From NCBI GenBank assembly GCA_010093605.1, contig MU004191.1, forward strand, positions 1,844,816 to 1,908,815: a stretch of 64,000 nt of DNA, given 5' to 3'. Positions 1 to 64,000 of this stretch are shown here, one piece after another. The DNA comes from Lophium mytilinum (taxonomy: Eukaryota). Each line of letters begins with the position of its first letter. The first letter of the stretch is position 1. Both the position numbers and the translations under genes were made by a program. The notes beneath the pieces were generated by a model, which was not told where the DNA came from, made no database searches, and saw only the letters and a program-made list of their open reading frames with translations.

Positions 1-57
1 AGTCGAACACCAATGCCGTGCCTCTAGCAACTCTCCACTTCGCCAACAAGTTTGAAA

Positions 58-2329
58 ATGGGAGAGACTCTTGAGCAGAGCTTGGACACCAGCAAGATCA
101 AAGAATGGCGCTCCATCGTCACCCTCATTGTCTTCGTTATCACCAGTGAGTTTATCCACTACGCATCGTGTCCAATGCGCCGAATAATCCCTCAACACGC
201 GCACAGATCTGGTTGTCATTTTTCCGTTTCATGTTCCATTCTTTATCCCTCGAGTAGTTGTGAACGCAGTTTTAGATGCACTGAGTCGACTCCGCATAAT
301 ATCTCCCCGCCACCATCACTCCAATGATGACCGGAACGGCAAAACACCATTCTTTGTGCGCCTCAACTTTCCCTTGAATTTCGTTACGGCCCCCTTGATC
401 GCCGATCTCTTTCTGCTTGCCCTTTTGGCAATTGGTAAGAAGGAAGTCCGCGATGGGACCATAGGAGCTGACAACATCTCACCTTACGATATCATGCTCT
501 TTTTCATATCCCTGGCTTACATCGCCATATCCATTGACGCTTCCGGTTTGATCAGGTACCTAGCATTCAAGGTGCTTCAATGGGGTGGCGACGCCGGCCA
601 CAGACTCTACTTCTACCTCTACGCCTTCTTTTTCGGACTCTCTAGCTTCATCGGAAATGACCCCATCATTCTGTCTGGCACCGCCTTCCTGGCCTACATG
701 ACGCGCGTGTCTAGCAACATCATCCATCCAAGCGCCTGGATCCACACCCAGTTCGCCGTTGCCAATATTGGTTCCGCTATCCTTGTCTCCTCTAACCCAA
801 CCAACCTTGTGCTCGCTGGTGCTTTCAATATCAAGTTCATCAACTACACAGCCAACATCATCGTGCCCGTAGTATGCACCGCAGTTGTGCTCTTTCCCTT
901 CTTGCTCTACATTGTCTTCAACGACGAAGACCTAGTGCCGTCCTCTATTAAGATGCACGAGCTACCCGACGAACTCAAAGCCAAGAAGCCCGTAAATCCC
1001 AACATACCTCACGCCCGGGGGAACGCCGAGGAAGAAGAGAACTTTGCCAACGACGAAGAGGGGAAATTGCTCTCGCTGGAAGAAATCATGAATCCATTTT
1101 TGGACAAAGGAGGCGCCGCGTTTGGAGGCCTAATCATGGCCGCCACACTCATCACCCTGCTAGCGATCAACGCGTCTGGCGAAAAGACTGGGCATAAAGC
1201 TGCATTTTGGGTAACCCTGCCCGCTGCTTTTGTCATGCTAGTCTGGGACATCGCCTTCGGATGGTATCATCGACGCGAGACGCGTGACATTGCTCACAGA
1301 GGTCGACAGGAGGTTGAGCTCGCACGCGCTGAACGTGCCATTAGGGAAGAGGAGGAGGTTGCGCGATCAGCCATTGAGAAAGATAAAGCTGACACTCTGG
1401 AGCAAGAAAAAGCTGTTTTGACTCAGACGTACTCACCCGAACCTCTGGAGAAGCAGAGCGGTAACGGTGATGAGAGCGATATCTCCATCTGTCCACCACA
1501 AGCGCCGTCAGGAACGACACCTAGCATGGATATAGACGAAAAGAAGCGGGAGGCGGACCTCCAGGCACGCATCTCGCGTGAACTCGCGCTTCGACAGACT
1601 CGTGGCCGGTCGACCCTCGTCTCGCTCGTCGGGGACGCCTACCGGTGGTCACAGGAGACGTTCCCTACCGCAACTACCGTGCTCACACATTTGCCTCTTG
1701 CGCTCATCCCCTTTGCTTTCTCCATGTTCGTCCTCGTACAAGGTAAGCCTACGGTATCAAGGTTGATATGCCTAAAGCGCTAACGAGCGTTCAGCTCTGG
1801 TCACCAAAGGGTGGGTTCAAGTCTTCGCATACGGCTGGGACCATTGGGTCAATAAAACCGGAACCGTCGGCGCAGTTGGCGGTATGGGTTTTCTCTCCGT
1901 GATCCTGTGCAACGTAAGTTCGCTCCCTTTTCCCCTTCCCTCGAACTTCAAGCCCATCGAACTTACTCTTTCTTTCAAATCTAGTTCGCAGGTACAAACA
2001 TCGGGACCACCATCCTCCTCTCCCGCGTCATCCAGGCCTGGCAAAACATCCACACATTCAACGGCATCCCCATTACCGACCGCACCTTCTGGGCGACCGT
2101 GTACAGCATGGCACTCGGCGTCAATTTCGGGGCTTTCAGCGCCGCGTTTAGTGCATCGCTCGCCGGGCTGCTCTGGCGCGATATCCTAGCGCGGAAGCAT
2201 ATACGTGTGCATAGTTTGCACTTTGCGCGCGTCAACTTGCCTATCATTGCCATCGCCATGACGGTAGGCTGTGCAGTTCTTGTGGGGCAGGTATATATAA
2301 TCAGGGATAACGACCCTTATAATTTGTAA
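58..2329 (+). CDS. ArsB/NhaD (CitMHS-like) ion transporter, 4 exons
   Basis: Multi-TM protein with GNDPIILSGT and SSNPTNLVLAG motifs, C-terminal GVNFGAFS-ASLAGLLW. GT-AG introns at 146-206, 1743-1794 and 1914-1984 join the ORF-track pieces in frame. Confidence 0.88.
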
Positions 2330-2690
2330 TGATTCTTGCATCGGCGGAGGAATAGTGAGCATTTTTATACGATTTCATGAACCATTTACCGCCCACATTT
2401 GGATTGGGATAGAATTTTTTTCAAATGTATAAGATTAGTCGAGCAAGCGAGCATCGTCACATGTTTCATATCAAATACCACGTAGGCCAAAAGTCTTGTT
2501 TTCATTACCCAGCTTCAGTCAGGTTTCTGGCTCTTGAAATACTCGTCTTCTCATCTTCAAGCTACCTTTTGGTACGTCCAGACACACATGCTGTCATCCG
2601 ATATACCAGACACCCTGTATGTGCAACCGCCGGCCGCTTTGGTAAATCCCAACGCTCCAGACTCTTGAGGACGTACAGCTGACAGAGCCA

Positions 2691-3737
2691 TTACAGCGCA
2701 AAAGCCGCTAGAGCAATTCCGAAGACTCCCGCAACCGAGATCCAAAACGCCTTGTCGCCGCTTCCTTTGCTGGCCGACGACTTTGTCGGTATCGCGGAGT
2801 AGCTAGACGAGCGCTTGCCAGTCGCGTTCGCCAGCTTCTCCAAACCCGCCGTGATGGTAAGAACATGATAATTAATCGACTCCTTGGGAATAAGGATAGT
2901 GATCCCAGGGTGCGTGCCCACGTTCTGTTCGCAGCGCCCTGCCGTCGTACCGTTGTAGTCGCATCGCCCGGTCAAGTATTCCGGTGAGCCATCTGCCTGG
3001 GTGCTGATACTCGTCGTGTATCTGTACCAGCCCGGCCCAAACGTGATGGTGTTGGGCGGGTCAGTGGTGCAGCTGGAGCTCACAGTAGTGCCATTGCGCC
3101 ATGCACACGGGGAGACGAGGGCTGCGGTGAAGGTGTCGTTGTAGGCGCCGACGACGCTGCCAAAATTGGGTGCGTTCGCCCCGTCGTCCTGGGCTAGCAC
3201 TGAGGTCACGCTCGTCGCCGGGGCCGTGACTGTCACGGTCACCACTGCCGGTGGTGGAGTCGCCATCGCTCCAGCTTCCTGCGTCGATGATGGCCCCGTT
3301 AGCTTCTTCAGCCCTTTCGTGATCGTCACAGGGTGGTATGCTAGCGATGAGATGGAGTACGTTCGCTTGGCGACGAGGCTGCTGCCGGTGTCCGCCTCGC
3401 TCTGCTTGCACATCGCGCTCGTCGTGCCTTTGAGGTCGCAGTGCTCGACGAACGTGTAGGTCGCTACGTCGGTGCCGTCGAGGCGCATTTCGTACCAGGT
3501 CGGGCCGTAGGTCACGGGGAAGTTTTTGCAGCCGGACCTAAGGCCTCCGCAGTCGTTGTCGAGGATGTAGGTGGTGATCGAATTGCTAACGGCGACAACG
3601 CTGGCATTGTAGGTACCCTCGCTGTTGTCGGGCAGGAAGAGGGAGGTTACGCTCGTTTGGTGAGCGATGGCTGTCGTGAGGAGGAGGGCCGTTGACATGG
3701 TGCAGGCCATAATGAGGACGAGCGCGGAATGCATCAT
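2691..3737 (-). CDS. Secreted, probably GPI-anchored Ser/Thr-rich protein with two internal repeats
   Basis: Signal peptide (MMHSALVLIMAC...). Two Cys-containing repeats end YHPVTITKGLKKL and YHVLTITAGLEKL. Hydrophobic C-terminus (ISVAGVFGIALAAFAL). Confidence 0.8.
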   Translation of the reverse strand: MMHSALVLIMACTMSTALLLTTAIAHQTSVTSLFLPDNSEGTYNASVVAVSNSITTYILDNDCGGLRSGCKNFPVTYGPTWYEMRLDGTDVATYTFVEHCDLKGTTSAMCKQSEADTGSSLVAKRTYSISSLAYHPVTITKGLKKLTGPSSTQEAGAMATPPPAVVTVTVTAPATSVTSVLAQDDGANAPNFGSVVGAYNDTFTAALVSPCAWRNGTTVSSSCTTDPPNTITFGPGWYRYTTSISTQADGSPEYLTGRCDYNGTTAGRCEQNVGTHPGITILIPKESINYHVLTITAGLEKLANATGKRSSSYSAIPTKSSASKGSGDKAFWISVAGVFGIALAAFAL

Positions 3738-4856
3738 GGGCTCGGGATGAGCGCGGGATGCAATCAAGAGTGGAGTTTTGGAAACGAGTAATTGGATTTG
3801 GCGGAGTGGAAGAGAGAGGCTGGCATCTAGGGGAGTTGAAGTACGGCACGGCGGTTCTCGTGAGTAGTGAATGAGCTCACGAATATCGCAGCGTAGTTCG
3901 TCCGATCAATTTGGAAGTGGTTGGACCGATTACCAAGCCGTCGTATCTGGGCACCCATTGCTCTCAATGAGTAGGAAGAAGGGGGAAGTATTGATCGTGG
4001 CAGTGTACTCCGCGAATTTTTCTTTTTGGCACAACTTTCACCAAAGGAGGCTACCCGGATGTCATACTCAGCTAACAAAATGGATACGATAGTAGGATCT
4101 AAATTTCACATCTCGAGGACCTTTGCCAGCGCTTGGTTGAGAGTTTTGTACTATCTATGGAGCATTGCAATATCTAGGTATCAAGAAGGGAGCGACCACG
4201 GCAAGTTGATACCCGCAGAATTGAGGCCAGAAAATCTCTCACTTGATCTCCTTTGCGAGCTAATCTCTCCTTTACATGCACCGCAATGCAGCGGGCATTA
4301 GCTGCTTACAGTCTCTAGTAATAAGCTGAGCTTTATGCATGTACAGATCAACCAGCGACGTATGACACTTTGGCGAAAGCTCCGAGTAGGGCTGTTGCTT
4401 CCACGGACTCGAACGCTAGAACACTCGGACTTGGACATGTTCTGTGCCTTCCTAAATATGTCTTGACGTAGTCGCAAAACGTGTAAACGGGATGGGCTGC
4501 TGCATAGCTAAGAGACAGCAAGCCAAATCCCGGCGCGATGCACTCGACGTGAGCATGGGAACATGACCAGTAGCCTAGTTGTGCCTTAGTACAGTATGAC
4601 TCGAGGCAGAGAAACGATTCAGATACTATCGTCTAGCAATAGTGCTTTGCAGCAACATTGATGGGTACCGAAGCGAGGCTATTCACATTACCCACGTGAT
4701 CGATCGCTGGGCGCTACCACTTACTTCAACTCTCCACCGGCCTCCCGTTTCTCTCTGACACACAACACCATCCACTCACTCAAAATCCACACGAGCCCCC
4801 ACGTTCGTTACCATCCTACGCTCACTCGAAGCTTTTCGCGCACTGTGTCACCAATC

Positions 4857-5969
4857 ATGCGTTCCTTCGCTATCCTCGCCATTCTCGCCATGGCTCTCTT
4901 GGGCGTCCTGCCAACTACGACTATCGCGCAATCCACACGCGTAACCACCATCTTTGTGGCTTACTACAATTACTCAGCCACCTACAACGCCCGCGTTATC
5001 GACGCCCAGCCTACCGCAATCACATACGTCCTCGACGATATCAACTGCAATCCCAACGAACTTCCCCCCAAAGATTGCGTCCGCAACGTTACCGCAACAT
5101 ACGGCCTATCCTGGTATCAAGAGGAGCATGTAGATGTGGGAGGCCTGGCAAGCACGGACTTTATTCACTGCGATCTGGAGGGCACGACGGCGGTGGTGGT
5201 CACGATCAGCTCGATTGCGCCGAAGTACACGACGGTAGAGCAGTGGACGGAATCCGCGATGGATGACTTCTACCAGGCTGTGACCATTACGGACGGATTG
5301 GAGAAGCTGGCGAGTATTACGGGGGGGCTCGTAGCAACTTCGTCCCCAACGCCTACGCCAACTGGGTCGACGAGCATCACGTCGCTTCTTTATCCAAACA
5401 ACAACTGGGATTTCCGTGCCGCTTCGGTCGTGGGCTCCAGCAACTCGAGCGTCACCTACGCCTTCGCTTCCTTTTGCAACTATACCACGGAGTCCGCGAC
5501 GGATGGGGACGGGCCGAGCGGCTACTCATCCTGCCTCATGCAGCCCGGCGGCTTTACCGCGACGTTTGGTGCGAGCTTCTACGAAGAGCGTACATCGGCG
5601 ACCGATGATCACTTCTTCCTCAGTCGGCGGTGTGAGTATGAAGGCTCCCCGACCAATTTGCTAAAGACCTGTACCCAGGGTTTGAAGGACGGGGATGGAT
5701 CCGACTTGGCGCAGAAGGATTGGGAGTCGCAGCGGTACGGCACCACGGACGGCGGCTTCGACGGTGTCACGATGCGAGCGGTCACGATCACTGCGGGCCT
5801 GGAGAAATTGGCGGCGGAGACGGGATCTAGATCTGGAATTACGGGAACGCCGACTAGTACAGTCACTGGTACAGCGGCTTCCTCCACCAGCAAGGCCGTT
5901 GGTGGTAAGGCGGTCGAGATTTCAATCGCTGGGGCCGTCGGCATCGCGCTGGCTGCTTTCGTGCTGTGA
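4857..5969 (+). CDS. Secreted, probably GPI-anchored protein, paralogue of 2691-3737
   Basis: Signal peptide (MRSFAILAILAM...). Two repeats end YQAVTITDGLEKL and MRAVTITAGLEKL. C-terminus ISIAGAVGIALAAFVL is nearly identical to the neighbour's. Confidence 0.8.
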   Translation: MRSFAILAILAMALLGVLPTTTIAQSTRVTTIFVAYYNYSATYNARVIDAQPTAITYVLDDINCNPNELPPKDCVRNVTATYGLSWYQEEHVDVGGLASTDFIHCDLEGTTAVVVTISSIAPKYTTVEQWTESAMDDFYQAVTITDGLEKLASITGGLVATSSPTPTPTGSTSITSLLYPNNNWDFRAASVVGSSNSSVTYAFASFCNYTTESATDGDGPSGYSSCLMQPGGFTATFGASFYEERTSATDDHFFLSRRCEYEGSPTNLLKTCTQGLKDGDGSDLAQKDWESQRYGTTDGGFDGVTMRAVTITAGLEKLAAETGSRSGITGTPTSTVTGTAASSTSKAVGGKAVEISIAGAVGIALAAFVL

Positions 5970-6524
5970 GGTTCTATCAGTTGCCCAGCTGCCTCTCTCT
6001 GGAGGGTTGGGACTTGCAGGCTTGTCGTTTGAACTGTGCACACTAGGGCCAGAGCATTCACTCATCTGGAAAGGCTGAAAGACGGCGAGCAAGTACGACG
6101 AGGAACCTTTCAGCGGTTCAGGCTGTGTAGGCTAGCAACTAGCTCGGAAATGAAAAAATATCTCCATTATTTTGTTTACTGTGACGTCTAGCGACAGTTG
6201 TGGTTTCGACTCCACCTGAGACTGATGGGCTGAGAACAGGTAAGGTGAAAGCGCTGACAGCGTTCCTCTTCCGAATAGTAGCGAGTTTGTCCGTCTTGTA
6301 TCAGTTTGATTGGACCGTTCAAAGTCGACCGATTTGTGAAGATGTTGACGGGGGATTGGGTTTTGGGAGTGGATGTCGTACCGTGTTCCATGATGCAGCG
6401 TAACATATCTCGGCCTCCCTTAATTAGGCATCCACATTCCCCTTAAGGCCATTTCCTTTAATACCTCGAGACGCTGCTTGTTTGTTTAAGTCAATCATAC
6501 CCGCGAAATCGATCACTCTTCGCA

Positions 6525-8207
6525 ATGGCCTTCTCAAATATCCCAGTCGAAGTCATCAGGCAAATCATCGAGCAAGCAGTCATGCTTCGGAGCGTAAAGC
6601 GAGCATTGAGGTTGCGGCTTGTAAATCGTAAGTACCAATAACAGTGCACTTAGAAAAAGGCCCACTTCCTCTGACACTCGCCCTTAGGAGTTTTCGCTTT
6701 CGAAGTCGAGTCTGCGGTATTCACGACCGGGATTCTTCAAAACCGTGACATAACGGAAATGCCCACGCGTCTCTTCCACACTTACCTCTTCCATCGCACG
6801 ATGCTAGAACGTCAGGACCCTCCATGGATTGCAACCAAGATCAGGGAAACCTGCGAGCTGTTGTGCAAGAGAAGCGGCGTGCCGTCGAAGGATGCAAAGA
6901 CTCGCCGGACTTACATCTCCGGCTTATGCGACGCGATTCAGGACGAGAACTTCCCCATGCCCCGCACATGTATTGTCGCCACGGAAAGCGTTGCCGTTGC
7001 GCTAAACTCGAAGGAAGCCTTGAAGCGCATCGCGGAGGGCATCTCGAGGACGGCTATCCTGGCTGCTGCTGCTCAATTGGGCCTGTTGGACGTAGTTATC
7101 CAAATCGTCGAGGAGATGAAGAAGACACACGGGCGGTACCATATTGAAGAAGGATCTATCTTCGGCCAGCCGTTCAAAAACGCTGCGGCACAAGGTCACT
7201 GCAATGTGGTGGAGTTTCTTCTCCAAAACGCCGCATGGAACCCAAAGCCTGGTCGGAGACCGCAAATAGTCATTGTTACCAAAATGGCCAGGACTTATAA
7301 CATAGACATGCTTGATCTGCAGTTGCAGTATTCTCCACCCTGGGTTCCTAGTGACTCGTGTGGAAACCTCGCGCCGTGGAAGGATGCTGCCACAGGAATG
7401 CCAGGTGGAGAAGTCTTTACTCAGGTCTTAGCTCTTCTTAAAGAAGTGAGTTTTGACGAAGACGAGGTCGACGAGTATGTCAGCGACGACAACTTGTGCG
7501 TTTGGTTGAAAGGCGAGATGGTGGAATTGAAAGATGTCCAAGAAGCGGAGAGTGTAACACAGGTTCTTCTCGGCCCTCCATGCTCGGCTGACTATGCAGT
7601 GTCCTGCCCAAGCGCGGAGATGGTGTGCTGGGCGAAGAATTTGAGAACTCTCCTGGAGGAGGCATGTCGCACTGGAACACCGGATATGTTCGCCCTTCTC
7701 TTACTGCACGGCGCAGAGCCGCAGTGGGAGGACTTGACATGGGCTATCAGACGAAGACAACTTACAATGGCACGTCAAATTCTCGACCATGGCGTCTCTA
7801 TAGAAGAGATGCGTTCTCCGTCCCCGATCGTGCAAGCGATCGCTTCCGAACACATAGCGCTCTTCAGCCTTCTCAGCGAGCGCGGCGTCGTCCCCAAACG
7901 TGAGCATGAGAGAGCTGATCTGGCCCTCCTGGCGTCAAGAAAAAAAGAGGACTGCATTCTGGAGTCAATGATGGAAGCGTTGCAGAGCACTGGACTATCG
8001 CTGTCCAAGCAGGCATCGGCCAGGCTTCGGCGAGTTGGCCGGAGGAAGCTTTTGCCGGACCTATATCGACTCTTGAATCATCTAGTGCGACCATGTTCCT
8101 CGGATGGGTCCGAATTGCAAGGCGCATACCAAGGGACCCCAAGCACACCAAGCGATTGGAGTGAGGAATCGTCGGAGCGCGATTTCTCGGATTCCGATGC
8201 GTGGTAA
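6525..8207 (+). CDS. Ankyrin-repeat protein with N-terminal F-box-like segment
   Basis: Exon 1 reads MAFSNIPVEVIRQIIEQAV...RLRLVNR. Intron 6628-6687 joins in frame to ORF 6759-8207, which has ankyrin-like motifs (AAAQGHCNVVEFLL, EEACRTG...LLLHGA, AIRRR...LDHGV). Confidence 0.75.
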
Positions 8208-9294
8208 AGTAACATGGCTGACATGGCGCAAGACGTTGTGTAAGTGCTAAGGCGGTAGCCAGCCCCCTGACCGATATCCCCTTGGAGTCTCCTCTGTTCA
8301 TGGATAAACAAAGCTTCCTACTCCTCGAGTAATTCAGTAATGATTTCATTTATCGAGCGTTTCTCCTGCATATCGATAGTTTGGGAGTAAGGCCGATGAC
8401 GTTCTTCATAAGCACTCATCGGTGTGCGTTTGAGGAGCGTGGTGTGGTGGCTGTAGGTCCGGGAAAGCGGAAGTGCCCGTCACGTGGTCTTCTGGATATC
8501 AAGATCCTTGTTGGTTGCAGCATCTTGGAACGGTCTATGTGCCTAGATCTGTGGCTTGCCTTGGCTAATGCAGGTAAGCATGCGTCGAGATGGATAATCG
8601 GCGACTCGCCTATTGCTCTTAGTTAATCGTGAATCATGGTGTTGGCATGGCTCTTAGTGATGCTCGCGTGGCGCGGGGAGACGGGACAGATCGCGCTTCC
8701 TATTTATACAGCGCTAGCATACCTATCGGACCTTCGCCCGTCGTCGGCTGTGGCGTCTTCAGTCGGTCACCGTCGACGGCTATCTAGTGGCCGCATGTTC
8801 CCGCATGTTCCCGCAGGGCCTCTATGCAGCTGGATGCAAATAAACCATTCTACTGCAGCCCAGGGCGTAGGTCAAAGCTGGGCTTGTGTGCAGAGCGCAG
8901 ACTGCGGCTGCAATATATTTGAATTCCACAGCGTCCAATAGAAAAGGTGGATATCTTTGTACGCAGGTCCGCTTGTAGGTAGCCACTCAGGTCAGCTTAT
9001 AGGGCATGCACAGGGCGTAGCAGCCAGCCGGAGCAGTATATACACACGGTGCTCCGTATGGTGAAACTCATTGCTCAGCAGTGACAGGCCTCCTGACGAA
9101 CCTATTGGCCTTCTAGCAGTTCTCGTCCCGTCATACATGCCGAATGCTGGGGGCCAATCCGCTATCAAACCATTCGTTCATTATTTACTTTTTCCGTTCG
9201 CCCTGCCCTACCATACAGATACCGTCGGGGGAGGATCATTTAAAGCTTGTTAATCCCAGGGGGTCCATCAGAAGATTCCCTACACCGCAACATC

Positions 9295-10622
9295 ATGGCG
9301 ATCCGGGACTACAGGGCTCTGATCCCTTGCACCGTTTTCTTTGCTATCTCCACCGCGCTGATCTTTATGCGCATGTACGTCCGCGGCGCGCGTCTTCGCA
9401 ATATCGGTACCGACGATGTACTCTGCTGCATTGCAGGTCTATTCAACATCGGCGTGACGACATGTTTCCTGCTCAGTATGAAGCGAGACCCGTGCTGCAT
9501 TATGATAACTCTGACCGGTGAATAGGAATCGAATACGATTACCGAACAGTGGATTGGATCCAAACCCCCCATGAAATGCGCGTATCAATGCTGTCTTATT
9601 ACCTCAGCATGCCCCTCTACCAGCTCGCTCTCGGCTGCATCAAGGCTTCCATCATTTTTCAGTACCGCCGCATCTTTCGCGATGCCCTTGGTCCCGCCTG
9701 TACCGTTCTTCTTGCCATCATCATCTGCAATAGCACTGCTTTCTTCCTCATCATGATATTGCGGTGCTCACCCATCGACGGGCCGTGGACGAACCACTCT
9801 ACGGCCTGCATGGATGTGAAGCTGATCAACTATGTCTTCATCGCCATCAACTTCTCGACGGACATCGTTTTGCTGCTGCTTCCGATGCGGATCCTCCGGG
9901 ATCTGAATCTAGCCCAGGCGGAGAAAAGAGGGTTGGTATTTGTTTTTGGGCTTGGGGGATTGTGAGTACTGCCCGTGATTCTACGACTTACTTTTTTTCT
10001 GGTAGAGATATGCTGATGCATCACTTGTAGCGCCGCGTTAACATCCATTCTTCGCCTCCAGTACGTCCTCGCCTTACGGAGCGACGGCAACAAGGTCTAC
10101 AATGGGCTCCTGATGTGGTGCTGCATAGAGATCAGCGTCTCCATCATCTGCGCGTCACTGCCCTCGCTCAACGGCATCATGGCGCGCCGCTTCCCACATG
10201 TCTGGCGAAAAGACTCGGACGATTCGAGTAGCCGTCGGTCTAGTCGATGGACCCCAAGAGAGCTTCGCAAGAAGTTGTATGCTACGAACTCTAAGGGCCA
10301 AGAGTCGACCGAGCGAATTAGTGGTGCGATCACAGTTGCTGAAAGAAACCCTTCTCGCAGTTCCAAGCAAAAGATCCAAGTTACGACAACCTTACAACAA
10401 AGCGTTGAAGACAAGCCAGCTGGTACCAATGCTGAGCCAAGAGCAGTGACCTTCTGCGAGCCCAGTGTCAAAGGCCGGGAGGAGAGATACGATTGGTGCA
10501 ATCAAAAGTCTTGGGTCGCTGATATGGTGGCGGAAATCACCGAGCCTCGTAATGAGCACGGCAGAGCGAACGATGGGCCAAGCGAAACTGGGCTCGAGAT
10601 GATACCCCTGGAGACGCTTTAG
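9295..10622 (+). CDS. Pth11-like integral membrane protein (fungal rhodopsin-domain GPCR-like, no CFEM)
   Basis: R-x-Y-V-R...DD start, IKASIIFQYRRIF, CSPI..W..C, TDIVLLLLPM, WCCIEISVSIICASLPSL. Introns at 9476-9525 and 9962-10030. Confidence 0.85.
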
Positions 10623-12692
10623 AAGCGCACTCCAGACTTGGGCGGCGAAAGCGGAGGACTGAGCTGAAATCGAGTTAATGCCCTTGAGAATGGTTCGGCG
10701 ATAGTCCTAGTACATACATTGAATTTGGCGTTGGTGAATCGAGCAGGATCTGGATCGGGATAATGCCCCGAGGGGCGGTTTAGGGATAGTTCTTACAGCG
10801 TCGGAACTGGCGCACAGCGGCACGAAGTATTTGAGTTCTATGCAGCTAATGTTATGCACTAAATTTGTACCCACATCACTTACCCCCTGGTTGTGACGCC
10901 TGGGTTCTCCTGCAGACTTCGTGGCGGCTGATAGTGTCTTCCGACATCTCCGTGGACACTGCAGCATACTGGATATTCACAGGACAGCCTGTGTTGAAGT
11001 CTGTAACGTGGAGCCAACTCCCAGCACGCAGCACAAATTCATCTCTCAAACACGGAGGTATTTTCCGAGATACGAGGGGATTCTAATTTTCTTTCGGTAG
11101 GTTCGTCATACGCTACAGGGGGCTTTCATACGTGTGATTTGTGGTCCTTGTCTGAGGCCTAGCCCGCGGGGGTACATGAAAGGAAAGCGAACTAGCAAGC
11201 TCTCTAATTATGATCCTGCATCGAATGTTTGCAAGCTAGTCGGAGTGATTAGTGGTGGCTTCCATCGCTGGACATGCATGTTTTGGGAGTGATGCGGAAA
11301 TGGAGAACGAGGTGGAGTTCTGGGCGCGTGAATACGATTCGGAGAAATGCTTTCATAGAGTCTGTCGTGATAGCGTGTAAAGCGTCGTCCTTCTCTGTGA
11401 TCCTCTGTTGTCTCATCCCAATCACCATCTTTCTCGTGGGTCCGAACGCGAGAGAGGAGCCAAAAAGTTGGGGCCAAGAGTTTGTGGCCTGGGGCCGCAT
11501 TGATAGGTGTTTTGTTCGATACTGGAAATGGTAATTGGCTGCCAATCGGTGCGTTTCGTCTTAGTTCTGGCCTGGTATTGGGAGAAACCACTTCGAGGTG
11601 AGTTTCTGAGTGTGAGAGTTCGCAGAACTGCCTGGATCTAGTGAGTTGAAGCTGCAGTGTTGCGCCAAGCGTTTTAGCCCTGGAACTGTTATACGCATCT
11701 GAGTAATTACGTGTTCCCTGTGGAGCAACCCGCTTATGACCGGCTTTTTACAGTGTTTACCATTGGGGAGTGACTATCAATATTCATGTGGAAGGAGTGA
11801 CGAGAGAATCTGCGCGACGACGCTAAGTGCAACGTAGTAACAAGGTGAGGGAGAACTGCAGGGCCTCGAGTGTGAAGTGGTAGTTGCGCTAGATAATTGA
11901 AAGGACAACGAAGTGACTGGGAGATATCGAGATCGTGTGACACGGGATGAACGAGGTCTCTTGCCAGCGGGACTTCGTTATTCGGCTCATCGATGCGGAG
12001 TTTCTGTTCCACATATACTATTCCTATCCCTAGAGTGTGCCATTTTGCAGTAATGGGTTACCCCCTTTTCTTGATGATGGATCAGTATAGGCCAAAATAC
12101 TTCGGAACCAGGTCCTGGTAGATACTCCTTCGTTCCTACCCCGGACGACTTTTCCGGCAACTCGAACTCACTAGCAGTAATGCAGGCTTCGAATTAGATG
12201 GAGGATCATGCAGCTTGGGCAGAGCGAGGTTGCGGGTCGATGAGGTGCAGTAGGAGTGGGTAGGTAGATTGTGAGACGTGGGCTATTTTTATTTTCACCG
12301 CTAGGACTGGGGTGGAATAGCATAAGCTTGGCGTGACCCAAACTCCGGCCTGCGTAGACTCCATCATTCCCATCTCTTCCGCAGCCAGCAGCACTGGCAT
12401 TTCAAATATCTACTTACTCTATGCGGGCGTACCATTATTCGCCTCTATAATGTGGACAGATCCATCTCAATGGCCCTATCTATTTCATCTATATCTGCAC
12501 ATCCAGATTACAACAATACCTTTCGTGTCATTAGCTTCATTGAAAGGTTCCAAGCGGCAGAGCAAGGTTCTGTATCACTTAAAATGTTCATTACTACTTT
12601 CTATAACGTCAAAATCCAAATCAGGTTGCAATTTTCCTCGAATATATTTCCAGCCTTCACGTCCGCGATTTGGAAAGCCTCCACCCAGCTCT

Positions 12693-14778
12693 ATGCCTCT
12701 GCGGCTGAGAATATGCACGCTGCGGATATGGTTAGACTGGCTTCGTCATCGGCCGTGTCTGCCTCTCAGCCTGCCCACCGAGAGCAATTCTCTGCGTTTG
12801 AAACAATTTCTTCTCCAAGAGATCTAGTATGAAGAGTAACATACTCTAATCGGCATCAGTACTCCGCCTAGGGAACCTCATCGCGGTATGACGGCGGAAC
12901 GGACGCCAGCTTTCCTCCGTTGGACGAGCCCTTAACGATCCGATGGCGACGTCGCAAGAGCACTAGGACCACCCAGCGGCGGAACCTCTCCTCTTAATCC
13001 TCCTACTACTCGAAGAACACGTATATTCGATGGTCCCATCAGTGCCAAATCTGCGCGTCGGAGGTCAAGTGCCATCGACTCCGTCGTTTTCCAACCTTAC
13101 GATACGGATAGCGGGGTGAACGAGGAAAGGGAAGAGGAATACTCTGTTTTAAGGGACCTAAATGAGGCGGAAATTAGCACCCCTATGATTGAAGAAGAGT
13201 ACATAGGAGAGGTGTCGAGCGATGTACTATTGGATTTTGATAGCCGTACGAGACTACGGATACAAACTACGGCCAGGCCAGACTCAAAGTCACGATCACA
13301 AGCGCAGAGGGAGAGCGCACGGAGCTTTGGGTCTCGGACAGAATCATGGGCTACTGCAAAGTCCAGACCCTTCAGTCGATGGAGCAGGATATCGAAGATG
13401 TCCAGCACTGCAAGCTTCGTTACGGCAAGAACTGTGGCTTCAAGGTATGACCATTCCTTATGTCTATCCGAGGATATACCGATCTGTCGATGTGGCCTAG
13501 GAAAGCTCCCGATCTAAGTCACCGTATTCTTAATAAATCTGTGCCTTTTCGTTATCCGGTTTGGCTGACTTTTGAATTTTATATAGCAGACATCAAAGTC
13601 TCCTAATAGAACGAAATAGTCATGGCAACTCCCCGTGGCAAAGCACGTTATCTGACATGAACCTGCTCGTACATGCCTCGGTCGAGCAAAACTGGTCTGG
13701 CCGCGGACAACATGCGGAGTACACCCGAGGAGAAGAGGAGAGCATACCGCTTATTCATGAGAAAGTGCTTGGCCACTGTGCGTACGTGCAAGTCGACAGC
13801 GTCCGTTGTAGACGGATTCGTCTTGCTCGCAAGGTTATCCGATGCAACTATCGTTTGAAAAAGGAAGAAGCAATTCAGGAGGTGAAACATATGCAAAATT
13901 TGTGGCACACTCACATCATTCGGCTCGTCGGGACCTACCTATGTGGATTCAAGCTCGCCATTCTTCTTTATCCCGTTGCCGAGTACAGTCTCGACATGTT
14001 TCTTGAAGGATTCCACGACGGAATCGAAATTGAACCTCGATCGTCCAAGCACGTTCTTATGAGGAACTCAATACGTTCATTCTTCGGGTGTCTCGCAACC
14101 GCCTTGACATACCTACACGCAAACCTAATTAAACATATGGATATTAAGCCAAAAAATATCCTCGTTAAAGACATGGGTTCCGCAGGTACTCTGACATACA
14201 TGCGGTATAAGATAATTCTCGCGGATTTTGGTATTGCTCATTCTTACGCGACAGAGTTGGAAGCAGACACCGAGTCTCCAACATCTTTTACGAGGGCATA
14301 TGCTGCACCAGAGCTCGTTGAACAGTCCAAACGAGGTCTTTCCGTAGACGTTTTCTCACTTGGATGTGTTTACTTGGAAATACTCTCTGCCCTCATGGAC
14401 TCATTCACCATTGATTGTACGCGAAAAGTGAGCACGTTTACGCGAGGCGAAACCTACTGAGACGCTTTACTCAGTATCCGCGCAAATGGCAAAAGTACCG
14501 TGGGAGATGGTTTGTACCACGCGAATCTCGACGCCGTGCAAATCTGGCTTTTACAAGCTGTTGATACTTTCTATCAGGTTGCGAGAGAGAACGTGGCGCA
14601 ATTTCATCATCCAGAACAGATCCCAGAACTCGGGTCACTCTCCAAGCAAATGCTCGAGAGGGACCCTACCATGCGGCCTTCGGCAACCAGAGTTTGCCAA
14701 TTCTTCGATAACACTAATCTCTTGCACCCGTGCTGTTGCGATCCTCAGCCCGCTCCTTTTGAAGCGGTCAGCGATTGA
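12693..14778 (+). pseudogene. Fungal Ser/Thr protein kinase with an in-frame stop in the C-lobe (5' end uncertain)
   Basis: NWSGRGQH, ARKVI, HMDIKPKNILV, ADFG, YAAPE, DVFSLGCV. TGA at 14458-14460, then the same frame continues to YHANL...MLERDPTMRPSA (subdomain XI). Intron 13445-13586 links the upstream frame. Confidence 0.75.
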
Positions 14779-15084
14779 AAGTATCCGCAACGCATTCTAT
14801 TTTACGATTGGCACGTACAGCCAGGATGCGGACTTAGCACTCGATGTTGAAACTGCTAGAACTATAGCTGATCTCCCCAGTACCCCCATGTTCTCGGTGT
14901 TTGGAATGTCTGCGCTTGTTATTGCGACAGGGTGGCTTTACGTCGCGCTTACTCTGCCGCTCGCCGTTTTTAGGGTCGATATCTGGTCGATTTGGCAGCA
15001 CTTTCCGTCGTTGACACGATGGGTGTGTATGGCTAGGGGAAAGGCACTGTTACGGGGATAGAGAAGTGGGGTCTCACTAGGCGT

Positions 15085-15392
15085 ACTCATTCATATACGG
15101 CTGCACTCGCCCACAAGCTCACCAGTCTCGGCTCACGTATGGTTCCTGCTTTGCATGCCAGCCCCATACGCTATCCTTCTCAGCCTCGTCTGATCTAAAA
15201 TCGCCGGGTTCTCCAAGAAGGTCCCCACAACGTTCGCTGTCTTCTGCGTGGGCAATATCATCTCGCCTCAGCCCTTTCTCGCCAAGGAGGCCATCGCACT
15301 ATGATCTGGTATTCGCGCGATGTTGGTAGTTATATGCCTTGGCTGGGCCAATATTGGATGGACTCGGTTGGTATTACTGGTTCGAGGACAAT
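15085..15392 (+). pseudogene. Relic C-terminal fragment of a Dal5/allantoate-permease-type MFS transporter
   Basis: Reads LLSLV*SKIAGFSKKV...FCVGNIISPQPFLAKEA..*SGIRAML and, after a frameshift, LGWYYWFED. This matches the family pattern SNxAGxTKK...YCVGNIIGPQ. Confidence 0.65.
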
Positions 15393-15612
15393 CCTAGTCC
15401 GTTACTCGCGAGTCAGAGTGGTTAGTAAACCGTCTGATTGATTACTGGCCGCAAAATTGAAATAGACTAGCTAGAGCACGATTGGCATTGGATTGGACGG
15501 TTAGGATTGACCGGTTCATTGATCACGCTGTCGCAAACTACTTCGACGCGGGAGTGAAGCTAGTATCGTCAATTGACTGCACTGAGCAGGTTTTGCATTT
15601 ATTACTTCAACT

Positions 15613-16907
15613 TCATCGCTTACTCATCAGCTGCTGCAATCTCAACCATTCCTCAGGCGTGTAGGCACGTCGCAGGACACCATTGTCCAGGTTTTCCACA
15701 TCCTCACCAAATAGCCAAGAGTCTCGTTCCATGCTCTCCATTTCGGTAGGTGAGTAGAAGAACACCTCCAATTGCGGATTCTGGGCCTTACACCTTGCCT
15801 CGACATCATTCCAGAAGTTTCCAAGGATAGGAAAATCCTGTTTCTCCAAAACAACGAAAGTTCCGTCCTCGTACTCTCTACCATGGTGGCTTTGCCTCAG
15901 CCTCCGATGCATCTTGAACATAGTGTTGTCTTGAACATAGTGACGATATGGATTCTCCCAGAGGGGATGGAGTTTGGGGAGGCTGATACACATGTTTAGA
16001 TCCGGTAGACTGAGCAAAGACTCCAGAGGATGGAGAATAGCTCGCTCATTGACGCGTGACCAAGACGACTTGTCGTCGTGGTCTATCCATATTTGGAGTC
16101 TTCGGAGCTCTTTAAGTTGGGTTATGGCCGTGTGAACGTCCAACCACGCAGTCACTCTTGACTTTAGAACAGCAGGTGGTAACCTTTTTAAGCTTGGAAT
16201 TGAGAGATCAGGAATATAATCCAGATCGGGGAAATTATCAGCTGTTAGACGCTCGATTTCCTGGCATTCGTCCAGGGAAAGCCGTAGGGTGATATGTAGC
16301 TCTCTGATATTTGAAAACGCAGAACCTAGATAGCCGGAAGCGGAGAAAGTCCCAGAGAGACCCAGCGCTTCTCTCTGGGAGAAAGAACGTAGAGTCATAA
16401 GATCAATACTGAAAGTCGCTTCTTTAACGAGATGCTCCACGACGTCAATGTACCTATCGAGTAAGCGAAGATCCACCAACTGGGTAAATCTACCTACAGT
16501 CTCTTGCAAGCGAGAAACATGGCCGAATAGGTCACGCAGCCAGACTTCTTCGCATCCTCTTCGCACTTCCAGTGCGGACCCCACGACGAGCGCAGGCGAC
16601 GCGCCCATGTCGACGTCCAGGTCTTACACGGCTCACAAGTCACATACTCTTCGTAGGGCGGGAGAAGCAACGCTGGAGACGCTTCTCCTACGCATCCAGT
16701 ACATCGCTTCTTCTCTGGACGTGCGTCCTCTATCGGGGACTCATCGCACGACGAGAGGCAGAGCTTGTCGTGCTCATTTAAGAAAACATGGTTGCAGGTT
16801 GGGAGTAGGTAGAAGTAGATGGTGCGACGAATGTCATATGGCGCGAGAAGCAGTCTGCAGTTTGTTTGCGGGTTGATTAAAGTCTCTCGAAGCGAATGCG
16901 TCGACAT
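15613..16907 (-). CDS. Fungal hypothetical protein (DUF7730-like, F-box-like start)
   Basis: NPQTNCRLLLAPYDIRRTIYFYLL...HWKCE...MFLACKRL|YIDVV. A 44-nt GT-AG intron (16497-16454) joins ORFs 16494-17099 and 15613-16608. Confidence 0.65.
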
Positions 16908-17094
16908 GTTGCTTGGGGAGTAGGTTGATGTAAAGATGGTCGAGGTCCGATGATGGCGGGAGCAAAGCGAGCGCCTTGTGTGGAGGATTGCGGCACGGCT
17001 AGGTAGGTAGGTGAGGAACGTACTAGGTAGTGGGTACAGCCCGTACACCGCCACAATCGCGTGGCTAGGTACAGTGTATTTTGCACGTGACAGA

Positions 17095-17310
17095 TACATA
17101 TACTATGTTTATATAGAAGCGCCTCCTTAAAAGTTAATCTAGTAAATATAGAACTAATGAAGGGCTTATATATATATAGAAAAACTAGATCTCTATAACA
17201 AATTCTAAGCTATTATTCTCTAAATTTCTCAATTATATAATTGGAAATACTATATAAGAAGTTTACTTTACTTGGACTTTAGCTTGCATAATAATATCTA
17301 CATAAATCTG
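17095..17310. repeat. Small AT-rich, RIP-like island
   Basis: Abrupt TpA-rich, low-GC patch of about 200 bp between two GC-balanced genes. Confidence 0.55.
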
Positions 17311-17443
17311 CCTCATGGCTATATCTAACATGTGAGAACCGGCAAGTCAACTGCTATAGGAAATGACCACAACTCTGTCCATGTTTCGATTCAGGCTGTC
17401 CCTAGCACAAGACCCGCGGACGTCCCATTGCTGCCTCGCTGGC

Positions 17444-18747
17444 TTACGATTCCGCAAGCTTGTAGATATCCCCATCACGGTCAACATAGTAACCTAGTGT
17501 CCACATCTTTAGAACCATGGCCAATATGCTTATAGTATCTATGTCTCTGTTAGCATGGAAGCAAGTCACTATTGTGGCTGCGGAAAGCTCACCAGAGTTT
17601 GTCGGTTGCTTGATACTTACACAACAGTCCCAGTCATAGCACAAAGGCTGCGAGTAATCCACCAATTCGCCTCCCTGGGTCGTGTGTGTTAACTGGAAGC
17701 AGTTAGTCGGAACGCTTAATTGACGCAACATAGCAATATTGATTTATGTTGGTCTTACTTCGTGCAGTACAGTGCTCGTGAAAGTCTTCATGAAGTCGAA
17801 GTAGCGTTTAGGATAGTTTTTGAGCGCTCCTGTGTTGGGTGGGAGCTCTGCCCCTGTATTTTGAAGTTCTAGCGCCCATTCTATTCTGTCTTTGTCAATT
17901 TTCGGGAATCCTTGTGCCGCGAACTTCTCAATGAACCACGGGCAAACATCGATACTGCAGGAGTAGTCTGTCGCAGCCTCGAAACCCGCCCTTTTCGTTG
18001 TCCTGTCTTTCTGCAGGGCCGCGCGCCATCCAGCTTCGTCGAAATGTTTGGGTACCTTCGTAGTCATTTTTGTGAGATCTGTTTTTTTCTGCCCAATATC
18101 ATAACAGTTCTTGAGTGTGGCTGTGTTCTTCTCGAGGACCAAGAAATCTCTGATTGTTTCTCTCCAATCGGGCCCTCCCAGGTAAGCCTTATCAAAGCGT
18201 GCATCATCACAGTAGAAGATCTAAACCCACATCGTATTAGGTACTGTAATTATCTTGACGACAGGTTGACATACAGTATTACGCATGTCGCTCCTAGCGG
18301 CAAAGTTTCCTGGCTCCCTCGTAATGGCTTTCAAGTTGGCAAAGGTGGCTGTTTCACAAAGCCCGCATCAGCGACCACACAGCAATCAAGATGGGGTCTA
18401 AATGCGGAGCCGGCACAGCCCTACTCACCTTTCGCTGCGTTGAAATTGCTTTCGTAATTATCCCCGGCTCTGTTGGTTAGGAGGAGCTTGGACATCGCCT
18501 TGACTTGGTCCTCGTTAGCATGGTCCTCCATGACCTGCCAGGCATTCGTCGCAAGGTCCAATGCCTCGTGGACTCCCACTTTGATCTGATCGCTCCATTT
18601 CTCTACGGTAGATAGGTCAATAATTATAGTTAAGGCCCCTCAACGATGGTTACACTGACCACATGATGAATCGAGAGACCATAATCCCGCTGCGATCGAC
18701 AAAGAACAGTTGGCTAGGGCAAACAAAATGCGTGTGTGCAACTTCAT
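17444..18747 (-). CDS. Secreted zincin metalloprotease-like protein (M35/aspzincin-like), multi-exon
   Basis: Signal peptide MKLHTRILFALANCSLSIAAG, then WSLDSSC. HExxH (TVLHE|LTH) forms only after splicing the intron at ~17758-17693. A downstream NS..D motif follows. Confidence 0.7.
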
Positions 18748-20324
18748 GGTAGGAGGTAAGAGATGACGAGATGTGTCGGATTGGGAGTGTCGGTATTGGG
18801 ATATGAGACGCAGCCACAGCCTTTAAGTATCATTTCTATCAAGCCGTGAACGTGACCCTACGGCTGTAGTAGTGGATCTGAACACAGCCTGCAACGTTTT
18901 CTTTCTTGCGCGCTATCTGTCCGGACTGAAACATAGCCACCTATAGATTGTGATCATGTCTAATCGAATTGCTAGATGCCAGATATCCAAGAGCCGAAAC
19001 AGTTGTGGAACTGATGGAGGAAGCAGGAAGCACGGGGGAGGAGCAGGGTTTACGAAGGAGGAGGAGGAAGAAGAGTAAGAGGCGAGGGGAAGAGTGTGAG
19101 GGCTCGACGTGAGGTGGAGGCGTTGTAAGGAGGAGGCGTTATGAGCAGGAGGATGGACGAGGGGGCTATGTAACGGGAGTGTGTGGCGGGCCTTCGGGGG
19201 AAGGCGTAGCCAGAAATCGAATTTTCCGAGACCCCAGAATTGTTGAACAATCTACAGCAAAGATACTTGGTCCACTGCCAGCAGCATCTCAATATTGAAG
19301 ATCTACTTCTGATGCCGAAAATTGGACGCAAGATATTCGAATGTCATCAAAATGTGCCTGAAGTAGGTTTGAGACTCGCAAAATGCGATGCTGTGTTGAT
19401 ATTCAGAGCACCTACTCGTTTTTGACCACTGCTCTACGTCATGCAGGTGTAACTAGAAGTTTAAGATCGTGACCATGCTTTCCTTGAGTGCAACTTGCTT
19501 CTGAAACATTGCACTCCTCAGAGAAATGCACGAGAAGGAGGGAAGTGGCGCCGGGAAGGGCGCAGGAGGAAGGAGCGCAGAACATGGCCGTACGAAGATT
19601 GAAAGGCAGATCTGACTCGACTGTGGGCGCAAGGCGAGGTACGACGGGCTGAAACCTTGAGGATGATGTATGACATGGCGCAGCCTCTTGGCTGCTTTGG
19701 ATTGTAGTATTGAAATAGGAAAAGAAGGGCCGAAGACGAAATCCGGGAAACAAGAATACGGTAAATGTGTCCTATTCAGATTTTAATACCTTTGTAGAAA
19801 AGACGGCATGAAATTGAACTAAGTTTGCTCTAATGAGATGCGATCATCAGGCGCTGAACATAGTGGAGAAGTTTCATTGCTAGTCGATGAAAAGAGCAAA
19901 GTTGTCGATTTGCGAGAAACAGCCTTTAAGATTAACGAGGCGTCAGGATTGGCTGTAAGAATGGGACTTCGGGAAGTGGTATGATTTCACGCGGGGGCCA
20001 GATTTGAGGCGTGAAGAGAAGGCTGTGCTTGAGGATTTGGAGAGTTACAGAACGGCGCCCCAACGACCCCCTTGTAGAGTAAAAGTGGACCCACAAAGTA
20101 AATCCTCTCAGAGCGTGACATCCCAATACCACGGCGCAACAAATTAAAAGGTGTCCTTTGGCCTTCGAACGGGTTATATAGCCACTGTGTGCCCTCACAT
20201 TGAAGACTCATCGCCACGAAGTACAGCACCACTGATTAAGTACAACACTTTAAACAGCATCGTTCTGAGAATTTCAACTTCTTGCCATCTTTCCTACCAG
20301 CTCCGTACCCTATCTATCATCGCA

Positions 20325-22590
20325 ATGAAGTGGAACCGCCCTTCTCTCTGGTCAGTCTTGCCACTTCTGGGCTAGCAGATGTGCTAGACCTGGGGGATCT
20401 GAATCAATATAACAAAAGAAAGGTAAGAACAATAAACCTAAAGATAGCTAAACATGACTAACAAAGTCTCAGGATGGTCCTCCTTCCTTGTCTGGAACTA
20501 CTGTGTGGATATCCGGGAAGGAAGGCGATGGCTTCGATGTAGCCCTCTCCCCGGATGCTGAGGCTAAAATTCAAGGCGTACTGGAAGCCTGCTTAGTTCC
20601 CGATCAGAAGTGCTATGAGGACGTTAACGGTATCCTTGTCTCCGCAGATCTAGAATTCGACACCCAACTAGAACGTCGCGCGCTTGTCGATCTTCTCTCC
20701 AAGACAGCCAAGAAAGTCGGCTGGGTATTTTCCAGCATATATCTTATACTGAGTTACAGATGGCGATTGAAACACGCGGACGATGTTAAAAACGTGTTTA
20801 TACCCGCGAAAACAGCAAGCCAGGTAGGTAAAGAATTCACCGCTACTGAGCTCGTGGCATCTGCTTCCGGAACAGCTATTACGATCACCCCAGCTCCTGA
20901 CCCAACCAAACCACAAGGGCAAGTTGTTCACCAGACACCTCTGTTAAAGGTGTGGTGCTAACCCTGCTATTTCTTATAGAGGCCAAACCCCCGCTGTGAC
21001 CACAGTAAGCAAAGCAGGTAACGGCCTTTCCAATGGAGATCTTGTCGCTCTACTGGACCCAGAACTTGCTTCCAAGATTCAAGCAGCCATGAGTAAGATG
21101 ACGGACTGCGACGAGGGTCGGAAATTTGATCAAGAAAATGGCTCGAAGAAGCGCGCAGAGCTTTCCAGCCTCGGGCAAGCAATCTGCGCTGCGATAGGCA
21201 CGACAATTCAGGCGGGGGCGGGGGGACCATTCGATCGTATGACACTCCTCGATACAGGTCATGCCGCATTTACGTTCGTCACTATGGAAACCGCCCGAGC
21301 AGCTCTTATCGTTGCAGATTTCGTTCGTGCGTACGCGTCAGAGCTTACCATTCCGGAAGAATCCGCAGACCAGTTTGCAAACTATGTGTTCGCATTGGCA
21401 ATAGACTCGATAGTCGACAAAATCCCACTCGGGGAGAAAAACCGGATTGCGTCGTCTCTTATCACAACGGCAACATCGACGTCCCCGTCTACCTCATCTA
21501 CATCAGAATGCCCAGCTGCTACAGCAACACCTGTGAGTGATAGCCCATAGAGAGAAGTGACACTGGTGGTTTTCTAGCGTTTGCTGACCTTGTACACCTA
21601 CTCTAGCTTTTCTGTGGATACGAGGATATATCAAATTGCGGCGCAAGGCTGCCGAAAACGAATGATGGAGACGTAGTTTGTGTTTCAGTGAGTCCAGCGT
21701 GCCACCCCGCGGCTCTTCTTACGGAAGTAACTGATATTGGCAATTTCCAAAAGGGAAAATACCAGGAGTGCAAGTGTAACGCCCCGATCGTCGAGTCTGC
21801 CAACATGGCCTCCGCGGAGGAGATAGCGTTCATGGATTTACAATTGGAGTACTTGAAATCCCATGAAGCTAAAACTAATTGTACCGGACTTCAGTCGAAC
21901 ACCTACGTCACCCGGAACGTGGTCCACGATCTCATCGTGAACACCTATTGCAAGCTATGGCAAGGAGATGTTAAGAAAGTTGGAATTGGAGGATATATGC
22001 ACGACACGCCAGAGGATGTCGAAATCGGGGCTATGGGTGATATTGAGGCAGACGGAGGCATTACCCCAGAAGAGTGCCAGAAGTGGCTGCTTAAGGTCCT
22101 TGACGACTGCGACACTGATGCTACCGCAAATCCGATGAACTGGAAAGCAGGCGGCGAAATAAAGGTCAACCACTGGACTTACAGCATCAGAGCGCTACAC
22201 GATCGGCCCCCAGCTCCCAAAAGTCCATCTGCCTGGTGCAGACTGGAAGACTGTGGTGATTCCGGGTGCACAGCGAGGATATGGGGTGCGGGATGGTTAA
22301 CCTCTACTCCAGCTCACGGCGAAGAGCTGCTTGGGGCTTTTGACACAGTGCAGAAGATTCTCACCAGCGAGGGTCAGGTACAGCAACTAGGTGGTCATCG
22401 CGGTATCAACACAAGCCATTGGAGAGAAACTTGGAAATACGAGTTGAAGGATGGACATGAATGGGGTGTGGAAATTGGTGCGGATATGGGAGCCTTTCTA
22501 GATCCTGCGAAAATAATTCCGAACATCACAAGGGTTGTGGCCAACAAGGAGGATCCTGGCTATCTTAAGGTAGATGATTGCGCTAGCTGA
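20325..22590 (+). CDS. Secreted Cys-containing protein with an NPMNWK-GG fungal C-terminal module; apparent frameshift in the signal peptide
   Basis: Exons joined by introns at 20423-20472, 20919-20979 (GC-AG), 21533-21606 and one starting at ~21688. C-terminus: C..WLLKVLDDCD..NPMNWKAGG...IWGAGW. Confidence 0.65.
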
Positions 22591-23058
22591 GAGGCTGGGG
22601 GACATCGGATCTGGAGTTTCGTTTTGGCTTTTCTCGCAACTGTGGACCATGCGACGATTGGCAGCGCTTTTCCATCCTCAGCTTTAGTATCACTATCTTT
22701 CTTGTCTTCAAGATGTCTCGCATGCTTTCGTGGGTGCAAAAGTTCTTTCTGGTGTACTGGCTCCCAAATATCGGTCCTAAATAGGATTGTTCAATCATCA
22801 CACGATGTGAAAGATTCGCCAAAGCAAGGTAGACACGCTATGCAGGAAACAAGTGAGAATCCATCAATTAGTATCTTGCGGCTCGCGGTGGAGTAGAGAG
22901 AGATTCATAGCAGATGTCTCTCTTCCTAAACTAATAATAGATAGAGAACACAATTCCTAGCACTTTACTTCAGCCCTCCACCGTTCTTCCGTTTTACTTA
23001 GCTTTCCTTGCATCATGCTTCCCTTTCCCGTCCTTAGTGATCTCATCCTGATTCATCT

Positions 23059-25171
23059 TCAATTGTCGTTACATCCTTCTTCGGTAGCACAGTCTCCAGC
23101 CACAAAGCCAATCGGCACGTCGTACGGATCTGGAATCGGTGCACGGCACATGCCTGGATGGTAGACCGTAACTTCGGTACCATTTTGAACACGCGGGAGG
23201 ACACCGGTCCGCAGGAATTCCTTTTCAATTCGGGTTGCGAGTGAAGCGGGAACTGCAGATGAGAAAATTAGAAAATAGTTGCAAGGAAAAGGAAGAGATT
23301 CGCACGGTTAAATGTAGTATGATCATCACCATGGCGAACGAGAAGCGCGGAATGATCGGCTTCTTTCCAGGCGACTGTGGCCCATTCGGTTGGGGTGCTG
23401 CGCACGACTGAGATTAGTATACAGATTATGAGACTGAGGGATCGAGGACGTACCTGGCGTCAAAGTCTGCGGTTACGAACAGCATCGGGGCTTTCAAATG
23501 TAGTGGTTTGAGAGGGGCCACGGCGTAGGGCCAGGCGGCGCAGTACATGCGGATGTTCCAGGCAGCGGTTTGGCCGACGTTGTAGGTGTCAAGCTGAGCG
23601 AGGAGCTGGGTTAGTGCTGCTTTGTACAAAGGCTATCGAGCGACGTTTTATTACCTTTGAGCCGGCTTCAAGAGACTTTTGGAATCCGGCCCAAGTGTTG
23701 TCTTCGATATCTAGGCTGTGTTAAAAGGCACGTATACATGGAAGACTGGATGTTCGCCCACAATAATCGCTGCAAAGATAAGGTATCGCTACGACATCGT
23801 TCATAGTCAACGATCCTCCTCCAGCAAGGCTGCTGGTATTTCCCTGGGCCAGCTGCGCAAGGTCCTGGCTTATGATAGGAAATACTGGCTGGTCCTGTAG
23901 CAAATTGTAGAAATCGAACTGGAGAGCGAAGGTGTCTAGCGAAGAGTTTTTTACTGCTGAAAGGAGTTCGTCGTAGACCTATGTTCGAAAGGTGAGAAAT
24001 CTGACGGTGTAGTAGGGATCAAAGCTGCGCTCACCTTGGGAACACTGCCCCTGCCTTGCGCCTTCAAAGGACAACTCGGGTCATTTTGACAATAAGCATC
24101 TGCGCGGAGCAGTGCTCTGTTTCCAGCGAGTATTTGGGTGTTTGCTTGGTCGAAAACGCTCTAGGCAGCAGCATCAGTACGGTAATATACACGTTTAGGC
24201 TAGCTTGAAATTTACATATCCAGGGGCAACTAAAGCATCTAGCACGAAGTGGCCAACACGATGAGGATATTTGGCCGCGTAAAGTTGTGCTCGAAATGAA
24301 CCACTAGGAAAGGTCAGGGACGCAGTGGTACAATGTGGAAGTGGCCATTTACTATGAGAGTCCAACGAAGTTGATCTTTTTGTACCCAAGAGCCTTGCGA
24401 ATAGATTCATAATCCTGTATGACCTCGTTCGTCCCTGTGAACTGAACGAAACCAGGTGGAGAACTCGATTCGTTAAAGGATTGTATTATTGCCTTGGACG
24501 CAGCTTTGATGGCGTCGAAGTCGCTTTGATTTGTTGGACTATGGCCATGAGTTTTGACCCTTTGAAAGATGGAGTGGAGACTGACTTTGGCAAGAGAATG
24601 GAGCTGAAGGTATCAAGAGACACATTGAGTATGTTGGAGCTCCAAGTGCCGCGTATATCCATCACTGTAAGATCACATGTTTCAGTACATTATTCGTAGC
24701 TGAGGGCAATACGTGAACATACTCATCAAATCATAGTCTTCAAGTCCTGAGAAGTTGGGGAAGTAGTCTCCTGTCTGGTTTAATGCCACTCGCCACGCAG
24801 CTGCAGCGCCTGCATCAGTACCGCCGGGACAACTGTGAAAATTCTCGGTCATTGAAATCGAGACGAAAGGTAGTTTGAGTTGCTGCTTACAAGAAGATTA
24901 CGCCCTTAGGATTTGCAGGACGGTACATGGCTAGGCCGAGGGTAATATTGTTCCTGACGCTGATAGGCTTCGAGTAATCCATGGGCACCTCAATTCGGCC
25001 ACAATGGAGAGTTTTAGGAAGCGCCGTTAGGTTGACACCCTCAGTGACGAGGAAAGTAGCTGGAGGCGGAACATGTTTGCTGCAGTCCACCCATTCTATG
25101 GAATGGGCAGAAACCGCTCCTATCAGAATTGCACAAAGCTGCGCCAAGCGGAGTGGAAGACAGCCTAACAT
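23059..25171 (-). CDS. Secreted TAP-like alpha/beta hydrolase (S33 family), many introns
   Basis: Signal peptide, IEWVDC, LHCGRIEVPMDY, CPGG, MDIRG, nucleophile GLSYG (spliced), YPHRVGHFVLDA, MLFVTADFDA.TP, LVRHGDDH. Confidence 0.85.
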
Positions 25172-25522
25172 GATTAAAATATCAGTTGGGAACAGGCGTA
25201 GAAGTCGGGTCAAGAGGAAAGAGCACGTCGTTTGGGTTGGCCCTTAGTGAACTGAAGGGGATACACCTTGCACTTATAGTTCGTCACGCGGACTTTCTCG
25301 CCAATTTTAGAAAAATCGGGGCAGACAGCGCGGAAATAAGAGCAACAGAACACATGCCCGATTGATCACAGTGGCTGAAAATAAGTACACGGTCTAGTGG
25401 ATGACTCAACGGCTTGCATTTTAAGATGGGTAGTAATAGGCGACGCATAGCTAATCCACATTTTGACTCGGAATGTAGTTATTATGGAGAAGCTGATAGG
25501 CCGTTCTCGTTGTCCAAATCGT

Positions 25523-26275
25523 TCATTTCCACAAGGCATCATGAAAATCCCACTCTGGGAACGTCTCCCGTAACAGAGGAAGCCTCTCAGGCCATTCCGA
25601 TTCAACGGAAATCGTTTCAGCCCGCCTGACGAGAACCCGCCTTTCAAGAGGAGATTTCTCGTCTACATCAATATCAAATCCCCAAGTAAGACCAGTTCCT
25701 GGGATCACCGACACATTCTTGGTGAATCCCGCATCGTTCAACACGCATAAAAAGGCTTGGGCAGTCCAAACTACCGCCTCGTTCTTCCCATCGACAGCTA
25801 ATTCAATGGCTGGTGCATCAAAGACCGTCGGGTTGATTCCCCAATACCCAAATGGAGTGTTGATATCCTGCGCGTATGGGTACGCGTCCATTGTCCAATT
25901 CCCGGCATCTCCGCTTTTCGGAACCTGCTTAATGAATTGGATCCATCCGAACAGGGAGGCGTATCCCGAGGCCGGATTTGATGGAATAGGGTAGGTTATG
26001 TCGCCTTGGAGGACGGGAAAGCCGTGGAATTGGTGAGCGAGTTGTGAAGGAGCAACGTCGGGGTAGATAAGGTCGAGACCGAATGCATGCTTGTTGTCAT
26101 CGTTTGGTTGGATGGTTATGCAAATGAGACCACCGTGGGAGCGGGACTCGAAGGGGAGCTCAAAGTGTTGCACGCTTTCGTCGTAGGTGTGTGCTGAGCC
26201 TGGATAAGGCTTGCAGTGTGAAGGTTTTGCGAATATGCCAACAGCAAGTGCGTAGAGGAAGATAGTGCGAAACAT
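25523..26275 (-). CDS. Intronless secreted hypothetical protein (250 aa)
   Basis: Clean ORF with signal peptide and aromatic/Gly motifs (GYASLFGWIQF, PFGYWGINPTVFDAP, GLTWGFD, LRETFPEW). Confidence 0.7.
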   Translation of the reverse strand: MFRTIFLYALAVGIFAKPSHCKPYPGSAHTYDESVQHFELPFESRSHGGLICITIQPNDDNKHAFGLDLIYPDVAPSQLAHQFHGFPVLQGDITYPIPSNPASGYASLFGWIQFIKQVPKSGDAGNWTMDAYPYAQDINTPFGYWGINPTVFDAPAIELAVDGKNEAVVWTAQAFLCVLNDAGFTKNVSVIPGTGLTWGFDIDVDEKSPLERRVLVRRAETISVESEWPERLPLLRETFPEWDFHDALWK

Positions 26276-27402
26276 GGTAAGGCAGTATTTAGTAGAGACG
26301 GTGCTTGTTGTCTAAGTATCGAGATGCTTTCAAGAAGCATTAGGTGTTATATATACTCGATCCCATGAGCTCGTTCCGGAGCCCCGAAGCTGTGTTCCCT
26401 GCGTCGGATAGCTCGTGGCTTGTAGAATATGGGAATGATCGGTCCCTGGCCTGGACTAAGAACTCAAGAGAGCATGCAGCTCGTACGTATTACGGATGCC
26501 GCGACCGTTGTGTTAGTCTAGTGCTGATGTATAGCCCTCCGGCTGCGTGGTGTTGCAAGCAACCGTTGTGAGTACTTAGGTTGAATGTGCTTAGCGCCCC
26601 GATCTCTGAATGCTGATTGGCCTGCTCGTTCAACTGTTGGTTGTCTGTCTCGTCATTGGTTAACGTCGAGCCGTGCGCCGTAGTAGTAGCGCTCCCTGTG
26701 TGAGTGCACACGCCAGGAGCTGAAGTGCATGTACCGGAAGCGTTGTACATAGCTACCTTACTATGGCGTAGCGCAGTGAGTTCATTTCCGTTGGGATAGC
26801 CCTGGCCCGGGCAGATGAAAGCTCTGCCTGTGCGAACAATTTGTCTTACGGCCATATCTTGAATACTCCAGGTCGGTCAGAATCATAAAGTAGACACGAA
26901 CGGCAGAGCGGTGTAAGAGCATCTTTTAAAGAGATGGGTCGTGCGTTCTGATAATCTGTGGCTAGGAACCAGAAGCTCGCTTGTTAGTCAGCGAATGTCT
27001 CAAATCAAATAGGTCTCACTAAGGAAGCGATCGAGCAACGACACTCAATCCATAGATTTGTTGGGGGCTAACGATCTGGCTACGTGGAGCTTATAGCACT
27101 ATTCATTCCCAGAGCAGACTTATAATACTTACGAAGGGTCCAGGGAAATATTCTAGTACTAGAGCTCTACGAAGGCGTCTGTTTTTACCTTAGCAAGTAT
27201 CTCCTACACCCTGCTTCGTGTAGCCAATTGAAGCGGAACGGTCGTAATAAGCTTTTGCATTTCCCGTGGTCGCGCAGTCGGCTGCGATAGGCAAATGATC
27301 GACAAGAAGTCCTGGAATGTCCCTACTGAGGGATCTTTTGAGCCCTTACGTACGCGACGGATTGACAATCTCTTGCTCCTTCAGCATCAAAGACCTTGAT
27401 TC

Positions 27403-27466
27403 GAATTCAGTCTGGTATCCGTTTCAGCTTGATAGAATTTAGTCTGGTATCCGTTTCAACTTGATA
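27403..27466. repeat. 32-bp direct tandem duplication
   Basis: gaattcagtctggtatccgtttcagcttgata is followed by gaatttagtctggtatccgtttcaacttgata (two transitions). Confidence 0.9.
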
Positions 27467-28413
27467 GTATGTGAACATACACCTAGAAATTTGTGTGGGT
27501 TCCAAGAGCTTGTAGCTTACCGGGTGCCGGTCACTAACCCGGCTTCTTCGCGTAATAGTAGCGCTAGATTAGTGAGCATAGATGGCCGCATTGACACGCA
27601 ATAAGGGCGATCTTTTTCCCTGGCCTGGGCTCACAGGTTAAGATTTCTGACGGTAGGTATTAGACATTTCAGTCCAAAACATATATACAGTATTTGATCG
27701 ACACGCGTTGTGGACGGATATGTGGAAAGCTCGAACAGTGGCATCTCTTTTCTTGTCATGGTTCTTCGAAGTAGAGGAGATGGACTGGCTCAAGATGTTT
27801 CGGGAAGCCAATGTTGCGAAAAGTTGAACATCGTCCCTGTTCTTCTGCGAGTAAGTCGTTTACGCAGGCGGAGAAGGGCGGAGTCGGTTTGTTAGAGTTG
27901 AAGCTTGGAAGGGTGAGGCTGAGGCGGGGGTCTTCGATAGGTATGGAGGTGTAGAAACACGTGATCTAGAACGATTCGCTAGCACCGGCAGTATACTCGC
28001 CCTTCTCTGAATCTTGGAGGAGTATTCGAAATTGTAGTGCAAATGGTAAGTGTGTCGTGATGCGAGGCGGAGTTGCATTTGAGGTGGGCGCTCGCGGAAC
28101 GGTTGGGCGGTGAGGCTGCTGATCACGACAACGGCGTCAATTGAGACTAAGCATGTTCTCAAGGGACTGCTCAAATCATGAGCATAGTTGCGCACCCTAC
28201 CTACCTGTAGATTTGGTATTGTGGTCTCCGAAGGGAAACAGTCGGTACGAAGGATCTGCTGCTCGAGGAAGATAGGCACGGGATTTCACGGCTCCTTGTC
28301 CAATGGCGCTGATACCAAACAAACGAAAGGTGACATTCAGTCTTTGATTGTGCTTCAAGGTATTCAGCCCACTTCTTAATATATACAGTTCCGCAGATCC
28401 TCTACGACAAATC

Positions 28414-28979
28414 TCACGGGTAAGTATCTTCGCCCGGTTTCTTGGCCTGGGTATGTATTAGTTATCATCTTCCATGAACAACACAGCGTCATCCCAAACT
28501 CACAAGTAGCACACTGGGTCCTCCAAGTTCGACCTCCAAACCATCCGGGAACGTCCGCGGCACGGCCTTTTTATCTGGGTAGAACATCTTCACCGTCAAG
28601 CCCAAGCCCACCACGCTCAGTATGAATGTGCCCATCAGCACACCACCCCAGCCTGCTCCAAAGTGGCGATATTCCTCGGGCGAGAAGACACCTAGGATGT
28701 CGTTGTCCTCATGCACGGGCTCGTTGTAGTTGCGGCGCTCCTGCTTGTCCCACCAGTCGCCGTAGGGGTCGCGGAGTTGGCGCTTGATGGGAGGGGGTTG
28801 TTCGTAGCCGCCGTTCTGGGACAAGTTAGTGAGCGGTCGAATAAGACATGGAAGCGGCGGACCATATTGGGGTCTTCGATGTCGGCCTGGGTGATGTTGC
28901 GGATCTGGGTGAGGGATGGACGGGTGGTGGGGAGAACCCGGGTCAGCGGGCGCGCCGCGGCGATGCGGCGGGAGAGCAT
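28414..28979 (-). CDS. NDUFB8: NADH:ubiquinone oxidoreductase ASHI subunit (complex I NDUFB8)
   Basis: Mitochondrial presequence MLSRRIAAARPL, then DPNM|NGGY...KRQLRDPYGDWWDKQERRNYNEPVHEDNDILG, one TM and YPDKKAVPRTFPDGLEVELGG. Two introns; ends AKKPGEDTYP. Confidence 0.92.
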
Positions 28980-29557
28980 CTGGAGGTGTTCAGCTGACTG
29001 CGGTGGATGCAATTGGGGTGCGGCTGAGGCGGGAGACGTACGTTGGCAGTGGGAATGCCGTCGGTGGTGATGCGGAGAGTGATGAGGATGTGATGGAAGT
29101 GATCGCGGATTACATAACACACATCACGTGAAGAAGGCTAGGATACTTCGTACCGCGCGCGATGCATCTCGGGAAGCATCACGAAGGCGATAATGGATAT
29201 GCAGACAGTTCAATAAGCTCTTCGTAGTCTCCTCAAATGTATGAGACGGTCACATGGTCCTATTGAAATGATACAGTGAATATAGTGCAGCGTTCTTTGA
29301 GGCGGATCGCCAAGGAGCCAGCAGCCTTTTTGGCGGTTGCGCGGACGTCTTTTTCGATTCCTCCAACATAACCAGCCAACGCCGCCTCGTCGCCCGTAAC
29401 TCCCCGCCACAAGCTCCAAGTGATGCCAGACTTCTTCACTGCAAACTTCCGCCATCCCTCCACCGATCGGTACTACATTCGACACTGCACCTGAGCGTCT
29501 GCGTTGGCAAGTAGTGGTCTGTTGTCTTCAGGATCGCCCTTGCGCGTCACTCTGGAG
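28980..29557. promoter_or_regulatory. Compact divergent promoter region between NDUFB8 and SWR1
   Basis: 578 bp between two head-to-head start codons. Inferred from gene layout only. Confidence 0.5.
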
Positions 29558-32500
29558 ATGAGCGGCGGAACGCTGCCTGTCAAACACGACAACACTCCCC
29601 ACAATCACGTCGATGGCGCCCTCAACCCGCCACCGCCCACCGACGAGCCCGCCGCCGACACCCCCGAGACTCATACAAATGGCTGCCGCAGGGCTGGCGA
29701 CGACGTGGCGACGCCCGTCAATGGCGACGAGGGGGGCGTTGCGGAGCAGAGGCCGGCCAAGAAGCGCAAGCTGGATGACCTCACGACGCGGCCGCGCTCC
29801 ATCTCGCGCGCCGTGTCGCCGCCCTGGAAGTCGTCCGTCGTCGATGGGCCGACTACTGTCATCGTCGACGGCAAGCGGAAGTCGACTCGATTCAATCCCC
29901 TCACCCCCGAGGCCGCGCCTGAGCCTGTGAAGCGGCCGACACGCGCCCAAGCAAGCAAGCCCGTCAATGTCAATGGCAGCGCGGGCAAGCAGAATGGCCA
30001 CCGTGTTGCCTCGACGCCGCTGCCGACCAAGATCAGCAAGACGTACGGTTCTCTGCGCAAGACGCCCTCCGCTGCCTCCCTCAAGGCCACCCCCCAGAGC
30101 CCCTCCCACCGCCCGCGCAAGGCCTCCGACGCCCACACCACACCTTCACTCCCCAACGGAGACGCCGCGCCCGTCAAGAGAGGACCAGGCCGGCCCCGCA
30201 AGTATCCTCTACCAGCTACGCCCGAAGTCAAGAAGAAGAAGCCGCGACCTCACCGTGCAAGCGACGCCTCCGAGCCCGCGACCCCCAACGGCTTTCACGA
30301 CGACTCCCAGGATGATATGCCTCCTCCGTCAGGTCCGACACCCCGACTAAAGCTGAAGCTCAAGACTCCCGACCCCATCATGCGGCACCCCGGGCACACT
30401 CCACAACCCAAGTTTGCCTCACTGGCTGACTTTCTCGAGCACGACGACCCACTCGCAGACGAGGACCTGGGCACATCTAACCAGTACTTGTACCCCCGCA
30501 CCGAGAAACAGATCCAACGCGAGGTGGATGTGCGTTTGCGCATTCTGGAAGCTGCCGAGCACGGAGTCTTGAGCCGAGAACGATCCAAGGTCTGGCTATC
30601 CGAACCCGCCAAGGAACCGCCCCAAGTCTATGGCCAATACGAATATGTCGTCGCACACGCTCTACACTTTGGGAAGCTGCTGAAGAGAGAGAAGGAGAAC
30701 CACAAGCGGCTGGCGAAGCGACTGGCACAGGAAGCTGTGGAAAAATGGAGCAAGAGGTTCAAGAAGGTATCCAAGGAGGAGCTCCACCGAGAGGAGCTCA
30801 AGGCCAACAAGATCCGAGCCAAACAGTTGATCACCGACCTGCAGCACTCATGGAAGATGGCCAAGATGGAGGTTGACCAAGCTCGAATCGCGCGATGGCA
30901 AGAGGAGCAGGATCGACAGGGCAAAGAGGTTATGGAGAGCATGGTCGAGCAGGCGAAGGCGGTTCTGGGCAAAGCTCGACTGGAAAATGCTGGCTCCGTA
31001 GCCGTCAGCGAAGACGAGGATACCGAAGACGGGGATACCCGCATAGAGTCGACTGACGAAGAAGACCACGTCCTGTCTGACTCTGGGGATGATGAGGAGG
31101 ATGATGGTCGAGATGATGATCAGAATCTAACTGATGAGCAGTTGCATGAGAAATACAGGGAGCTGCCGAATCTGCCTTCTGACGACGATGAGGAGGTGGA
31201 GGATAAGATCAGAGGCCACGAGATTGAATCTGGAGCCGACGAGGACGAGGACGACCAGACGTCTAGGTTCGAACAAGATGACGATGGCACACAAGACGTT
31301 GATGACGCATCGGAAATGGACCTCGTCGAGGACAAGATCCCCCTGGAGGAACCCGAGGACCTTGACGGACCGACTAGCCCTGGAACACCTAGGACCACTA
31401 TTGGCAACTACTCCATCGATGGCGGAAACGAAGACAACGAAATCGACTACTCCAATGTTGTGTTGGATGAGGTTGGCGACGCCTTGTTAGAATCATCGGA
31501 CGAAGGCACATCGGAAGAAGGCACATCGGACGACGATAGTGGCTCTGAAGTGACCGGCTACGAGGACGAGTTCGACGACGAAGACGAATCAGAAGAGCAA
31601 TCCAATCCCCTCTTCCAGCTCTTTTCCTCTACTGAAATTGCCAGGATCAAGAAGGCCAACCAAGCCGCCCTCCAGGCTAAAATAGTGGAAGCCCCTGCTG
31701 CAAACATACTGGATGAGGACGAAGACCCTTCTAAGCCTCAAGACAATGCCGACATTCCGAATGGTATGAACGGATACCACGAGACAGTGAACGCCTCCGC
31801 GGAAGAGGCATCACAGTCTCCACTCCAGAACGGTCACTATGCAGAATCCGATCATGTGCAATCGCCACTGGAAGAACACAGAAGTGTTTCAACTTCCGAA
31901 AACCACGAAAAAACAAACAGCACCCACTCAGAAGCGGATGGCGAAGTGGAGGAGATGGATATCGATCCCCCTCAACAAAACCAAGTATCTACAGGGGTTT
32001 CCCGAGCACCCTCGACAGATGCCAGAGTAGAGATACCGACAGTATTACTGAGAGGCACACTTCGAGACTATCAACACGCTGGTCTGGATTGGCTCGCGAA
32101 GCTTCACGGTGGCCACTCCAACGGCATCCTCGCAGACGAGATGGGTCTTGGGAAGACGATTCAGACGATTTCTCTGCTTGCTCATCTTGCCGTCAAAGAA
32201 AAGAATTGGGGTCCTCATCTGATAGTCGTGCCTACTAGTGTTATGCTGAACTGGGAAATGGAGTTCAAAAAATGGTGCCCAGGATTCAAGATCTTGACAT
32301 ACTATGGCGACATCAAAGAGCGACAAAACATGCGTAAAGGATGGAGAAATCAAGACTTGTACAACGTTATCATAACCTCGTATCAGCTGATTATACAGGA
32401 TGAACAGGCATTCAAGATGCGACATTGGGAGTATCTCATCCTGGACGAAGCTCACAACATCAAGAATTTCAAGACTCGACGATGGCAGACCCTCCTAGGA

Positions 32501-34633
32501 TTTCGGACGAACAATCGACTACTGTTGACTGGAACACCGCTCCAGAACAACATCGACGAGCTGTGGTCTCTGCTGTACTTCCTCATGCCTGCTGGGCTTG
32601 AAAGCGGCGACAGCCAACGAATTGCCGACCTTCAAGATTTCACCAACGCCATGAAGAAGCCCGCCAATCAGATTCTGGAACAAGGGAAGCAAGTCCTGGA
32701 CGCGGAAGGGCAAAAGATCGTTCGTCAACTTCATGAAGTACTTCGGCCCTATCTTTTACGGAGATTGAAGGCGGATGTGGAAAAGCAGATGCCTGGCAAG
32801 TACGAACACGTTGTCTACTGTCGGTTGTCTAAGCGACAACGACAGCTATACGATGGTTTCTTGGGCCGGGCCGACACGAAGGCAACTCTTGCAACTGGCA
32901 ACTACATGTCTATTATCAATTGTCTGATGTCACTTCGGAAGGTTTGCAACCACCCCGACCTGTTTGAAACTCGACAGATCGTCACATCCTTCGCTATGCG
33001 GAAGTCAGTAGTTGCAGACTTCGAGATCAAGGATCTACTCGTTCGGAGGCGATTGTTGAACGATGCTGAGAACGGGAAGGTCAATCTAGACCTCATAAAC
33101 CTCTCGTTCGTTCGTGAGCAAAACATCTCCAAGCTTCATGCGACCCGGACCCAGAAGATTCGCGCAACTAGGCCCTTGGAGGATCTCATCGAAGAGCAAA
33201 CTCGACGGACTAGCTCTGATCCTCAGCTTGATGGCTCTTCTGTCAACTCCGTGCTGGAGTACATGACCGAGAAGGAGAACATCTTTAACCTGGACCATCT
33301 GAAGAATTGCCTTCGTCTCACACGTCAACGAACGCAATTCCTTCCCGTATATGGCAAAGGCCTCTTCGATCGCCTTGACCTTAGATTACAAGACAAGCTG
33401 GGTACGCGAAAGCCTCGACGATCCATTGATGCCGCGGAATGGTATCTCAACACGACCACCAAAATTCTCGATATTGTCCCCACTCTGGGAGAACGAGCGT
33501 CTTCACTTGCTCCGATCATCCAGAAGTTCAGTTGCGTGACGCCCGCAGTTGTTGCTACTGATCTGGCGCCTCTCACTCTCTCTGCGCCGGGTACTGAAAT
33601 GGTTCGCGCCTCTCCTATCGCCCAGGCTACCAACGACCCTTTCCACGAGTCCCGCATCCGTCTCTCCATCGCCTTCCCAGACAAGCGTTTGCTTCAGTAC
33701 GATTGTGGCAAACTCCAGCGCTTAGCCATCCTTCTCCGCGACCTCCAAGCCGGTGGTCATCGTGCTCTGATCTTCACCCAGATGACAAAGGTTCTCGACA
33801 TTCTGGAGCAATTTCTCAATATCCACGGCCACCGATACCTTCGTCTCGACGGAGCCACCAAGGTCGAACAGCGTCAGATCCTAACTGACCGCTTCAACTC
33901 GGATCCGCGCATTCTCTGCTTCATCCTCTCGTCCCGCTCTGGTGGCTTGGGCATCAATCTCACAGGCGCCGACACGGTCATCTTCTACGATCTTGACTGG
34001 AATCCGGCAATGGACAAGCAGTGCCAGGATCGCTGCCATCGTATTGGCCAGACACGCGACGTGCATATCTACAAGTTCGTTAGCGAGTACACGATTGAAG
34101 CGAACATCCTACGCAAGTCGAATCAGAAGCGCCTGCTGGATGATGTCATTATCCAGAAGGGCGATTTCACGACGGACTACTTCAACCGCGTGACATGGCG
34201 CGATGCGTTTGATGAACTTGCTGATGGGCCGGTCGACGAGGCGTCCCGGGCTATGGAGCGTGTGTTGGGCGATGAAGCCGGTCTCGGCGACGTCATTCTC
34301 AGCGTTGAGGACAAGGAAGACGCTGTGGCAGCGAAGGTCGCACAAAAAGAGATTGTCGAGGAAGAAGTCGGCGACGAGGCTGATTTCACTGGCGTCGTGC
34401 CTGCCGCTGCCATGGGCGACGACGGTATCACGGATGCGGTGGGCACCGCGGAGGACGGCACGGAGGTCGTCGAGGTGGCTGGGAAGAAGGTCCGCATTGG
34501 ACGGGTGGACGACTACATGTACGCTCGTCTCCTGAGCGAGTGGATCGATATCCCGTGGGAGTATGTGCCCAAGGAGAAGAAGCGGCCGAAGAAGGGCCAG
34601 GATGTGCATCGGGTTCGGAAAAGGAAGATCTGA
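29558..34633 (+). CDS. SWR1: SWR1 chromatin-remodelling ATPase (H2A.Z exchange)
   Basis: AT-hook KRGPGRPRK, HSA-like helix, acidic tract, GILADEMGLGKTIQTI, LDEAHNIKNF, LLTGTPLQN, LRKVCNHPDLFE, long insertion, IAFPDKRLLQYDCGKLQRL, QDRCHRIGQTRDV. Confidence 0.96.
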   Translation: MSGGTLPVKHDNTPHNHVDGALNPPPPTDEPAADTPETHTNGCRRAGDDVATPVNGDEGGVAEQRPAKKRKLDDLTTRPRSISRAVSPPWKSSVVDGPTTVIVDGKRKSTRFNPLTPEAAPEPVKRPTRAQASKPVNVNGSAGKQNGHRVASTPLPTKISKTYGSLRKTPSAASLKATPQSPSHRPRKASDAHTTPSLPNGDAAPVKRGPGRPRKYPLPATPEVKKKKPRPHRASDASEPATPNGFHDDSQDDMPPPSGPTPRLKLKLKTPDPIMRHPGHTPQPKFASLADFLEHDDPLADEDLGTSNQYLYPRTEKQIQREVDVRLRILEAAEHGVLSRERSKVWLSEPAKEPPQVYGQYEYVVAHALHFGKLLKREKENHKRLAKRLAQEAVEKWSKRFKKVSKEELHREELKANKIRAKQLITDLQHSWKMAKMEVDQARIARWQEEQDRQGKEVMESMVEQAKAVLGKARLENAGSVAVSEDEDTEDGDTRIESTDEEDHVLSDSGDDEEDDGRDDDQNLTDEQLHEKYRELPNLPSDDDEEVEDKIRGHEIESGADEDEDDQTSRFEQDDDGTQDVDDASEMDLVEDKIPLEEPEDLDGPTSPGTPRTTIGNYSIDGGNEDNEIDYSNVVLDEVGDALLESSDEGTSEEGTSDDDSGSEVTGYEDEFDDEDESEEQSNPLFQLFSSTEIARIKKANQAALQAKIVEAPAANILDEDEDPSKPQDNADIPNGMNGYHETVNASAEEASQSPLQNGHYAESDHVQSPLEEHRSVSTSENHEKTNSTHSEADGEVEEMDIDPPQQNQVSTGVSRAPSTDARVEIPTVLLRGTLRDYQHAGLDWLAKLHGGHSNGILADEMGLGKTIQTISLLAHLAVKEKNWGPHLIVVPTSVMLNWEMEFKKWCPGFKILTYYGDIKERQNMRKGWRNQDLYNVIITSYQLIIQDEQAFKMRHWEYLILDEAHNIKNFKTRRWQTLLGFRTNNRLLLTGTPLQNNIDELWSLLYFLMPAGLESGDSQRIADLQDFTNAMKKPANQILEQGKQVLDAEGQKIVRQLHEVLRPYLLRRLKADVEKQMPGKYEHVVYCRLSKRQRQLYDGFLGRADTKATLATGNYMSIINCLMSLRKVCNHPDLFETRQIVTSFAMRKSVVADFEIKDLLVRRRLLNDAENGKVNLDLINLSFVREQNISKLHATRTQKIRATRPLEDLIEEQTRRTSSDPQLDGSSVNSVLEYMTEKENIFNLDHLKNCLRLTRQRTQFLPVYGKGLFDRLDLRLQDKLGTRKPRRSIDAAEWYLNTTTKILDIVPTLGERASSLAPIIQKFSCVTPAVVATDLAPLTLSAPGTEMVRASPIAQATNDPFHESRIRLSIAFPDKRLLQYDCGKLQRLAILLRDLQAGGHRALIFTQMTKVLDILEQFLNIHGHRYLRLDGATKVEQRQILTDRFNSDPRILCFILSSRSGGLGINLTGADTVIFYDLDWNPAMDKQCQDRCHRIGQTRDVHIYKFVSEYTIEANILRKSNQKRLLDDVIIQKGDFTTDYFNRVTWRDAFDELADGPVDEASRAMERVLGDEAGLGDVILSVEDKEDAVAAKVAQKEIVEEEVGDEADFTGVVPAAAMGDDGITDAVGTAEDGTEVVEVAGKKVRIGRVDDYMYARLLSEWIDIPWEYVPKEKKRPKKGQDVHRVRKRKI

Positions 34634-35290
34634 AACTCTCTTCTGCTTGCCGAGATCAATGAAAGCTGGTGTTGCGGGGGTGTGGCGGTGTTGGGTAGCC
34701 CCGTACTCTTCGGTCTGTGTATTAGTAGGTTCTTTGCTAGCGACTAGGCGCTTGGTACGGCGATGGTATGGTACCGAGATGCATAATGGATGGTTGGACG
34801 GATGTATGGGGGTTCGTGTCTGAAATGCATCCGGTTGCTGGTGTTTGGGCGTGTCGGTGTCTTGGTACGGCACGAAAACGGGGTCTGGGAGCATTAGAAT
34901 AAGAAAATGAATCAGCCATTGTATATGTAGCTTTGGTGGCAACTGCTCGAGTGGTCTGAAGTCGCTTTGGGGATTTGGTATGATGTGAAGCTATTTCGGA
35001 GAGTGCGGATTTTGACGTCGTGAAGTGAAAACTTGCCGCGCTTCTAGAGTTCCTCAGTATCTTACCACGGTCTCCAGAGCGAAGTAATCAGTAGTCTAGT
35101 TCAAAGAGTTGGAAGAACATCGCGTGAAACTTTCAGTTCCGATTCGTAACGCGCGGACTCCAACGTCTTGATATCGGAAACACGTGCTTCCGATATCCTT
35201 CAACATCATACAAGGGTACCTTTGTATGATGGTCCTAGACGACGACATGAGCGGTTTTACGGGAAACGCCAGACTCGAACATCTTGTCGT

Positions 35291-35720
35291 TCAAAGCCTC
35301 CCTTCTCGTGATATACTTTCAGCAGTATGCCTGAAACGAAAGGCTCGAAAGTATAGCGCCAAGTTCCCACAGTCGGCGTCTTCCATGCCCGATTCCGTCG
35401 CGAACTCCGGCATTCCACTCAAGAAGCACTGCAGACGTCGCGATGGGCAAGTATCCGTGCCGCTATCGCGCAATTCCAGGTCAAGGTCGTCTACGCCCAG
35501 GACACTAATGAATCCAGGGAAAATCGCGCGGATATCAAGATCCGCCAGCTTTTCCACGTGTTATGGTCTTCTACAGCCAGTCTTCGAAGTCCTCGGTTCG
35601 AGTATGCGAATCTCATACCTTGTCAATCTCCACTTTAGCCAGTCTCTGAATAGCTCGTCTATCGAGAGACCCCGTGCAGCATGCTGGATTGCAATAGAAT
35701 AATTCATCCCTTTCGCGCCG
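35291..35720 (-). pseudogene. Possible degraded gene of unknown family
   Basis: ORFs 35561-36070 and 35291-35557 share a frame and are separated by one TAA. The sequence is protein-like but has no recognisable motif. Confidence 0.3.
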
Positions 35721-36774
35721 ACGCCGCCATGGCTGTCTATCAGGCAAACACCAACCTCTACCCAAATATGCGTGTTCCTGCCAAGTCGCCATTGGAGATG
35801 GTGATCCGAGTGGCATCGAGAAAAGCCGCGGCATGCCAGGAGCAGGACCAAAGCAGGTACTCCCAGCTCTTCATGTATCAGGAATGATCGACATACAACC
35901 CCGACGCAAGCCAGCAAAATACTTCCTCTAGCCTCGGATGTGCATAACCTTGAGGGCGGAGCAAGAACATCCGCCAGAAGTAAAGTGGCGTCAGACAATT
36001 CCTTCAGAGAACGGTCGCCTACAACGATCAACTGAATGTAGCACACGAGCTGATGCCAAAGGTCCTTCACATGTAGCTCGACACGCCACGCATCATTATC
36101 GAGCTCCCAAAAGTGCTGTAGGCGAGGCCAGAGAGTCCGATTTAAAAAGTACCATCGAACTTAAAAGAGACATCAAAACTGTCTTCAAACTATACCTACT
36201 GAAATAAGCTCGCGAGCAGACTTGGTGTACTATAAAGAATGGAAAACAACTGCAATCTAGTCCCAACTGATCATTGCCAGAAGAAGGCGCCTCCGCTCTT
36301 GTTGTGTAACTCAGCCATACAGAGCCCTTCGATGATCTCTCCTCTGTATGTCGAATGTTCCTTGCAGGCTGATCAGGATTTTCGATGGGACCTGTCATTT
36401 ATGCTCCGCATCCCAGGGTCAATCAAAGTTTTCTTCTAGACGTGCAGGCACCAAGTCTCCGCATATAAAAGGTACGCATGATAGCGTAGCAGGGTTACAA
36501 TGCGGGGAAGTGATATATGAGTTCTGGGGCAGATGGTCCTGGCACCCTGTTCTCGGTATACAGACCTCGGTGGTTGAAAGAAGATGAGAAGAAAAATCGC
36601 CATCATGCACGCTATAAATGGAGCGCATATCTTGCCGTACGAGATCTTTGAAAATCATATTTCGAGTACTTTCACCAGCTGTTGCGCCATTCCCTCCTCC
36701 CTCCACTGATACAACCCCTAGTTGAAGTCTTCATCTAGTCTGTGCTTCTGTTCTAACCTCTTCGAAACCTCAAT

Positions 36775-38004
36775 ATGCATTTCAATCAAATGTTTGCTGC
36801 TCTTGCAGCATGCCTTCTTGTTTCAGCAGCACCAACACCAAGCATTGTAGATTACGCCGTGAGAATAGAGAAACGGTCTGTTCCAGGTAATCCACACACT
36901 TTCAAAGCTCGCCTTTACACACATGTCTGACAGACTTCCTAGCTTCAGTTGACGAATTCAACGAGCTTCATCGTGCGGCCCAGCTTTCTGCTGCAGCTTA
37001 TGCGGGATGTTCAAAGGGAGCTTTTGATGTTACCATAGTCCAACAAATAGACAATGCTACAACAGATACTCAGGTATTGCACAAACTCCCAGCTTTGACG
37101 TCTAATGACTGACATGAACTTAGGGGTATATTGGATACTCCCCCTCCTGGAAGAGAATTACAGTGGCATTGCGTGGATCCACAGCTTGTAGGTCTACTCA
37201 CTGAGATTTCCTTCATACTGGGAGGTCAGAAATAACTGGGGCCTGCAGTGATTGATTTCGAGAACGACCTCGATACCACTCTTGTGACGCCGACGCTCTC
37301 CGGGGTCAAGTTTCCTATCGGTGCTCAAGTCATGCATGGCATCCAAAGCCCTTGGAGTTCTGTGCATGATCTCGTCATATCCACGGTCAAATCACTCATC
37401 GTACAATATCCCGACTACACCGTAGAGGCTACAGGCCATTCTCTTGGTGGTAGCTTAACATACCTCGCGCACATCGCCCTTGCGCAGAACTTTCCCGAAA
37501 AGTCAGTCATCAGCAACGCTATGGCAGCATTCGCGATTGGCAACGCTGAGTTTGCTGCTTTTGGTGACTCACAGAAAGGTCACTTAAGGAGAGGCAACAA
37601 CCTGGGGGATGGGGTTCCTGTAGGGCAGCCTTGTTGTCTCAACTCTTTCGCTATCACGAGGCTAATTTGAAGTAGAATGATAACCCCCAATTTACGCACT
37701 ACGGAGTTGTAAGCTAATCACTCTCCCGCTTACTTCTAGCCTGGTGTACCAGACCATCCGCTTGAACAAGATCTGATTATACTGTCTAGGAGTTCTATGG
37801 CTCTGGCACGGCGGCGTCTACGGTGAAATGCACCGGCGAGCTCGACCGCACGTGCTCAGCTGGCAACAATGCGACTGGCATTACACTCGGCCATCTATCA
37901 AGCTTCGGGGTAAATGTTATCTTTGACGGTTTCGGTGGCTGTAGTAAGTCTCGTAAAGATGATGTCCAAAATTACTAACTCGCTGACTTCATTCAGAAAA
38001 CTAG
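36775..38004 (+). CDS. Secreted class 3 lipase / feruloyl-esterase-like hydrolase, multi-exon
   Basis: Signal peptide and KR propeptide site, AAQLSAAAY, TDTQ|GYIG, VALRGS, TGHSLGG nucleophile motif, GDGVP, C-terminal His region. Confidence 0.9.
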
Positions 38005-38723
38005 CAGGACAGCCCCTCTCCTTCCTATTATTATGCTGTTATAGGAAGGAGCGAGAACTGGACAGGTTCATACGCTAAAATGGCTTGTAGTAATGGTTTA
38101 TCTATTGTGACTTTTCAACTAGTTCGACTTTGAGCTCGGCGGAGTGCTAAGTAAATGGCTCGAAGCAACAATGAGTAGTTCAGATCTCCCATTCCTGCTT
38201 CTGTCTAAATGAAAGCATCCAAAAAGGCTTTTGAACGGAATTGGCTCCTCATTTGTTCTTTTGACTAAATTTCAGGACCGATCTCGCCGATGATCGAGGC
38301 TTGAAGACCGAGAAAGAGACTGGCGCATCGAATCCGAAGTGGGCAAGGAAGATAGCGCACACCATTGAAGTTCAGGGAATCTCGCAACGCTGCCTCTATT
38401 ACCTGACTCTCTAGGGATCAGAAGAGACTAGCATGTCGAAAGTTAAAGTAGATACGGCCGACCACTACACCGCTGAGGACGTAAAAGCAGAAAAGCAAAT
38501 AATCCCCTCTTAAACAGTCGACACTATTGCCTACCTCGTAACCCGTGCGATGACTGTATCTCGTGGCCCTTCAACTTGAGCGGCCAGGATTAGGCATCGC
38601 GCAGCGTGACCACCTTGCCCTCGTGACGTTTTGCTCAACTAGAGCAATCCTCACCAGCCTTCATAGATGCGAGGGCAGCAATCATATTTGTGATACTCTT
38701 CGATCAGATCAGGTTCTATTACC

Positions 38724-40433
38724 TCAAGAAGACGGAAAAGGCATGATTGCAGACATTCCAATCGGAGTATAAGTCGTCGCGTTCTTGGGTCCGGCAGTGG
38801 ACTCAAACATAGCCTTCCCAGGCTTGTCGTATACGAGTCCAATCCACATGACCGCCTTCAATAGATGATGCATCTCCTCCCAGGAATTGATCTTGCACAA
38901 CTCGATACTCTGAAGGAGCAAAGGCTTCAGCCACGTGCCATCATGGGCATCAAACACCGACACGGCTCCGACCATCAGAAGCCATAGCTGAAGTTGTGGC
39001 TGGGTGCAGTACGTCATATCCGTAAGACACCGTCTGAAGTTAGAAGCTAAGTGGGAATAAGACAAGCCCAGATTACTCCATTGAAGAAAGACGTTGGAAG
39101 AAAACGTGAGAACGCCCAGCCGGACGGCCTCATCGCTGGAACCGAAGTCGAAACGCATGTTGAGGAGGGGATACACGACTGAGGCCATGGTTTCCAAGAA
39201 GGTTTCTGTGGAGATTCGCTGCGCGGTATCCACAGCGAAGTTGACCACAGAACAGAAATCCGACATGACTCGCCAGGTTTGAGCTAGCTCGCAGTCTACA
39301 ATATCGAAAGGTATGGCCGAGGTAGAAGGAGCACCACCCAAGTCGAGGAGACCGGTTAGGTCTGGATACGGTAAGAAGGGTTCCCCAGAGTTGAAGAATA
39401 CCGGCGGTGGGCCGCTACGAAGTGCCATCCCTAGATCGGTTCTGTGACAGTCAGAACCTTCTCCAACCAGCGAGAGCGCGTCGCAAGCGGCATATTACCT
39501 GAGGATTTCGATTAGAAGCTTCGGGTTTGCCCTAAAGGAGGTCACTCCACCTCTCAGGCCGACGATTTTGTGTAGGCCTTCGATGTGTTGTTTGGCTGCC
39601 TTTGCATCGCCCGTGACGAGTGCGTGACCGGCAATACCCATCACAGCAGCCAATGTCGTGAAAGAAAGTCTTGCTTGATCATTAACCTGGGCAAACCTCT
39701 CGCGGAGAATCCTGAGTGCCTTTAATAGATGAGGAAATGTCCTTCCGTCTGGAGGAGAGGACCTCCGGGGTACTATTGCATCGAAGTAATGCTGCGAAGT
39801 GAAAATCATCGTGTGAAGGAAGGCGGAATCGAATGTGAGAGGCGCTATCCATGCTTCCGCCCTCTTCTCAAAAAACGTGCATGCTTCCAGAGGGAACAAA
39901 ACTTTCTTAGCGATGACAGAGACTGATTTGACTACGGATGAGCCTGTGCCATAACACGAACAATGCGGAGCAACTCACACTGCAAAACCACTTCGACCGC
40001 TGCAGGCTCTACCGCGTCGGGAAAAGGGATTGTGGACATAGTTGACCCGAATTTGGGGGGAATCGTGATTCGAGAACGGGCCTGGATTTGATATGCTGTG
40101 GCGGTAGAAGCTAAAGATGCGACCACATCCACGCCGGGGGTGGTGGTGTTCCCACATGTACGATTGGGGCTTGAAGGTAGGACTTCTTGGACTCCGCTGG
40201 GTCCCTTTTTCTTACGGGGCTGTATCTGCTTTCCCTTATTCTTCCCCAGCATGACATGACTTCGAATCAGCTTGCGAAGCTCTGGATTGGGCTTTGCGAC
40301 ATCGGTGGATACCACGAAATGAAGGCCTGAAGTTCCACGGGAGGGCAAATGAGTCAGGTTGAAGCGTATAGAAACATAGCGTACTCCTTGAAATCAGTGG
40401 GAAGCGCTCACTTGACGAATTGGTGGCTGCCAT
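38724..40433 (-). CDS. Fungal-specific transcription factor-like protein (DUF3468/Fungal_trans_2-like, no Zn cluster seen)
   Basis: MAATNSS|SLHFVVST...RKLIRSHVMLGKN, D.AFLH, AAKQHIEGLHKIVGLRGG, R|TDLGMAL, LWLLMVGA, WEEMHHLLKAVMW. Three introns. Confidence 0.8.
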
Positions 40434-41179
40434 GGCGCGCGGCATGTCCTCAATCTGGAATACAATTGGCGTAATATGTTGGAGCTCTAATGCAGAGCGA
40501 AGCACTACGGCTATCGCACCGGTACGAGACGGCGAAGAGTTGACAGGAGATGAGGTGACGAGAAAAGTGTTGAAGAAACGTAGAAAAGGGAATGGTCGGG
40601 GCTGTAAAAGCTTAAAGTACTAGATTGTATACCGCTCTGAGTCTAGCTGGGCGCCATCCTGGCGAAGATCTTGACGAGATTGTATGCAGTTTTGGGTATA
40701 GCGGCAAAACCGCCCCTCGATAGTGTTTCTGGTCTGCAGACCCCGACTCCATCATCACAACTACGCTGTAAATGGTATACGATATCTTTTGTGCATTGCG
40801 ACTTCATTGGATCGGATGTGACATGAGGCCGCGGTGTCGGGACAAGGCACCCTTTACACGCGTGTACACCGTCTTCTCACGCGCTATGGCTGGCGGACGG
40901 TCCTTTTCACTCCCCGTGCCCACGAACGATTGGATGTGTAAACCATCCTTGCGTTATACTTAAAGCTCCTTCGGGCTTTTTTTTTGGGGAGTCGGAGTCG
41001 GAGAGGAGCCTCGGCGGCCATGGTCTGTATATAGCGTGAGGCGCGCATCATCTCTCTTATGTTGACTAGAGTCGAACGTTGCGACTCTACTCCTCTCCGA
41101 GCACCAGATTCGATCGCCTTATGCTGTAACACTTTCGAAAAGAGCCAGCACTTTCGACACCTAGCTCCCTGCCAGCACC

Positions 41180-42267
41180 ATGGTCGGCTCGAAGGACCTC
41201 CCGCCCTCCACCATACCCTTCTTCCCAAACGTCTTCTTCAACAACCAATTCCGCGCCAAACCGCAATGGCCCGCCCCAGGAACAAGCCTAGCAGGCAAAA
41301 CCGCCATTATCACTGGCGGCAATACTGGACTTGGATACGAGGCTGCGGCCCAACTCCTGGAACTCAAGCTGTCTTATCTCATCCTCGCCGTTCGAACCCC
41401 CGCAAAGGGTGAGGCAGCGGCCAGGGCGCTCACTCAGCTGCATCCGAAAGCCAAGGTCGATGTTTGGGAGCTGGAGATGAGTTCCTACGAATCTATCCAA
41501 GCATTTGCTCGCCGCGTCGACAACCAACTGTCGCGGATCGACATTGTCGTTCTCAATGCGGGCACTCTGCGGCTCTTCTACAGCAGCGTCAAGAGCACCA
41601 GCCACGAAGAGTGTCTGCAGGTCAATTACCTTTCCACCATGCTGCTTACCGTCCTCCTCATCCCAATCCTCAAGGGCAAGCGGGCTCCGGGACAGCCAGC
41701 CCATCTGACTATCGTCAGCGCTGCACTGACTCTGGCTGCGAAGTTTGCGAATCGGGAAGCGAACCCTCTTTTGCCAGCTCTCGATGATCCCAAACAGTTT
41801 GACCGTCAGGAGACGTACAACACCTCCAAGCTACTCGCTCACTTCTTCCTTTGGAACCTTGTTGATTGTGTCTCTCCCGAAGACGTTATTGTTAATTTGG
41901 CTGACCCGGCGTGGTGCAAGGGCACAGAGCTGGCACGCGACGTGAAGGGCGTGGTGAAGATAGGTATCAAGATGTTTGGAGCCCTAACCGGGAGGACGCA
42001 AAAGGTTGGGGCCTCCTGCTTTGTCGATGCGGTGGTGAACAAGGGCAAGGAGTCGCATGGGTGCTTTCTCATGAGTTGGCAGATCCATCCGTAAGCTTTA
42101 TTAATTCATTTCGGCTCTTGCGGTGCCATGCTAACGTCGCGCGCAGTTTTGCCGCCTTCTTGTACACGCCTGAGGGAAAGATCGTTCGACAACGCGTCTG
42201 GGAGGAAACGATGACGGAGCTTGACTTCGCTGGAGTTCGAGGTATCCTTGAGTCCATGAGGGCATAG
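41180..42267 (+). CDS. Short-chain dehydrogenase/reductase (retinol dehydrogenase/WWOX-like)
   Basis: TGGNTGLG, NAG, LQVNYLS, catalytic YNTSK. One intron starting at 42091. Confidence 0.92.
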
Positions 42268-44489
42268 TGGAACAAAGCTAAGGAGACTACTCTCTCCAAC
42301 ATGTACGAGGATCACTTGATAGATGTAGTGCTTTGGAAATATATGGATATGACGGTAGAGATCTAGACACGCGGCAGTAATCTAGTAGAGGTTTGCGCGC
42401 TCGAGGTGTATATTATATTAAAGTCTAAATATTATAGGCTTATGCAAGTTTATTATATTTAACATTATATAAAAGGTTATAATTTGTAGAGAAAAATATC
42501 TATTTCTCTTATTTCTAACTTAGATAGGTACTAGGGAGTTATTAACGCGGAAGGTACGTATATTTTAATTAATTCTATCTATTTTACTACTATAACTACG
42601 CCTAGCTTACGCCTTCTAGCTAGTTAAATTTATAGTAGAATTTCTCTTAATATATATTCTTAATTAACTTTCTATATATCTATATTAATTTCTCTTTCTC
42701 TATAGAATATAGTAGTAGAGTTATATACTATATTTTTAGTTTATAAATAGCACCTTATTATAGAGACTTTATAGGTTAAATAGCCTTTAAGTAGTAGTTA
42801 TATCTATTAAGATAGAACCCTTACTAAGTAAAACTAAATAGCTATTTATATAACTTAATAAGGTATATTAAAGGCGTTTCTCTAAGCGCTTACTATTATT
42901 TCCCTCTAAATATTATTAGCTAAATTACTATATATTCTTTTAAGCTAGAGCGTATAGATAATAGGCTAGAGATAATAGAAAAAAGAGCTTTAGTTAGTCT
43001 TAGGTTGCGCCTAGATAATACTAGATAGAGTACCTCTAACTACTAAAACTAAGTTAATAATAAGTAGTAAGAAATTACTAATTAGAAGTAATTCTTAAGA
43101 ATATATAATAAGGCTATAGTACCTCTAGCTACTAAATAGGCGTATTATAGAATATATAGTAGTACTCTCTAGTATAACTAGATTTCTAGGCTCTTTTTCT
43201 TCTAGCTTAAGAAACTATATATAGTTAAGCGCGGTAAATCTTCTATAAAACCTAAATAAATATTATAAGTATAACTAAAAACTTTTAATTACTAAACTAC
43301 TTAAATACCTTTAAATATATCTATTACTACTTCTATAGATAGTTCTACTATTACGCCCGGTATAGAATAACTAAATACCTCTAATAGTATAAATTAGCTA
43401 GTTAATAATATACTATATAGTATATTCTCTTCTATAGTATCTACTATAAATAACTATAAGAATATTATTATTATTAAATCTAATTCTAACTATATTCTTA
43501 AATTAGATATAGAAGCTAGTAATATAAACCTTAATAATAATAACTCTAGCCTTAGTAAGTGCTTTAACTAGGTAGATAATATAAAGAACTTTACTAACTA
43601 AAAAGCCTATACTAAGGTATATAAGTAAAGTATTAAATTAGTAAAGTATAAGTATAAGAAAACTAAATATACTAAAGTAGCTACTAACTATAAAGCTAGA
43701 CTCTCTCTCTCTAAATCTTACTAAAAATATAATAGTCTATACTAGACTAAAGATTACTTAAATCTTATTCTTCTCTTACCTAAATAATAAAAACTTAATA
43801 AGAAGGTAAATAAGAAGGTAAAGAAAGAAAATAAGAATAAGAATAAAAATAAAAATAAAAATAAAGATAAGACTAAAGGGAAAGAAAAAGGTAAAGTAAA
43901 GGCAGTAGCTAAAAATATAATAATAAGTAATAGTAGGGTAATACTCTAAAAGGCACCTATTAAGATAGATAAAGTATTTAGGTTACTAGATATAGAGAAT
44001 AATAAAGTAATAGTAATAGTAATATAGCTCTCTAGAGATAGTAACTCTAGTAGTAATTTAGATACTAGTAAATTATTCTTTATAGCTATTAAAAAAACTA
44101 CCCTAGATAATAAAATACTAGTCTACTAGAAAAAGAAAAAGAAAAAAGAAAAGGTAAAGGCTAAGAGTAAAGAAAAAGTAAAAACTACTCTCTTTTAAGT
44201 ATTTACTCTATTAATACTATATTTACTATCCCCCTAGTATAGAATATATACTCTAGATTTCTCTACCTCTACTCTATCTATAAAACGCGGATAAGTATAT
44301 ATATAAATCTAATAATAAAATATTAAATATAGCTACTCTAGGCTAGACTTTAGCTCCCCCCTCTACTATAAGATTTAACTAGTACTTCTACTTTATTTCT
44401 ACTCTATTCTAGCCCCTCTAGAGCTACTAGATAGAATAGACCTAAGATTATAGGGGCTAGAGGGTTAGAGTTAGGTAGGGAGAAGCAAG

Positions 44490-45087
44490 TTTAATATAGA
44501 GAAAATTAACCTTTAAGAATTACGTGTAGCATAACCTTGCACCGCCGTATTTAACTACTATAACGTAAAATAGAGTATACATGTAAAGAATAATACTTAG
44601 AATATAATATAATAGCGTTCTATTAACTTTAATTTAATTTACAAGCCGTAGTAGTAGCTTAAGGTAGGTATAGAGAGGCTGCAGGGTGCATAGATATAGA
44701 ATGGAAATTACTTAAAGGGTTTAGCATAAGAACAGCCTTGCGCTTAAGAATTAGTACAACTACTACTATATATAACTACTATAATGTAGTATAGAAGAAA
44801 TATATAAAGGATTATATATAATACATAATATAATAGTAATCTATTAACTTAGAATTAATATGTAGGCTATAGTAGTAGTAGTAGTTACATGTAGAGGTAA
44901 GATTCTAAATAATAGAAGTTACTTAAAGAGTTTAGTATAATGCCAGCCTTACACTTAATAAAGACCTTAACTAGCGCTGCATAGAACTACTATAATATAA
45001 GGTTAAAGATATTTATAAGGAAAATTACTTATTATATAATATAATAGTATTCTAGCAATTTAGAAATATTTTATAGGCTATAGTTAT
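44490..45087. repeat. Three diverged ~210-bp tandem units
   Basis: All three units carry aactactataa and atataatag. Units 2 and 3 also share ttacttaaag-gtttag-ata and taggctatagt. Confidence 0.6.
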
Positions 45088-46059
45088 NNNNNNNNNNNNN
45101 NNNNNNNNNNNNNNNNNNNNNNNNNNNNNNNNNNNNNNNNNNNNNNNNNNNNNNNNNNNNNNNNNNNNNNNNNNNNNNNNNNNNNNNNNNNNNNNNNNNN
45201 NNNNNNNNNNNNNNNNNNNNNNNNNNNNNNNNNNNNNNNNNNNNNNNNNNNNNNNNNNNNNNNNNNNNNNNNNNNNNNNNNNNNNNNNNNNNNNNNNNNN
45301 NNNNNNNNNNNNNNNNNNNNNNNNNNNNNNNNNNNNNNNNNNNNNNNNNNNNNNNNNNNGCATTAAATAAAATATATAAAGTAAAGGGTAGAATATAGTT
45401 TATATAACGTTTATAGATAAAGTAATTAATAGGGCTACCGTAGAAAGCCTTCCTGCTAGGGCTCTTCCCTAGCAACCTTAACCGAGTAGCAGTATCTATA
45501 AGGGGTGTTAAAACGGGTTAGGCAGAGTAAGCCCTATAATAAGAATATTAACAAATCCTTATTTTTAACTAATTATACTCCCTAACTACTTTCTACTTTT
45601 TAGCTCTATATTCTAAACTATTATCCCCCTTACTACTATACCTAGTAGTTAGTATAGAACGCCCTTAAAAGTACTAGAATAAAGAAGAGTAAAAAGCAGC
45701 TAAATTATATTTAATAGTAGATTTAAACCAACGCAAGAGAGATAAAAAGAAGAGGGCTATAGACTAAATAGCTGCAGTAGAAGAGGCTAGTAAGCCTACT
45801 TCTACTTCTATTCTAGATCCGTTTCTAATTATCTTTAAAAACCCTAGAGGTCTTTCTAGTATAAACATTAGGGCCCCTTATCCTACCCACCCTGCGCCTA
45901 CGCCCTTTTAACAACTAATTATACCTTAGAAGCCTTTAGAGAAAACTATTATATAACTTATAATTAGTATATCTTTTATAATCTTCTAGTATTTATAGTT
46001 AGGTTCTAATAAACTTAAGTAGAACCCGTCTTAATAAAAGAATTATTACCTTCTACCTC

Positions 46060-46360
46060 TACTTAATCTACGCAATATACTCCTCCGCAGCGGTCTACTT
46101 ATAGTAGTACCCGTTCTACTATTTCTTCTCTATCTATCTAACCTATATAACCTACGTAATATACTCCTCTATAGTAGTCTACCTATAGTAGTATCTATTC
46201 TACCGCTCCTCCTCTATCTACTAAACCCACCTAATATTCTACTCTAGGGCGGGCTACTTATAGCAGTACTTATTCTCTCGCTTCTCTAACTTCTTAATCT
46301 ACTTAACTAATATAACTTTCTTATATCTAGTAGTCTACTAGTAGTAGTACACACTCTAGT
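46060..46360 (+). repeat. ~80-87-bp tandem repeats, probably encoding Pro/Ser/Thr-rich peptide repeats in a RIPed gene
   Basis: ctacgcaatatactcctccgcagcggtctacttatagtagtac, ctacgtaatatactcctctatagtagtctacctatagtagtat, plus further diverged units. Confidence 0.65.
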
Positions 46361-47929
46361 AAGTTAAAAGCGGCCTAATATATACCTAAAATTTAAAGTA
46401 ATATAGAATTAATAGAAGCTATAGAGTAAAATTAGAGTAATAGTAGTAAGTATACTATTATATAGACTATTAAGGGAGCAGCAGTTAAAGAAAAAGAAGA
46501 AGCGGCTAAAGAAAGCGAAGTAAATAAAGAAGTAGCCTAAGTAGATAAAGAAGTAGAAGAGGCAGTATTAGAGTTGCTATTACCTATATCTTCCGCGTTA
46601 TCTTCTTATATACCTGCGTTACTACCACCTCTAAATACTAGAGAGGTATTACCCTCTCTATTACTACCTTCTAGTGTAGGGACACCTTAGTAAGCCGCAA
46701 ATAATAATAATAGAGCTCCGGGCTAAGTTCTACCCGCTATACGCTATCTCTATAAAGTGTTTCTTAAACCTATAGCTATACTATATATATATACAGGCGT
46801 ATATACTATTCTTACCCTCTAGAATACTCTATAGATAGCTATAATACTACACGCAAGTTTACGCGCTTAATAAACTATAGCAGCTCCTACTCCTATATAA
46901 CTAGAACTAATAATATAACGCTAAATACTAGCCCTTATTACTATATTACTACTTTATATACTTATGTAAATAACTAATAAAGAGATTATAGTAGAATTAT
47001 TCTTAGCGCAATAAAATAAGGCCGTAGAAGTGCTCTCTAGAATAGACGCTACGGAATAAATAGATAAGAAGGAAATGCTAGCTAATATAAGTTAGTTTAT
47101 ACAACTAGCGTATAATAATAGTTAGGTTTAGATAGAGTAGTACGCTGCCTTATTATCTCTCCGCCTAACGCTAGTAACTAAGGTTATAGAAGAGGAATTT
47201 ACCTAATTTAAGAATAAGGTAGAAGCAGGTGCAGATATAGATAAGGTATTAAATAATAGAGTTAAAGAGGGTAGAGAAGGTATATATACGCAAGGATAGT
47301 AAGATACTATAGATAAATTACCGGGTTTACTTAATAAAGTTACGCTAGAGAATTAAGGCAGTAGGGTAGATAATATAGCCTTAAATAGTAAAGGCAATAG
47401 TAAGATTATAGATAAAGTTATAGATAAGATAGACCCTAATAGGTAAGTATTATAAGCCCTATAGTTTATATAAAGCTAATATACGTAGGTATAATAATCT
47501 ATTAGTAAATACTCTATATATAGTAANNNNNNNNNNTTAGAAGTCTAGTATACTTACTATATATCTTAACTCTTTCTATTTAGATAATATAGTAGCTAAT
47601 ATTATAATATAGCAAGTAACTATATAATAGTTCCTTAAAGCAGATCCCTTAGCTAAGTTACTAGCTTTCTTCTAGCTTAGAATCTTTCCTTCTAATAAGA
47701 GCCTATTACAGCTAATACAGCCTTCTATTTAATAAGCCAACTAGAGCTATTATAGAGAGAGGATAATCCTAACAACTTTAATAATATCCTATAGAAATTA
47801 ATATTAAGCAGAGAAACTAGTAATATAGAAACTCTAAGGCTTAGTTTTATAAGGTCTAAAGCTAGCTTTATAGCGAATAAAGAGATTAAAATCCGGCAAG
47901 TATATAATATTAATAGCATTATTATTAGC

Positions 47930-50300
47930 ATCTCTACTTTAGCGGCCTATAATTTATACTTCTTACTATTTCTATAACTATCCTTTCTCTAAAGTATTAC
48001 TTAAAACTAATATATTATAATACGCGGCTATAAGCTCTATATAATAAAGCAGCTTTACATAGAGTATAGATATAAGTATTAATTTAAAACTTATATATTT
48101 TTCCCCTAGATATTAACACTAAATAAGTAGAAGGGTAGTACTTTGCATCTACTAGATATAATATAAGCAGCTTAGCTTAATAATATTATCTTACCTATAG
48201 TAAAGTATACTCTAATATCTAATAAGTAGTAGTATATACTATACAGTTTTAATATTATATAGAGTAAAGCAAGCGTTAAGAAAGAAAAATATATAATATT
48301 ATCTAGAGACTCTTATATTAATACTAAGTATATAATTCTATAGTATTAACTCTAAGAATTCTAGAACTAAGTTCTTTATAATGTAGAAAACTTTATAGAA
48401 ATAGATACTATACCTAAAGATTTATTTAAAGAAGTATTCCTAGTAGTCTTAGGTTATAATCTAAAAATAGTATATAAGTCCTTAAGTATAATTTAAAGTA
48501 GAAATTAGCTACTACGTACTTTAACTACTACTTTTAATAAAAACCTAATTAATATACTAGATAAGGGGATATAGGTTAACTATAGATATAAAGATATCCT
48601 AACTACTAATTAGCTAGATACCGGGGTTACCCTTCTACATAAAACTAGCTATAACAACTACTAGGCCACTTACTTCTATAATAGTGGAAAAGAAAAGATT
48701 TATATAATATTATACCCCTACTATCTTACCTAGGGCGCGTTATCTCTAATAGTAGAGCTCTAAGCAGGCAACTATAGCCGTATTAGTAGTATAGCATATA
48801 ATAAAATCTATAATAGTAATAAGATTATACTTAAGTTACCTATTAAGAATATTACGCCCTTTTATAATACTTAACTAGAAGCTCTTGCGTTCTTAACTAA
48901 AATAATTAAGTAGTAGTTTAAAGCGGCAGGTAGCTCTAAAGGATTATTAAAAAGAAAATAGCTTTAGAATAGTCTTACTACTATTCTCTAACGCCACTAT
49001 ACTATACTCTAGAGAGATAGATACTTATTCTATAGGGTTTAAACTAAGTTCTAAGTACTTCTTACTATACTTAAGCAACTTAAAGAAAGCGTAAGTCCTA
49101 AATTTACTATAAAGGATAGGCTAGATAATAGTAGTAAGCCTTATTACCCCTACTAGGTTCTTTCTATAAAAGAAGTTAATACCTTTACTATTGTAAACCT
49201 TAATCGCTAGGTATTCCTTTTCCAGGTACTATCTCTTTAGATTACCCCCGGGCGTAATACTAGGCATGTAGCAATACTAGATAAATAGCTAGTAAATAGT
49301 TATTTAGCATTTCTTTATATCCGCCTTACATAAATTACTACTAGATATAGTAATTCTACTTAATTATCTATACTATAGAAAAAAGAGTAGATAAATTAAA
49401 AAGACCCCTAGAATCCTGTAATCTTATATAGCCTTAGGTTATTAGACTTCCTTAAAAAGTATAGCATAGCTTAGCTAAAGTTAGAGTACTTAGATTAGAT
49501 AATAACGCCCCTATAACTTAGTCCTTAAGGCGTTAATTAACTGCAAGCCGGCCTTAGAAATTAATTCTAAGCTATATTTACTAAAGCTTAGATCTAGGTA
49601 TCTCTTACTAGGGAGAATATAGAGATGCGGTATCTATAGTATAGCATTACAGCATAGTACACGCTAGCTATTTAACGTAAAAATAGAACTAAAGTATAAA
49701 AAGATTAGTAATTAGTACCGCTATAGATAGGTAAGGCAGCTGCGCTTATTATTAAGGCATACTATACTAATATATATAAGCTTCTAAGTAGATAATACAT
49801 AGAAGAAGATAGAAATACTAAGATATAATAGAAGAGTAAAGAACTACGCAACTAATTTCTTAAGAGTATTTTAAATAGATCTATAGTTGCGCTTTATCCT
49901 AATATACTTATAAAGCTATATAGAAAGTTAGAACTTATAGTAAGCTACGCCTATATGCGGAATGTAGCTAGAAATAGTAATATAAATTATCTAAGGCACT
50001 TAACTAGACGCTAAATTAATTAAGTCTAGCCGCTATTTAATATTACGGATCTAGCTGCAGAAACTTAAAAATAAAATAATAGTCCCTTCCGCATAAAATT
50101 GCAAAGATTAAATGCAATAATTAGAAACAAAGCGTTACTAAAAACGGTAGAATAATTTCTTAATAATTTATAAGTAAAAGCCGCCTTATTACTCTAGATT
50201 CTTCTAAGATACAATAATAATAAAATTTTAACTACGCGTTAAGCTAAATAAAACAACTCTAAAGATATATAAGATAATATTAGGGGAAGAGATATAATTA
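47930..50300 (+). pseudogene. RIP-inactivated large protein of unknown family (motifs WxDxGxEDxP, GGxxYNKxYNxxK, SYGxRxExR)
   Basis: Manual de-RIP gives FLQSITQNQHIVIRG, TYVFFP, VFLVVSGHDLK, WVDYGYEDIP (48572), GVTLLHK, GGVAYNKIYN..K (48785), PF...LEALAF and SYGVxTEFxV (49028). An acidic N-terminal part may extend back to ~46980. Confidence 0.55.
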
Positions 50301-53300
50301 TAAATATATAGTAGATCTATATGCAACTATTAAATAGCTACTACTATAAGGTAGCCTAACTAAGCTAATATATTAAAGAATAGGCTTAAGGGGGGGTAGT
50401 TAACCTTAGCATAGACGTAGTTGCAAAGGAAGTATAGAATATAACCTAGGGAAGCCCAGGAAAGTTAAAGACAATAATAATAGAGGATAATATTATAGGC
50501 CCTAGAGGTTAAGTTAATCTAAAATATATCTAGCTTAGGTTTAAGCACTATATACTAAATAGCCCAAGGGCTTATTTAGGCAGAATTCTAATAATTAAAG
50601 AATTCTAGAATTATTTAGCAATATAAAAGAAGCAAGAGAGGAATATAAGTAGTTAGTTATTAGATAAAGAGTATAAGTATAAAGAGAGTTTAGGTAACTA
50701 TAGCTTAGAAATAGAGGACTTAGAGGACTTAGGGTAAGAGGTCTAGAAGAATAAGGCTTAAGTAGAAGAGTTTTAAGAAGTATATAGATTTAAGCGTTAA
50801 TAGGTAGACTAGTAGGGGCGGCGTTATAAAGAAGAATTATTAATAAGAGAGGTAGTAAAGTATTTAGTATAAGATATAAAGGGCGTTAGTAGAAAGGCTT
50901 CTAGCTAGGCTCTTATATAGTACGCAAATACTTATCTAGTAGGTGTATAGTAGTAATATATATAAGAAGAGAGGTAATAATAGGCGTACTTAATATAAGT
51001 AGTAAAGGGCCCTAGTAGAAAGGCTTTCTAGCAAGACCCTTATACTATAGGTAAATAGTTATACAACAACGCGCAATATTCTATTAACCTATCTTAGCGC
51101 AGTACTGTATTACTAGAACTAGGCGATATATAGCGTAGTATTATAGATTAACCGTAAACATTTATATATTAGCGAAATTAAGTAAAACGCTAATATATTT
51201 ATACCTGTAATATTTTAACCTTATATAATATATAGCCATTATATTAACCTTAAGAGTTAACTTAAGTAGTTTACTATTAAAGGCTTAGCGTCTTAGCAGC
51301 CGGCGGCTATTAGCCCGGCCGCCCATAAACTTATCCACCGCCTAGCAGCTTTAACTTTCTTACTTTTATACTAATCTCTCCTTCTATACTACCGCACCCC
51401 CATTACTTCTACTTATCTAGCTACCTGCGGAATAGTTGCGCGCTAGTTTCTTATTTACTAGATAATAGTTAGCAGCTTTCTAGCTATATTAGAGCCGCAA
51501 TTAGCTAGTTTTAGGCGTTCTTTTAGCTAGCGGTTAAGCCTTTTAGTAAGTTTACTATCTAGCAGGTAAAATTAAGTTACGTTATAGCTAATTCTGCTAA
51601 TAGGTTTATTCTATTGCAATTTCTCTAAGAGTAGAGTAAGGTAAGCGTATTATAAGAATTATTATAGAAAGGCTTCCTGCTAGAGCCCTTTACTAGTCTT
51701 AGTAGATTAGTCTACCTTAATTTTAAAGATGCGGCGGCAGGAAATATTAAGAAAATAATAATACTAAAAATACCCAGTATAGTGCATAGGGTCTTAGTAG
51801 AAAGCCTTTCTACTAGGGCCCTTTACCTGCCTTCTTTCTTCTATTATTTAAGATAAGCTAATATATTAATAGGCTAGCTATAAATACCTTAAGCAACGGG
51901 GACCCTAGTAAGGTAGTAGTAAAGGTTGCATCCCTATATATATTACCTATAACTAACCTAGTAGATAGCTATAAGAAATAATCTACTTCTTCTAAAGTAC
52001 TAGAAGATTTAAATTCTACCTCTCTACTAGTTACTAAATTAGGGGTTAATGCCTATGTTAATTTAAAGCGCAATTAGCCGGCCACTGCAATAAATCTAGA
52101 GACGCTTGCATTAGTAAATAGCAAAGTAGTTTATCTAGATAGCGATAACTATAGTAATAACTCTAATATCCCTAAGAACTCTAATAAAGAGTAAGAAAAG
52201 CTTTAAGCGCTAGTTACTAGCAGTAGGAAAGATAAAAAGTTAGAGAAGTTATAGGCCTTAGTAAATACGCTATATGCTAGTAGAATAAAGTTAGCTAAGC
52301 TTTATAGTTAAATAAAAGTAGAACTTAAAGTAATTCTAGCTAAGCCTAATTTCTAAGTAATTTAGAATAAGTATAAGGATAGGTATTTAGACCTAAAGCG
52401 CGCCGTATACAGTTAGAATTAAGGGGCTAGTTTTACTACTATTCTAAACGCTTTTAAGACTAGCGAGTTGCATAATCTATAGTAATATACTACTCCTTAG
52501 CCTAAGATAGATAACTATAAACCCGTAGATTAGGTAGCTTAATTTATTAGTTAATGCTTTAATTACTACCAGAAGCGGTTTAGTGGGTTTTTGCACAACC
52601 GCGCTAATATTACTAATAATAAAGCGCTTAGAATCTTCTTTAAATTAAAGAAAAATATAGAATTTAAGAGTAGCCCGTCTTAAGCTAGTAGGACCGCCTA
52701 TACTAAGAACTAAATTAAGATATAGAATGTTCTTTAAAAAATAAAGCTTAGTCTAGTACCGGCACCTAAGACCCCGGCCAAAACTATTACTTATAGTAGT
52801 AAGAATATTAATAGGAAGCCTTTCTATTAAGGCCCTTCTAGGCCTCCCTGTTAGCAGTCGCCCTCTTATTTTACTAAGAAGAAACTCGCGGCTATTAACA
52901 TAGAGGTTAACGTAGACAACCCTATCTAGGAGTTATCTAAAGAGGAAATTACTATAAACCTAGTTAATAAGAAGAAAGGTAACGTTAATATTACTAGCGC
53001 TAAGTATATTACCGGCACTATAAAATAGAAGCTTAAGTTAGTAATTATGCATGCTAAGCGCACTAGAGTAATAATTAACTAGAACTCGTTAAAGTTTTAA
53101 TATAACGCATATTGGGTAATTAGATAGATAGTAGGAGATTTTATATATACTATTAAATAGCACCTAAATATGCGCGCTGTAGATTTAAATAAGAATAAGT
53201 ACGCTAATCTAGATAGTATTAAATATGCCTAAGATATAGAGGCTAATATAAGGGCTACCGCTATTAATATAAAGAATATTATCCTCTTTACTATACTAAC

Positions 53301-53449
53301 CGCAGTAGATCTTACAACGTAGAGTACACTCCGCCTTCTAATAACTAATAAAGCCTATTAGCTAGATAACCTTAAAGAAGTAATAAAGGCCCTACGCATT
53401 TATAACTATTGGAAACCCCGCCTTATTATAATAAATAGTAATATTTACT

Positions 53450-55560
53450 TAAGGTAGTAGTAGATTACCGGGGCTTACTATATATACTATATTATATAGA
53501 AAGGCTTTCTTAGTAGGGCTTTAATTACAGATAAGGTTAGTATTAGAAAGATATTTTTAATAGCTACCCTTATTAGATATATAAGCAATTTCTCTTTAAA
53601 GGGTATTAATAGAAAGCCTTTCTACTACCCCCCTAATAGTTTCTCTTAGCATCTACTAATTTAATTATAGCTTATTACTAAGCGCTAGCGCAAAGTTATA
53701 GATAAGAAAGACCCCGGGCTAGTAAAGCCCTTTTTTTTTCTTATGCCTCCCGTTTTAGTATACTAAATAGTAAATAAACTTATAAAGTTTAGTTCTAAAC
53801 TTAAGCTCTATATCTATTTATTAAAGGGCTAAGTTACTTTCTATAGCGCTATATTTCTACATAATACCTTAACTAGAAACTATTCCTTATTTAATACTAA
53901 AAATAAGGTAAATGCTAAGAGCATTGTAATCGCCAGCTATTAGGTAATAGCTAGTCGGCACGGTCCCTAGCCCGCATTAAAGTAGTATAGCAATAATAAT
54001 CTTACTAAGCTAAAGAACTAGGTTAAATATCGCCTAAGCTCTACCTAGCCCGGTTTCTTAAGTAGCTATTTTAACGTCTAATTTATAGATAAGTGCTAGC
54101 TTATTAAAAGTAACTAAGTAAACCTCCACCTAACCGCGTTATAGCTTTACTTAGACTTTACTATACTCTATAGTAGGACCCTACTATATATAGGTATTAC
54201 TAATATGCCTACTTATATATCTTTTATAGAACTAAGAGATAAGTATTTATAATTCTGCACATACCGCTTAAAACCTAGTAAAGCTAAGTTTATTCCAGGT
54301 ACTAATAATCCGTTTAAGCTTCCTAATAACTATTTAGGTGTAATTTTCTAGTATACACGCAAGGCTTTTAAAAATTTTATTCTACCTTTATTTAACCTGT
54401 AAGTTATTATATAAAGGGCCCTAGTAAAAAGGCTTCTAGCTAGGGCCCTTATCTCTTCTCTTATTTACTTTAATTTTTTAATATTTCTCTAGGATTATAT
54501 AGGGGCTTTATTTACGCTTAATTTTTAGTAAGTATATAATTACTCGCTTATACCCTTCTATATACCTAAATAATTCTACTAATCCTGCCACCTAAATTAG
54601 AGGATTACTTCCGCGGTTAGTTACGCGAGTAATTAAGCTATAGCCTATAAAACTAGGCTATATTATCTATACTAATAAATTACTAAGCTACCTTAAGTTA
54701 TTAATAGTTTCTACTAAGAACTGTGTAGGCTAGCGCACCTATATATTTAATATATGCTCTATATATGCTCTTAACCTTATAAGTACTGCGCTATTTTTAG
54801 TCTACTCTAAGCGCGCTATAATAGCATATCCGTAAGAGAAGGTCTTAGATTTAAAGGGTAATAAGATTAAGAACGGCCCAAAAATCATCCCTCTTAAGAA
54901 TAATAGCGGTTACTAGTTAAAGGAAATAGACGTTTTGCAAGGCATAATAAAGTAAATTACCCGGAATAAGAACGTCTAAACTAACCCTAATTAGAAAGAC
55001 TTTAAAGCAAAGTCCGCACCCTTTTATTATATTATCGCTCTTTTTATCCGTAATGCCCCTAAAGTAGCTACACTACTATACTATTTAGCTAATAACGTTA
55101 TTAAGCGTATAGAGAAGGTTATTATTTAGACTAACTACCTAAATAAGTAAATAATTCTTGCTAAGATTATTAACTATTATAAAATAGATGCTTATATACT
55201 AGCCTTTAATCTCTCTACTACTAACCGGGATAACTTTATCTTAGTGTTTAACAACCCCGACTCTAAAGTAAAGATTCTTATTACTAGTTACTAGGCTAAT
55301 AGAGCTAGGCTTAATCTATAGTCTACTTATTATAATATATATCTTTTTAACCCTGCAGGCTCTATTTAGATTAAGAAGCAGGTAATAGCGCGTTTCTATA
55401 GAATTAGCTAGAAGTTTACTATTATAGTAACCGCGTTCTTTATCTAGGACACATTTAATGCCTTTACTCTCTCGCGCTAGGTGTAGATAGCGCTTTCCGG
55501 TCTTACTACTGCGTTAAACACTAACTAGATTAAGGTAGAGGGGACCTCTAAGGAAAAGCT
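53450..55560 (+). pseudogene. RIP-inactivated SNF2-family helicase/ATPase (core domains; full gene likely longer)
   Basis: Observed SRALITDKVSIRKI de-RIPs to GGALIADEVGIGKT (~53512-53553). Then motif Ia (MPPVLVxQ), IVIASY..RHGP, DKC*>DECQ (54088), SRTL>SGTP (54172), APK, EKVII, RARLNL*>GAGLNLQ (55301) and QVIARFYRIS*>RIGQ (55379). Motifs are in correct order and differ only by G>A/C>T. Confidence 0.85.
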
Positions 55561-58500
55561 AACCCTAGATAGCTAGTATGCGTAGATAACCTATAATAAT
55601 AAGAGTATTGCACCCCGCCTTATTATAGGCAAAATAGATATTTTAAATATGCCGGTAGAATTATATATTAAGCGCTTTAACTCCCTATAAGATATTCTTA
55701 TATTTCTAATAACCCTTATGCAAGGTAATATAACTTTTTAGTCTAGTAGGTTTAGTAATAAGTTCTAAGAAAAATAAGCGTATAAATTTACTAAATTAGA
55801 ATTAGAAGAAGAGTAGAAGAAGGGTGTAAATAGAGCGCCTAAGAAACCGCGTATTAATAAGCTAGGTTTAAGGCTTAAGTATTATCCTGTAAGTAGTAAG
55901 TTCGCCCTTATAGGTTCTAGCGGGAAGGCTTTCTACTAGGGCCCTACTTACCTTTTTATACTTTGCTAATCCGTGTTTTATAGTAAAAGCTACCCTAAAG
56001 CTAAAGCTAAAGACACTAGAGTAATAAAATAGTAAAGCTTTAAAGTAGAAGCGCAAAGCTAGTACTATACTAGCGGCTGCTATTAAGAAGTATAAGCCTA
56101 ACCCTAAGTCTACTATTATAGTTAAAGACTTAGATTCTACTAAATCTAATATGCCTACCCCTATAAAGAGCACTACTAGAAAGGCTTATAGCCCTTTTAT
56201 CTATTAATATAGGCCGGAGCGTAACCCTTTATATTAAGTCCCCGCTGTTTTTAGTAATATAGACAGCAATAACTCTTTTAGTAGGCTAAATAGTAATAAC
56301 TCTAAAGGTAAAAAGTATAAGAATAATACTTTATTCCTTGCAAAGTATATAGGTAAGAATTTATTCTAGGGCCTTTTTAGAAAGCCTTTCTACTAGGGCC
56401 CTTTAGCATCGCCTATTATACTGCTTAAGTGCTAACTATTATAATAGCTTCTACTTCCGCCCATTAACCTACTTTAACTCTACCTTCTAGCCCTCTTAGT
56501 ACCTTTAATAGACGCCTTATTAGGACCTCTTCTATAGACTCTATTCTATTACCTAATATATAGAAGAAGAGGTAGCGTAGAGTTTCTACTATCTCCTTAT
56601 AGAATTCTATAGATAATCTAGTTTTTTATTTACTACTAAAAGCTAACATTAATATAGATAATAACTAGACTAAGAGTAATAAGTAGAATAAGAAGAATAT
56701 TAAAACCCCCGACGTTAATATAGAGAACGTCCCGTCTAAGACTAATAAGTAAAATGGGGGGTATCTTAATAATTACCCGGATTTTACTACTACGCTATCT
56801 AAAGTTGCCTTTAAGCGTAATAGCAACTACAGTAGTAACTTAAATAACCCGCCGGAATTTATAGAAGAGGCCTTGTAGCTAACCTTAAAAACTATATCCT
56901 CTAGTAATACTAATAAGGGTTAGAAGCGCTAAGGCGCAAAAAAGAAGCCTACTATAAAGAAGGATAAAGTAGCTAAGAAAGACCCTATATCTAAATTCCT
57001 TATATATTGTCCGTACAAGTATATAATAAAGAAAGAGATTACTAAGTAGCGCCCTTAGCGCGAAAGAAAGGCTACTAAGAAGAAAGCTACTGCGTAGAAG
57101 TCTATAAACTCTACTAGACTAAAAATAGACCTACGCAGGCGGAAGAATAATCCTAATATTAGCTAACCGCCCGCGGTATTAGGTATAGATACTAACCCTA
57201 ATAGTAAAGAGAATAGTAGTAAATTAGAGGGGACTAGTATAGTGCTGGAGAAGTCTAATAGTAAGGTATAACTAGTAGGGTTTTTATAGAAAGGCTTTCT
57301 ATAGGGGCCCTTACCCTACTTTTTAAATTTAGTTTAGTATCTCTTAATATCTTTTTTTTTTTCTTTCTAACAGTTCTAATTAGGACTACTTTTCTTGCTA
57401 TTAGTTTGCACCTACTTACTTAGTACTGCTAACTTTTTACTATCCTAATTTCTTACTTACGTTCTATCCTCTACCCCCTAATAGTTAGTACTACTCCGCA
57501 GTAGTAGTATACTTTATACCCTTAAAATCTCCTAGTTTATATTTAGCCTCTAGATAGCGGCTTACTTAACTATAGAATATAGCGTAATATTTACTACTAT
57601 AACTATGCCTTGCGTATCTTATGCATAATATAATATTTATTTTATTTATCTATATTATAGAGGGCGGTCTCATCCACCGTAGTTTATGTAGTTAGAAAGG
57701 GTAATTACATTCTAATGCTGCTCTATTATATCTATACTATTAGCATGTACTTTCTATCTTTTTTATAGTAAAGAATCTGCTATTATATACCCTGTAATTT
57801 AACCCTTTTTACTAATATTAGTTATATAGCTAGGCTAAGTTCTCTCTATAGACTCTATCTATTAATACACTATATATAACTTTATTCTACCTATAGTTCC
57901 CTAAAGCGTATATTATTATATAATGCCTAAACTAACTAGAAGAAGAATTATTTATATATATTATTATTAAGTCTTTAGCGTACTAGGCGGCGGAAGGTAA
58001 TTTAGGTATTACAGTTATACTTTCTAGTTTATTAGCAATATATTTAGACCTGCTTATTATTAGTAAGAATAGTAATTCTTAAAGGGTTATAGTCTTACCG
58101 TTTATTACTTTTAATATAACTTTCCTTCTTCTTATAGTTATAAATAGTCTCTATATTATAAATAGAACTGCTCTTTTATTCTAGTATTTTCCTTTACTTC
58201 TATTCTTATAGCCATCTTAATAAGCGCTTTAGCCGTATAAGCTTCCTTCTTATAATAGAATCTAGAGTAGTATTTATAACCTCGCGCCTAGATAGAGTAT
58301 TAGGCGTAGTAAGAGAAGAAGCTAACTACTCTATTAGGATATATATATTGGGTAGACGTAGATATATCTACCCCTGCTAAATATTATCCTTAGCGTTTAG
58401 AGTTACTATGCTGCTGCGCGTTAACCTTAGTATACCGGGCTATATTTTATATACTTTAGCCTAGTTTAGAGTTGCAGCCGTCTCTATATTAGGTTAGGCC

Positions 58501-60668
58501 GCTTCTTATCTTATAAATATCCACCAGAACGCTCTAGAAAGAATATATATAGTATACTAATTAAAACTTACATATAGTATTATACGTAGGCTGCTACTAT
58601 ACTATAAGGGGTAGGTAGTAGTTAGAAAAAGGTTTAATGCGCTAGTTTCTATTAATCTTAGTATATTACGTGCTAACCTCTTATATTATATCTATACTTA
58701 TAATTAACCTTTAGAGGTTAACTTTATATACTATATATAAATAGCAGCTCTAAGAGTTTTATTTTATTACTATACTATACGTATATTTTATCTTAGGCGG
58801 AACTAGTAGGTTCCTATAATATATAGTTTATATAACTATACCCTGCGTTGCTTTAGCGCCCGCCTAATTTACTCTTCCTCTCTTTTCTTACTTTTTTAGC
58901 TTATTTCTCTCTACACTATAGCTGCAGGTAAACTAACAGCTAGAACTAGCATAGGAGAGACTTTTAATTATATTTAAGGCACTTTAGAGAAATAGTTTAA
59001 CGGTATATAAAGTTTTAAAGCTAGTAGGCTATGGGAATACCTATATAACTAACTTAGAAGAGTAGTATACTAAGAATAGCACCGCCATAATAGGTATACT
59101 AATAGGCTCGGGTACTATTACTTAGAACCCTCTTCTTAACCCTAATATACCTAGTAATACTACAGATCTTACCGCATAAAATGCTAGAGAGGAGTTCTTA
59201 TTATTTATTTCTAAAATAACTTCTAAGCTAGCTAATATAGACTAACCCTATACAACTAAACCGCTTACCGCGGAGGATACTACTAACCCTACCTACATTT
59301 ATGCCTAGAGAGAAGCACTTCTTGCAACTATCTAGAATTAAAATAGAGGTTCCCTTTTTAGTAATAGCCTAGGCATGCCTACTAATACTACTCTTAATAT
59401 ATAGCCTACTATAACTAAGTCTTAAACTCTCTATAACTATGCTAACCCTCTATTCTAAGCTACTAGAGATAGCGCCCTACCTTCTAAGTCTAATATTAAT
59501 ATTAAGCCTAAACTAGCTAATAAAGTTAATATAAAGATTAAGCCTAGTATTAAGATTAAGCCCGGCCTTATAAGCAGCCTGGATACTATAACTTTTTTAA
59601 GGATAATTTTAAGGATAAGAAGCTTCTACGCTTATAGATTAATATAGAAGAGAAGAAGGTAAGGGCTATATAAATAAGGTTTAAGGCTATAGCTAGAGAG
59701 CGGAAGCGGTAGGGCCTAATCTACTTCTAAATTTAAACCTTAAATAGAAGTAGTAGCGCTTTAACCTATTTCTATCTCTACGCGCTCATTAGTAAACACC
59801 TAACTCTTTATTTAGCGCTGCTAGGCCCTTACTATTCCCTAACCTATCTTCTCCTTTAATAGTAACGCGTCCCTACTTTTCTAGAACTATACTCTAGCCC
59901 TCTACGCTATCTATATGGAAATCGTCTAATAGGCTTTACTCTTTTACTTTACCTTACTTTTATTTCCTTCTTTAATAGCTTTATCTCTACTCTTCTACTA
60001 TTAGTCTTATCTTTTTCTACTATAGCGGAGCCTCTAGACCTAACCCCTAGTAATAGTACTAGTTTACCCTTTACTACTATAGTAAAACCTAAAGATTTAT
60101 CTTCTATTACTACTACTACCGCGTTGCTAACTTGCAAGCTCTAAAATTATAGATATTGCAGGAAGAAAGCTACTCTAAGGTATAGTTACTATGCTAGCAT
60201 TATCTACTACAATATAGATTATTAAAAGGCTAACTAGAAATTATCTAATACACCGCCTTCTTACATAAAGGTTATTACACCATAATAAGACTTCTATACT
60301 TTAGCTTAAATTTACTAATAGATAGTAAAGAGCGTAAAGTTTAGTAGATTATCTAAGGGGTAGAAATTAAAATAGGCTCTAGCTCTATTATATAACTATA
60401 AGCTATAATATACTTTACCTCTTATAAACTTAGCCCGCTATATATAAATATAGAGTCTCTCCTGCCTAAGCGCTAAAGAATAACTTCTAGTAGAGTAGCT
60501 GCAGCTACCCTAGCTTATATAGATTAAACTAGCACTCTACCTTAGCCTTCTTAGGCTAGCCTTTAACCTTATATATATACTAGCATAGGTAGTAATAATT
60601 ATTCTTATTCTTCCTTTATACTAAGCTTAATTACTACGCCGCTTTCTAGCTTTAAGAAGAAAAGAAAG

Positions 60669-61804
60669 ATAGAGGTTGTAGCTCCTCTTAGTAGTTAGAA
60701 CTCTACCCTACTATTAATAGATTAGATATATAGAGGCTCTATTCTAGGTACCCTAAGCATGCTATAAAACCTTCTTAGTATTAATAAGTTTAAGAAGTAG
60801 TATAAAGCCGCCGTTACCGCCGCTAGAGCCTAAGCCTAATCTACTCTCTAACCTATTCCTATCTCTATATGCTTATTAGTAAATACCTAGCTCTTTATCT
60901 AGCGCTGCTAGGCCCTTACTATCCCCTAACCTATCTTCTTATTTAATAGCAACACCTTTCTACTCTTCTAGAACTATACTCTAACCCTCTATACTGCCGG
61001 CTTTCCCTACTCTCTTACTACTACTAGCCCCTTTACCTTTAAGAAAGAAGCTAAAGAAGCCGCCTCTACTCTTAGCCTTACCCTCCTCTTCTCTCTTAAA
61101 GCCTTAGGTATAGTCTCTACCCCTAGTAAAACTAAAAAATGTACTCTAACTCTAACTTTTACTACTACTACCCCTAAGAAACCCTAGAAAAACTTTACTA
61201 GTATTCTTATAGAATTCTACTAAGCCTCTAAAATTTCTATTCTAACCTTTACTAAGTTTAAAACCGGCACCTACTTCTCTACTAAGCTATCGCTAGCCTT
61301 ATACCGCCCGGAGGACGCCCTCTTTAGTAGCCGCGCTATACTCTACCTATTAAAGAAAGCGGCTTATATAGCTATAGTAAGAGAGGTAGTACTCTAGCTA
61401 TATATAGGGATAGCTACCCGCTATATATAAGCCCGTGTTTAGAAAGAAGTAGTAGAAGATAGTAGAGGGTTCTAAAAACGCTGCAGTGTAGCTGCCGGGT
61501 AGTATAGTAGCGCAGGTGCTAGCACTAGCAAGCAAGCTAGGGCTACTATAGCTGGAGTATTAGTAGGCGGCGCTAAGTACGCTAGTGCCGGGGCTATCTA
61601 TAGTAAGTAGTTTATTCCCGGGGAGTAGAGTAGGTAGAGAGAATAGAGTAGTAGCAACGGCAAGGTATATAGTTAGAAAGAAGGCGGTAAGGAAAAAGTA
61701 TGCGCAGTTAATAGGAATAGAGTTAGAAGAAGTATTAGAGAGGAGGAAGGGGGTGTTAGAAAAGGTATTAGAGAAGGGGAAAAGAGAGGTAGAGATAAGG
61801 GAGG
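60669..61804 (+). pseudogene. RIP-inactivated protein with three double-stranded-RNA-binding domains, copy 1
   Basis: De-RIP reading: NTQLFIQRCQALAIPQPIFSF...PFTSKKEAKEAAS..GL; ENFTSILMEF.Q....PTFTEF...FGG....PSKKAA.AAVAREVV.WL; AAQVLALASKLGL.QPEY...ARHVVGKKAAREKCAQL. Confidence 0.75.
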
Positions 61805-62953
61805 NNNNNNNNNNTATAAAGATTAAGCCTAGTATTAAGATTAAGCCCGGCCTTATAAGTAGCCTAGATACTATAAGTTTTTTAAGAATAATTCTAAGAA
61901 TAAGAAGCTTCTGCGCTTGCGGATTAATATAGAAGAGAAGAAGGCAAGAGCTATATAAATAAGGTTTAAGGCTATAGCTAGAGAGTAGAAGTAGTAGGGC
62001 CTAATCTACTTTTAAATTTAAACCTTAGATAGGAGTAGTAGCGCTCTAATCTATCCCTATCTCTACGCGCTTATTAGCAAATACCTAACTCTTTATCTAG
62101 CGCTACTAGGCCCTCGCTATCTCCTAACCTATTTTCTTCTTTAATAGCAACGCGTTTCTACTCTTCTAGAACTATACTCTAGCTCTCTACGCCGCCTATG
62201 CAGAAATTATCTAATAGGCTTTACTCTTTTACTTTACCTTACTCTTATTTTCTTCTTTAATAGCTTTATCTCTACTCTTCTACTATTAGTCTTATCTTCT
62301 TCTACTATAGTAGAGCCTCTAGACTTAACTTCTAGTAATAGTACTAGTTTACCCTTTACTACTATAGTAAAATCTAAAGATTTATCTTCTATTACTACTA
62401 CTACTGCGTTACTAACTTATAAGCCCTAAAATTATAGATATTATAGAAAGAAAGCTACTCTAAGATATAGTTACTGCGCCAGCATTATCTACTATAATGC
62501 GGATTATTAAAAGGCTAACTAGAAATTATTTAATACGCCGCCTTCTTACATAAAGGTTATTGCACTATAATAAGACTTCTATACTTTAGCTTAAATTTAC
62601 TAATAGATAGCGAAGAGTGTAAAGTTTAGCAGATTATCTAAGGGGTAGAAATTAAAACGGGCTCTAGCTCTATTATGTAACTATAAGCTATAATATACTT
62701 TACCTCTTATAAACTTAGCCCGCTACGCATAAATATAGAGTTTCTTCTATCTAAGCACTAAAGAATAACTTCTAGTAGAGTAGCTGCAGCTACCCTAGCT
62801 TATATAGATTAAACTAGCACCCTACCTTAGCCTTTTTAGGCTAGCCTTTAACCTTATATATATACTAGCGTAGGCAGTAATAATTATTCTTATTCTTTCT
62901 TTATACTAAGCTTAATTACTATACTACTTTCTAGCTTTAAGAAGAAAAGAAAG

Positions 62954-64000
62954 ATAAAGGTTGCAGCTCCTCTTAGCAGTTAGAACTCTACCCCGCTATT
63001 AATAGATTAGACACGTAGAGGCTCTATTCTAGGTGCCCTAAGCGTGCTATAAAACCTTCTTAGTATTAATAAGTTTAAGAAGTAGTATAAAGCTACTATT
63101 ACCGCCGCTAGAGCCTAAGCCTAATCTACTCTCTAACCTATTTCTATCTCTATACACTTATTAGTAAATACCTAGCTCTTTATCTAGCGCTGCTAGGCCC
63201 TTACTATCCTCTAACCTATCTTCTTATTTAATGGCAATACCTCCCTACCCTTTTAAAACTGCACTCTAACTCTCTACGCCGCTAGCTTTCTCTACTTTCT
63301 TACTACTACTAGCCCCTTTACCTCTAAGAAAGAAGCTAAAGAAGCCGCCTCTACTTTTAGCCTTACCCTTCTCTCCTCTCTTAAAGCCTTAGGTATAGTC
63401 TCCACCCCTAGTAAAACTAAAAAATATACTCTAACCCTAACTTCTACTACTACTACCTCTAAGAAACCCTAGAAAAACTTTACTAGTATTCTTATAGAAT
63501 TCTACTAAGCCTCTAAAATTTCTATTCTAACCTTTACTAAGTTTAAAGCTAGCACCTACTTCTCTACTAAGCTATTACTAGCCTTACACCGCCTAGAGGA
63601 CGCCCTCTTTAGCGGCCGCGCTATACTCTACCTATTAAAGAAAGCGGCTTATATAGCTATAGTAAGGAAGATAGTACTCTAGCTATATATAGAGATAGCT
63701 ACCTACTATATATAAGCCCGCGTCTATAAAGAAGTAGTAGAAAATAGTAGAGAGTTCTAAGAATACTATAGTATAGCTACTAGGCAGTATAGCAGCGCAG
63801 GTGCTAGCGCTAGCAAGCAAGCTAGGGCTACTGCAGCTAGAGTATTAGTAGGCGGCGCTAAGTGCGCTAGCGCCGGGGCTATCTATAGTAAGTAGTTTAT
63901 TCCCGGGGAGTAGAGTAGGTAGAGAGAATAGGGTAGTAGTAGCAGTAAGATATATAGTTAGAAAGAAGGCGGTAAGAAAGAAGTATGCGCAGTTAATAGT
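62954..64000 (+). pseudogene. RIP-inactivated triple-dsRBD protein, copy 2 (cut by window end)
   Basis: Same reading as copy 1 at +2285. It retains some ancestral bases lost in copy 1 (aatggcaa, aactgcact, agcggccgc). Confidence 0.75.

Follow-up and report, generated by a model that had tools for sequence, protein, structure and literature searches.

The window, by which we mean the whole 64-kb stretch of Lophium mytilinum DNA analysed here, ends in an AT-rich, RIPed block (42.4–64 kb) with a GC content of 0.22–0.40, against 0.43–0.60 before the block. RIP indices were 1.65–2.48 (TA/AT) and 0.22–0.34 ((CA+TG)/(AC+GT)) in 11 of 11 2-kb bins across 42001–64000, whereas the preceding 21 bins gave 0.47–1.04 and 1.03–1.39. 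The first-pass annotation had described a RIPed, formerly repeated unit, and the indices bear this out, supporting the view that the region of ~45.4–57.3 kb is a dead, RIP-mutated copy of such a unit. As all bins across 42001–64000 were RIP-like, the RIPed block is wider than this candidate unit of ~12 kb. A second fragment, with a different RIP-like composition, was 72% identical over 143 aa to the large-protein gene described below.

Within the unit, each segment between copies of a 36-nt palindrome showed one + strand frame with 3.6–7% stops, compared to 10–20% in the other frames, which agrees with the co-oriented coding relics reported earlier. The best reading of these frames is two + strand genes, the first for a large protein of a family that we label “WDVDS” and the second a SNF2-type ATPase relic (Table 1). 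The left end of the unit is undefined, as palindrome copy 1 begins 71 nt past a gap of 272 N.

Table 1. Features of the candidate unit, in window coordinates.
Feature	Position	Strand	Basis or remark
Run of 272 N (assembly gap or mask)	45088..45359	.	Masks true left border of unit
Palindrome copy 1	45431..45466	.	Upstream bracket of family gene
Probable N-terminal low-complexity extension	45960..47716	+	Same frame as core (coordinate mod 3 = 2)
WDVDS core, RIP-mutated single-frame intron-less relic	47717..50290	+	A1 profile, phmmer
Putative C-terminal tail, acidic and basic low complexity	50291..50860	+	From translation
Palindrome copy 2	50880..50915	.	Downstream bracket of family gene
Palindrome copy 3	51006..51041	.	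Repeats copy 2 flank: 126-nt spacing, 83% identity over 41 nt
Spacer without favoured reading frame	51043..51652	.	Frame stop counts
Palindrome copy 4	51655..51690	.	Preceded by nested donor-like GTAAGGTAAGC (at 51636)
Palindrome copy 5	51788..51823	.	Core match
SNF2-like ATPase gene relic	51825..55895	+	Frames; Rad54/Chd1 matches
SNF2-like coding segments, frame class 1	51825..52799, 52839..53484, 53637..54398	+	Stop counts
Palindrome copy 6	52802..52837	.	Flanks share frame; may be read through in frame
Palindrome copy 7	53487..53522	.	Left arm degraded
Palindrome copy 8	53600..53635	.	Core match
Intron model, 94 nt	54399..54492	+	Donor GTAAGT, acceptor TAG; with palindrome copy 9
Palindrome copy 9	54415..54450	.	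Inside 94-nt intron model
SNF2-like coding segment, frame class 2	54493..55895	+	Stop counts
SNF2 C-terminal lobe, motifs IV–VI	55058..55480	+	Rad54 1z3i
Intron model, 88 nt	55896..55983	+	Donor GTAAGT, CTAAT, TAG; with palindrome copy 10
Palindrome copy 10	55911..55946	.	Inside 88-nt intron model
Coding segment, frame class 0, 3.6% stops	55984..56352	+	Basic SNF2-like tail or further exon
Intron model, 95 nt	56353..56447	+	Donor GTAAGA, CTAAC, TAG; with palindrome copy 11
Palindrome copy 11	56368..56403	.	Inside 95-nt intron model
Last coding segment, frame class 2, 5.5% stops, Lys/Asn/Ser-rich	56448..57260	+	Stop counts
Palindrome copy 12	57277..57312	.	GTAAGG just before

The WDVDS and SNF2-like genes

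The unknown large protein of the first-pass annotation proved to be real. A profile of 42 relatives (A1, hmmsearch) matched the window in one frame at 47717–50290 (E = 1.4e-90), covering profile positions 31–903 of 1022, and phmmer returned 103 representatives at E ≤ 1e-3, 49 of them at E ≤ 1e-10. By sequence, the protein is a member of an unannotated Pezizomycotina family of hypothetical proteins of 1000–1500 aa. Sequence searches of Pfam, NCBIfam, PADLOC and PDB gave no match for the family, and a Pfam scan of the 42 members (E ≤ 1) found no family common to more than one of them. Seventeen columns are invariant across all 42, with D, D, E, H, C, K, R and Y among the residues, and the family is supported as conserved, enzyme-like and unannotated. 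Among 19 phmmer hits scanned in Pfam was one DDE_1 protein (P0055), but its similarity was limited to 50 residues of the query, hit 18 times over, and it was discarded as a composition artefact.

Upstream of the core are Ser/Thr/Pro/Tyr-rich 84-nt repeats (46059–46301) and a run of 10 N (47527–47536), and comparable N-terminal extensions are present in relatives of 1400–1500 aa. The Pro/Ser repeats had been taken for a separate protein, but they share a frame with the family core and are probably its N-terminus, hence the unit likely holds two genes and not three. The putative tail of the gene stops about 20–40 nt short of palindrome copy 2.

In the second gene, the supported part of the SNF2 ATPase is the C-terminal lobe, where residues 399–538 of Rad54 (1z3i) align to query residues 186–326 (141 residues, E = 6.6e-4). 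Chd1 chains were the SNF2 matches that came next (E 0.26–0.56), with non-SNF2 FCF1/Utp24 chains in between (E 0.17–0.19), and Pfam Helicase_C matched 55076–55402 at E = 0.06, under its curated cut-off. In our own reading, the string RFYRISX is the RIP product of motif VI, RxHRIGQ. The N-lobe (SNF2-rel_dom) gave no Pfam or PDB match at E ≤ 1, and PDB matches up to E = 10 were just unrelated AP-1 and ulvan lyase chains; RIP may have erased its signal. A DEAH-like string was seen by eye in the N-lobe region. Of the full SNF2 ATPase annotated originally, the lobe with motifs IV–VI is thus retained and the N-lobe is not, and as the latter is unsupported, it is partly inferred that the intron-like units described below belong to one SNF2 gene.

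Palindromes and intron-like units in the window

The palindrome occurs in 12 copies, including diverged ones, all of which lie inside 45.4–57.3 kb. No copy was found elsewhere in the 64-kb window, including the adjoining 42.4 kb with its intron-bearing genes. Its core, TAGAAAGSCTTTCTA, was matched nine times with up to two mismatches, where 0.32 matches were expected (nine or more in 0 of 100 shuffles), and all nine fall within 45441–57301. The copies do lie within the unit, as noted in the first pass, but their outermost position was upheld only in part, with copy 1 lying 71 nt past the N gap. They are not simply the ends of a 12-kb element: two of them (centres 45449 and 50898) bracket the family gene in a 5.45-kb unit, and the downstream copies lie in intron-like units. 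Past copy 12, stop counts per frame showed no frame that stands out.

Beyond the family gene, the downstream palindromes are each part of an intron-like unit of roughly 90 nt. GTAAG was found 27–40 nt upstream of five of the 12 palindrome centres versus 0.33 expected (five were reached in 0 of 2000 randomisations), and [GA]TAAG upstream of eight (1.15 expected), with this donor-like enrichment confined to the + strand. Removing the 94-nt intron model converts frame class 1 to 2, as observed, whilst the 88-nt and 95-nt models reconcile classes 2 to 0 and 0 to 2, respectively. A second GTAAGT lies 7 nt upstream of the donor of the 88-nt model, producing a nested donor, GTAAGTAGTAAGT, at 55889. 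The fit of these models to the frames suggests that the units may be introns spliced at GTAAG donors. The 94-nt intron model folds into a hairpin (MFE −23 kcal/mol, z −2.33) and palindrome copy 11 alone folds at −17.7 kcal/mol (z −2.77), while two of the five folds tested were no better than shuffles. At the palindromes centred on 52820 and 53618 the flanking segments share a frame on both sides, and no intron model of suitable length was found for the former.

Related loci in metagenomes

Relatives of the family gene were studied in 27 metagenome loci, all of which were picked for holding this gene, hence the specificity of palindromes for it is judged from their flanks only. Intact copies were present in L001, L002–4, L010, L011, L015, L022 (two copies) and L026. 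Decayed copies were found in L014 (45 stops), L013 (17), L023/24 (30 plus a frameshift), L008 (6) and L027, and those in L018–20 were frameshifted and truncated. With dN/dS of ~0.13 and ~0.15 in two pairs, the intact relatives are under purifying selection. L014 is the RIPed counterpart of the pristine L015. Across the 12.6 kb or more that they share, C>T and G>A changes account for 981 of 983 differences, showing that a related unit of this size or larger has been duplicated and RIPed.

Recurrent palindrome families (at least three copies) were detected in nine of the 27 loci versus none in a 42.4-kb gene-rich control, and each core matched essentially its own lineage alone. A palindrome–gene–palindrome layout recurs in several lineages, the family gene being flanked left and right in L002 (1044/6082), L014 (8506/13114), the second copy of L022 (2625/6998) and L011 (9244/14578). 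These spans, in the window and relatives alike, are 4.4–5.5 kb, and copies are at times found inside the ORF. Using a strict detector, a palindrome was present within 150 nt past the stop codon in five of 14 gene copies (L010, L015 with the RIPed L014, the second copy of L022, L018 and L007), where the palindrome density of the control predicts ~0.05 per copy (binomial P = 4e-4). L011 contained five palindromes inside or within 0.7 kb of the gene and none in its other ~17 kb. No recurrent family was seen in L001, L018–20, L023/24, L025, L008 and L007, which showed single or unlike palindromes at most. In L015/L014 and L022, palindromes range over 8–14 kb and past other ORFs, including a Rrp7-like one, hence they could be a dispersed genome repeat instead of sites of the protein. 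Visual inspection revealed no duplication next to the L002 or L022 palindromes.

At one position in a linker, the palindromes inside the ORF code for K/R-LTAVN or ELPAGNL. Seven of 130 collected proteins contain the motif L[TP]A[VG]N (0.25 expected), and at least five distinct proteins carry an in-frame palindrome of the same type at a conserved ORF position. The extragenic palindromes share a lineage-specific centre with the in-ORF copies.

The neighbours of the family gene varied. In L002/3/4/17 the next gene, co-oriented with it, encodes a 1583-aa OrsD + DEAD + ResIII + Helicase_C protein that is RecQ-like (RecQ5, E = 1.5e-37; RecQ type seen in L002/17), and in L011 the upstream side of the family gene holds pieces of a homologue. 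Two lineages have a RecQ-type helicase as neighbour in place of SNF2. No helicase was found among the scanned flank ORFs of L001, L015/L014, L018–20, L022 and L023/24, including the 12.6 kb downstream of the gene in L015/L014. Neither SNF2 nor DUF3435 was found among the 131 flank ORFs (34 + 97) scanned from the 13 longer loci of relatives, and the idea of SNF2 as a conserved partner of the family gene is accordingly dropped. At the beginning of L002 and L004 is a satellite with a 12-nt unit that contains TTAGGG, and TTAGGGTTAGGGG comes after it.

Nature of the element

No hallmark of Starships, Helitrons, KDZ elements or retroelements was found in the unit, its RIPed flanks or the surroundings of intact relatives, as the first-pass annotation had stated for the unit. 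DUF3435 was not detected in 63 unit pieces, 12 long frames or 36 flank pieces (the annotation had proposed a search of the flanks), in all of which RIP lowers sensitivity; nor was it detected in the 34 + 97 unmutated flank ORFs of relatives or in 42 family members. DUF3723, FRE, PLP and NLR genes were not seen. No Helitron_like_N, PIF1 or HUH/Y1 domain was detected in intact relatives, no fusion of a Helitron Rep to PIF1 was found in them or in their flank ORFs, and no transposase domain of the KDZ/Plavaka/Zisupton kind was found in the 42 members. The unit resembles Starships in its size (at least 12 kb), the placing of an enzyme-like gene at one end with further genes behind it, its occurrence in Pezizomycotina and its RIP, but no DUF3435 tyrosine-recombinase captain was detected in the block, its flanks or the relatives’ flank ORFs. 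As a working analogy, Helitrons, bacterial REP/RAYT and IS200/IS605 also have an enzyme acting on family-specific hairpins or palindromes, an often associated helicase and short palindromes dispersed near the enzyme gene, although the likeness is one of logic and not of sequence.

Our tentative explanation, held with somewhat less than even confidence, is that the block is a selfish element killed by RIP, in which the WDVDS protein was the enzyme and the palindromes were its cis sites. Gene 1 (about 45.96–50.86 kb), which is intron-less, would encode the DNA-processing enzyme of the unit, transposase- or recombinase-like, and would recognise and act on the palindrome, probably as a dimer. Copies of these cis sites would have been seeded into nearby DNA by the enzyme, which would also have made the unit mobile. 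Palindromes landing in transcribed sequence may persist because they are spliced out via the GTAAG donor just upstream or, alternatively, because they are in frame and read through. Gene 2 (51.8–57.3 kb) would then be a SNF2-type relic interrupted by ~90-nt palindrome-bearing intron-like units, with RIP killing the whole block once more than one copy existed.

It is unlikely that the element belongs to a described DNA-transposon lineage with a Pfam-less transposase, most plausibly AcademH, with the palindromes as terminal or subterminal repeats. AcademH elements, reportedly defined by Kojima in 2020, encode a transposase and a superfamily-2 helicase. The helicase beside the gene in L002/3/4/17, the helicase fragments in L011 and the helicase-type gene adjoining it in the window would fit this description, as would the large Pfam-less enzyme gene and low-copy, ~10-kb size in Ascomycota (1.0–11.4 kb in L002), a comparison of described architecture. 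However, most family loci showed no helicase in the scanned flanks, the one in the window is SNF2-type and not DEAD/RecQ-type, and to our knowledge repeated internal palindromes are not a feature of Academ. The consulted parts of two papers describe AcademH as a low-copy TE of Ascomycota and, with KolobokH, as a source of DEAD and Helicase_C domains (PMC10799480), and give its target-site duplications as 9–10 bp (PMC10045372), whereas none of this length was seen by eye at the outer palindromes of L002, which may not mark its true ends. We also consider it improbable that the block is the relic of a multi-copy subtelomeric or segmental duplicate of the Y’/telomere-linked-helicase kind, spread by chromosome-end recombination and hit by RIP because it was repeated, with the palindromes as regulatory or 3’-end signals. 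The accessible portion of a study on Fusarium oxysporum (bioRxiv 10.1101/2023.02.05.527183) describes multi-copy subtelomeres of 7–19 kb with helicases of 1454–1531 aa (DEAD, Helicase_C, ResIII, OrsD/DUF3505), the same domain set as in L002, and hypothetical proteins of 1255–1543 aa, and cites RIP on Nectria telomere-associated helicases. Such repeats, including yeast Y’ and Magnaporthe TLH, are multi-copy blocks with large hypothetical proteins and an OrsD/DEAD/Helicase_C helicase, a type also present in L002, and in sexual species they undergo RIP; the satellite of L002 and L004, and palindromes 15–132 nt past the stop codon in several lineages, reminiscent of 3’-end signals, point the same way. 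Against this, the window has no tandem array of two or more TTAGGG/CCCTAA units and its helicase is not RecQ-type, the telomere-like array of L002 has, in our own reading, the wrong polarity for a chromosome end, and the surroundings of most family loci are ordinary TE debris and genes, not telomere repeats. The in-ORF palindromes and their lineage-wide concerted change would also be left unaccounted for, and the palindrome layout is not described in that portion of the study.

A further explanation, to which we assign a low probability, is that both genes are ordinary accessory genes, duplicated and then RIPed, and that the palindrome is an independent introner- or MITE-like family unrelated to WDVDS. 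Palindrome-cored multi-copy introns are known in fungi. Introner-like elements exceed ordinary introns in length, fold stably and multiply in a manner not yet known (PMC3609843; van der Burgt 2012; Collemare 2013). The sister introns of Hypoxylaceae measure 93 nt, carry a palindrome at their centre and show no target duplication (PMC8469720; Fekete 2021). They and the window units alike are multi-copy look-alike introns of ~90–110 nt in which donor, branch and acceptor signals are canonical and a palindrome or stable hairpin occupies the middle, and neither group shows target-site duplications. The window units, at 88–95 nt with canonical-looking signals, match these in signals and structure (GTAAG at five of 12 centres, three frame-fitting models), the nested donors at 51636 and 55889 recall stwintrons, and in L015 and L022 palindromes reach well past the family gene. 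Introner-like elements are, however, defined by genome-wide spread into unrelated genes, which was not seen in the neighbouring 42 kb, where none of the 12 copies lies, and the confinement of all copies to one 12-kb RIPed block, two of them bracketing a large gene, is a further difference. The perfect 36-nt palindrome also differs from the WTTCTAGAAA core given for Hypoxylon (PMC8469720). The related palindromes of the relatives are mostly outside introns, in L011, L001 and L018–20 they hug the family gene and nothing else, and those of the same type recur at a conserved in-frame ORF position in at least five distinct proteins; lineages, moreover, differ in palindrome yet share the layout. Under our tentative reading of a RIP-killed selfish element, the private palindromes that accompany the family in several fungi hint that such elements form a little-studied class, one that may also seed introns.

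RIP and a private palindrome in the window

From 42.4 kb to the window end, GC content drops to 0.22–0.40, from 0.43–0.60 in the ordinary, gene-rich DNA of positions 1–42,400, which served as a control. The signature of RIP, the fungal mutation of duplicated DNA by C>T or G>A changes, was present in all 11 2-kb bins past 42 kb (TA/AT 1.65–2.48, (CA+TG)/(AC+GT) 0.22–0.34), compared to 0.47–1.04 and 1.03–1.39 in the 21 preceding bins. As every bin up to the window end carries this signature, the RIPed block is larger than the ~12-kb unit (45431–57311) described in the first-pass annotation, where RIP itself had been correctly recognised. The outermost left palindrome, previously taken as a biological border, lies 71 nt past a run of Ns, which makes this “end” an artefact of the assembly.

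Six-frame Pfam scans of the RIPed 42.4–45.1 and 57.4–62.4 kb, a check of the flanks proposed at the outset, detected no transposon hallmarks (three matches with E 0.015–0.065 were noise), and the reported absence of Starship, Helitron and KDZ hallmark enzymes held when tested, with RIP reducing sensitivity in these window scans. No telomere repeats were found in the window. Two repeat arrays were also observed. Positions 59530–64000 hold a tandem pair of 2285-bp units composed of 1087/1198-nt sub-repeats, with 91% identity across a 300-nt reference stretch and a 10-N run exactly at the junction; this array represents a RIPed satellite or else an artefact of scaffolding. At 44548–45084, two repeat pairs (211–221 nt, 72–73% identical, approximately four units in total) directly abut the 272-N gap, which may hide further units. 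A search of sequencing runs returned two runs of one sample, with 0.49 and 0.47 of the words, and no RNA run was listed.

A repeat search of the window detected 11 copies of a ~36-nt unit. Its palindromic core, allowing ≤2 mismatches, matched nine times (0.32 expected; nine reached in 0/100 shuffles), with all matches confined to 45441–57301, and 12 palindromes were present once more decayed copies were counted (see table). The less mutated copies suggest that the ancestral form was a perfect palindrome of ~36 nt. Folding energy was −17.7 kcal/mol (z −2.77) for the best-preserved copy; two of five folds were no better than shuffles, and other copies are weakened by RIP. Rfam gave zero matches at E ≤ 1 to positions 45360–57337, and palindrome strings in full-text literature matched twice, both times to unrelated primers.

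The WDVDS gene family and its neighbours

The large gene of the window belongs to an unannotated Pezizomycotina protein family, here termed the WDVDS family. A HMMER scan with 47537–50860 matched 103 cluster representatives at E ≤ 1e-3, of which 49 reached E ≤ 1e-10 and four E ≤ 1e-30, these being proteins of 1000–1500 aa, fragments excepted. Members with a named source come from eight species (Lepidopterella palustris, Pseudogymnoascus sp., Xylographa bjoerkii, Gallowayella concinna, Coniosporium apollinis, Variospora aurantia, Vezdaea acicularis and Pycnora praestabilis) and are all annotated as hypothetical proteins. An alignment of 42 members contains 17 invariant columns, among them D88, D90, D307, E465 and Y383 (in the numbering of protein P0002), and motifs including WDVDS, CHVFFP, QHHP, TRDAGS, AYNKAYN, FGVRQEYR and HxPYWILPT. 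Its profile has a single match in the window, in one frame and uninterrupted (47717–50290, E = 1.4e-90, profile positions 31–903 of 1022), confirming that the large protein noted earlier is part of a conserved family. Motifs guessed by eye (an integrase-like W-x-V-D, a Y-x-x-x-Y pair and an H/D/C triad) were unsupported and dropped.

No Pfam family was found in 18 of 19 search matches scanned; the 19th, carrying DDE_1, aligned 18 times to no more of the query than one 50-residue stretch, so was set aside as compositional. Across the 42 aligned members no Pfam family was matched by more than one at E ≤ 1, the family had no match in PDB sequences (profile search), NCBIfam or PADLOC, and Atlas look-ups gave scores ≤0.83 or no usable match. 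The Ser/Thr/Pro-rich 84-nt repeats at 46059–46301 share the reading frame of the WDVDS core, and as several relatives carry N-terminal extensions of 400 aa, we treat 45.96–50.86 kb as one gene, in place of the separate Pro/Ser-repeat gene first described. Fused forms of at least 2642 aa were not found, which is weak evidence. One matching protein fragment (143 aa) is 72% identical to the RIPed translation of the window and itself RIP-like in composition, which points to a second, independently mutated copy elsewhere.

Scanning metagenomes with an 11-sequence alignment yielded 27 loci holding relatives (L001–L027). Intact single-frame copies occur in L001, L002–4, L010, L011, L015, L022 (two tandem paralogues) and L026, with dN/dS of ~0.13 and ~0.15 for intact pairs. 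Decayed copies include L014 (45 stops), L013 (17), L008 (6), L027, L023/24 (30 stops and one frameshift) and L018–20 (several frameshifts, first ~290 residues missing). The L022 paralogues (3–1898 and 3033–6866) are co-oriented, only ~22% identical to other members, and separated by a palindrome at 2625 extending to ~50 nt. Within one metagenome, L014:9593–22635 is a RIPed copy of pristine L015:1–12669. The two align colinearly for at least 12.6 kb, and of their 983 differences 981 are C>T or G>A changes on the L014 side, where one 416-bp insertion (13241–13656) is also present. This pair is a clean natural case of one-sided RIP.

In L002/3/4/17 the WDVDS gene is followed by a co-oriented, RecQ-like helicase of 1583 aa with OrsD, DEAD, ResIII and Helicase_C domains (RecQ5, E = 1.5e-37). 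The intact protein at L002:6647–11395 comprises an N-terminal OrsD (DUF3505), ~830 aa of unknown sequence and a RecQ-like core, and fragments of a homologue lie upstream of the WDVDS gene in L011. The flanking ORFs of relatives that were scanned (34 of ≥200 aa and 97 of 110–199 aa) also include Tc1-type DDE_3/HTH, gag-like DUF4939/zf-CCHC, RNase H, ankyrin, kinase and Rrp7-like proteins; SNF2 and DUF3435 were absent among them. The gag-like ORFs at L001:6622–7578 (DUF4939, zf-CCHC), co-oriented and 2–3 kb upstream of the WDVDS gene, are probably a retroelement remnant unrelated to it. Contigs L002 (1–143) and L004 (1–120) start with a 12-nt satellite, (TGTTAGGGATAA)n, leading into TTAGGGTTAGGGG, a telomere-like array ~2.9 kb upstream of the WDVDS gene, whose polarity we read as wrong for a chromosome end.

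In the window, each inter-palindrome segment downstream of the WDVDS gene has one forward frame with 3.6–7% stops, compared to 10–20% in other frames, with no preferred frame in 51043–51652 or past 57314. Pfam on long read-through frames (3000 aa, both strands, X at stops) gave no match and was too insensitive; among 63 pieces of 400 aa, Helicase_C (E = 0.06, in two overlapping pieces) was the sole relevant match and Porin_10 (E = 0.33) was noise. Segment 54503–55888 matched motifs IV–VI of zebrafish Rad54 (1z3i; E = 6.6e-4) and, at E ~0.3–0.6, Chd1 chains, and the presumed N-lobe had no match. The “full SNF2 ATPase” is therefore retained as an SNF2-type C-lobe, and a complete ATPase is unsupported. 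For the RIPed SNF2 piece, a word-index protein search listed 3925 candidates, none of which scored, as the index fails on RIPed sequence; BLAST comparisons of the relatives’ neighbouring ORFs with the window, and of window exons with the loci, produced nothing beyond low-complexity or RIP-composition matches.

Lineage-specific palindromes and predicted introns

Recurrent palindrome families (imperfect palindromes, arm 10, ≤2 mismatches, ≥3 recurrences per locus) were detected in 9 of 27 loci and nowhere in the 42.4-kb control, and each core matches, essentially, its own lineage only. L001 and L018–20 have single AAGTT...AACTT-type palindromes beside the gene; none were found in L023/24, L025 or L008, and the only one in L007 is unlike these. 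In loci with both flanks available, one palindrome lies either side of the WDVDS gene, spanning 4.4–5.5 kb. The strict detector placed a palindrome ≤150 nt past the stop codon in 5 of 14 gene copies (~0.05 per copy expected, P = 4e-4), missing the downstream palindromes of the window and L002 because these have more mismatches.

Palindromes also occur within the ORF, in frame, at one linker position between FGVRQEYR and HxPYWIL, where they encode K/R-LTAVN or ELPAGNL; of the 130 stored proteins, 7 carry this linker motif, 5 of them distinct (0.25 expected). In L011 the copy at this homologous linker, which encodes LTAVN or LPAGN in the lineages concerned, is that at 11564, and the in-frame copies at 12350 and 13785 occupy two other positions within the ORF. 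Extragenic palindromes share the centre specific to their own lineage. All five L011 palindromes lie inside the WDVDS gene or ≤0.7 kb away, with zero in the other ~17 kb of the locus; in L015/L014 and L022 they continue 8–14 kb beyond, past other ORFs.

Coordinates of palindromes, coding segments, predicted introns and N runs
Feature	Locus	Position	Strand	Detail
Palindrome centres 1–6	Window	45449, 50898, 51024, 51673, 51806, 52820		
Palindrome centres 7–12	Window	53505, 53618, 54433, 55929, 56386, 57295		
Bracketing centres	Window	45449 / 50898		
Bracketing centres	L002	1044 / 6082		
Bracketing centres	L014	8506 / 13114		
Bracketing centres	L022, second copy	2625 / 6998		
Bracketing centres	L011	9244 / 14578		
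In-ORF palindromes	L011	11564, 12350, 13785		
In-ORF palindrome	L015	1768		
In-ORF palindrome	L010	1521		
In-ORF palindrome	L026	328		
Palindrome TTGGCATGTTAACATGCCAA	L002/3/4			
Palindrome AAGTTGCCAGCTGGCAACTT	L010, L014, L015			3, 7, 9 copies strict; 3, 13, 18 with ≤4 mismatches
Palindrome AAGTTGACCGCGGTCAACTT	L011; L026			one centre base changed in L026
Palindrome TCGGCATGAGCTCATGCCGA	L022			
Coding segments	Window	51825–52799, 52839–53484, 53637–54412	+	frame class 1
Coding segment	Window	54452–55908	+	frame class 2
Coding segment	Window	55948–56365	+	frame class 0
Coding segment	Window	56405–57274	+	frame class 2
Predicted intron	Window	54399–54492	+	94 nt; frame class 1>2
Predicted intron	Window	55896–55983	+	88 nt; frame class 2>0
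Predicted intron	Window	56353–56447	+	95 nt; frame class 0>2
N run	Window	45088–45359		
N run	Window	47527–47536		
N run	Window	61805–61814		

The motif GTAAG lies 27–40 nt upstream of 5 of 12 window palindrome centres (0.33 expected; 0/2000 random placements reach five), increasing to 8 of 12 at the same distance (1.15 expected) when RIP of G to A is allowed ([GA]TAAG), with no enrichment of the mirror motif on the opposite strand. In each of three predicted introns a donor is followed by a CTAAC/CTAAT-like branch site and a TAG acceptor, and removing these introns turns the upstream frame class into the downstream class seen; an alternative donor at 55889 did not fit the frames. Palindrome-cored, introner-like introns are hence well supported as predictions for these three copies and plausible for several more. 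Palindromes 52820 and 53618 have an identical frame on either side; no fitting intron model was found for 52820, which may be read through in frame.

The nearest known counterparts of these predicted introns are fungal introner-like elements and the symmetrical, 93-nt sister introns of Hypoxylaceae; in both cases the copying mechanism is described as unknown and target duplication as not seen (PMC3609843, PMC8469720). The WTTCTAGAAA core reported for the sister introns differs from the window palindrome (PMC8469720). Nested donor-like sites, GTAAGGTAAGC (51636–51646) and GTAAGTAGTAAGT (55889–55901), upstream of two palindromes recall donor-disrupted stwintrons.

A candidate selfish element and its alternatives

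The recurring layout, combining a selected enzyme-like gene, a private bracketing palindrome, extra copies nearby and a range from intact to RIPed, is expected of a selfish element whose protein acts on those palindromes, and its presence across diverged lineages with differing palindromes is not expected of an ordinary host gene. We consider a ~5.5-kb palindrome-bracketed element beside a palindrome-colonised SNF2-type gene, all RIP-inactivated, more likely than the 12-kb element first proposed, driven by SNF2 and ending in palindromes; the earlier observations largely stand, their interpretation in part. The element proper would be selfish DNA at 45.4–50.9 kb with a WDVDS protein acting on the palindromes, the neighbouring gene would have been colonised by palindromes spreading from it, and the whole block would formerly have been repeated, then RIPed. 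The steps from “associated with” to “acts on” palindromes, and from “repeated” to “mobile”, are ones we infer. We file the object as a RIPed fungal DNA element with introner-like introns.

Main-text literature yielded no description of this element or layout in searches on Starships, SNF2, giant elements, helicases and palindromes. The main reservation on novelty is possible membership of the WDVDS family in AcademH, elements which encode a transposase and a helicase (PMC10799480, PMC10045372); the L002 WDVDS–helicase pair resembles them in gene content. The pair also resembles Fusarium oxysporum subtelomeres, described in a preprint as multi-copy and as encoding OrsD/DEAD helicases alongside large hypothetical proteins (bioRxiv 10.1101/2023.02.05.527183), and the L002 helicase has the domain set reported there for the subtelomeric helicases. 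Were the family an AcademH transposase or a subtelomeric gene, the finding would amount to an ordinary RIPed repeat whose palindromes behave unusually.

A bolder reading, to which we give a rather low probability, is that the WDVDS protein is a transposase or recombinase of an undescribed Pezizomycotina superfamily with palindrome ends, whose palindrome shedding seeds introns. Element ends would then be lineage-specific perfect palindromes, shed by the enzyme as minimal satellites nearby, including into its own ORF and neighbouring genes, and these would persist by encoding in-frame peptides or by forming the cores of newly arisen spliceosomal introns.

The multiplication of fungal introner-like elements has been an open question since 2012. 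A 2025 survey describes introner mobilisation mechanisms as almost completely unknown and ~72% of introner families as unclassified (PMC12130899). Our analysis brings to attention a fungal gene family that comprises more than 100 clusters and lacks any entry in Pfam, NCBIfam or the PDB, and it links three things: a conserved, selected, unannotated gene of ~1000 codons, private bracketing palindromes and the predicted palindrome-cored introns of the window. This link supplies a defined protein for expression and defined DNA sites for testing, and, if the superfamily reading is true, fungal introner-like elements would gain in the WDVDS protein their first candidate for an autonomous partner.

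What the first reader, a model, noticed from the sequence alone, without database searches (positions are those of the whole stretch)
50880..57311. 35-bp palindrome repeatedly located just downstream of 5' splice donors (introner-like hairpin introns)
Seen: the consensus is a 17-bp inverted repeat around one base and occurs in both orientations (AGAAAGGCTTTCT and AGAAAGCCTTTCT). Many copies start 3-22 nt after a GTAAG-type donor: GTAAGC 51641, GTAAGA 52799, ATAAGC 53581 (RIPed), GTAAGT 54399, GTAAGT 55889, GTAAGA 56353, GTAAGG 57261. The copies at 53600 and 54415 lie in stretches interrupting the helicase coding sequence. Residual G/C bases suggest an ancestral CCCTGGCAGAAAG arm. Established: Dothideomycetes have hairpin-forming introner-like elements. 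Inference: either a local burst of intron gain from a mini-element, or operator/recognition sites for an element-encoded dimeric protein placed in introns. No copy was seen in the 42 kb gene-rich part.
Basis: partly seen in the sequence, partly recalled or inferred. Interest (0 to 1): 0.85.

Follow-up and report, generated by a model that had tools for sequence, protein, structure and literature searches.

The report
Hairpin palindrome inside one gene's introns
A 37-base DNA palindrome sits once, just after the splice start, in almost every short intron of a mutation-killed fungal helicase gene, and a distant relative of that gene carries the same palindrome core in the matching intron, so it is an old companion of this gene family whose job is still unknown.

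Summary
The AT-rich, RIP-mutated block (42-64 kb) holds 11 clear copies and 2 degenerate copies of a 37-nt palindrome. The 42 kb gene-rich part holds none.

- **Donor link:** 9 of 11 copies lie 2-22 nt after a [G/A]TAAG on the + strand, against 1.5 expected (0 of 20,000 permutations).
- **Introns:** homology and frame logic place 6-8 copies in short introns (88-113 nt) of a dead SNF2-type helicase gene. Two copies lie in exons.
- **What is shared:** only the palindrome. In an alphabet that RIP cannot change, the palindromes are 88% alike and the intron tails 56% (null 50%).
- **Intron ages:** intron I4 is old. A metagenome relative (L001) has an intron at the same codon, 91 against 90 nt, holding a palindrome with the same core in un-RIPed form. 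L001 lacks intron I5.

Best reading (0.4): a private hairpin module of this SNF2 repeat family. It lodges between splice donor and branch point and probably acts as an RNA stem-loop. It spread by copying the hairpin, at times with more of the intron. Rivals are a selfish mini-insertion, DNA recognition sites, and an introner-like burst.

This scan had already noted the same palindrome in other copies of this repeat in the same genome.

The parts
51729..57460 (+). RIP-killed SNF2-type helicase gene: putative ATG at 51729, last short exon after 57373. The ATPase core spans 53275-55771.
   Evidence: phmmer of 54872-55651, with stops read as X, finds 133 relatives, best E 7e-31. An HMM of 35 homologues aligns positions 5-223 to 53725-54387 and 227-551 to 54488-55567. 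The homologues carry PF00176 and PF00271. With six introns spliced the frame holds 100 stops in 1720 codons, against 245 in 1910 unspliced.
51641..51728 (+). I1: putative 88-nt intron in the 5' UTR, donor GTAAGC. Palindrome at 51654-51690, centre G.
   Evidence: Splice signals only. It ends directly before the ATG at 51729.
51782..51872 (+). I2: 91-nt intron, donor GTGCAT. Palindrome at 51787-51823, centre C.
   Evidence: Leaving it unspliced raises the stops from 100 to 297. A 16-bp hairpin survives at -22.7 kcal/mol, z -4.45. Its tail resembles that of I8.
52799..52915 (+). I3: donor GTAAGA abuts the palindrome at 52801-52837 (centre C). The acceptor is uncertain: 52903 (105 nt) or 52915 (117 nt) keeps the frame.
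   Evidence: The 59-nt and 80-nt versions break the frame. The in-frame options are listed. It may instead be an in-frame exonic copy.
53486..53522 (+). Exonic copy (core 53497-53510, one mismatch to the 15-mer) that codes the linker between the Q motif and motif I (…KGFLSRALITDKVSIRK).
   Evidence: It aligns without gaps with L001 and P0030 from LRWWQ to GLGKT, 35 residues in both.
53581..53670 (+). I4: 90-nt intron, phase 0, RIPed donor ATAAGC. Palindrome at 53599-53635, centre C. This intron position is old.
   Evidence: A 27-residue gap appears against P0030. The next exon starts LITKRxRK, matching L001's CITERVRK after its 91-nt intron at the same codon.
54399..54492 (+). I5: 94-nt intron, donor GTAAGT. 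Palindrome at 54414-54450, centre G. This position is absent from relatives.
   Evidence: The HMM runs 223 to 227 across it with a frame change of +1. L001 residues 192-199 are contiguous there. Unspliced, the stops rise to 207.
55896..55983 (+). I6: 88-nt intron, the second of two GTAAGT donors. Palindrome at 55910-55946, centre G.
   Evidence: Frame logic: unspliced gives 161 stops, donor 55889 gives 116, donor 55896 gives 100.
56166..56202 (+). Degenerate copy with an internal deletion in the right arm (centre 56184), lying in the apparent coding frame.
   Evidence: 84% like the 50875 copy over 31 nt (family D7). The frame stays open through it.
56353..56447 (+). I8: 95-nt intron, donor GTAAGA, branch-like TGCTAAC. 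Palindrome at 56367-56403, centre C.
   Evidence: The frame change fits: 100 stops spliced against 113 unspliced, which is modest support. The hairpin folds at -18.1 kcal/mol, z -2.76.
57261..57373 (+). I9: last putative intron, about 113 nt, donor GTAAGG. Palindrome at 57276-57312, centre G.
   Evidence: Splice signals only. The hairpin folds at -18.1 kcal/mol, z -3.24.
50879..51041 (+). U1 (50879-50915) and U2 (51005-51041): two upstream copies 126 nt apart. Each lies 10 nt after an ATAAG[AT], which may be a RIPed donor. U2 is followed by CTATTAAC and TCTTAG.
   Evidence: (families D3, D16).
45430..45466 (+). Far copy, centre C, with the less-mutated right arm CTTCCTGCTAGGG. It lies 70 nt after the assembly gap.

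Best explanation
The palindrome is a private hairpin module of an SNF2-helicase-bearing fungal repeat that RIP has since killed. In its un-RIPed form it read about AAGGGCCCTAGCAGGAAG-S-CTTCCTGCTAGGGCCCTT.

What is shown:
- It sits once per intron, in the stretch between the 5' splice site and the branch point, usually starting 13-18 nt after the donor.
- It is the only part the introns share.
- It is older than this genome's repeat, because a distant relative's gene has the same core in the orthologous intron, twice upstream and once in an exon, with different outer arms that still pair.

What is inferred:
- In the transcript it folds into a 16-18 bp stem-loop just beyond the region the splicing machinery holds at the donor.
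- There it organises or regulates removal of each intron.
- It spread from intron to intron by copying of the hairpin alone, or of hairpin-bearing introns whose other sequence has since decayed.
- It stayed only where splicing and coding tolerate it.

It does not by itself make introns.
For: 1. Non-random tie to donors on one strand: 9 of 11 copies against 1.5 expected, 0 of 20,000 permutations; mirror strand 2 of 11.
2. Real introns. I5 is shown by an HMM of 35 homologues. I4 is shown by P0030 and L001. Leaving I2, I5 or I6 unspliced raises the stops from 100 to 297, 207 and 161. I4, I8 and I9 give 103, 113 and 105, which is weak or no frame support.
3. No palindrome-free intron was detected in the homology-mapped core. 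The 5 of 13 GTAAG not beside a palindrome lie in aligned or open-frame sequence, or (51546) in unassigned upstream sequence.
4. In the purine/pyrimidine alphabet, which RIP cannot alter, palindromes are 0.878 alike. Tails are 0.557-0.575 and spacers 0.495, against a null of 0.50.
5. Hairpins survive in 4 of 6 copies folded: -18.1 to -22.7 kcal/mol, z -2.8 to -4.5.
6. Relative L001 has its intron at the same codon, 91 nt against 90 nt, with the palindrome AATTTTCAGGAAG-G-CTTCCTAAAAATT. The RIP-degenerate 15-mer of our core matches L001 once, in that intron (0.0125 expected per 8.4 kb). It matches 0 times in 42 kb of gene-rich window and 0 times in L002-L004.
7. L001 has 4 core hits within 2 mismatches: two upstream, one intronic, one exonic.
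8. Intron sizes equal an ordinary intron plus the palindrome. L001's introns are 61 nt without and 91 nt with the palindrome. Ours are 88-95 nt in 6 of 8; I3 is 105 or 117 nt and I9 is 113 nt.
Against: - No RNA evidence of any kind.
- In L001 the hairpin lies 42 nt from the donor and just before the branch site, so the fixed offset from the donor is not conserved.
- L001's two other SNF2 introns lack it, so it is not needed for splicing in this family.
- Two copies here and one in L001 lie in exons without changing protein length, which a splicing role does not explain.
- Upstream copies (U1, U2, L001 at 1340 and 2395) may lie outside the transcript, which would favour a DNA-level role.
- Exactly one copy per intron, at one offset, in introns of one size, would also follow from whole-intron copying.
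- Introns without a palindrome are hard to see in RIPed sequence outside 53.7-55.6 kb, so 'every intron' may be overstated.
Confidence: 0.4

Rival explanations
1. Selfish mini-palindrome. This would be a tiny non-autonomous insertion, like a MITE or a bacterial REP sequence, with no use to the gene. It entered existing introns and non-coding DNA of this repeat in either orientation. It survives only where insertion does not break coding or splice signals.
For: - Only the palindrome is shared among introns.
- Central base G in 7 copies and C in 6 looks like random orientation.
- Intron size equals an ordinary intron plus the palindrome.
- Each lineage has its own outer arms, as after bursts from a lineage-specific master copy.
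- The position inside the orthologous intron differs between L001 and this window.
Against: - Eight introns with exactly one copy each, none seen with two, is unlikely under random hits: at most about 3e-4 for a Poisson process (my arithmetic).
- The roughly 0.8 kb of introns hold 8 copies. The other 12 kb or so of the AT-rich block hold 3, and those also follow donor-like words.
- A DNA insertion has no way to find a donor 13-18 nt away.
- No clear target-site duplication is visible. TA flanks are uninformative in this AT-rich DNA.
- At 37 nt it is far below known MITE sizes (recalled).
Confidence: 0.22
2. DNA-level recognition sites. The palindromes would be binding or cruciform sites for a dimeric or structure-specific protein, either encoded by the element or by the host. 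They are placed upstream and in introns because coding sequence cannot hold them.
For: - Near-perfect two-fold symmetry.
- The core GGAAG-S-CTTCC is conserved between distant relatives while the outer arms differ.
- Copies lie upstream of the gene in both lineages.
- Exonic copies that keep protein length look like sites fitted into tolerant sequence.
Against: - It gives no reason for the strand-specific tie to splice donors.
- Outer arms stay complementary in both lineages, which a protein-binding motif alone does not need.
- No DNA-binding protein is identified. Pfam finds nothing in the RIPed frames next door.
Confidence: 0.18
3. Introner-like burst inside one gene. An old hairpin-bearing intron, I4, was copied as a whole intron to new places in the same gene and its neighbours. 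This resembles same-gene intron duplication or introner-like elements. The parts outside the hairpin later decayed.
For: - I4 is old and carries the hairpin in both lineages.
- I5 is absent from L001 and from 35 homologue reading frames, and it is seamless.
- L001's long N- and C-terminal exons have no introns where ours has I3, I6, I8 and I9.
- Lengths are uniform at 88-95 nt in 6 of 8 introns, the offset is fixed, and there is one hairpin each.
- The I2 and I8 tails are alike: z 3.96, top of 55 pairs.
Against: - Tails and spacers are otherwise at chance in the RIP-proof alphabet, so the hairpin would need long selective upkeep.
- The centre base is split 7 G to 6 C.
- The homologue reading frames come from prokaryote-style gene calls, which favour intron-free genes, so absence of I5 is weak evidence.
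- Intron loss in relatives explains the same pattern.
Confidence: 0.18

Closest known systems
Introner-like elements (ILEs) of Dothideomycetes. Source: Collemare et al. [quoted passage not shown] 2015, PMC4457414, abstract only; van der Burgt 2012 recalled.
   Same: Spliceosomal introns in related copies. They are longer than ordinary introns, have a stable predicted structure and carry normal splice signals.
   Different: ILEs are near-identical over the whole intron and occur in tens to hundreds of unrelated genes. Here only a 37-nt core is shared and the copies seen are confined to one repeat. One carrier intron is old, and copies also lie in exons and upstream.
Same-gene intron duplications (SGD), as classed in PMC3609843 (section read).
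   Same: Related introns within one gene. The I2-I8 pair may be such a duplicate, including a few exon bases before the donor.
   Different: SGDs are described as ordinary in length and folding energy, and half come from segmental duplication that includes exons. Here most introns share no tail sequence.
Symmetrical sister introns and stwintrons of Hypoxylaceae (Fekete et al. 2021, PMC8469720, abstract and section 3.5 read).
   Same: Fungal introns of about 93 nt built around a central palindrome that may form double-stranded RNA. No flanking duplications. No Rfam family, which I also found here.
   Different: There the inverted repeat is terminal, 45-55 nt, and spans the intron. The central palindrome is WTTCTAGAAA, and the introns are spread over many genes. 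Here the palindrome is internal and off-centre, has another core, and sits in one gene cluster.
X3X3R8 repeat family of Stagonospora (Parastagonospora) nodorum (Hane and Oliver 2010, PMC3017866, passages found by word search).
   Same: A RIP-degraded, several-copy repeat that carries Rad5/SNF2-like helicase genes beside unknown reading frames.
   Different: Whether this window belongs to that family was not tested. The words 'palindrom' and 'hairpin' occur 0 times in that paper's main text.
Transposon-derived introners of algae and other eukaryotes, and bacterial REP/RAYT palindromes (both recalled, not read here).
   Same: Short inverted-repeat units in many copies. Introners give introns in either orientation.
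   Different: No target-site duplication, no whole-intron identity and no genome-wide spread is shown here. No enzyme that could move the palindrome is identified.

Membership tests
Introner-like elements (ILE) | Near-identical sequence over the whole intron | tested here: not met
   RIP-proof (R/Y) identity is 0.878 for palindromes, 0.557-0.575 for tails and 0.495 for spacers, against a null of 0.50. Only I2-I8 tails are alike: z 3.96, 1 of 55 pairs.
Introner-like elements (ILE) | Many copies in unrelated genes | tested here: inconclusive
   0 copies in the 42 kb gene-rich part of the window. The whole genome is not held.
Introner-like elements (ILE) | Longer than ordinary introns, with a stable predicted structure | tested here: met
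   88-95 nt here, against 61 nt for L001's palindrome-free first intron. Hairpins fold at -18.1 to -22.7 kcal/mol in 4 of 6 copies.
Introner-like elements (ILE) | Newly gained intron positions | tested here: inconclusive
   I5 is absent from L001 and from 35 homologue reading frames. I4 is shared with L001, and 31 of 35 reading frames start after the I4 position.
Hypoxylaceae symmetrical sister (stw)introns | Terminal inverted repeats of 45-55 nt spanning the intron | tested here: not met
   The palindrome is internal, 37-43 nt, centred 33-36 nt from the 5' end in most of the 88-95 nt introns. Donor pairing appears in only some folds.
Hypoxylaceae symmetrical sister (stw)introns | Central palindrome WTTCTAGAAA | tested here: not met
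   The core here is GGAAG-S-CTTCC, which RIP turned into GAAAG-S-CTTTC.
MITE or transposon-derived introner | Target-site duplication flanking terminal inverted repeats | tested here: inconclusive
   The flanks are AT-rich. TA on both sides in some copies cannot be told from an extension of the palindrome.
SNF2 family (the carrier gene) | SNF2-related ATPase domain plus Helicase_C | tested here: met
   Pfam finds 0 families directly in the RIPed frames. phmmer and a 35-sequence HMM align both lobes. The homologues P0002, P0007, P0030, P0135 and L001 carry PF00176 and/or PF00271.

The most novel reading that the evidence does not exclude
The palindrome is the recognition hairpin of a DNA-processing enzyme carried by the same repeat. 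If so, this would be a eukaryotic counterpart of hairpin-guided systems such as bacterial REP/RAYT or IS200/IS605, with introns serving as safe harbours for the enzyme's sites. The core conserved between distant relatives would be what the enzyme reads. The lineage-specific arms would have co-evolved with it.
Probability: 0.06. Interest if true: 0.9.

Novelty: new variant of a known kind. Interest (0 to 1): 0.6.

Why it matters
How new introns arise, and whether structured introns copy themselves, is an open question in fungi. This case separates two things that are usually confounded.

- The repeated unit is a hairpin, not an intron.
- It occupies both an ancient intron and an intron that relatives lack.
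- It has kept its core in two distant lineages of one gene family.

If the hairpin is functional, it is a conserved intronic RNA or DNA element tied to a helicase gene that behaves like a mobile repeat. If it is selfish, it is an unusually small and intron-specific mobile palindrome. Either way, intact relatives offer a direct test.

I found no paper describing it in two full-text searches. Hane and Oliver 2010 do not use either word.

Tried and rejected
- **Whole genome:** not held for this window, so no genome-wide scan was possible.
- **Sequencing runs:** no RNA holder listed.
- **Palindrome pattern searches:** the RIPed form gave 0 hits in metagenome contigs. I realised afterwards that this was the mutated form. 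The inferred un-RIPed core gave 0 hits in prokaryote genome contigs and 0 in viral contigs.
- **Relatives by protein:**
  - A 14-sequence alignment was too diverse to search with.
  - The 4-sequence alignment gave 3 metagenome loci, none in prokaryote genomes and one weak viral match, L004, which I did not pursue.
  - L002 and L003 cover only the C-terminal half and hold no palindrome.
  - A search for longer relatives of P0001 gave one weak hit.
- **Pfam on RIPed frames:** 0 families for 52801-55802 on the + strand and 0 for 47701-49802 in all six frames.
- **Rfam:** 0 families at gathering score in the window and L001.
- **Ideas dropped:**
  - That the unit is a longer palindrome with the donor mirrored as an ACTTAC-like word. 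This is seen only in I6 and I9, and CTTA is common in this DNA.
  - That the copy at 53504 lies in an intron. The gap-free alignment from LRWWQ to GLGKT shows it is exonic.
  - That I3 is 59 or 80 nt. Both lengths break the frame.
- **Script:** a first fuzzy-regex script timed out.

Full report
**Setting.** The window is fungal. It has about 50% G+C up to 42 kb. From 42 to 64 kb it is a 22-40% G+C block of the kind left by repeat-induced point mutation (RIP). An assembly gap of N lies at 45088-45359. No whole genome is held for the window.

**The observation.**
- The core 15-mer, allowing up to 2 mismatches, matches 9 times. Shuffles give 0.32 on average, and 0 of 100 reach 9.
- A score over the whole window that counts C-to-T and G-to-A changes as half matches finds 11 copies of the 37-mer scoring 29-35. 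One hit sits at noise level (24.0; maxima of 20 shuffles were 22.0-24.5). None lies in the first 42 kb.
- Two more degenerate copies have centres at 53504 and 56184.
- The central base is G in 7 copies and C in 6. For a palindrome, that base is all that 'orientation' can mean.
- Less-mutated copies (45430, 51654, 52801, 55910) show that the arm read CTAGCAGGAAG / CTTCCTGCTAG before RIP.

**Tie to donors.**
- GTAAG starts 2-22 nt before the 37-mer in 6 of 11 copies, against 0.42 expected.
- [GA]TAAG does so in 9 of 11 copies, against 1.5 expected.
- In both cases 0 of 20,000 random placements reach the observed count. On the opposite strand the count is 2 of 11.
- Of the 13 GTAAG in 50.8-57.4 kb, 8 stand beside palindromes. 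Of the other 5, four lie in aligned or open-frame sequence and one (51546) lies in unassigned sequence upstream of I1.

**The gene.**
- Pfam sees nothing in the RIPed frames.
- A full phmmer search with 54872-55651, stops read as X, finds 133 relatives, best E 7e-31.
- The relatives carry SNF2-rel_dom and/or Helicase_C.
- An HMM built from the 35 relatives of 560-730 residues aligns positions 5-223 to 53725-54387 in one frame. It aligns positions 227-551 to 54488-55567 in the next frame.

**The introns.**
- The HMM result shows that 54399-54492 (I5, 94 nt) is an intron that removes no coding sequence.
- P0030 and L001 show a second intron, I4 (53581-53670, 90 nt, phase 0, donor RIPed to ATAAGC), directly after motif I.
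- A model starting at ATG 51729 with six introns spliced gives 100 stops in 1720 codons, against 245 in 1910 unspliced.
- Leaving out I2, I5 or I6 raises the count to 297, 207 and 161.
- Leaving out I8, I9 or I4 gives 113, 105 and 103. That is weak support from frame alone; I4 rests on homology.
- I3 has a good donor. Its 59-nt and 80-nt versions break the frame, and only 105 or 117 nt fit.
- I1 and the upstream pair U1/U2 rest on splice-like signals only.

**Exonic copies.** The copy at 53504 is exonic. From LRWWQ (here LR***, three RIP-type stops) to GLGKT, both this gene and L001 have 35 residues with no gap. The copy at 56184 also lies in the open frame.

**What the introns share.**
- RIP makes only transitions, so it cannot change a purine/pyrimidine string.
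- In that alphabet the palindromes are 0.878 alike.
- The 3' tails are 0.557-0.575 alike and the donor-to-palindrome spacers 0.495. The null is 0.50.
- The repeated unit is therefore the palindrome, not the intron.
- One exception: the tails of I2 and I8 are alike (z 3.96, the top of 55 pairs, mean z 0.73), and so are a few bases before their donors.
- The palindrome starts 13-18 nt after the donor in 6 of 8 introns, and 6 of 8 introns are 88-95 nt long.
- As RNA, 4 of 6 copies tested still fold into 12-17 bp hairpins at -18.1 to -22.7 kcal/mol, z -2.8 to -4.5. Two have lost pairing.
- No Rfam family matches.

**A relative.**
- A search of metagenome contigs with a 4-protein alignment gave three loci. 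L002 and L003 cover only the C-terminal half.
- L001 (8.4 kb, 48.6% G+C) holds the whole gene, and its exons align colinearly with ours.
- It has an intron at exactly the I4 codon. The exons read GLGKTFQVAAYMLH | CITERVRK in L001 and SIRKIFLIATLIRY | LITKRxRK here. The intron is 91 nt long.
- That intron holds the palindrome AATTTTCAGGAAG-G-CTTCCTAAAAATT.
- Its core, CAGGAAGGCTTCCTA, is exactly what RIP would turn into our TAGAAAGGCTTTCTA.
- The RIP-degenerate 15-mer matches L001 once, at that place (0.0125 expected per contig). It matches 0 times in the 42 kb gene-rich part and 0 times in L002-L004.
- L001 has 4 core hits within 2 mismatches: at 1340 and 2395 upstream of the ATG, at 4263 in the intron, and at 5452 in an exon coding SEGFLKK. 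There are 0 such hits in the gene-rich 42 kb.
- Its outer arms (A/T runs) differ from ours (GGGCCC) but still pair.
- In L001 the hairpin lies 42 nt from the donor, just before the branch-like GTTAAC.
- L001's first intron (61 nt) and its third lack the palindrome.
- L001 has no intron at I5; its residues 192-199 are contiguous there.
- 31 of the 35 homologue reading frames start no more than 45 residues before the QW motif, that is, after the I4 position. This fits a widely kept interruption there, though contig ends could do the same.

**Reading.**
- The palindrome did not create I5. That intron's head and tail are not palindrome, and no exon sequence is missing.
- It is not a whole-intron repeat.
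- It is older than this repeat's death and is tied to this gene family.
- One copy per intron, at one offset and on the donor side, argues against random selfish insertion. It argues for either a role in the transcript or inheritance from a common hairpin intron.
- I favour (0.4) a hairpin module that acts as an RNA stem-loop between donor and branch point and spreads by copying.
- The rivals are a selfish mini-insertion (0.22), DNA recognition sites (0.18) and an intragenic introner-like burst seeded by I4 (0.18). These are partly about origin and partly about function, and they can overlap.
- The exonic, length-neutral copies in both lineages remain unexplained.

**Known relatives of the idea.**
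- ILEs are whole-intron near-identical copies in many unrelated genes, longer and more stably folded than ordinary introns (PMC3609843, section read).
- Same-gene duplications are ordinary in length and energy (same source).
- Hypoxylaceae sister introns of 93 nt are symmetric about TTTCTAGAAA, with terminal repeats of 45-55 nt (PMC8469720, abstract and section 3.5).
- A RIP-degraded repeat with Rad5/SNF2-like helicases is described in S. nodorum without any mention of a palindrome (PMC3017866, passages).
- Two full-text searches listed no paper on such a palindrome.

**Earlier notes of this scan.** They reported the same palindrome in other copies of this repeat in the same genome. They gave me the leads to the Fekete and the Hane and Oliver papers. 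My results on the relative, on the palindrome-only sharing and on the exonic copy agree with them and were obtained here independently.

Noticed in passing
window 45088-45359: A run of N, an assembly gap, inside the AT-rich block. The far palindrome copy starts 70 nt after it, so the link between 42-45 kb and the rest depends on scaffolding.
   Followed up: partly
window 59530-63283: A tandem duplication with a period of 2285 bp (families D1, D2, D8; 85-98% alike) in the RIPed block downstream of the helicase gene. It holds no palindrome copies.
   Followed up: no
window 31502-32551: An intact, ordinary SNF2 gene (…ILADEMGLGKTIQTISLL…) in the gene-rich part matched P0030 better than the dead copy did. 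It is a different, housekeeping-type family member.
   Followed up: no
L001 1493-1990: A foldback or terminal-inverted-repeat insertion of about 500 bp. Its arms of about 90 nt flank an AT-rich core. It sits between the two upstream palindrome copies of the relative's gene.
   Followed up: no
L001 5796-5798: A single in-frame stop where relatives have Q in the ADQV(I/V)KRKEK motif, so this relative may itself be a fresh pseudogene. L002 shows a frame change at the same motif.
   Followed up: no
window 53497-53510 and L001 5452-5464: In both lineages one copy of the palindrome core lies in coding sequence. It is read in the same frame as (E/K)GFL, at different places in the protein, and does not change protein length against homologues. 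This is unexplained.
   Followed up: partly
Pfam on all six frames, with stops read as X, found nothing, as it also found nothing for the RIPed helicase. The claim is neither confirmed nor refuted.
   Followed up: partly

Follow-up and report, generated by a model that had tools for sequence, protein, structure and literature searches.

Mutation-killed copies of a dsRBD gene in Lophium mytilinum: a clear but ordinary case of fungal genome defense against extra copies

The right-hand part of the window (i.e., the whole stretch of 64,000 nucleotides of Lophium mytilinum DNA that was analyzed) contains the remains of a duplicated gene. With a probability of about 0.85, these are at least two non-functional duplicates of a conserved Mytilinidiales host gene, killed by RIP while their parent stayed intact. 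The two copies themselves do nothing. The locus shows plainly how RIP polices gene duplication, the parent being intact and the extra copies dead, with every change readable in its direction, and represents a clear but ordinary case of fungal genome defense against extra gene copies. Because AT-rich stretches of this kind can be assigned to parent genes, the locus is also useful for annotation.

Two copies of one segment and the gap between them

The duplicated segment, which consists of an upstream part and a gene, was found twice on the forward strand: copy A at 59530-61804 and copy B at 61815-64000, where it is ended by the window. Both lie in an AT-rich block of 22 kb and share 91.3% identity (1994 identical among 2185 aligned positions); the differences comprise 188 transitions and three transversions, with no internal indels. 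A difference of 8.7% indicates that these are distinct genomic copies rather than one copy assembled twice. The copies are separated by a scaffold gap of 10 Ns (61805-61814), the true length and content of which may differ. Where the duplicated segment ends on the right is masked by this gap in copy A and by the end of the window in copy B.

A preliminary description of this DNA had proposed a repeat unit of 2,285 bp. The two copies are confirmed, but the period is set by the 10-N gap, so a strict head-to-tail tandem of A and B is not established. It is possible, if somewhat doubtful, that the arrangement is a scaffolding artefact, in which the copies are real but either lie apart or belong to a longer array that was collapsed, and the 2285-bp period does not reflect a biological unit. 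The gap falls exactly at the junction, with the homology of copy B beginning at the first base 3' of it, and two further N runs are present within the same AT-rich block. Furthermore, a divergent contig, with differences at 46 of 324 letters, crosses the left edge at 59530 and extends the inter-copy homology to at least 59382, which is incompatible with a strict 2285-bp unit. On the other side, the scaffolder did join A and B.

Dead reading frames and RIP damage

Each copy carries a whole intron-less frame matching P0004, a 464-aa protein of L. mytilinum. In a protein search with the read-through translation, P0004 (E = 2.4e-57) and P0005 (E = 1.1e-34) were the only two of 1612 candidates with E ≤ 10, and tblastn gave a colinear match to P0004 residues 1-456 in copy A, without an intron. 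Based on tblastn and codon analysis, the forward-strand frame of copy A has two parts (60450-61394, P0004 residues 1-316, no intron, 19 stop codons, tblastn E = 1.4e-114; and 61408-61803, residues 322-456, seven stop codons), and its final eight codons are in the gap. In copy B, the corresponding parts are 62735-63679 (residues 1-316, 19 stop codons) and 63699-64000 (residues 324-423, five stop codons, tblastn match at 63699-63995), the latter ended by the window. In total, copy A has 26 stop codons and copy B has 24.

The two parts of each frame are separated by a 2-nt loss in a TA run. As had been noticed earlier, this lesion is common to both copies, with 13 nt for five codons in copy A (61395-61407, L316 to G322; tblastn and sequence) and 19 nt for seven codons in copy B (63680-63698, L316 to L324; tblastn). 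The codon of Ala320 is cut to one base within the run, which places the loss at 61404 in A and 63689 in B, and its presence in both copies indicates that it is older than the split between them. The TA run belongs to the RIPed form; the unmutated Arg-Ala codons could equally give a CG run, so it cannot be inferred whether RIP or the 2-nt loss came first.

The preliminary description had read three modules in each unit as a gene for a three-dsRBD protein. This reading is real, as tblastn places P0004 colinearly on both copies. When the AF2 elements of P0004 were mapped through the codon blocks of copy A, module 1 (P0004 145-220, helix-2 motif SKKEAKEAA) corresponded to 60879-61106, module 2 (250-320, SKKAARAAAAR; also based on Pfam dsrm) to 61194-61405, and module 3 (355-442, GKKAAREECAR) to 61504-61767, all on the forward strand. 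The three motifs described before are RIP-worn forms of these P0004 motifs. Pfam dsrm was matched in none of the six frames of raw read-through translation of the two copies, and the dsRBD identity comes from the intact relatives. The sole Pfam match in the raw copies, Ribonuclease_P (E = 0.12), was rejected as chance.

Upstream of the full gene, each copy also has a 153-nt gene fragment on the forward strand, located at 59759-59911 in copy A (repeat family D1; tblastn E = 1.5e-10) and at 62044-62196 in copy B (repeat search, tblastn, and codon analysis). The fragment corresponds to P0004 136-183, the first half of dsRBD 1, and in copy A RIP explains 16 of its 17 residue differences from P0004. 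This fragment is the only solid extra gene piece in the upstream part. A longer old half-copy was considered (59912-60449 against 60999-61804) and rejected as not significant: the transition-tolerant alignment had a score of 116, against 95.5 for the reverse complement, and a score as high was obtained for 3 of 60 other RIPed segments.

Both copies were killed by RIP, as had been proposed, and the evidence lies in the direction of change, the transition excess, and the RIP indices. Copy A is identical to P0004 at 269 of 446 aligned residues, and C>T or G>A changes alone suffice for 153 of the 177 differences. The reverse direction accounts for five of these 177 and the two transversion controls for one and nine. 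For copy B (239 of 411 residues identical), RIP explains 156 differences and leaves 16. The RIP indices have thresholds of about 0.89 for TA/AT and about 1.03 for (CA+TG)/(AC+GT). TA/AT is 2.41 in A and 2.41 in B compared with 0.73 in the GC-normal part of the window (1-42000), and (CA+TG)/(AC+GT) is 0.25 and 0.27 in the units compared with 1.18 in 1-42000. Where A and B differ by C/T (109 positions), the next base is A in 38, C in 28, G in 23, and T in 20; the CpA sites may be already saturated in both copies.

The 24 differences of copy A that are not RIP-only, about 12 of which are common to both copies, indicate that the copies descend from a sequence differing somewhat from P0004, and thus point to a degree of divergence or to a duplication of somewhat greater age. 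A GC-maximising merge of the copies, as suggested in the preliminary description, could be built. However, it restores little (265 of 416 residues identical to P0004, with 25 stops remaining), because nearly all of the damage is common to both copies.

The intact parent and the origin of the copies

The preliminary description had considered that the host gene itself was destroyed by RIP. This is not the case, as DNA contigs from this organism include an unmutated copy and P0004, the public protein, is intact. The DNA contigs X1 and X2 contain this stretch together with a contig of the unmutated copy (depth 160/169); the latter is possibly from the same sample as the assembly of the window and does not represent independent confirmation. 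It aligns to 60446-60515, 60971-61104, and 61285-61324, where its listed differences are T>C or A>G except for one T>G. The matching contig of X3 carries 31 changes, 30 of which are T>C or A>G, and its loose end past 61324 encodes GGRAVLHPS (by-eye reading), which equals P0004 294-302 and is unlike P0005. The DNA contigs of the intact gene are colinear across the gene span, i.e., the intact gene has no intron. Verified upstream homology to the intact copy reaches about 21 nt beyond 60446, and the X3 contig extends 87 nt beyond it. Among the listed sequencing runs that contain the RIPed stretch, none is an RNA run. X3, for which the RNA label is a guess, has two records on the RIPed stretch, with 23 of 30 bins lacking depth, and is silent on dead-copy expression.

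Five sites in P0004 resemble the RIP product of a state kept in the dead copies. Outgroup support exists only for two of the five, I239 and I241 (a Thr run in P0005), which is too weak a basis for claiming that the intact gene underwent light RIP.

These observations are best explained by duplication followed by RIP. The duplicated unit, 2.3 kb or longer and comprising the intron-less gene, several hundred upstream bases, and the stray 153-nt piece of the same gene, was probably copied into, or amplified inside, a repeat-rich region, and the 2-nt loss was already present in the common ancestor of A and B. On this reading, RIP then recognised the repeated DNA in sexual cycles and introduced C-to-T and G-to-A changes, which account for the 24-26 stop codons per copy and the AT-rich composition. 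The parent copy elsewhere in the genome is still intact, most likely because selection removed offspring in which it had been damaged.

Comparable cases are described in other fungi. In Pseudocercospora fijiensis, histone H3 was amplified by a hAT transposon and RIPed while the original remained intact (Dhillon et al., 2019; PMC6710886). This case is similar to ours in that extra copies of a Dothideomycete host gene were killed by RIP in AT-rich blocks and the original survived. There, histone H3 is a housekeeping gene with hundreds of copies and an identified carrier transposon, whereas the Lophium gene encodes a lineage-restricted dsRBD protein and has two assembled copies (perhaps a handful exist) and no carrier found. 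In Stagonospora nodorum, deRIP uncovered endogenous gene repeats (Hane and Oliver, 2010; PMC3017866). There too, RIP-degraded repeats are duplicated host genes that become recognisable only once RIP is allowed for. Unlike in S. nodorum, an intact paralogue made in-silico reversal of RIP unnecessary for the Lophium copies. The DNA methyltransferase gene of Zymoseptoria tritici, as summarised in PMC6710886, was amplified and entirely RIPed. This case likewise involves a silencing-related host gene, but, according to that summary, the original was lost as well and the function is gone, whereas the Lophium original survives.

The copies may also have originated by transposon capture (transduplication), with a mobile element taking up the gene and spreading it, and RIP killing the element-borne copies and sparing the original. 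This differs from duplication followed by RIP only in the origin of the copies. Given the precedent in the same fungal class, namely the hAT-captured histone H3 of P. fijiensis as described in PMC6710886, capture by some transposon deserves consideration, although we regard it as unlikely. The location of the copies inside the 22-kb AT-rich block and the inter-copy homology to the left of 59530 are in line with capture. So are variants exceeding two copies' worth (201 and 260 contig pieces, with up to 10 contigs per place), but contig counts and summed contig depth are not copy numbers. The search for a carrier revealed neither a transposase nor terminal repeats nor any other feature of an element: inverted repeats of at least 40 nt were absent from 55000-64000, six-frame Pfam analysis of the left flank (57300-60449) gave a single weak chance match, and a protein search with 57901-59100 had no match among 5749 candidates. 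Furthermore, the copy spans upstream sequence and the whole frame, beyond the coding sequence alone.

A retrocopy origin, in which the first extra copy arose by reverse transcription of an mRNA and not by duplication of DNA, seems improbable. The copy has no intron, but neither has the intact gene, so this absence is uninformative. The roughly 21 nt of verified upstream homology past 60446 could fall inside a transcript, with the X3 contig reaching 87 nt, and the 3' end, where poly(A) would be expected, is hidden in the gap.

It had further been suggested that the gene was possibly anti-silencing cargo, in which case a neighbouring mobile unit (a Rep-like nickase and an SNF2-type helicase, both dead) would have spread it to blunt RNA silencing before RIP killed all of it. 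In favor of the idea, dsRBD proteins can act as silencing suppressors, but it finds no support here and is very improbable: many fungi carry the family as a conserved host gene; in four environmental loci its members are sited among ordinary genes, with RRM, PDR-type ABC transporter, and Zn-cluster transcription-factor domains and no SNF2 or Rep domain among the 12 long ORFs beside them; by its summed contig depth, the stretch at 59000-59375, which separates the helicase gene from the copies, behaves like a distinct repeat of higher abundance; and copies A and B are both dead. Repeated linkage was likewise not seen, the helicase unit being present only once in the window.

The parent family and its fold

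The parent family is possibly worth more than the locus itself, being conserved and unnamed, with three dsRBDs and with animal and plant Dicer partners as its nearest structural neighbours. P0004 is a member of an uncharacterised but conserved family of fungi, found chiefly in Dothideomycetes. The family has 310 cluster representatives at E ≤ 1e-3. Among 20 looked-up members, 16 had fungal organism names, i.e., all 16 organism-named records were fungal. Pfam dsrm was matched at E ≤ 0.01 by 45 of 51 aligned members (best 3e-12). For PF00035 (dsrm), P0005 scored 30.6 bits, above the cut-off of 23, and P0004 scored 19.2 bits, below it, with the best stretch at 253-318. The gene for a three-dsRBD protein proposed in the preliminary description is thus supported by the intact relatives, and the raw copies in the window lack a dsrm match.

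The fold was assessed on the intact relative P0004 and not on the dead copies. The AF2 model of P0004 has three alpha-beta-beta-beta-alpha modules, namely, module 1 at 145-220 (H145-156, E163-169, E174-183, E186-191, and H199-220), module 2 at 250-320 (H250-260, E267-273, E276-282, and H303-320), and module 3 at 355-442 (H355-365, E372-375, E385-391, E403-411, and H413-442). The pLDDT is at least 90 in 223 of the 464 residues, with the module blocks mostly above 90. Foldseek gave 11 PDB matches at E ≤ 0.001, all of which are dsRBD proteins. The parent protein most likely binds dsRNA.

The best Foldseek matches of P0004 were Loquacious-PB (8dfv_K), TARBP2 (7zpk_C), DRB4 (2n3f), and R2D2 (7v6c_B), with E values from 1.7e-7 to 5.3e-5. 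The likeness to these multi-dsRBD Dicer partners lies in the three dsRBD folds in a row, whereas sequence identity is just 14-18%; the low whole-chain TM-scores are due to flexible linkers. We tentatively suggest that the parent family might be an undescribed filamentous-ascomycete counterpart of the Loquacious/TRBP/R2D2 Dicer partners, the likeness being structural only. A limited literature search found no Dicer partner of this kind in filamentous fungi, which, given the extent of the sources covered, is a lead rather than a demonstration of absence. The KK-x-A motif is kept in all three modules of the fungal protein.

Two RIP-marked copies of one segment

GC content is normal over about the first 42 kb of the window, and the whole remainder is AT-rich (22-40% GC). 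In the AT-rich part, copy A (59530-61804) and copy B (61815-64000, incomplete at the window end) of the same segment lie on either side of a 10-N run (61805-61814). The two are 91.3% identical (1994 of 2185 aligned positions), and their differences comprise 188 transitions versus 3 transversions with no internal gap. Compared with the first 42 kb, TA/AT is raised (2.41 in both units versus 0.73) and (CA+TG)/(AC+GT) is lowered (0.25-0.27 versus 1.18). We put the probability at roughly 85% that the two are duplicates, killed by RIP, of a conserved host gene with three dsRBDs, the parent of which persists. A search of the 64-kb window found no third copy.

The N runs of the window (272, 10, and 10 N at 45088-45359, 47527-47536, and 61805-61814) all lie inside the AT-rich block, such that this part of the assembly cannot be relied on. 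Homology of copy B begins at the first base past the 10-N gap, and a contig that crosses the presumed left edge at 59530 spans 59382-59705 with 46 of 324 letters unlike the window. Therefore, the duplicated segment reaches left of 59530, the gap conceals real sequence, and 2285 bp is an unproven unit length. The last 8 codons of the gene and all sequence 3' of it are beyond view. From two DNA sequencing runs (X1 and X2), 201 and 260 contig pieces in all four identity classes aligned to the stretch with at most 10 contigs over one position, counts that do not represent copy number; the variants in these runs exceed the expectation for two copies.

The dead gene and its protein family

Read-through translations of the copies (stops as X) gave a Pfam match in none of six frames. 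Searching a protein collection with the read-through translation returned two matches among 1612 candidates, both labeled DRBM domain-containing in UniRef: P0004, a 464-aa protein annotated as hypothetical in Lophium mytilinum (E 2.4e-57; 62% identical, with 96% of the query covered), and P0005 of Mytilinidion resinicola (E 1.1e-34). By tblastn of P0004, the dead gene has no intron; residues 1-316 and 322-456 correspond to 60450-61394 and 61408-61803 in copy A, and the same two parts to 62735-63679 and 63699-63995 in copy B. Upstream of the full gene, each copy has a 153-nt gene fragment (residues 136-183) at 59759-59911 and 62044-62196, respectively. One contig per DNA run joins 59740 to 59814 and omits 73 letters, which could reflect either a deletion in a variant copy or cross-matching between this fragment and the full gene.

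There are 26 in-frame stops in copy A and 24 in copy B. Copy A agrees with P0004 at 269 of 446 aligned residues, and for 153 of the 177 differing residues, C>T or G>A changes suffice to convert a codon for the P0004 residue into the one present. The corresponding counts are 5 for the reverse direction and 1 and 9 for two transversion controls. For copy B (411 aligned residues), 239 are the same, 156 are RIP-explained, and 16 are not. About 12 non-RIP differences are common to both copies; therefore, their common ancestor was close to the P0004 gene but not identical. Where five codons are expected between L316 and G322, 13 nt are present in copy A, with the Ala320 codon down to one base (61404) within a TA run, and copy B has the same loss at 63689. 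The preliminary description had noted this 2-nt loss and placed it before the A/B split, and its presence in both copies agrees on both points. The loss may be older or younger than RIP, because the unmutated Arg-Ala codons could form an equally slippage-prone CG run.

With P0004 as the query, exhaustive HMMER searching yielded 310 cluster representatives at E <= 1e-3, including 143 at <= 1e-10 and 19 at <= 1e-30. We aligned 51 proteins, namely, P0004, another protein (P0006), and 49 of the 150 listed matches picked as near full-length. Among these, 45 matched Pfam dsrm at E <= 0.01 (best 3e-12) and 26 matched Dicer_dimer, a related fold. P0004 itself scored 19.2 bits for dsrm, below the cut-off of 23, and P0005 scored 30.6 bits. 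Organism names were obtained for 16 of 20 members looked up and all are fungi: Lepidopterella, Paraconiothyrium, Lojkania, Phaeosphaeriaceae species, Bipolaris, Zopfia, Pleomassaria, Melanomma, Delitschia, Periconia, Lineolata, Microthyrium, Cladosporium, Diplodia, Westerdykella, and Piccolia. We take most of these to be Dothideomycetes, the class of L. mytilinum (Mytilinidiales); Piccolia is classified as leotiomyceta incertae sedis. Members are named "hypothetical", "DRBM domain-containing", or "double-stranded RNA-binding protein".

The AlphaFold2 model of P0004, built from the 51-row alignment, has alpha-beta-beta-beta-alpha modules at residues 145-220, 250-320, and 355-442 (mean pLDDT 75.6; at least 90 at 223 of 464 residues). 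All 11 Foldseek matches to this model in PDB at E <= 0.001 are dsRBD proteins, led by Loquacious-PB (8dfv_K, 1.7e-7) and TARBP2 (7zpk_C, 9.1e-7), followed by DRB4 and R2D2. These results confirm the three-dsRBD reading proposed from the sequence. Dicer partner proteins are the best structural matches of this fungal family, and a putative role of P0004 as a Dicer partner is a lead. This uncharacterised Loquacious/TRBP-like family is a more promising lead than the locus, which is itself ordinary.

P0004 residues 1-72 (window 60450-60665) have no counterpart in P0005 or two other proteins (P0009 and P0010), which begin at MEV/MDV aligned to residue 73, and pLDDT is below 50 over this part. The true start may be M73, with the remainder a 5' leader.

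The intact parent copy

X1 and X2 came from one sample and are possibly the very data behind the window assembly; contigs were aligned at 80% likeness. Of the sampled words in the RIPed stretch, 0.51 and 0.36 were present in X1 and X2, respectively. Both runs also yielded a contig (depth 160 in X1 and 169 in X2) on 60446-60515, 60971-61104, and 61285-61324; at the listed places, it has C or G opposite T or A of the window, except for a single T>G. A matching 1298-nt contig in a third run (X3) has 43 letters unlike the window over 244 positions; the changes tallied for this run are T>C 22, A>G 8, and T>G 1. Its loose end behind 61324, read by eye, encodes GGRAVLHPS, identical to residues 294-302 of P0004 and unlike P0005 in two positions. 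Therefore, the organism retains an unmutated copy whose product is P0004 or a very similar protein, and the window most likely derives from L. mytilinum or one of its nearest relatives. The earlier suggestion that the host gene was destroyed by RIP after duplication is contradicted by the unmutated copy in the X1 and X2 contigs. The X3 contig stops 87 letters upstream of 60446, and with the RNA label of X3 being a guess only, it can count as no more than slight evidence for transcription of the intact gene.

At P0004 I239 and I241 (window 61161-61169), both dead copies retain ACT (Thr) and P0005 has a Thr run. These Ile residues may reflect slight C>T mutation of the surviving gene, a topic also discussed for histone H3 (PMC6710886).

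Origin of the copies and the left flank

The dsRBD copies are a fresh instance of the already known phenomenon of RIPed host-gene duplicates. The closest precedent is histone H3 of Pseudocercospora fijiensis; it was reportedly taken up by a hAT transposon and amplified, and every copy was RIPed save the original, whose sparing the authors credit to purifying selection (PMC6710886). The same study reports that, for the DNA methyltransferase of Zymoseptoria tritici, the original was lost too (PMC6710886). Compared with histone H3, the present case involves another gene, few copies, and no identified carrier. Another study regards L. mytilinum as closely related to Cenococcum and reports that its repeats are bimodal in age (PMC12910237).

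Local duplication is the most likely origin. Transposon capture is a less likely source, as the surroundings of the copies showed neither a transposase nor terminal repeats, nor any further feature of an element. The same finding counts against the part of the preliminary description that is not supported, namely, that the dsRBD gene may be anti-silencing cargo of the neighboring helicase element; the part describing RIP-killed three-dsRBD duplicates stands. Such cargo is highly improbable, given also that P0004 belongs to a conserved host family with fungal members. Moreover, in 4 of the 12 environmental loci retrieved (L005, L007, L009, and L012), Pfam matches occurred in 4 of 12 long ORFs beside family members (RRM, PDR-type ABC transporter, and a Zn-cluster transcription factor in two pieces); SNF2 and Rep were not among them. 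The 64-kb window has no second helicase unit.

To the left of the copies, summed contig depth in X1 is 650-890 over 59000-59375 versus 278-367 over 59376-59563. The former stretch is covered by several diverged contigs, has neither protein nor Pfam match, and looks like a separate, more abundant repeat adjoining the gene copies. Further left, a protein search of 58050-58900 found nothing. On the + strand, the frame of 57301 is the most open flank frame there, with 3-5 stops per 100 codons versus 7-16 in the other frames, and could be a further RIPed coding remnant.
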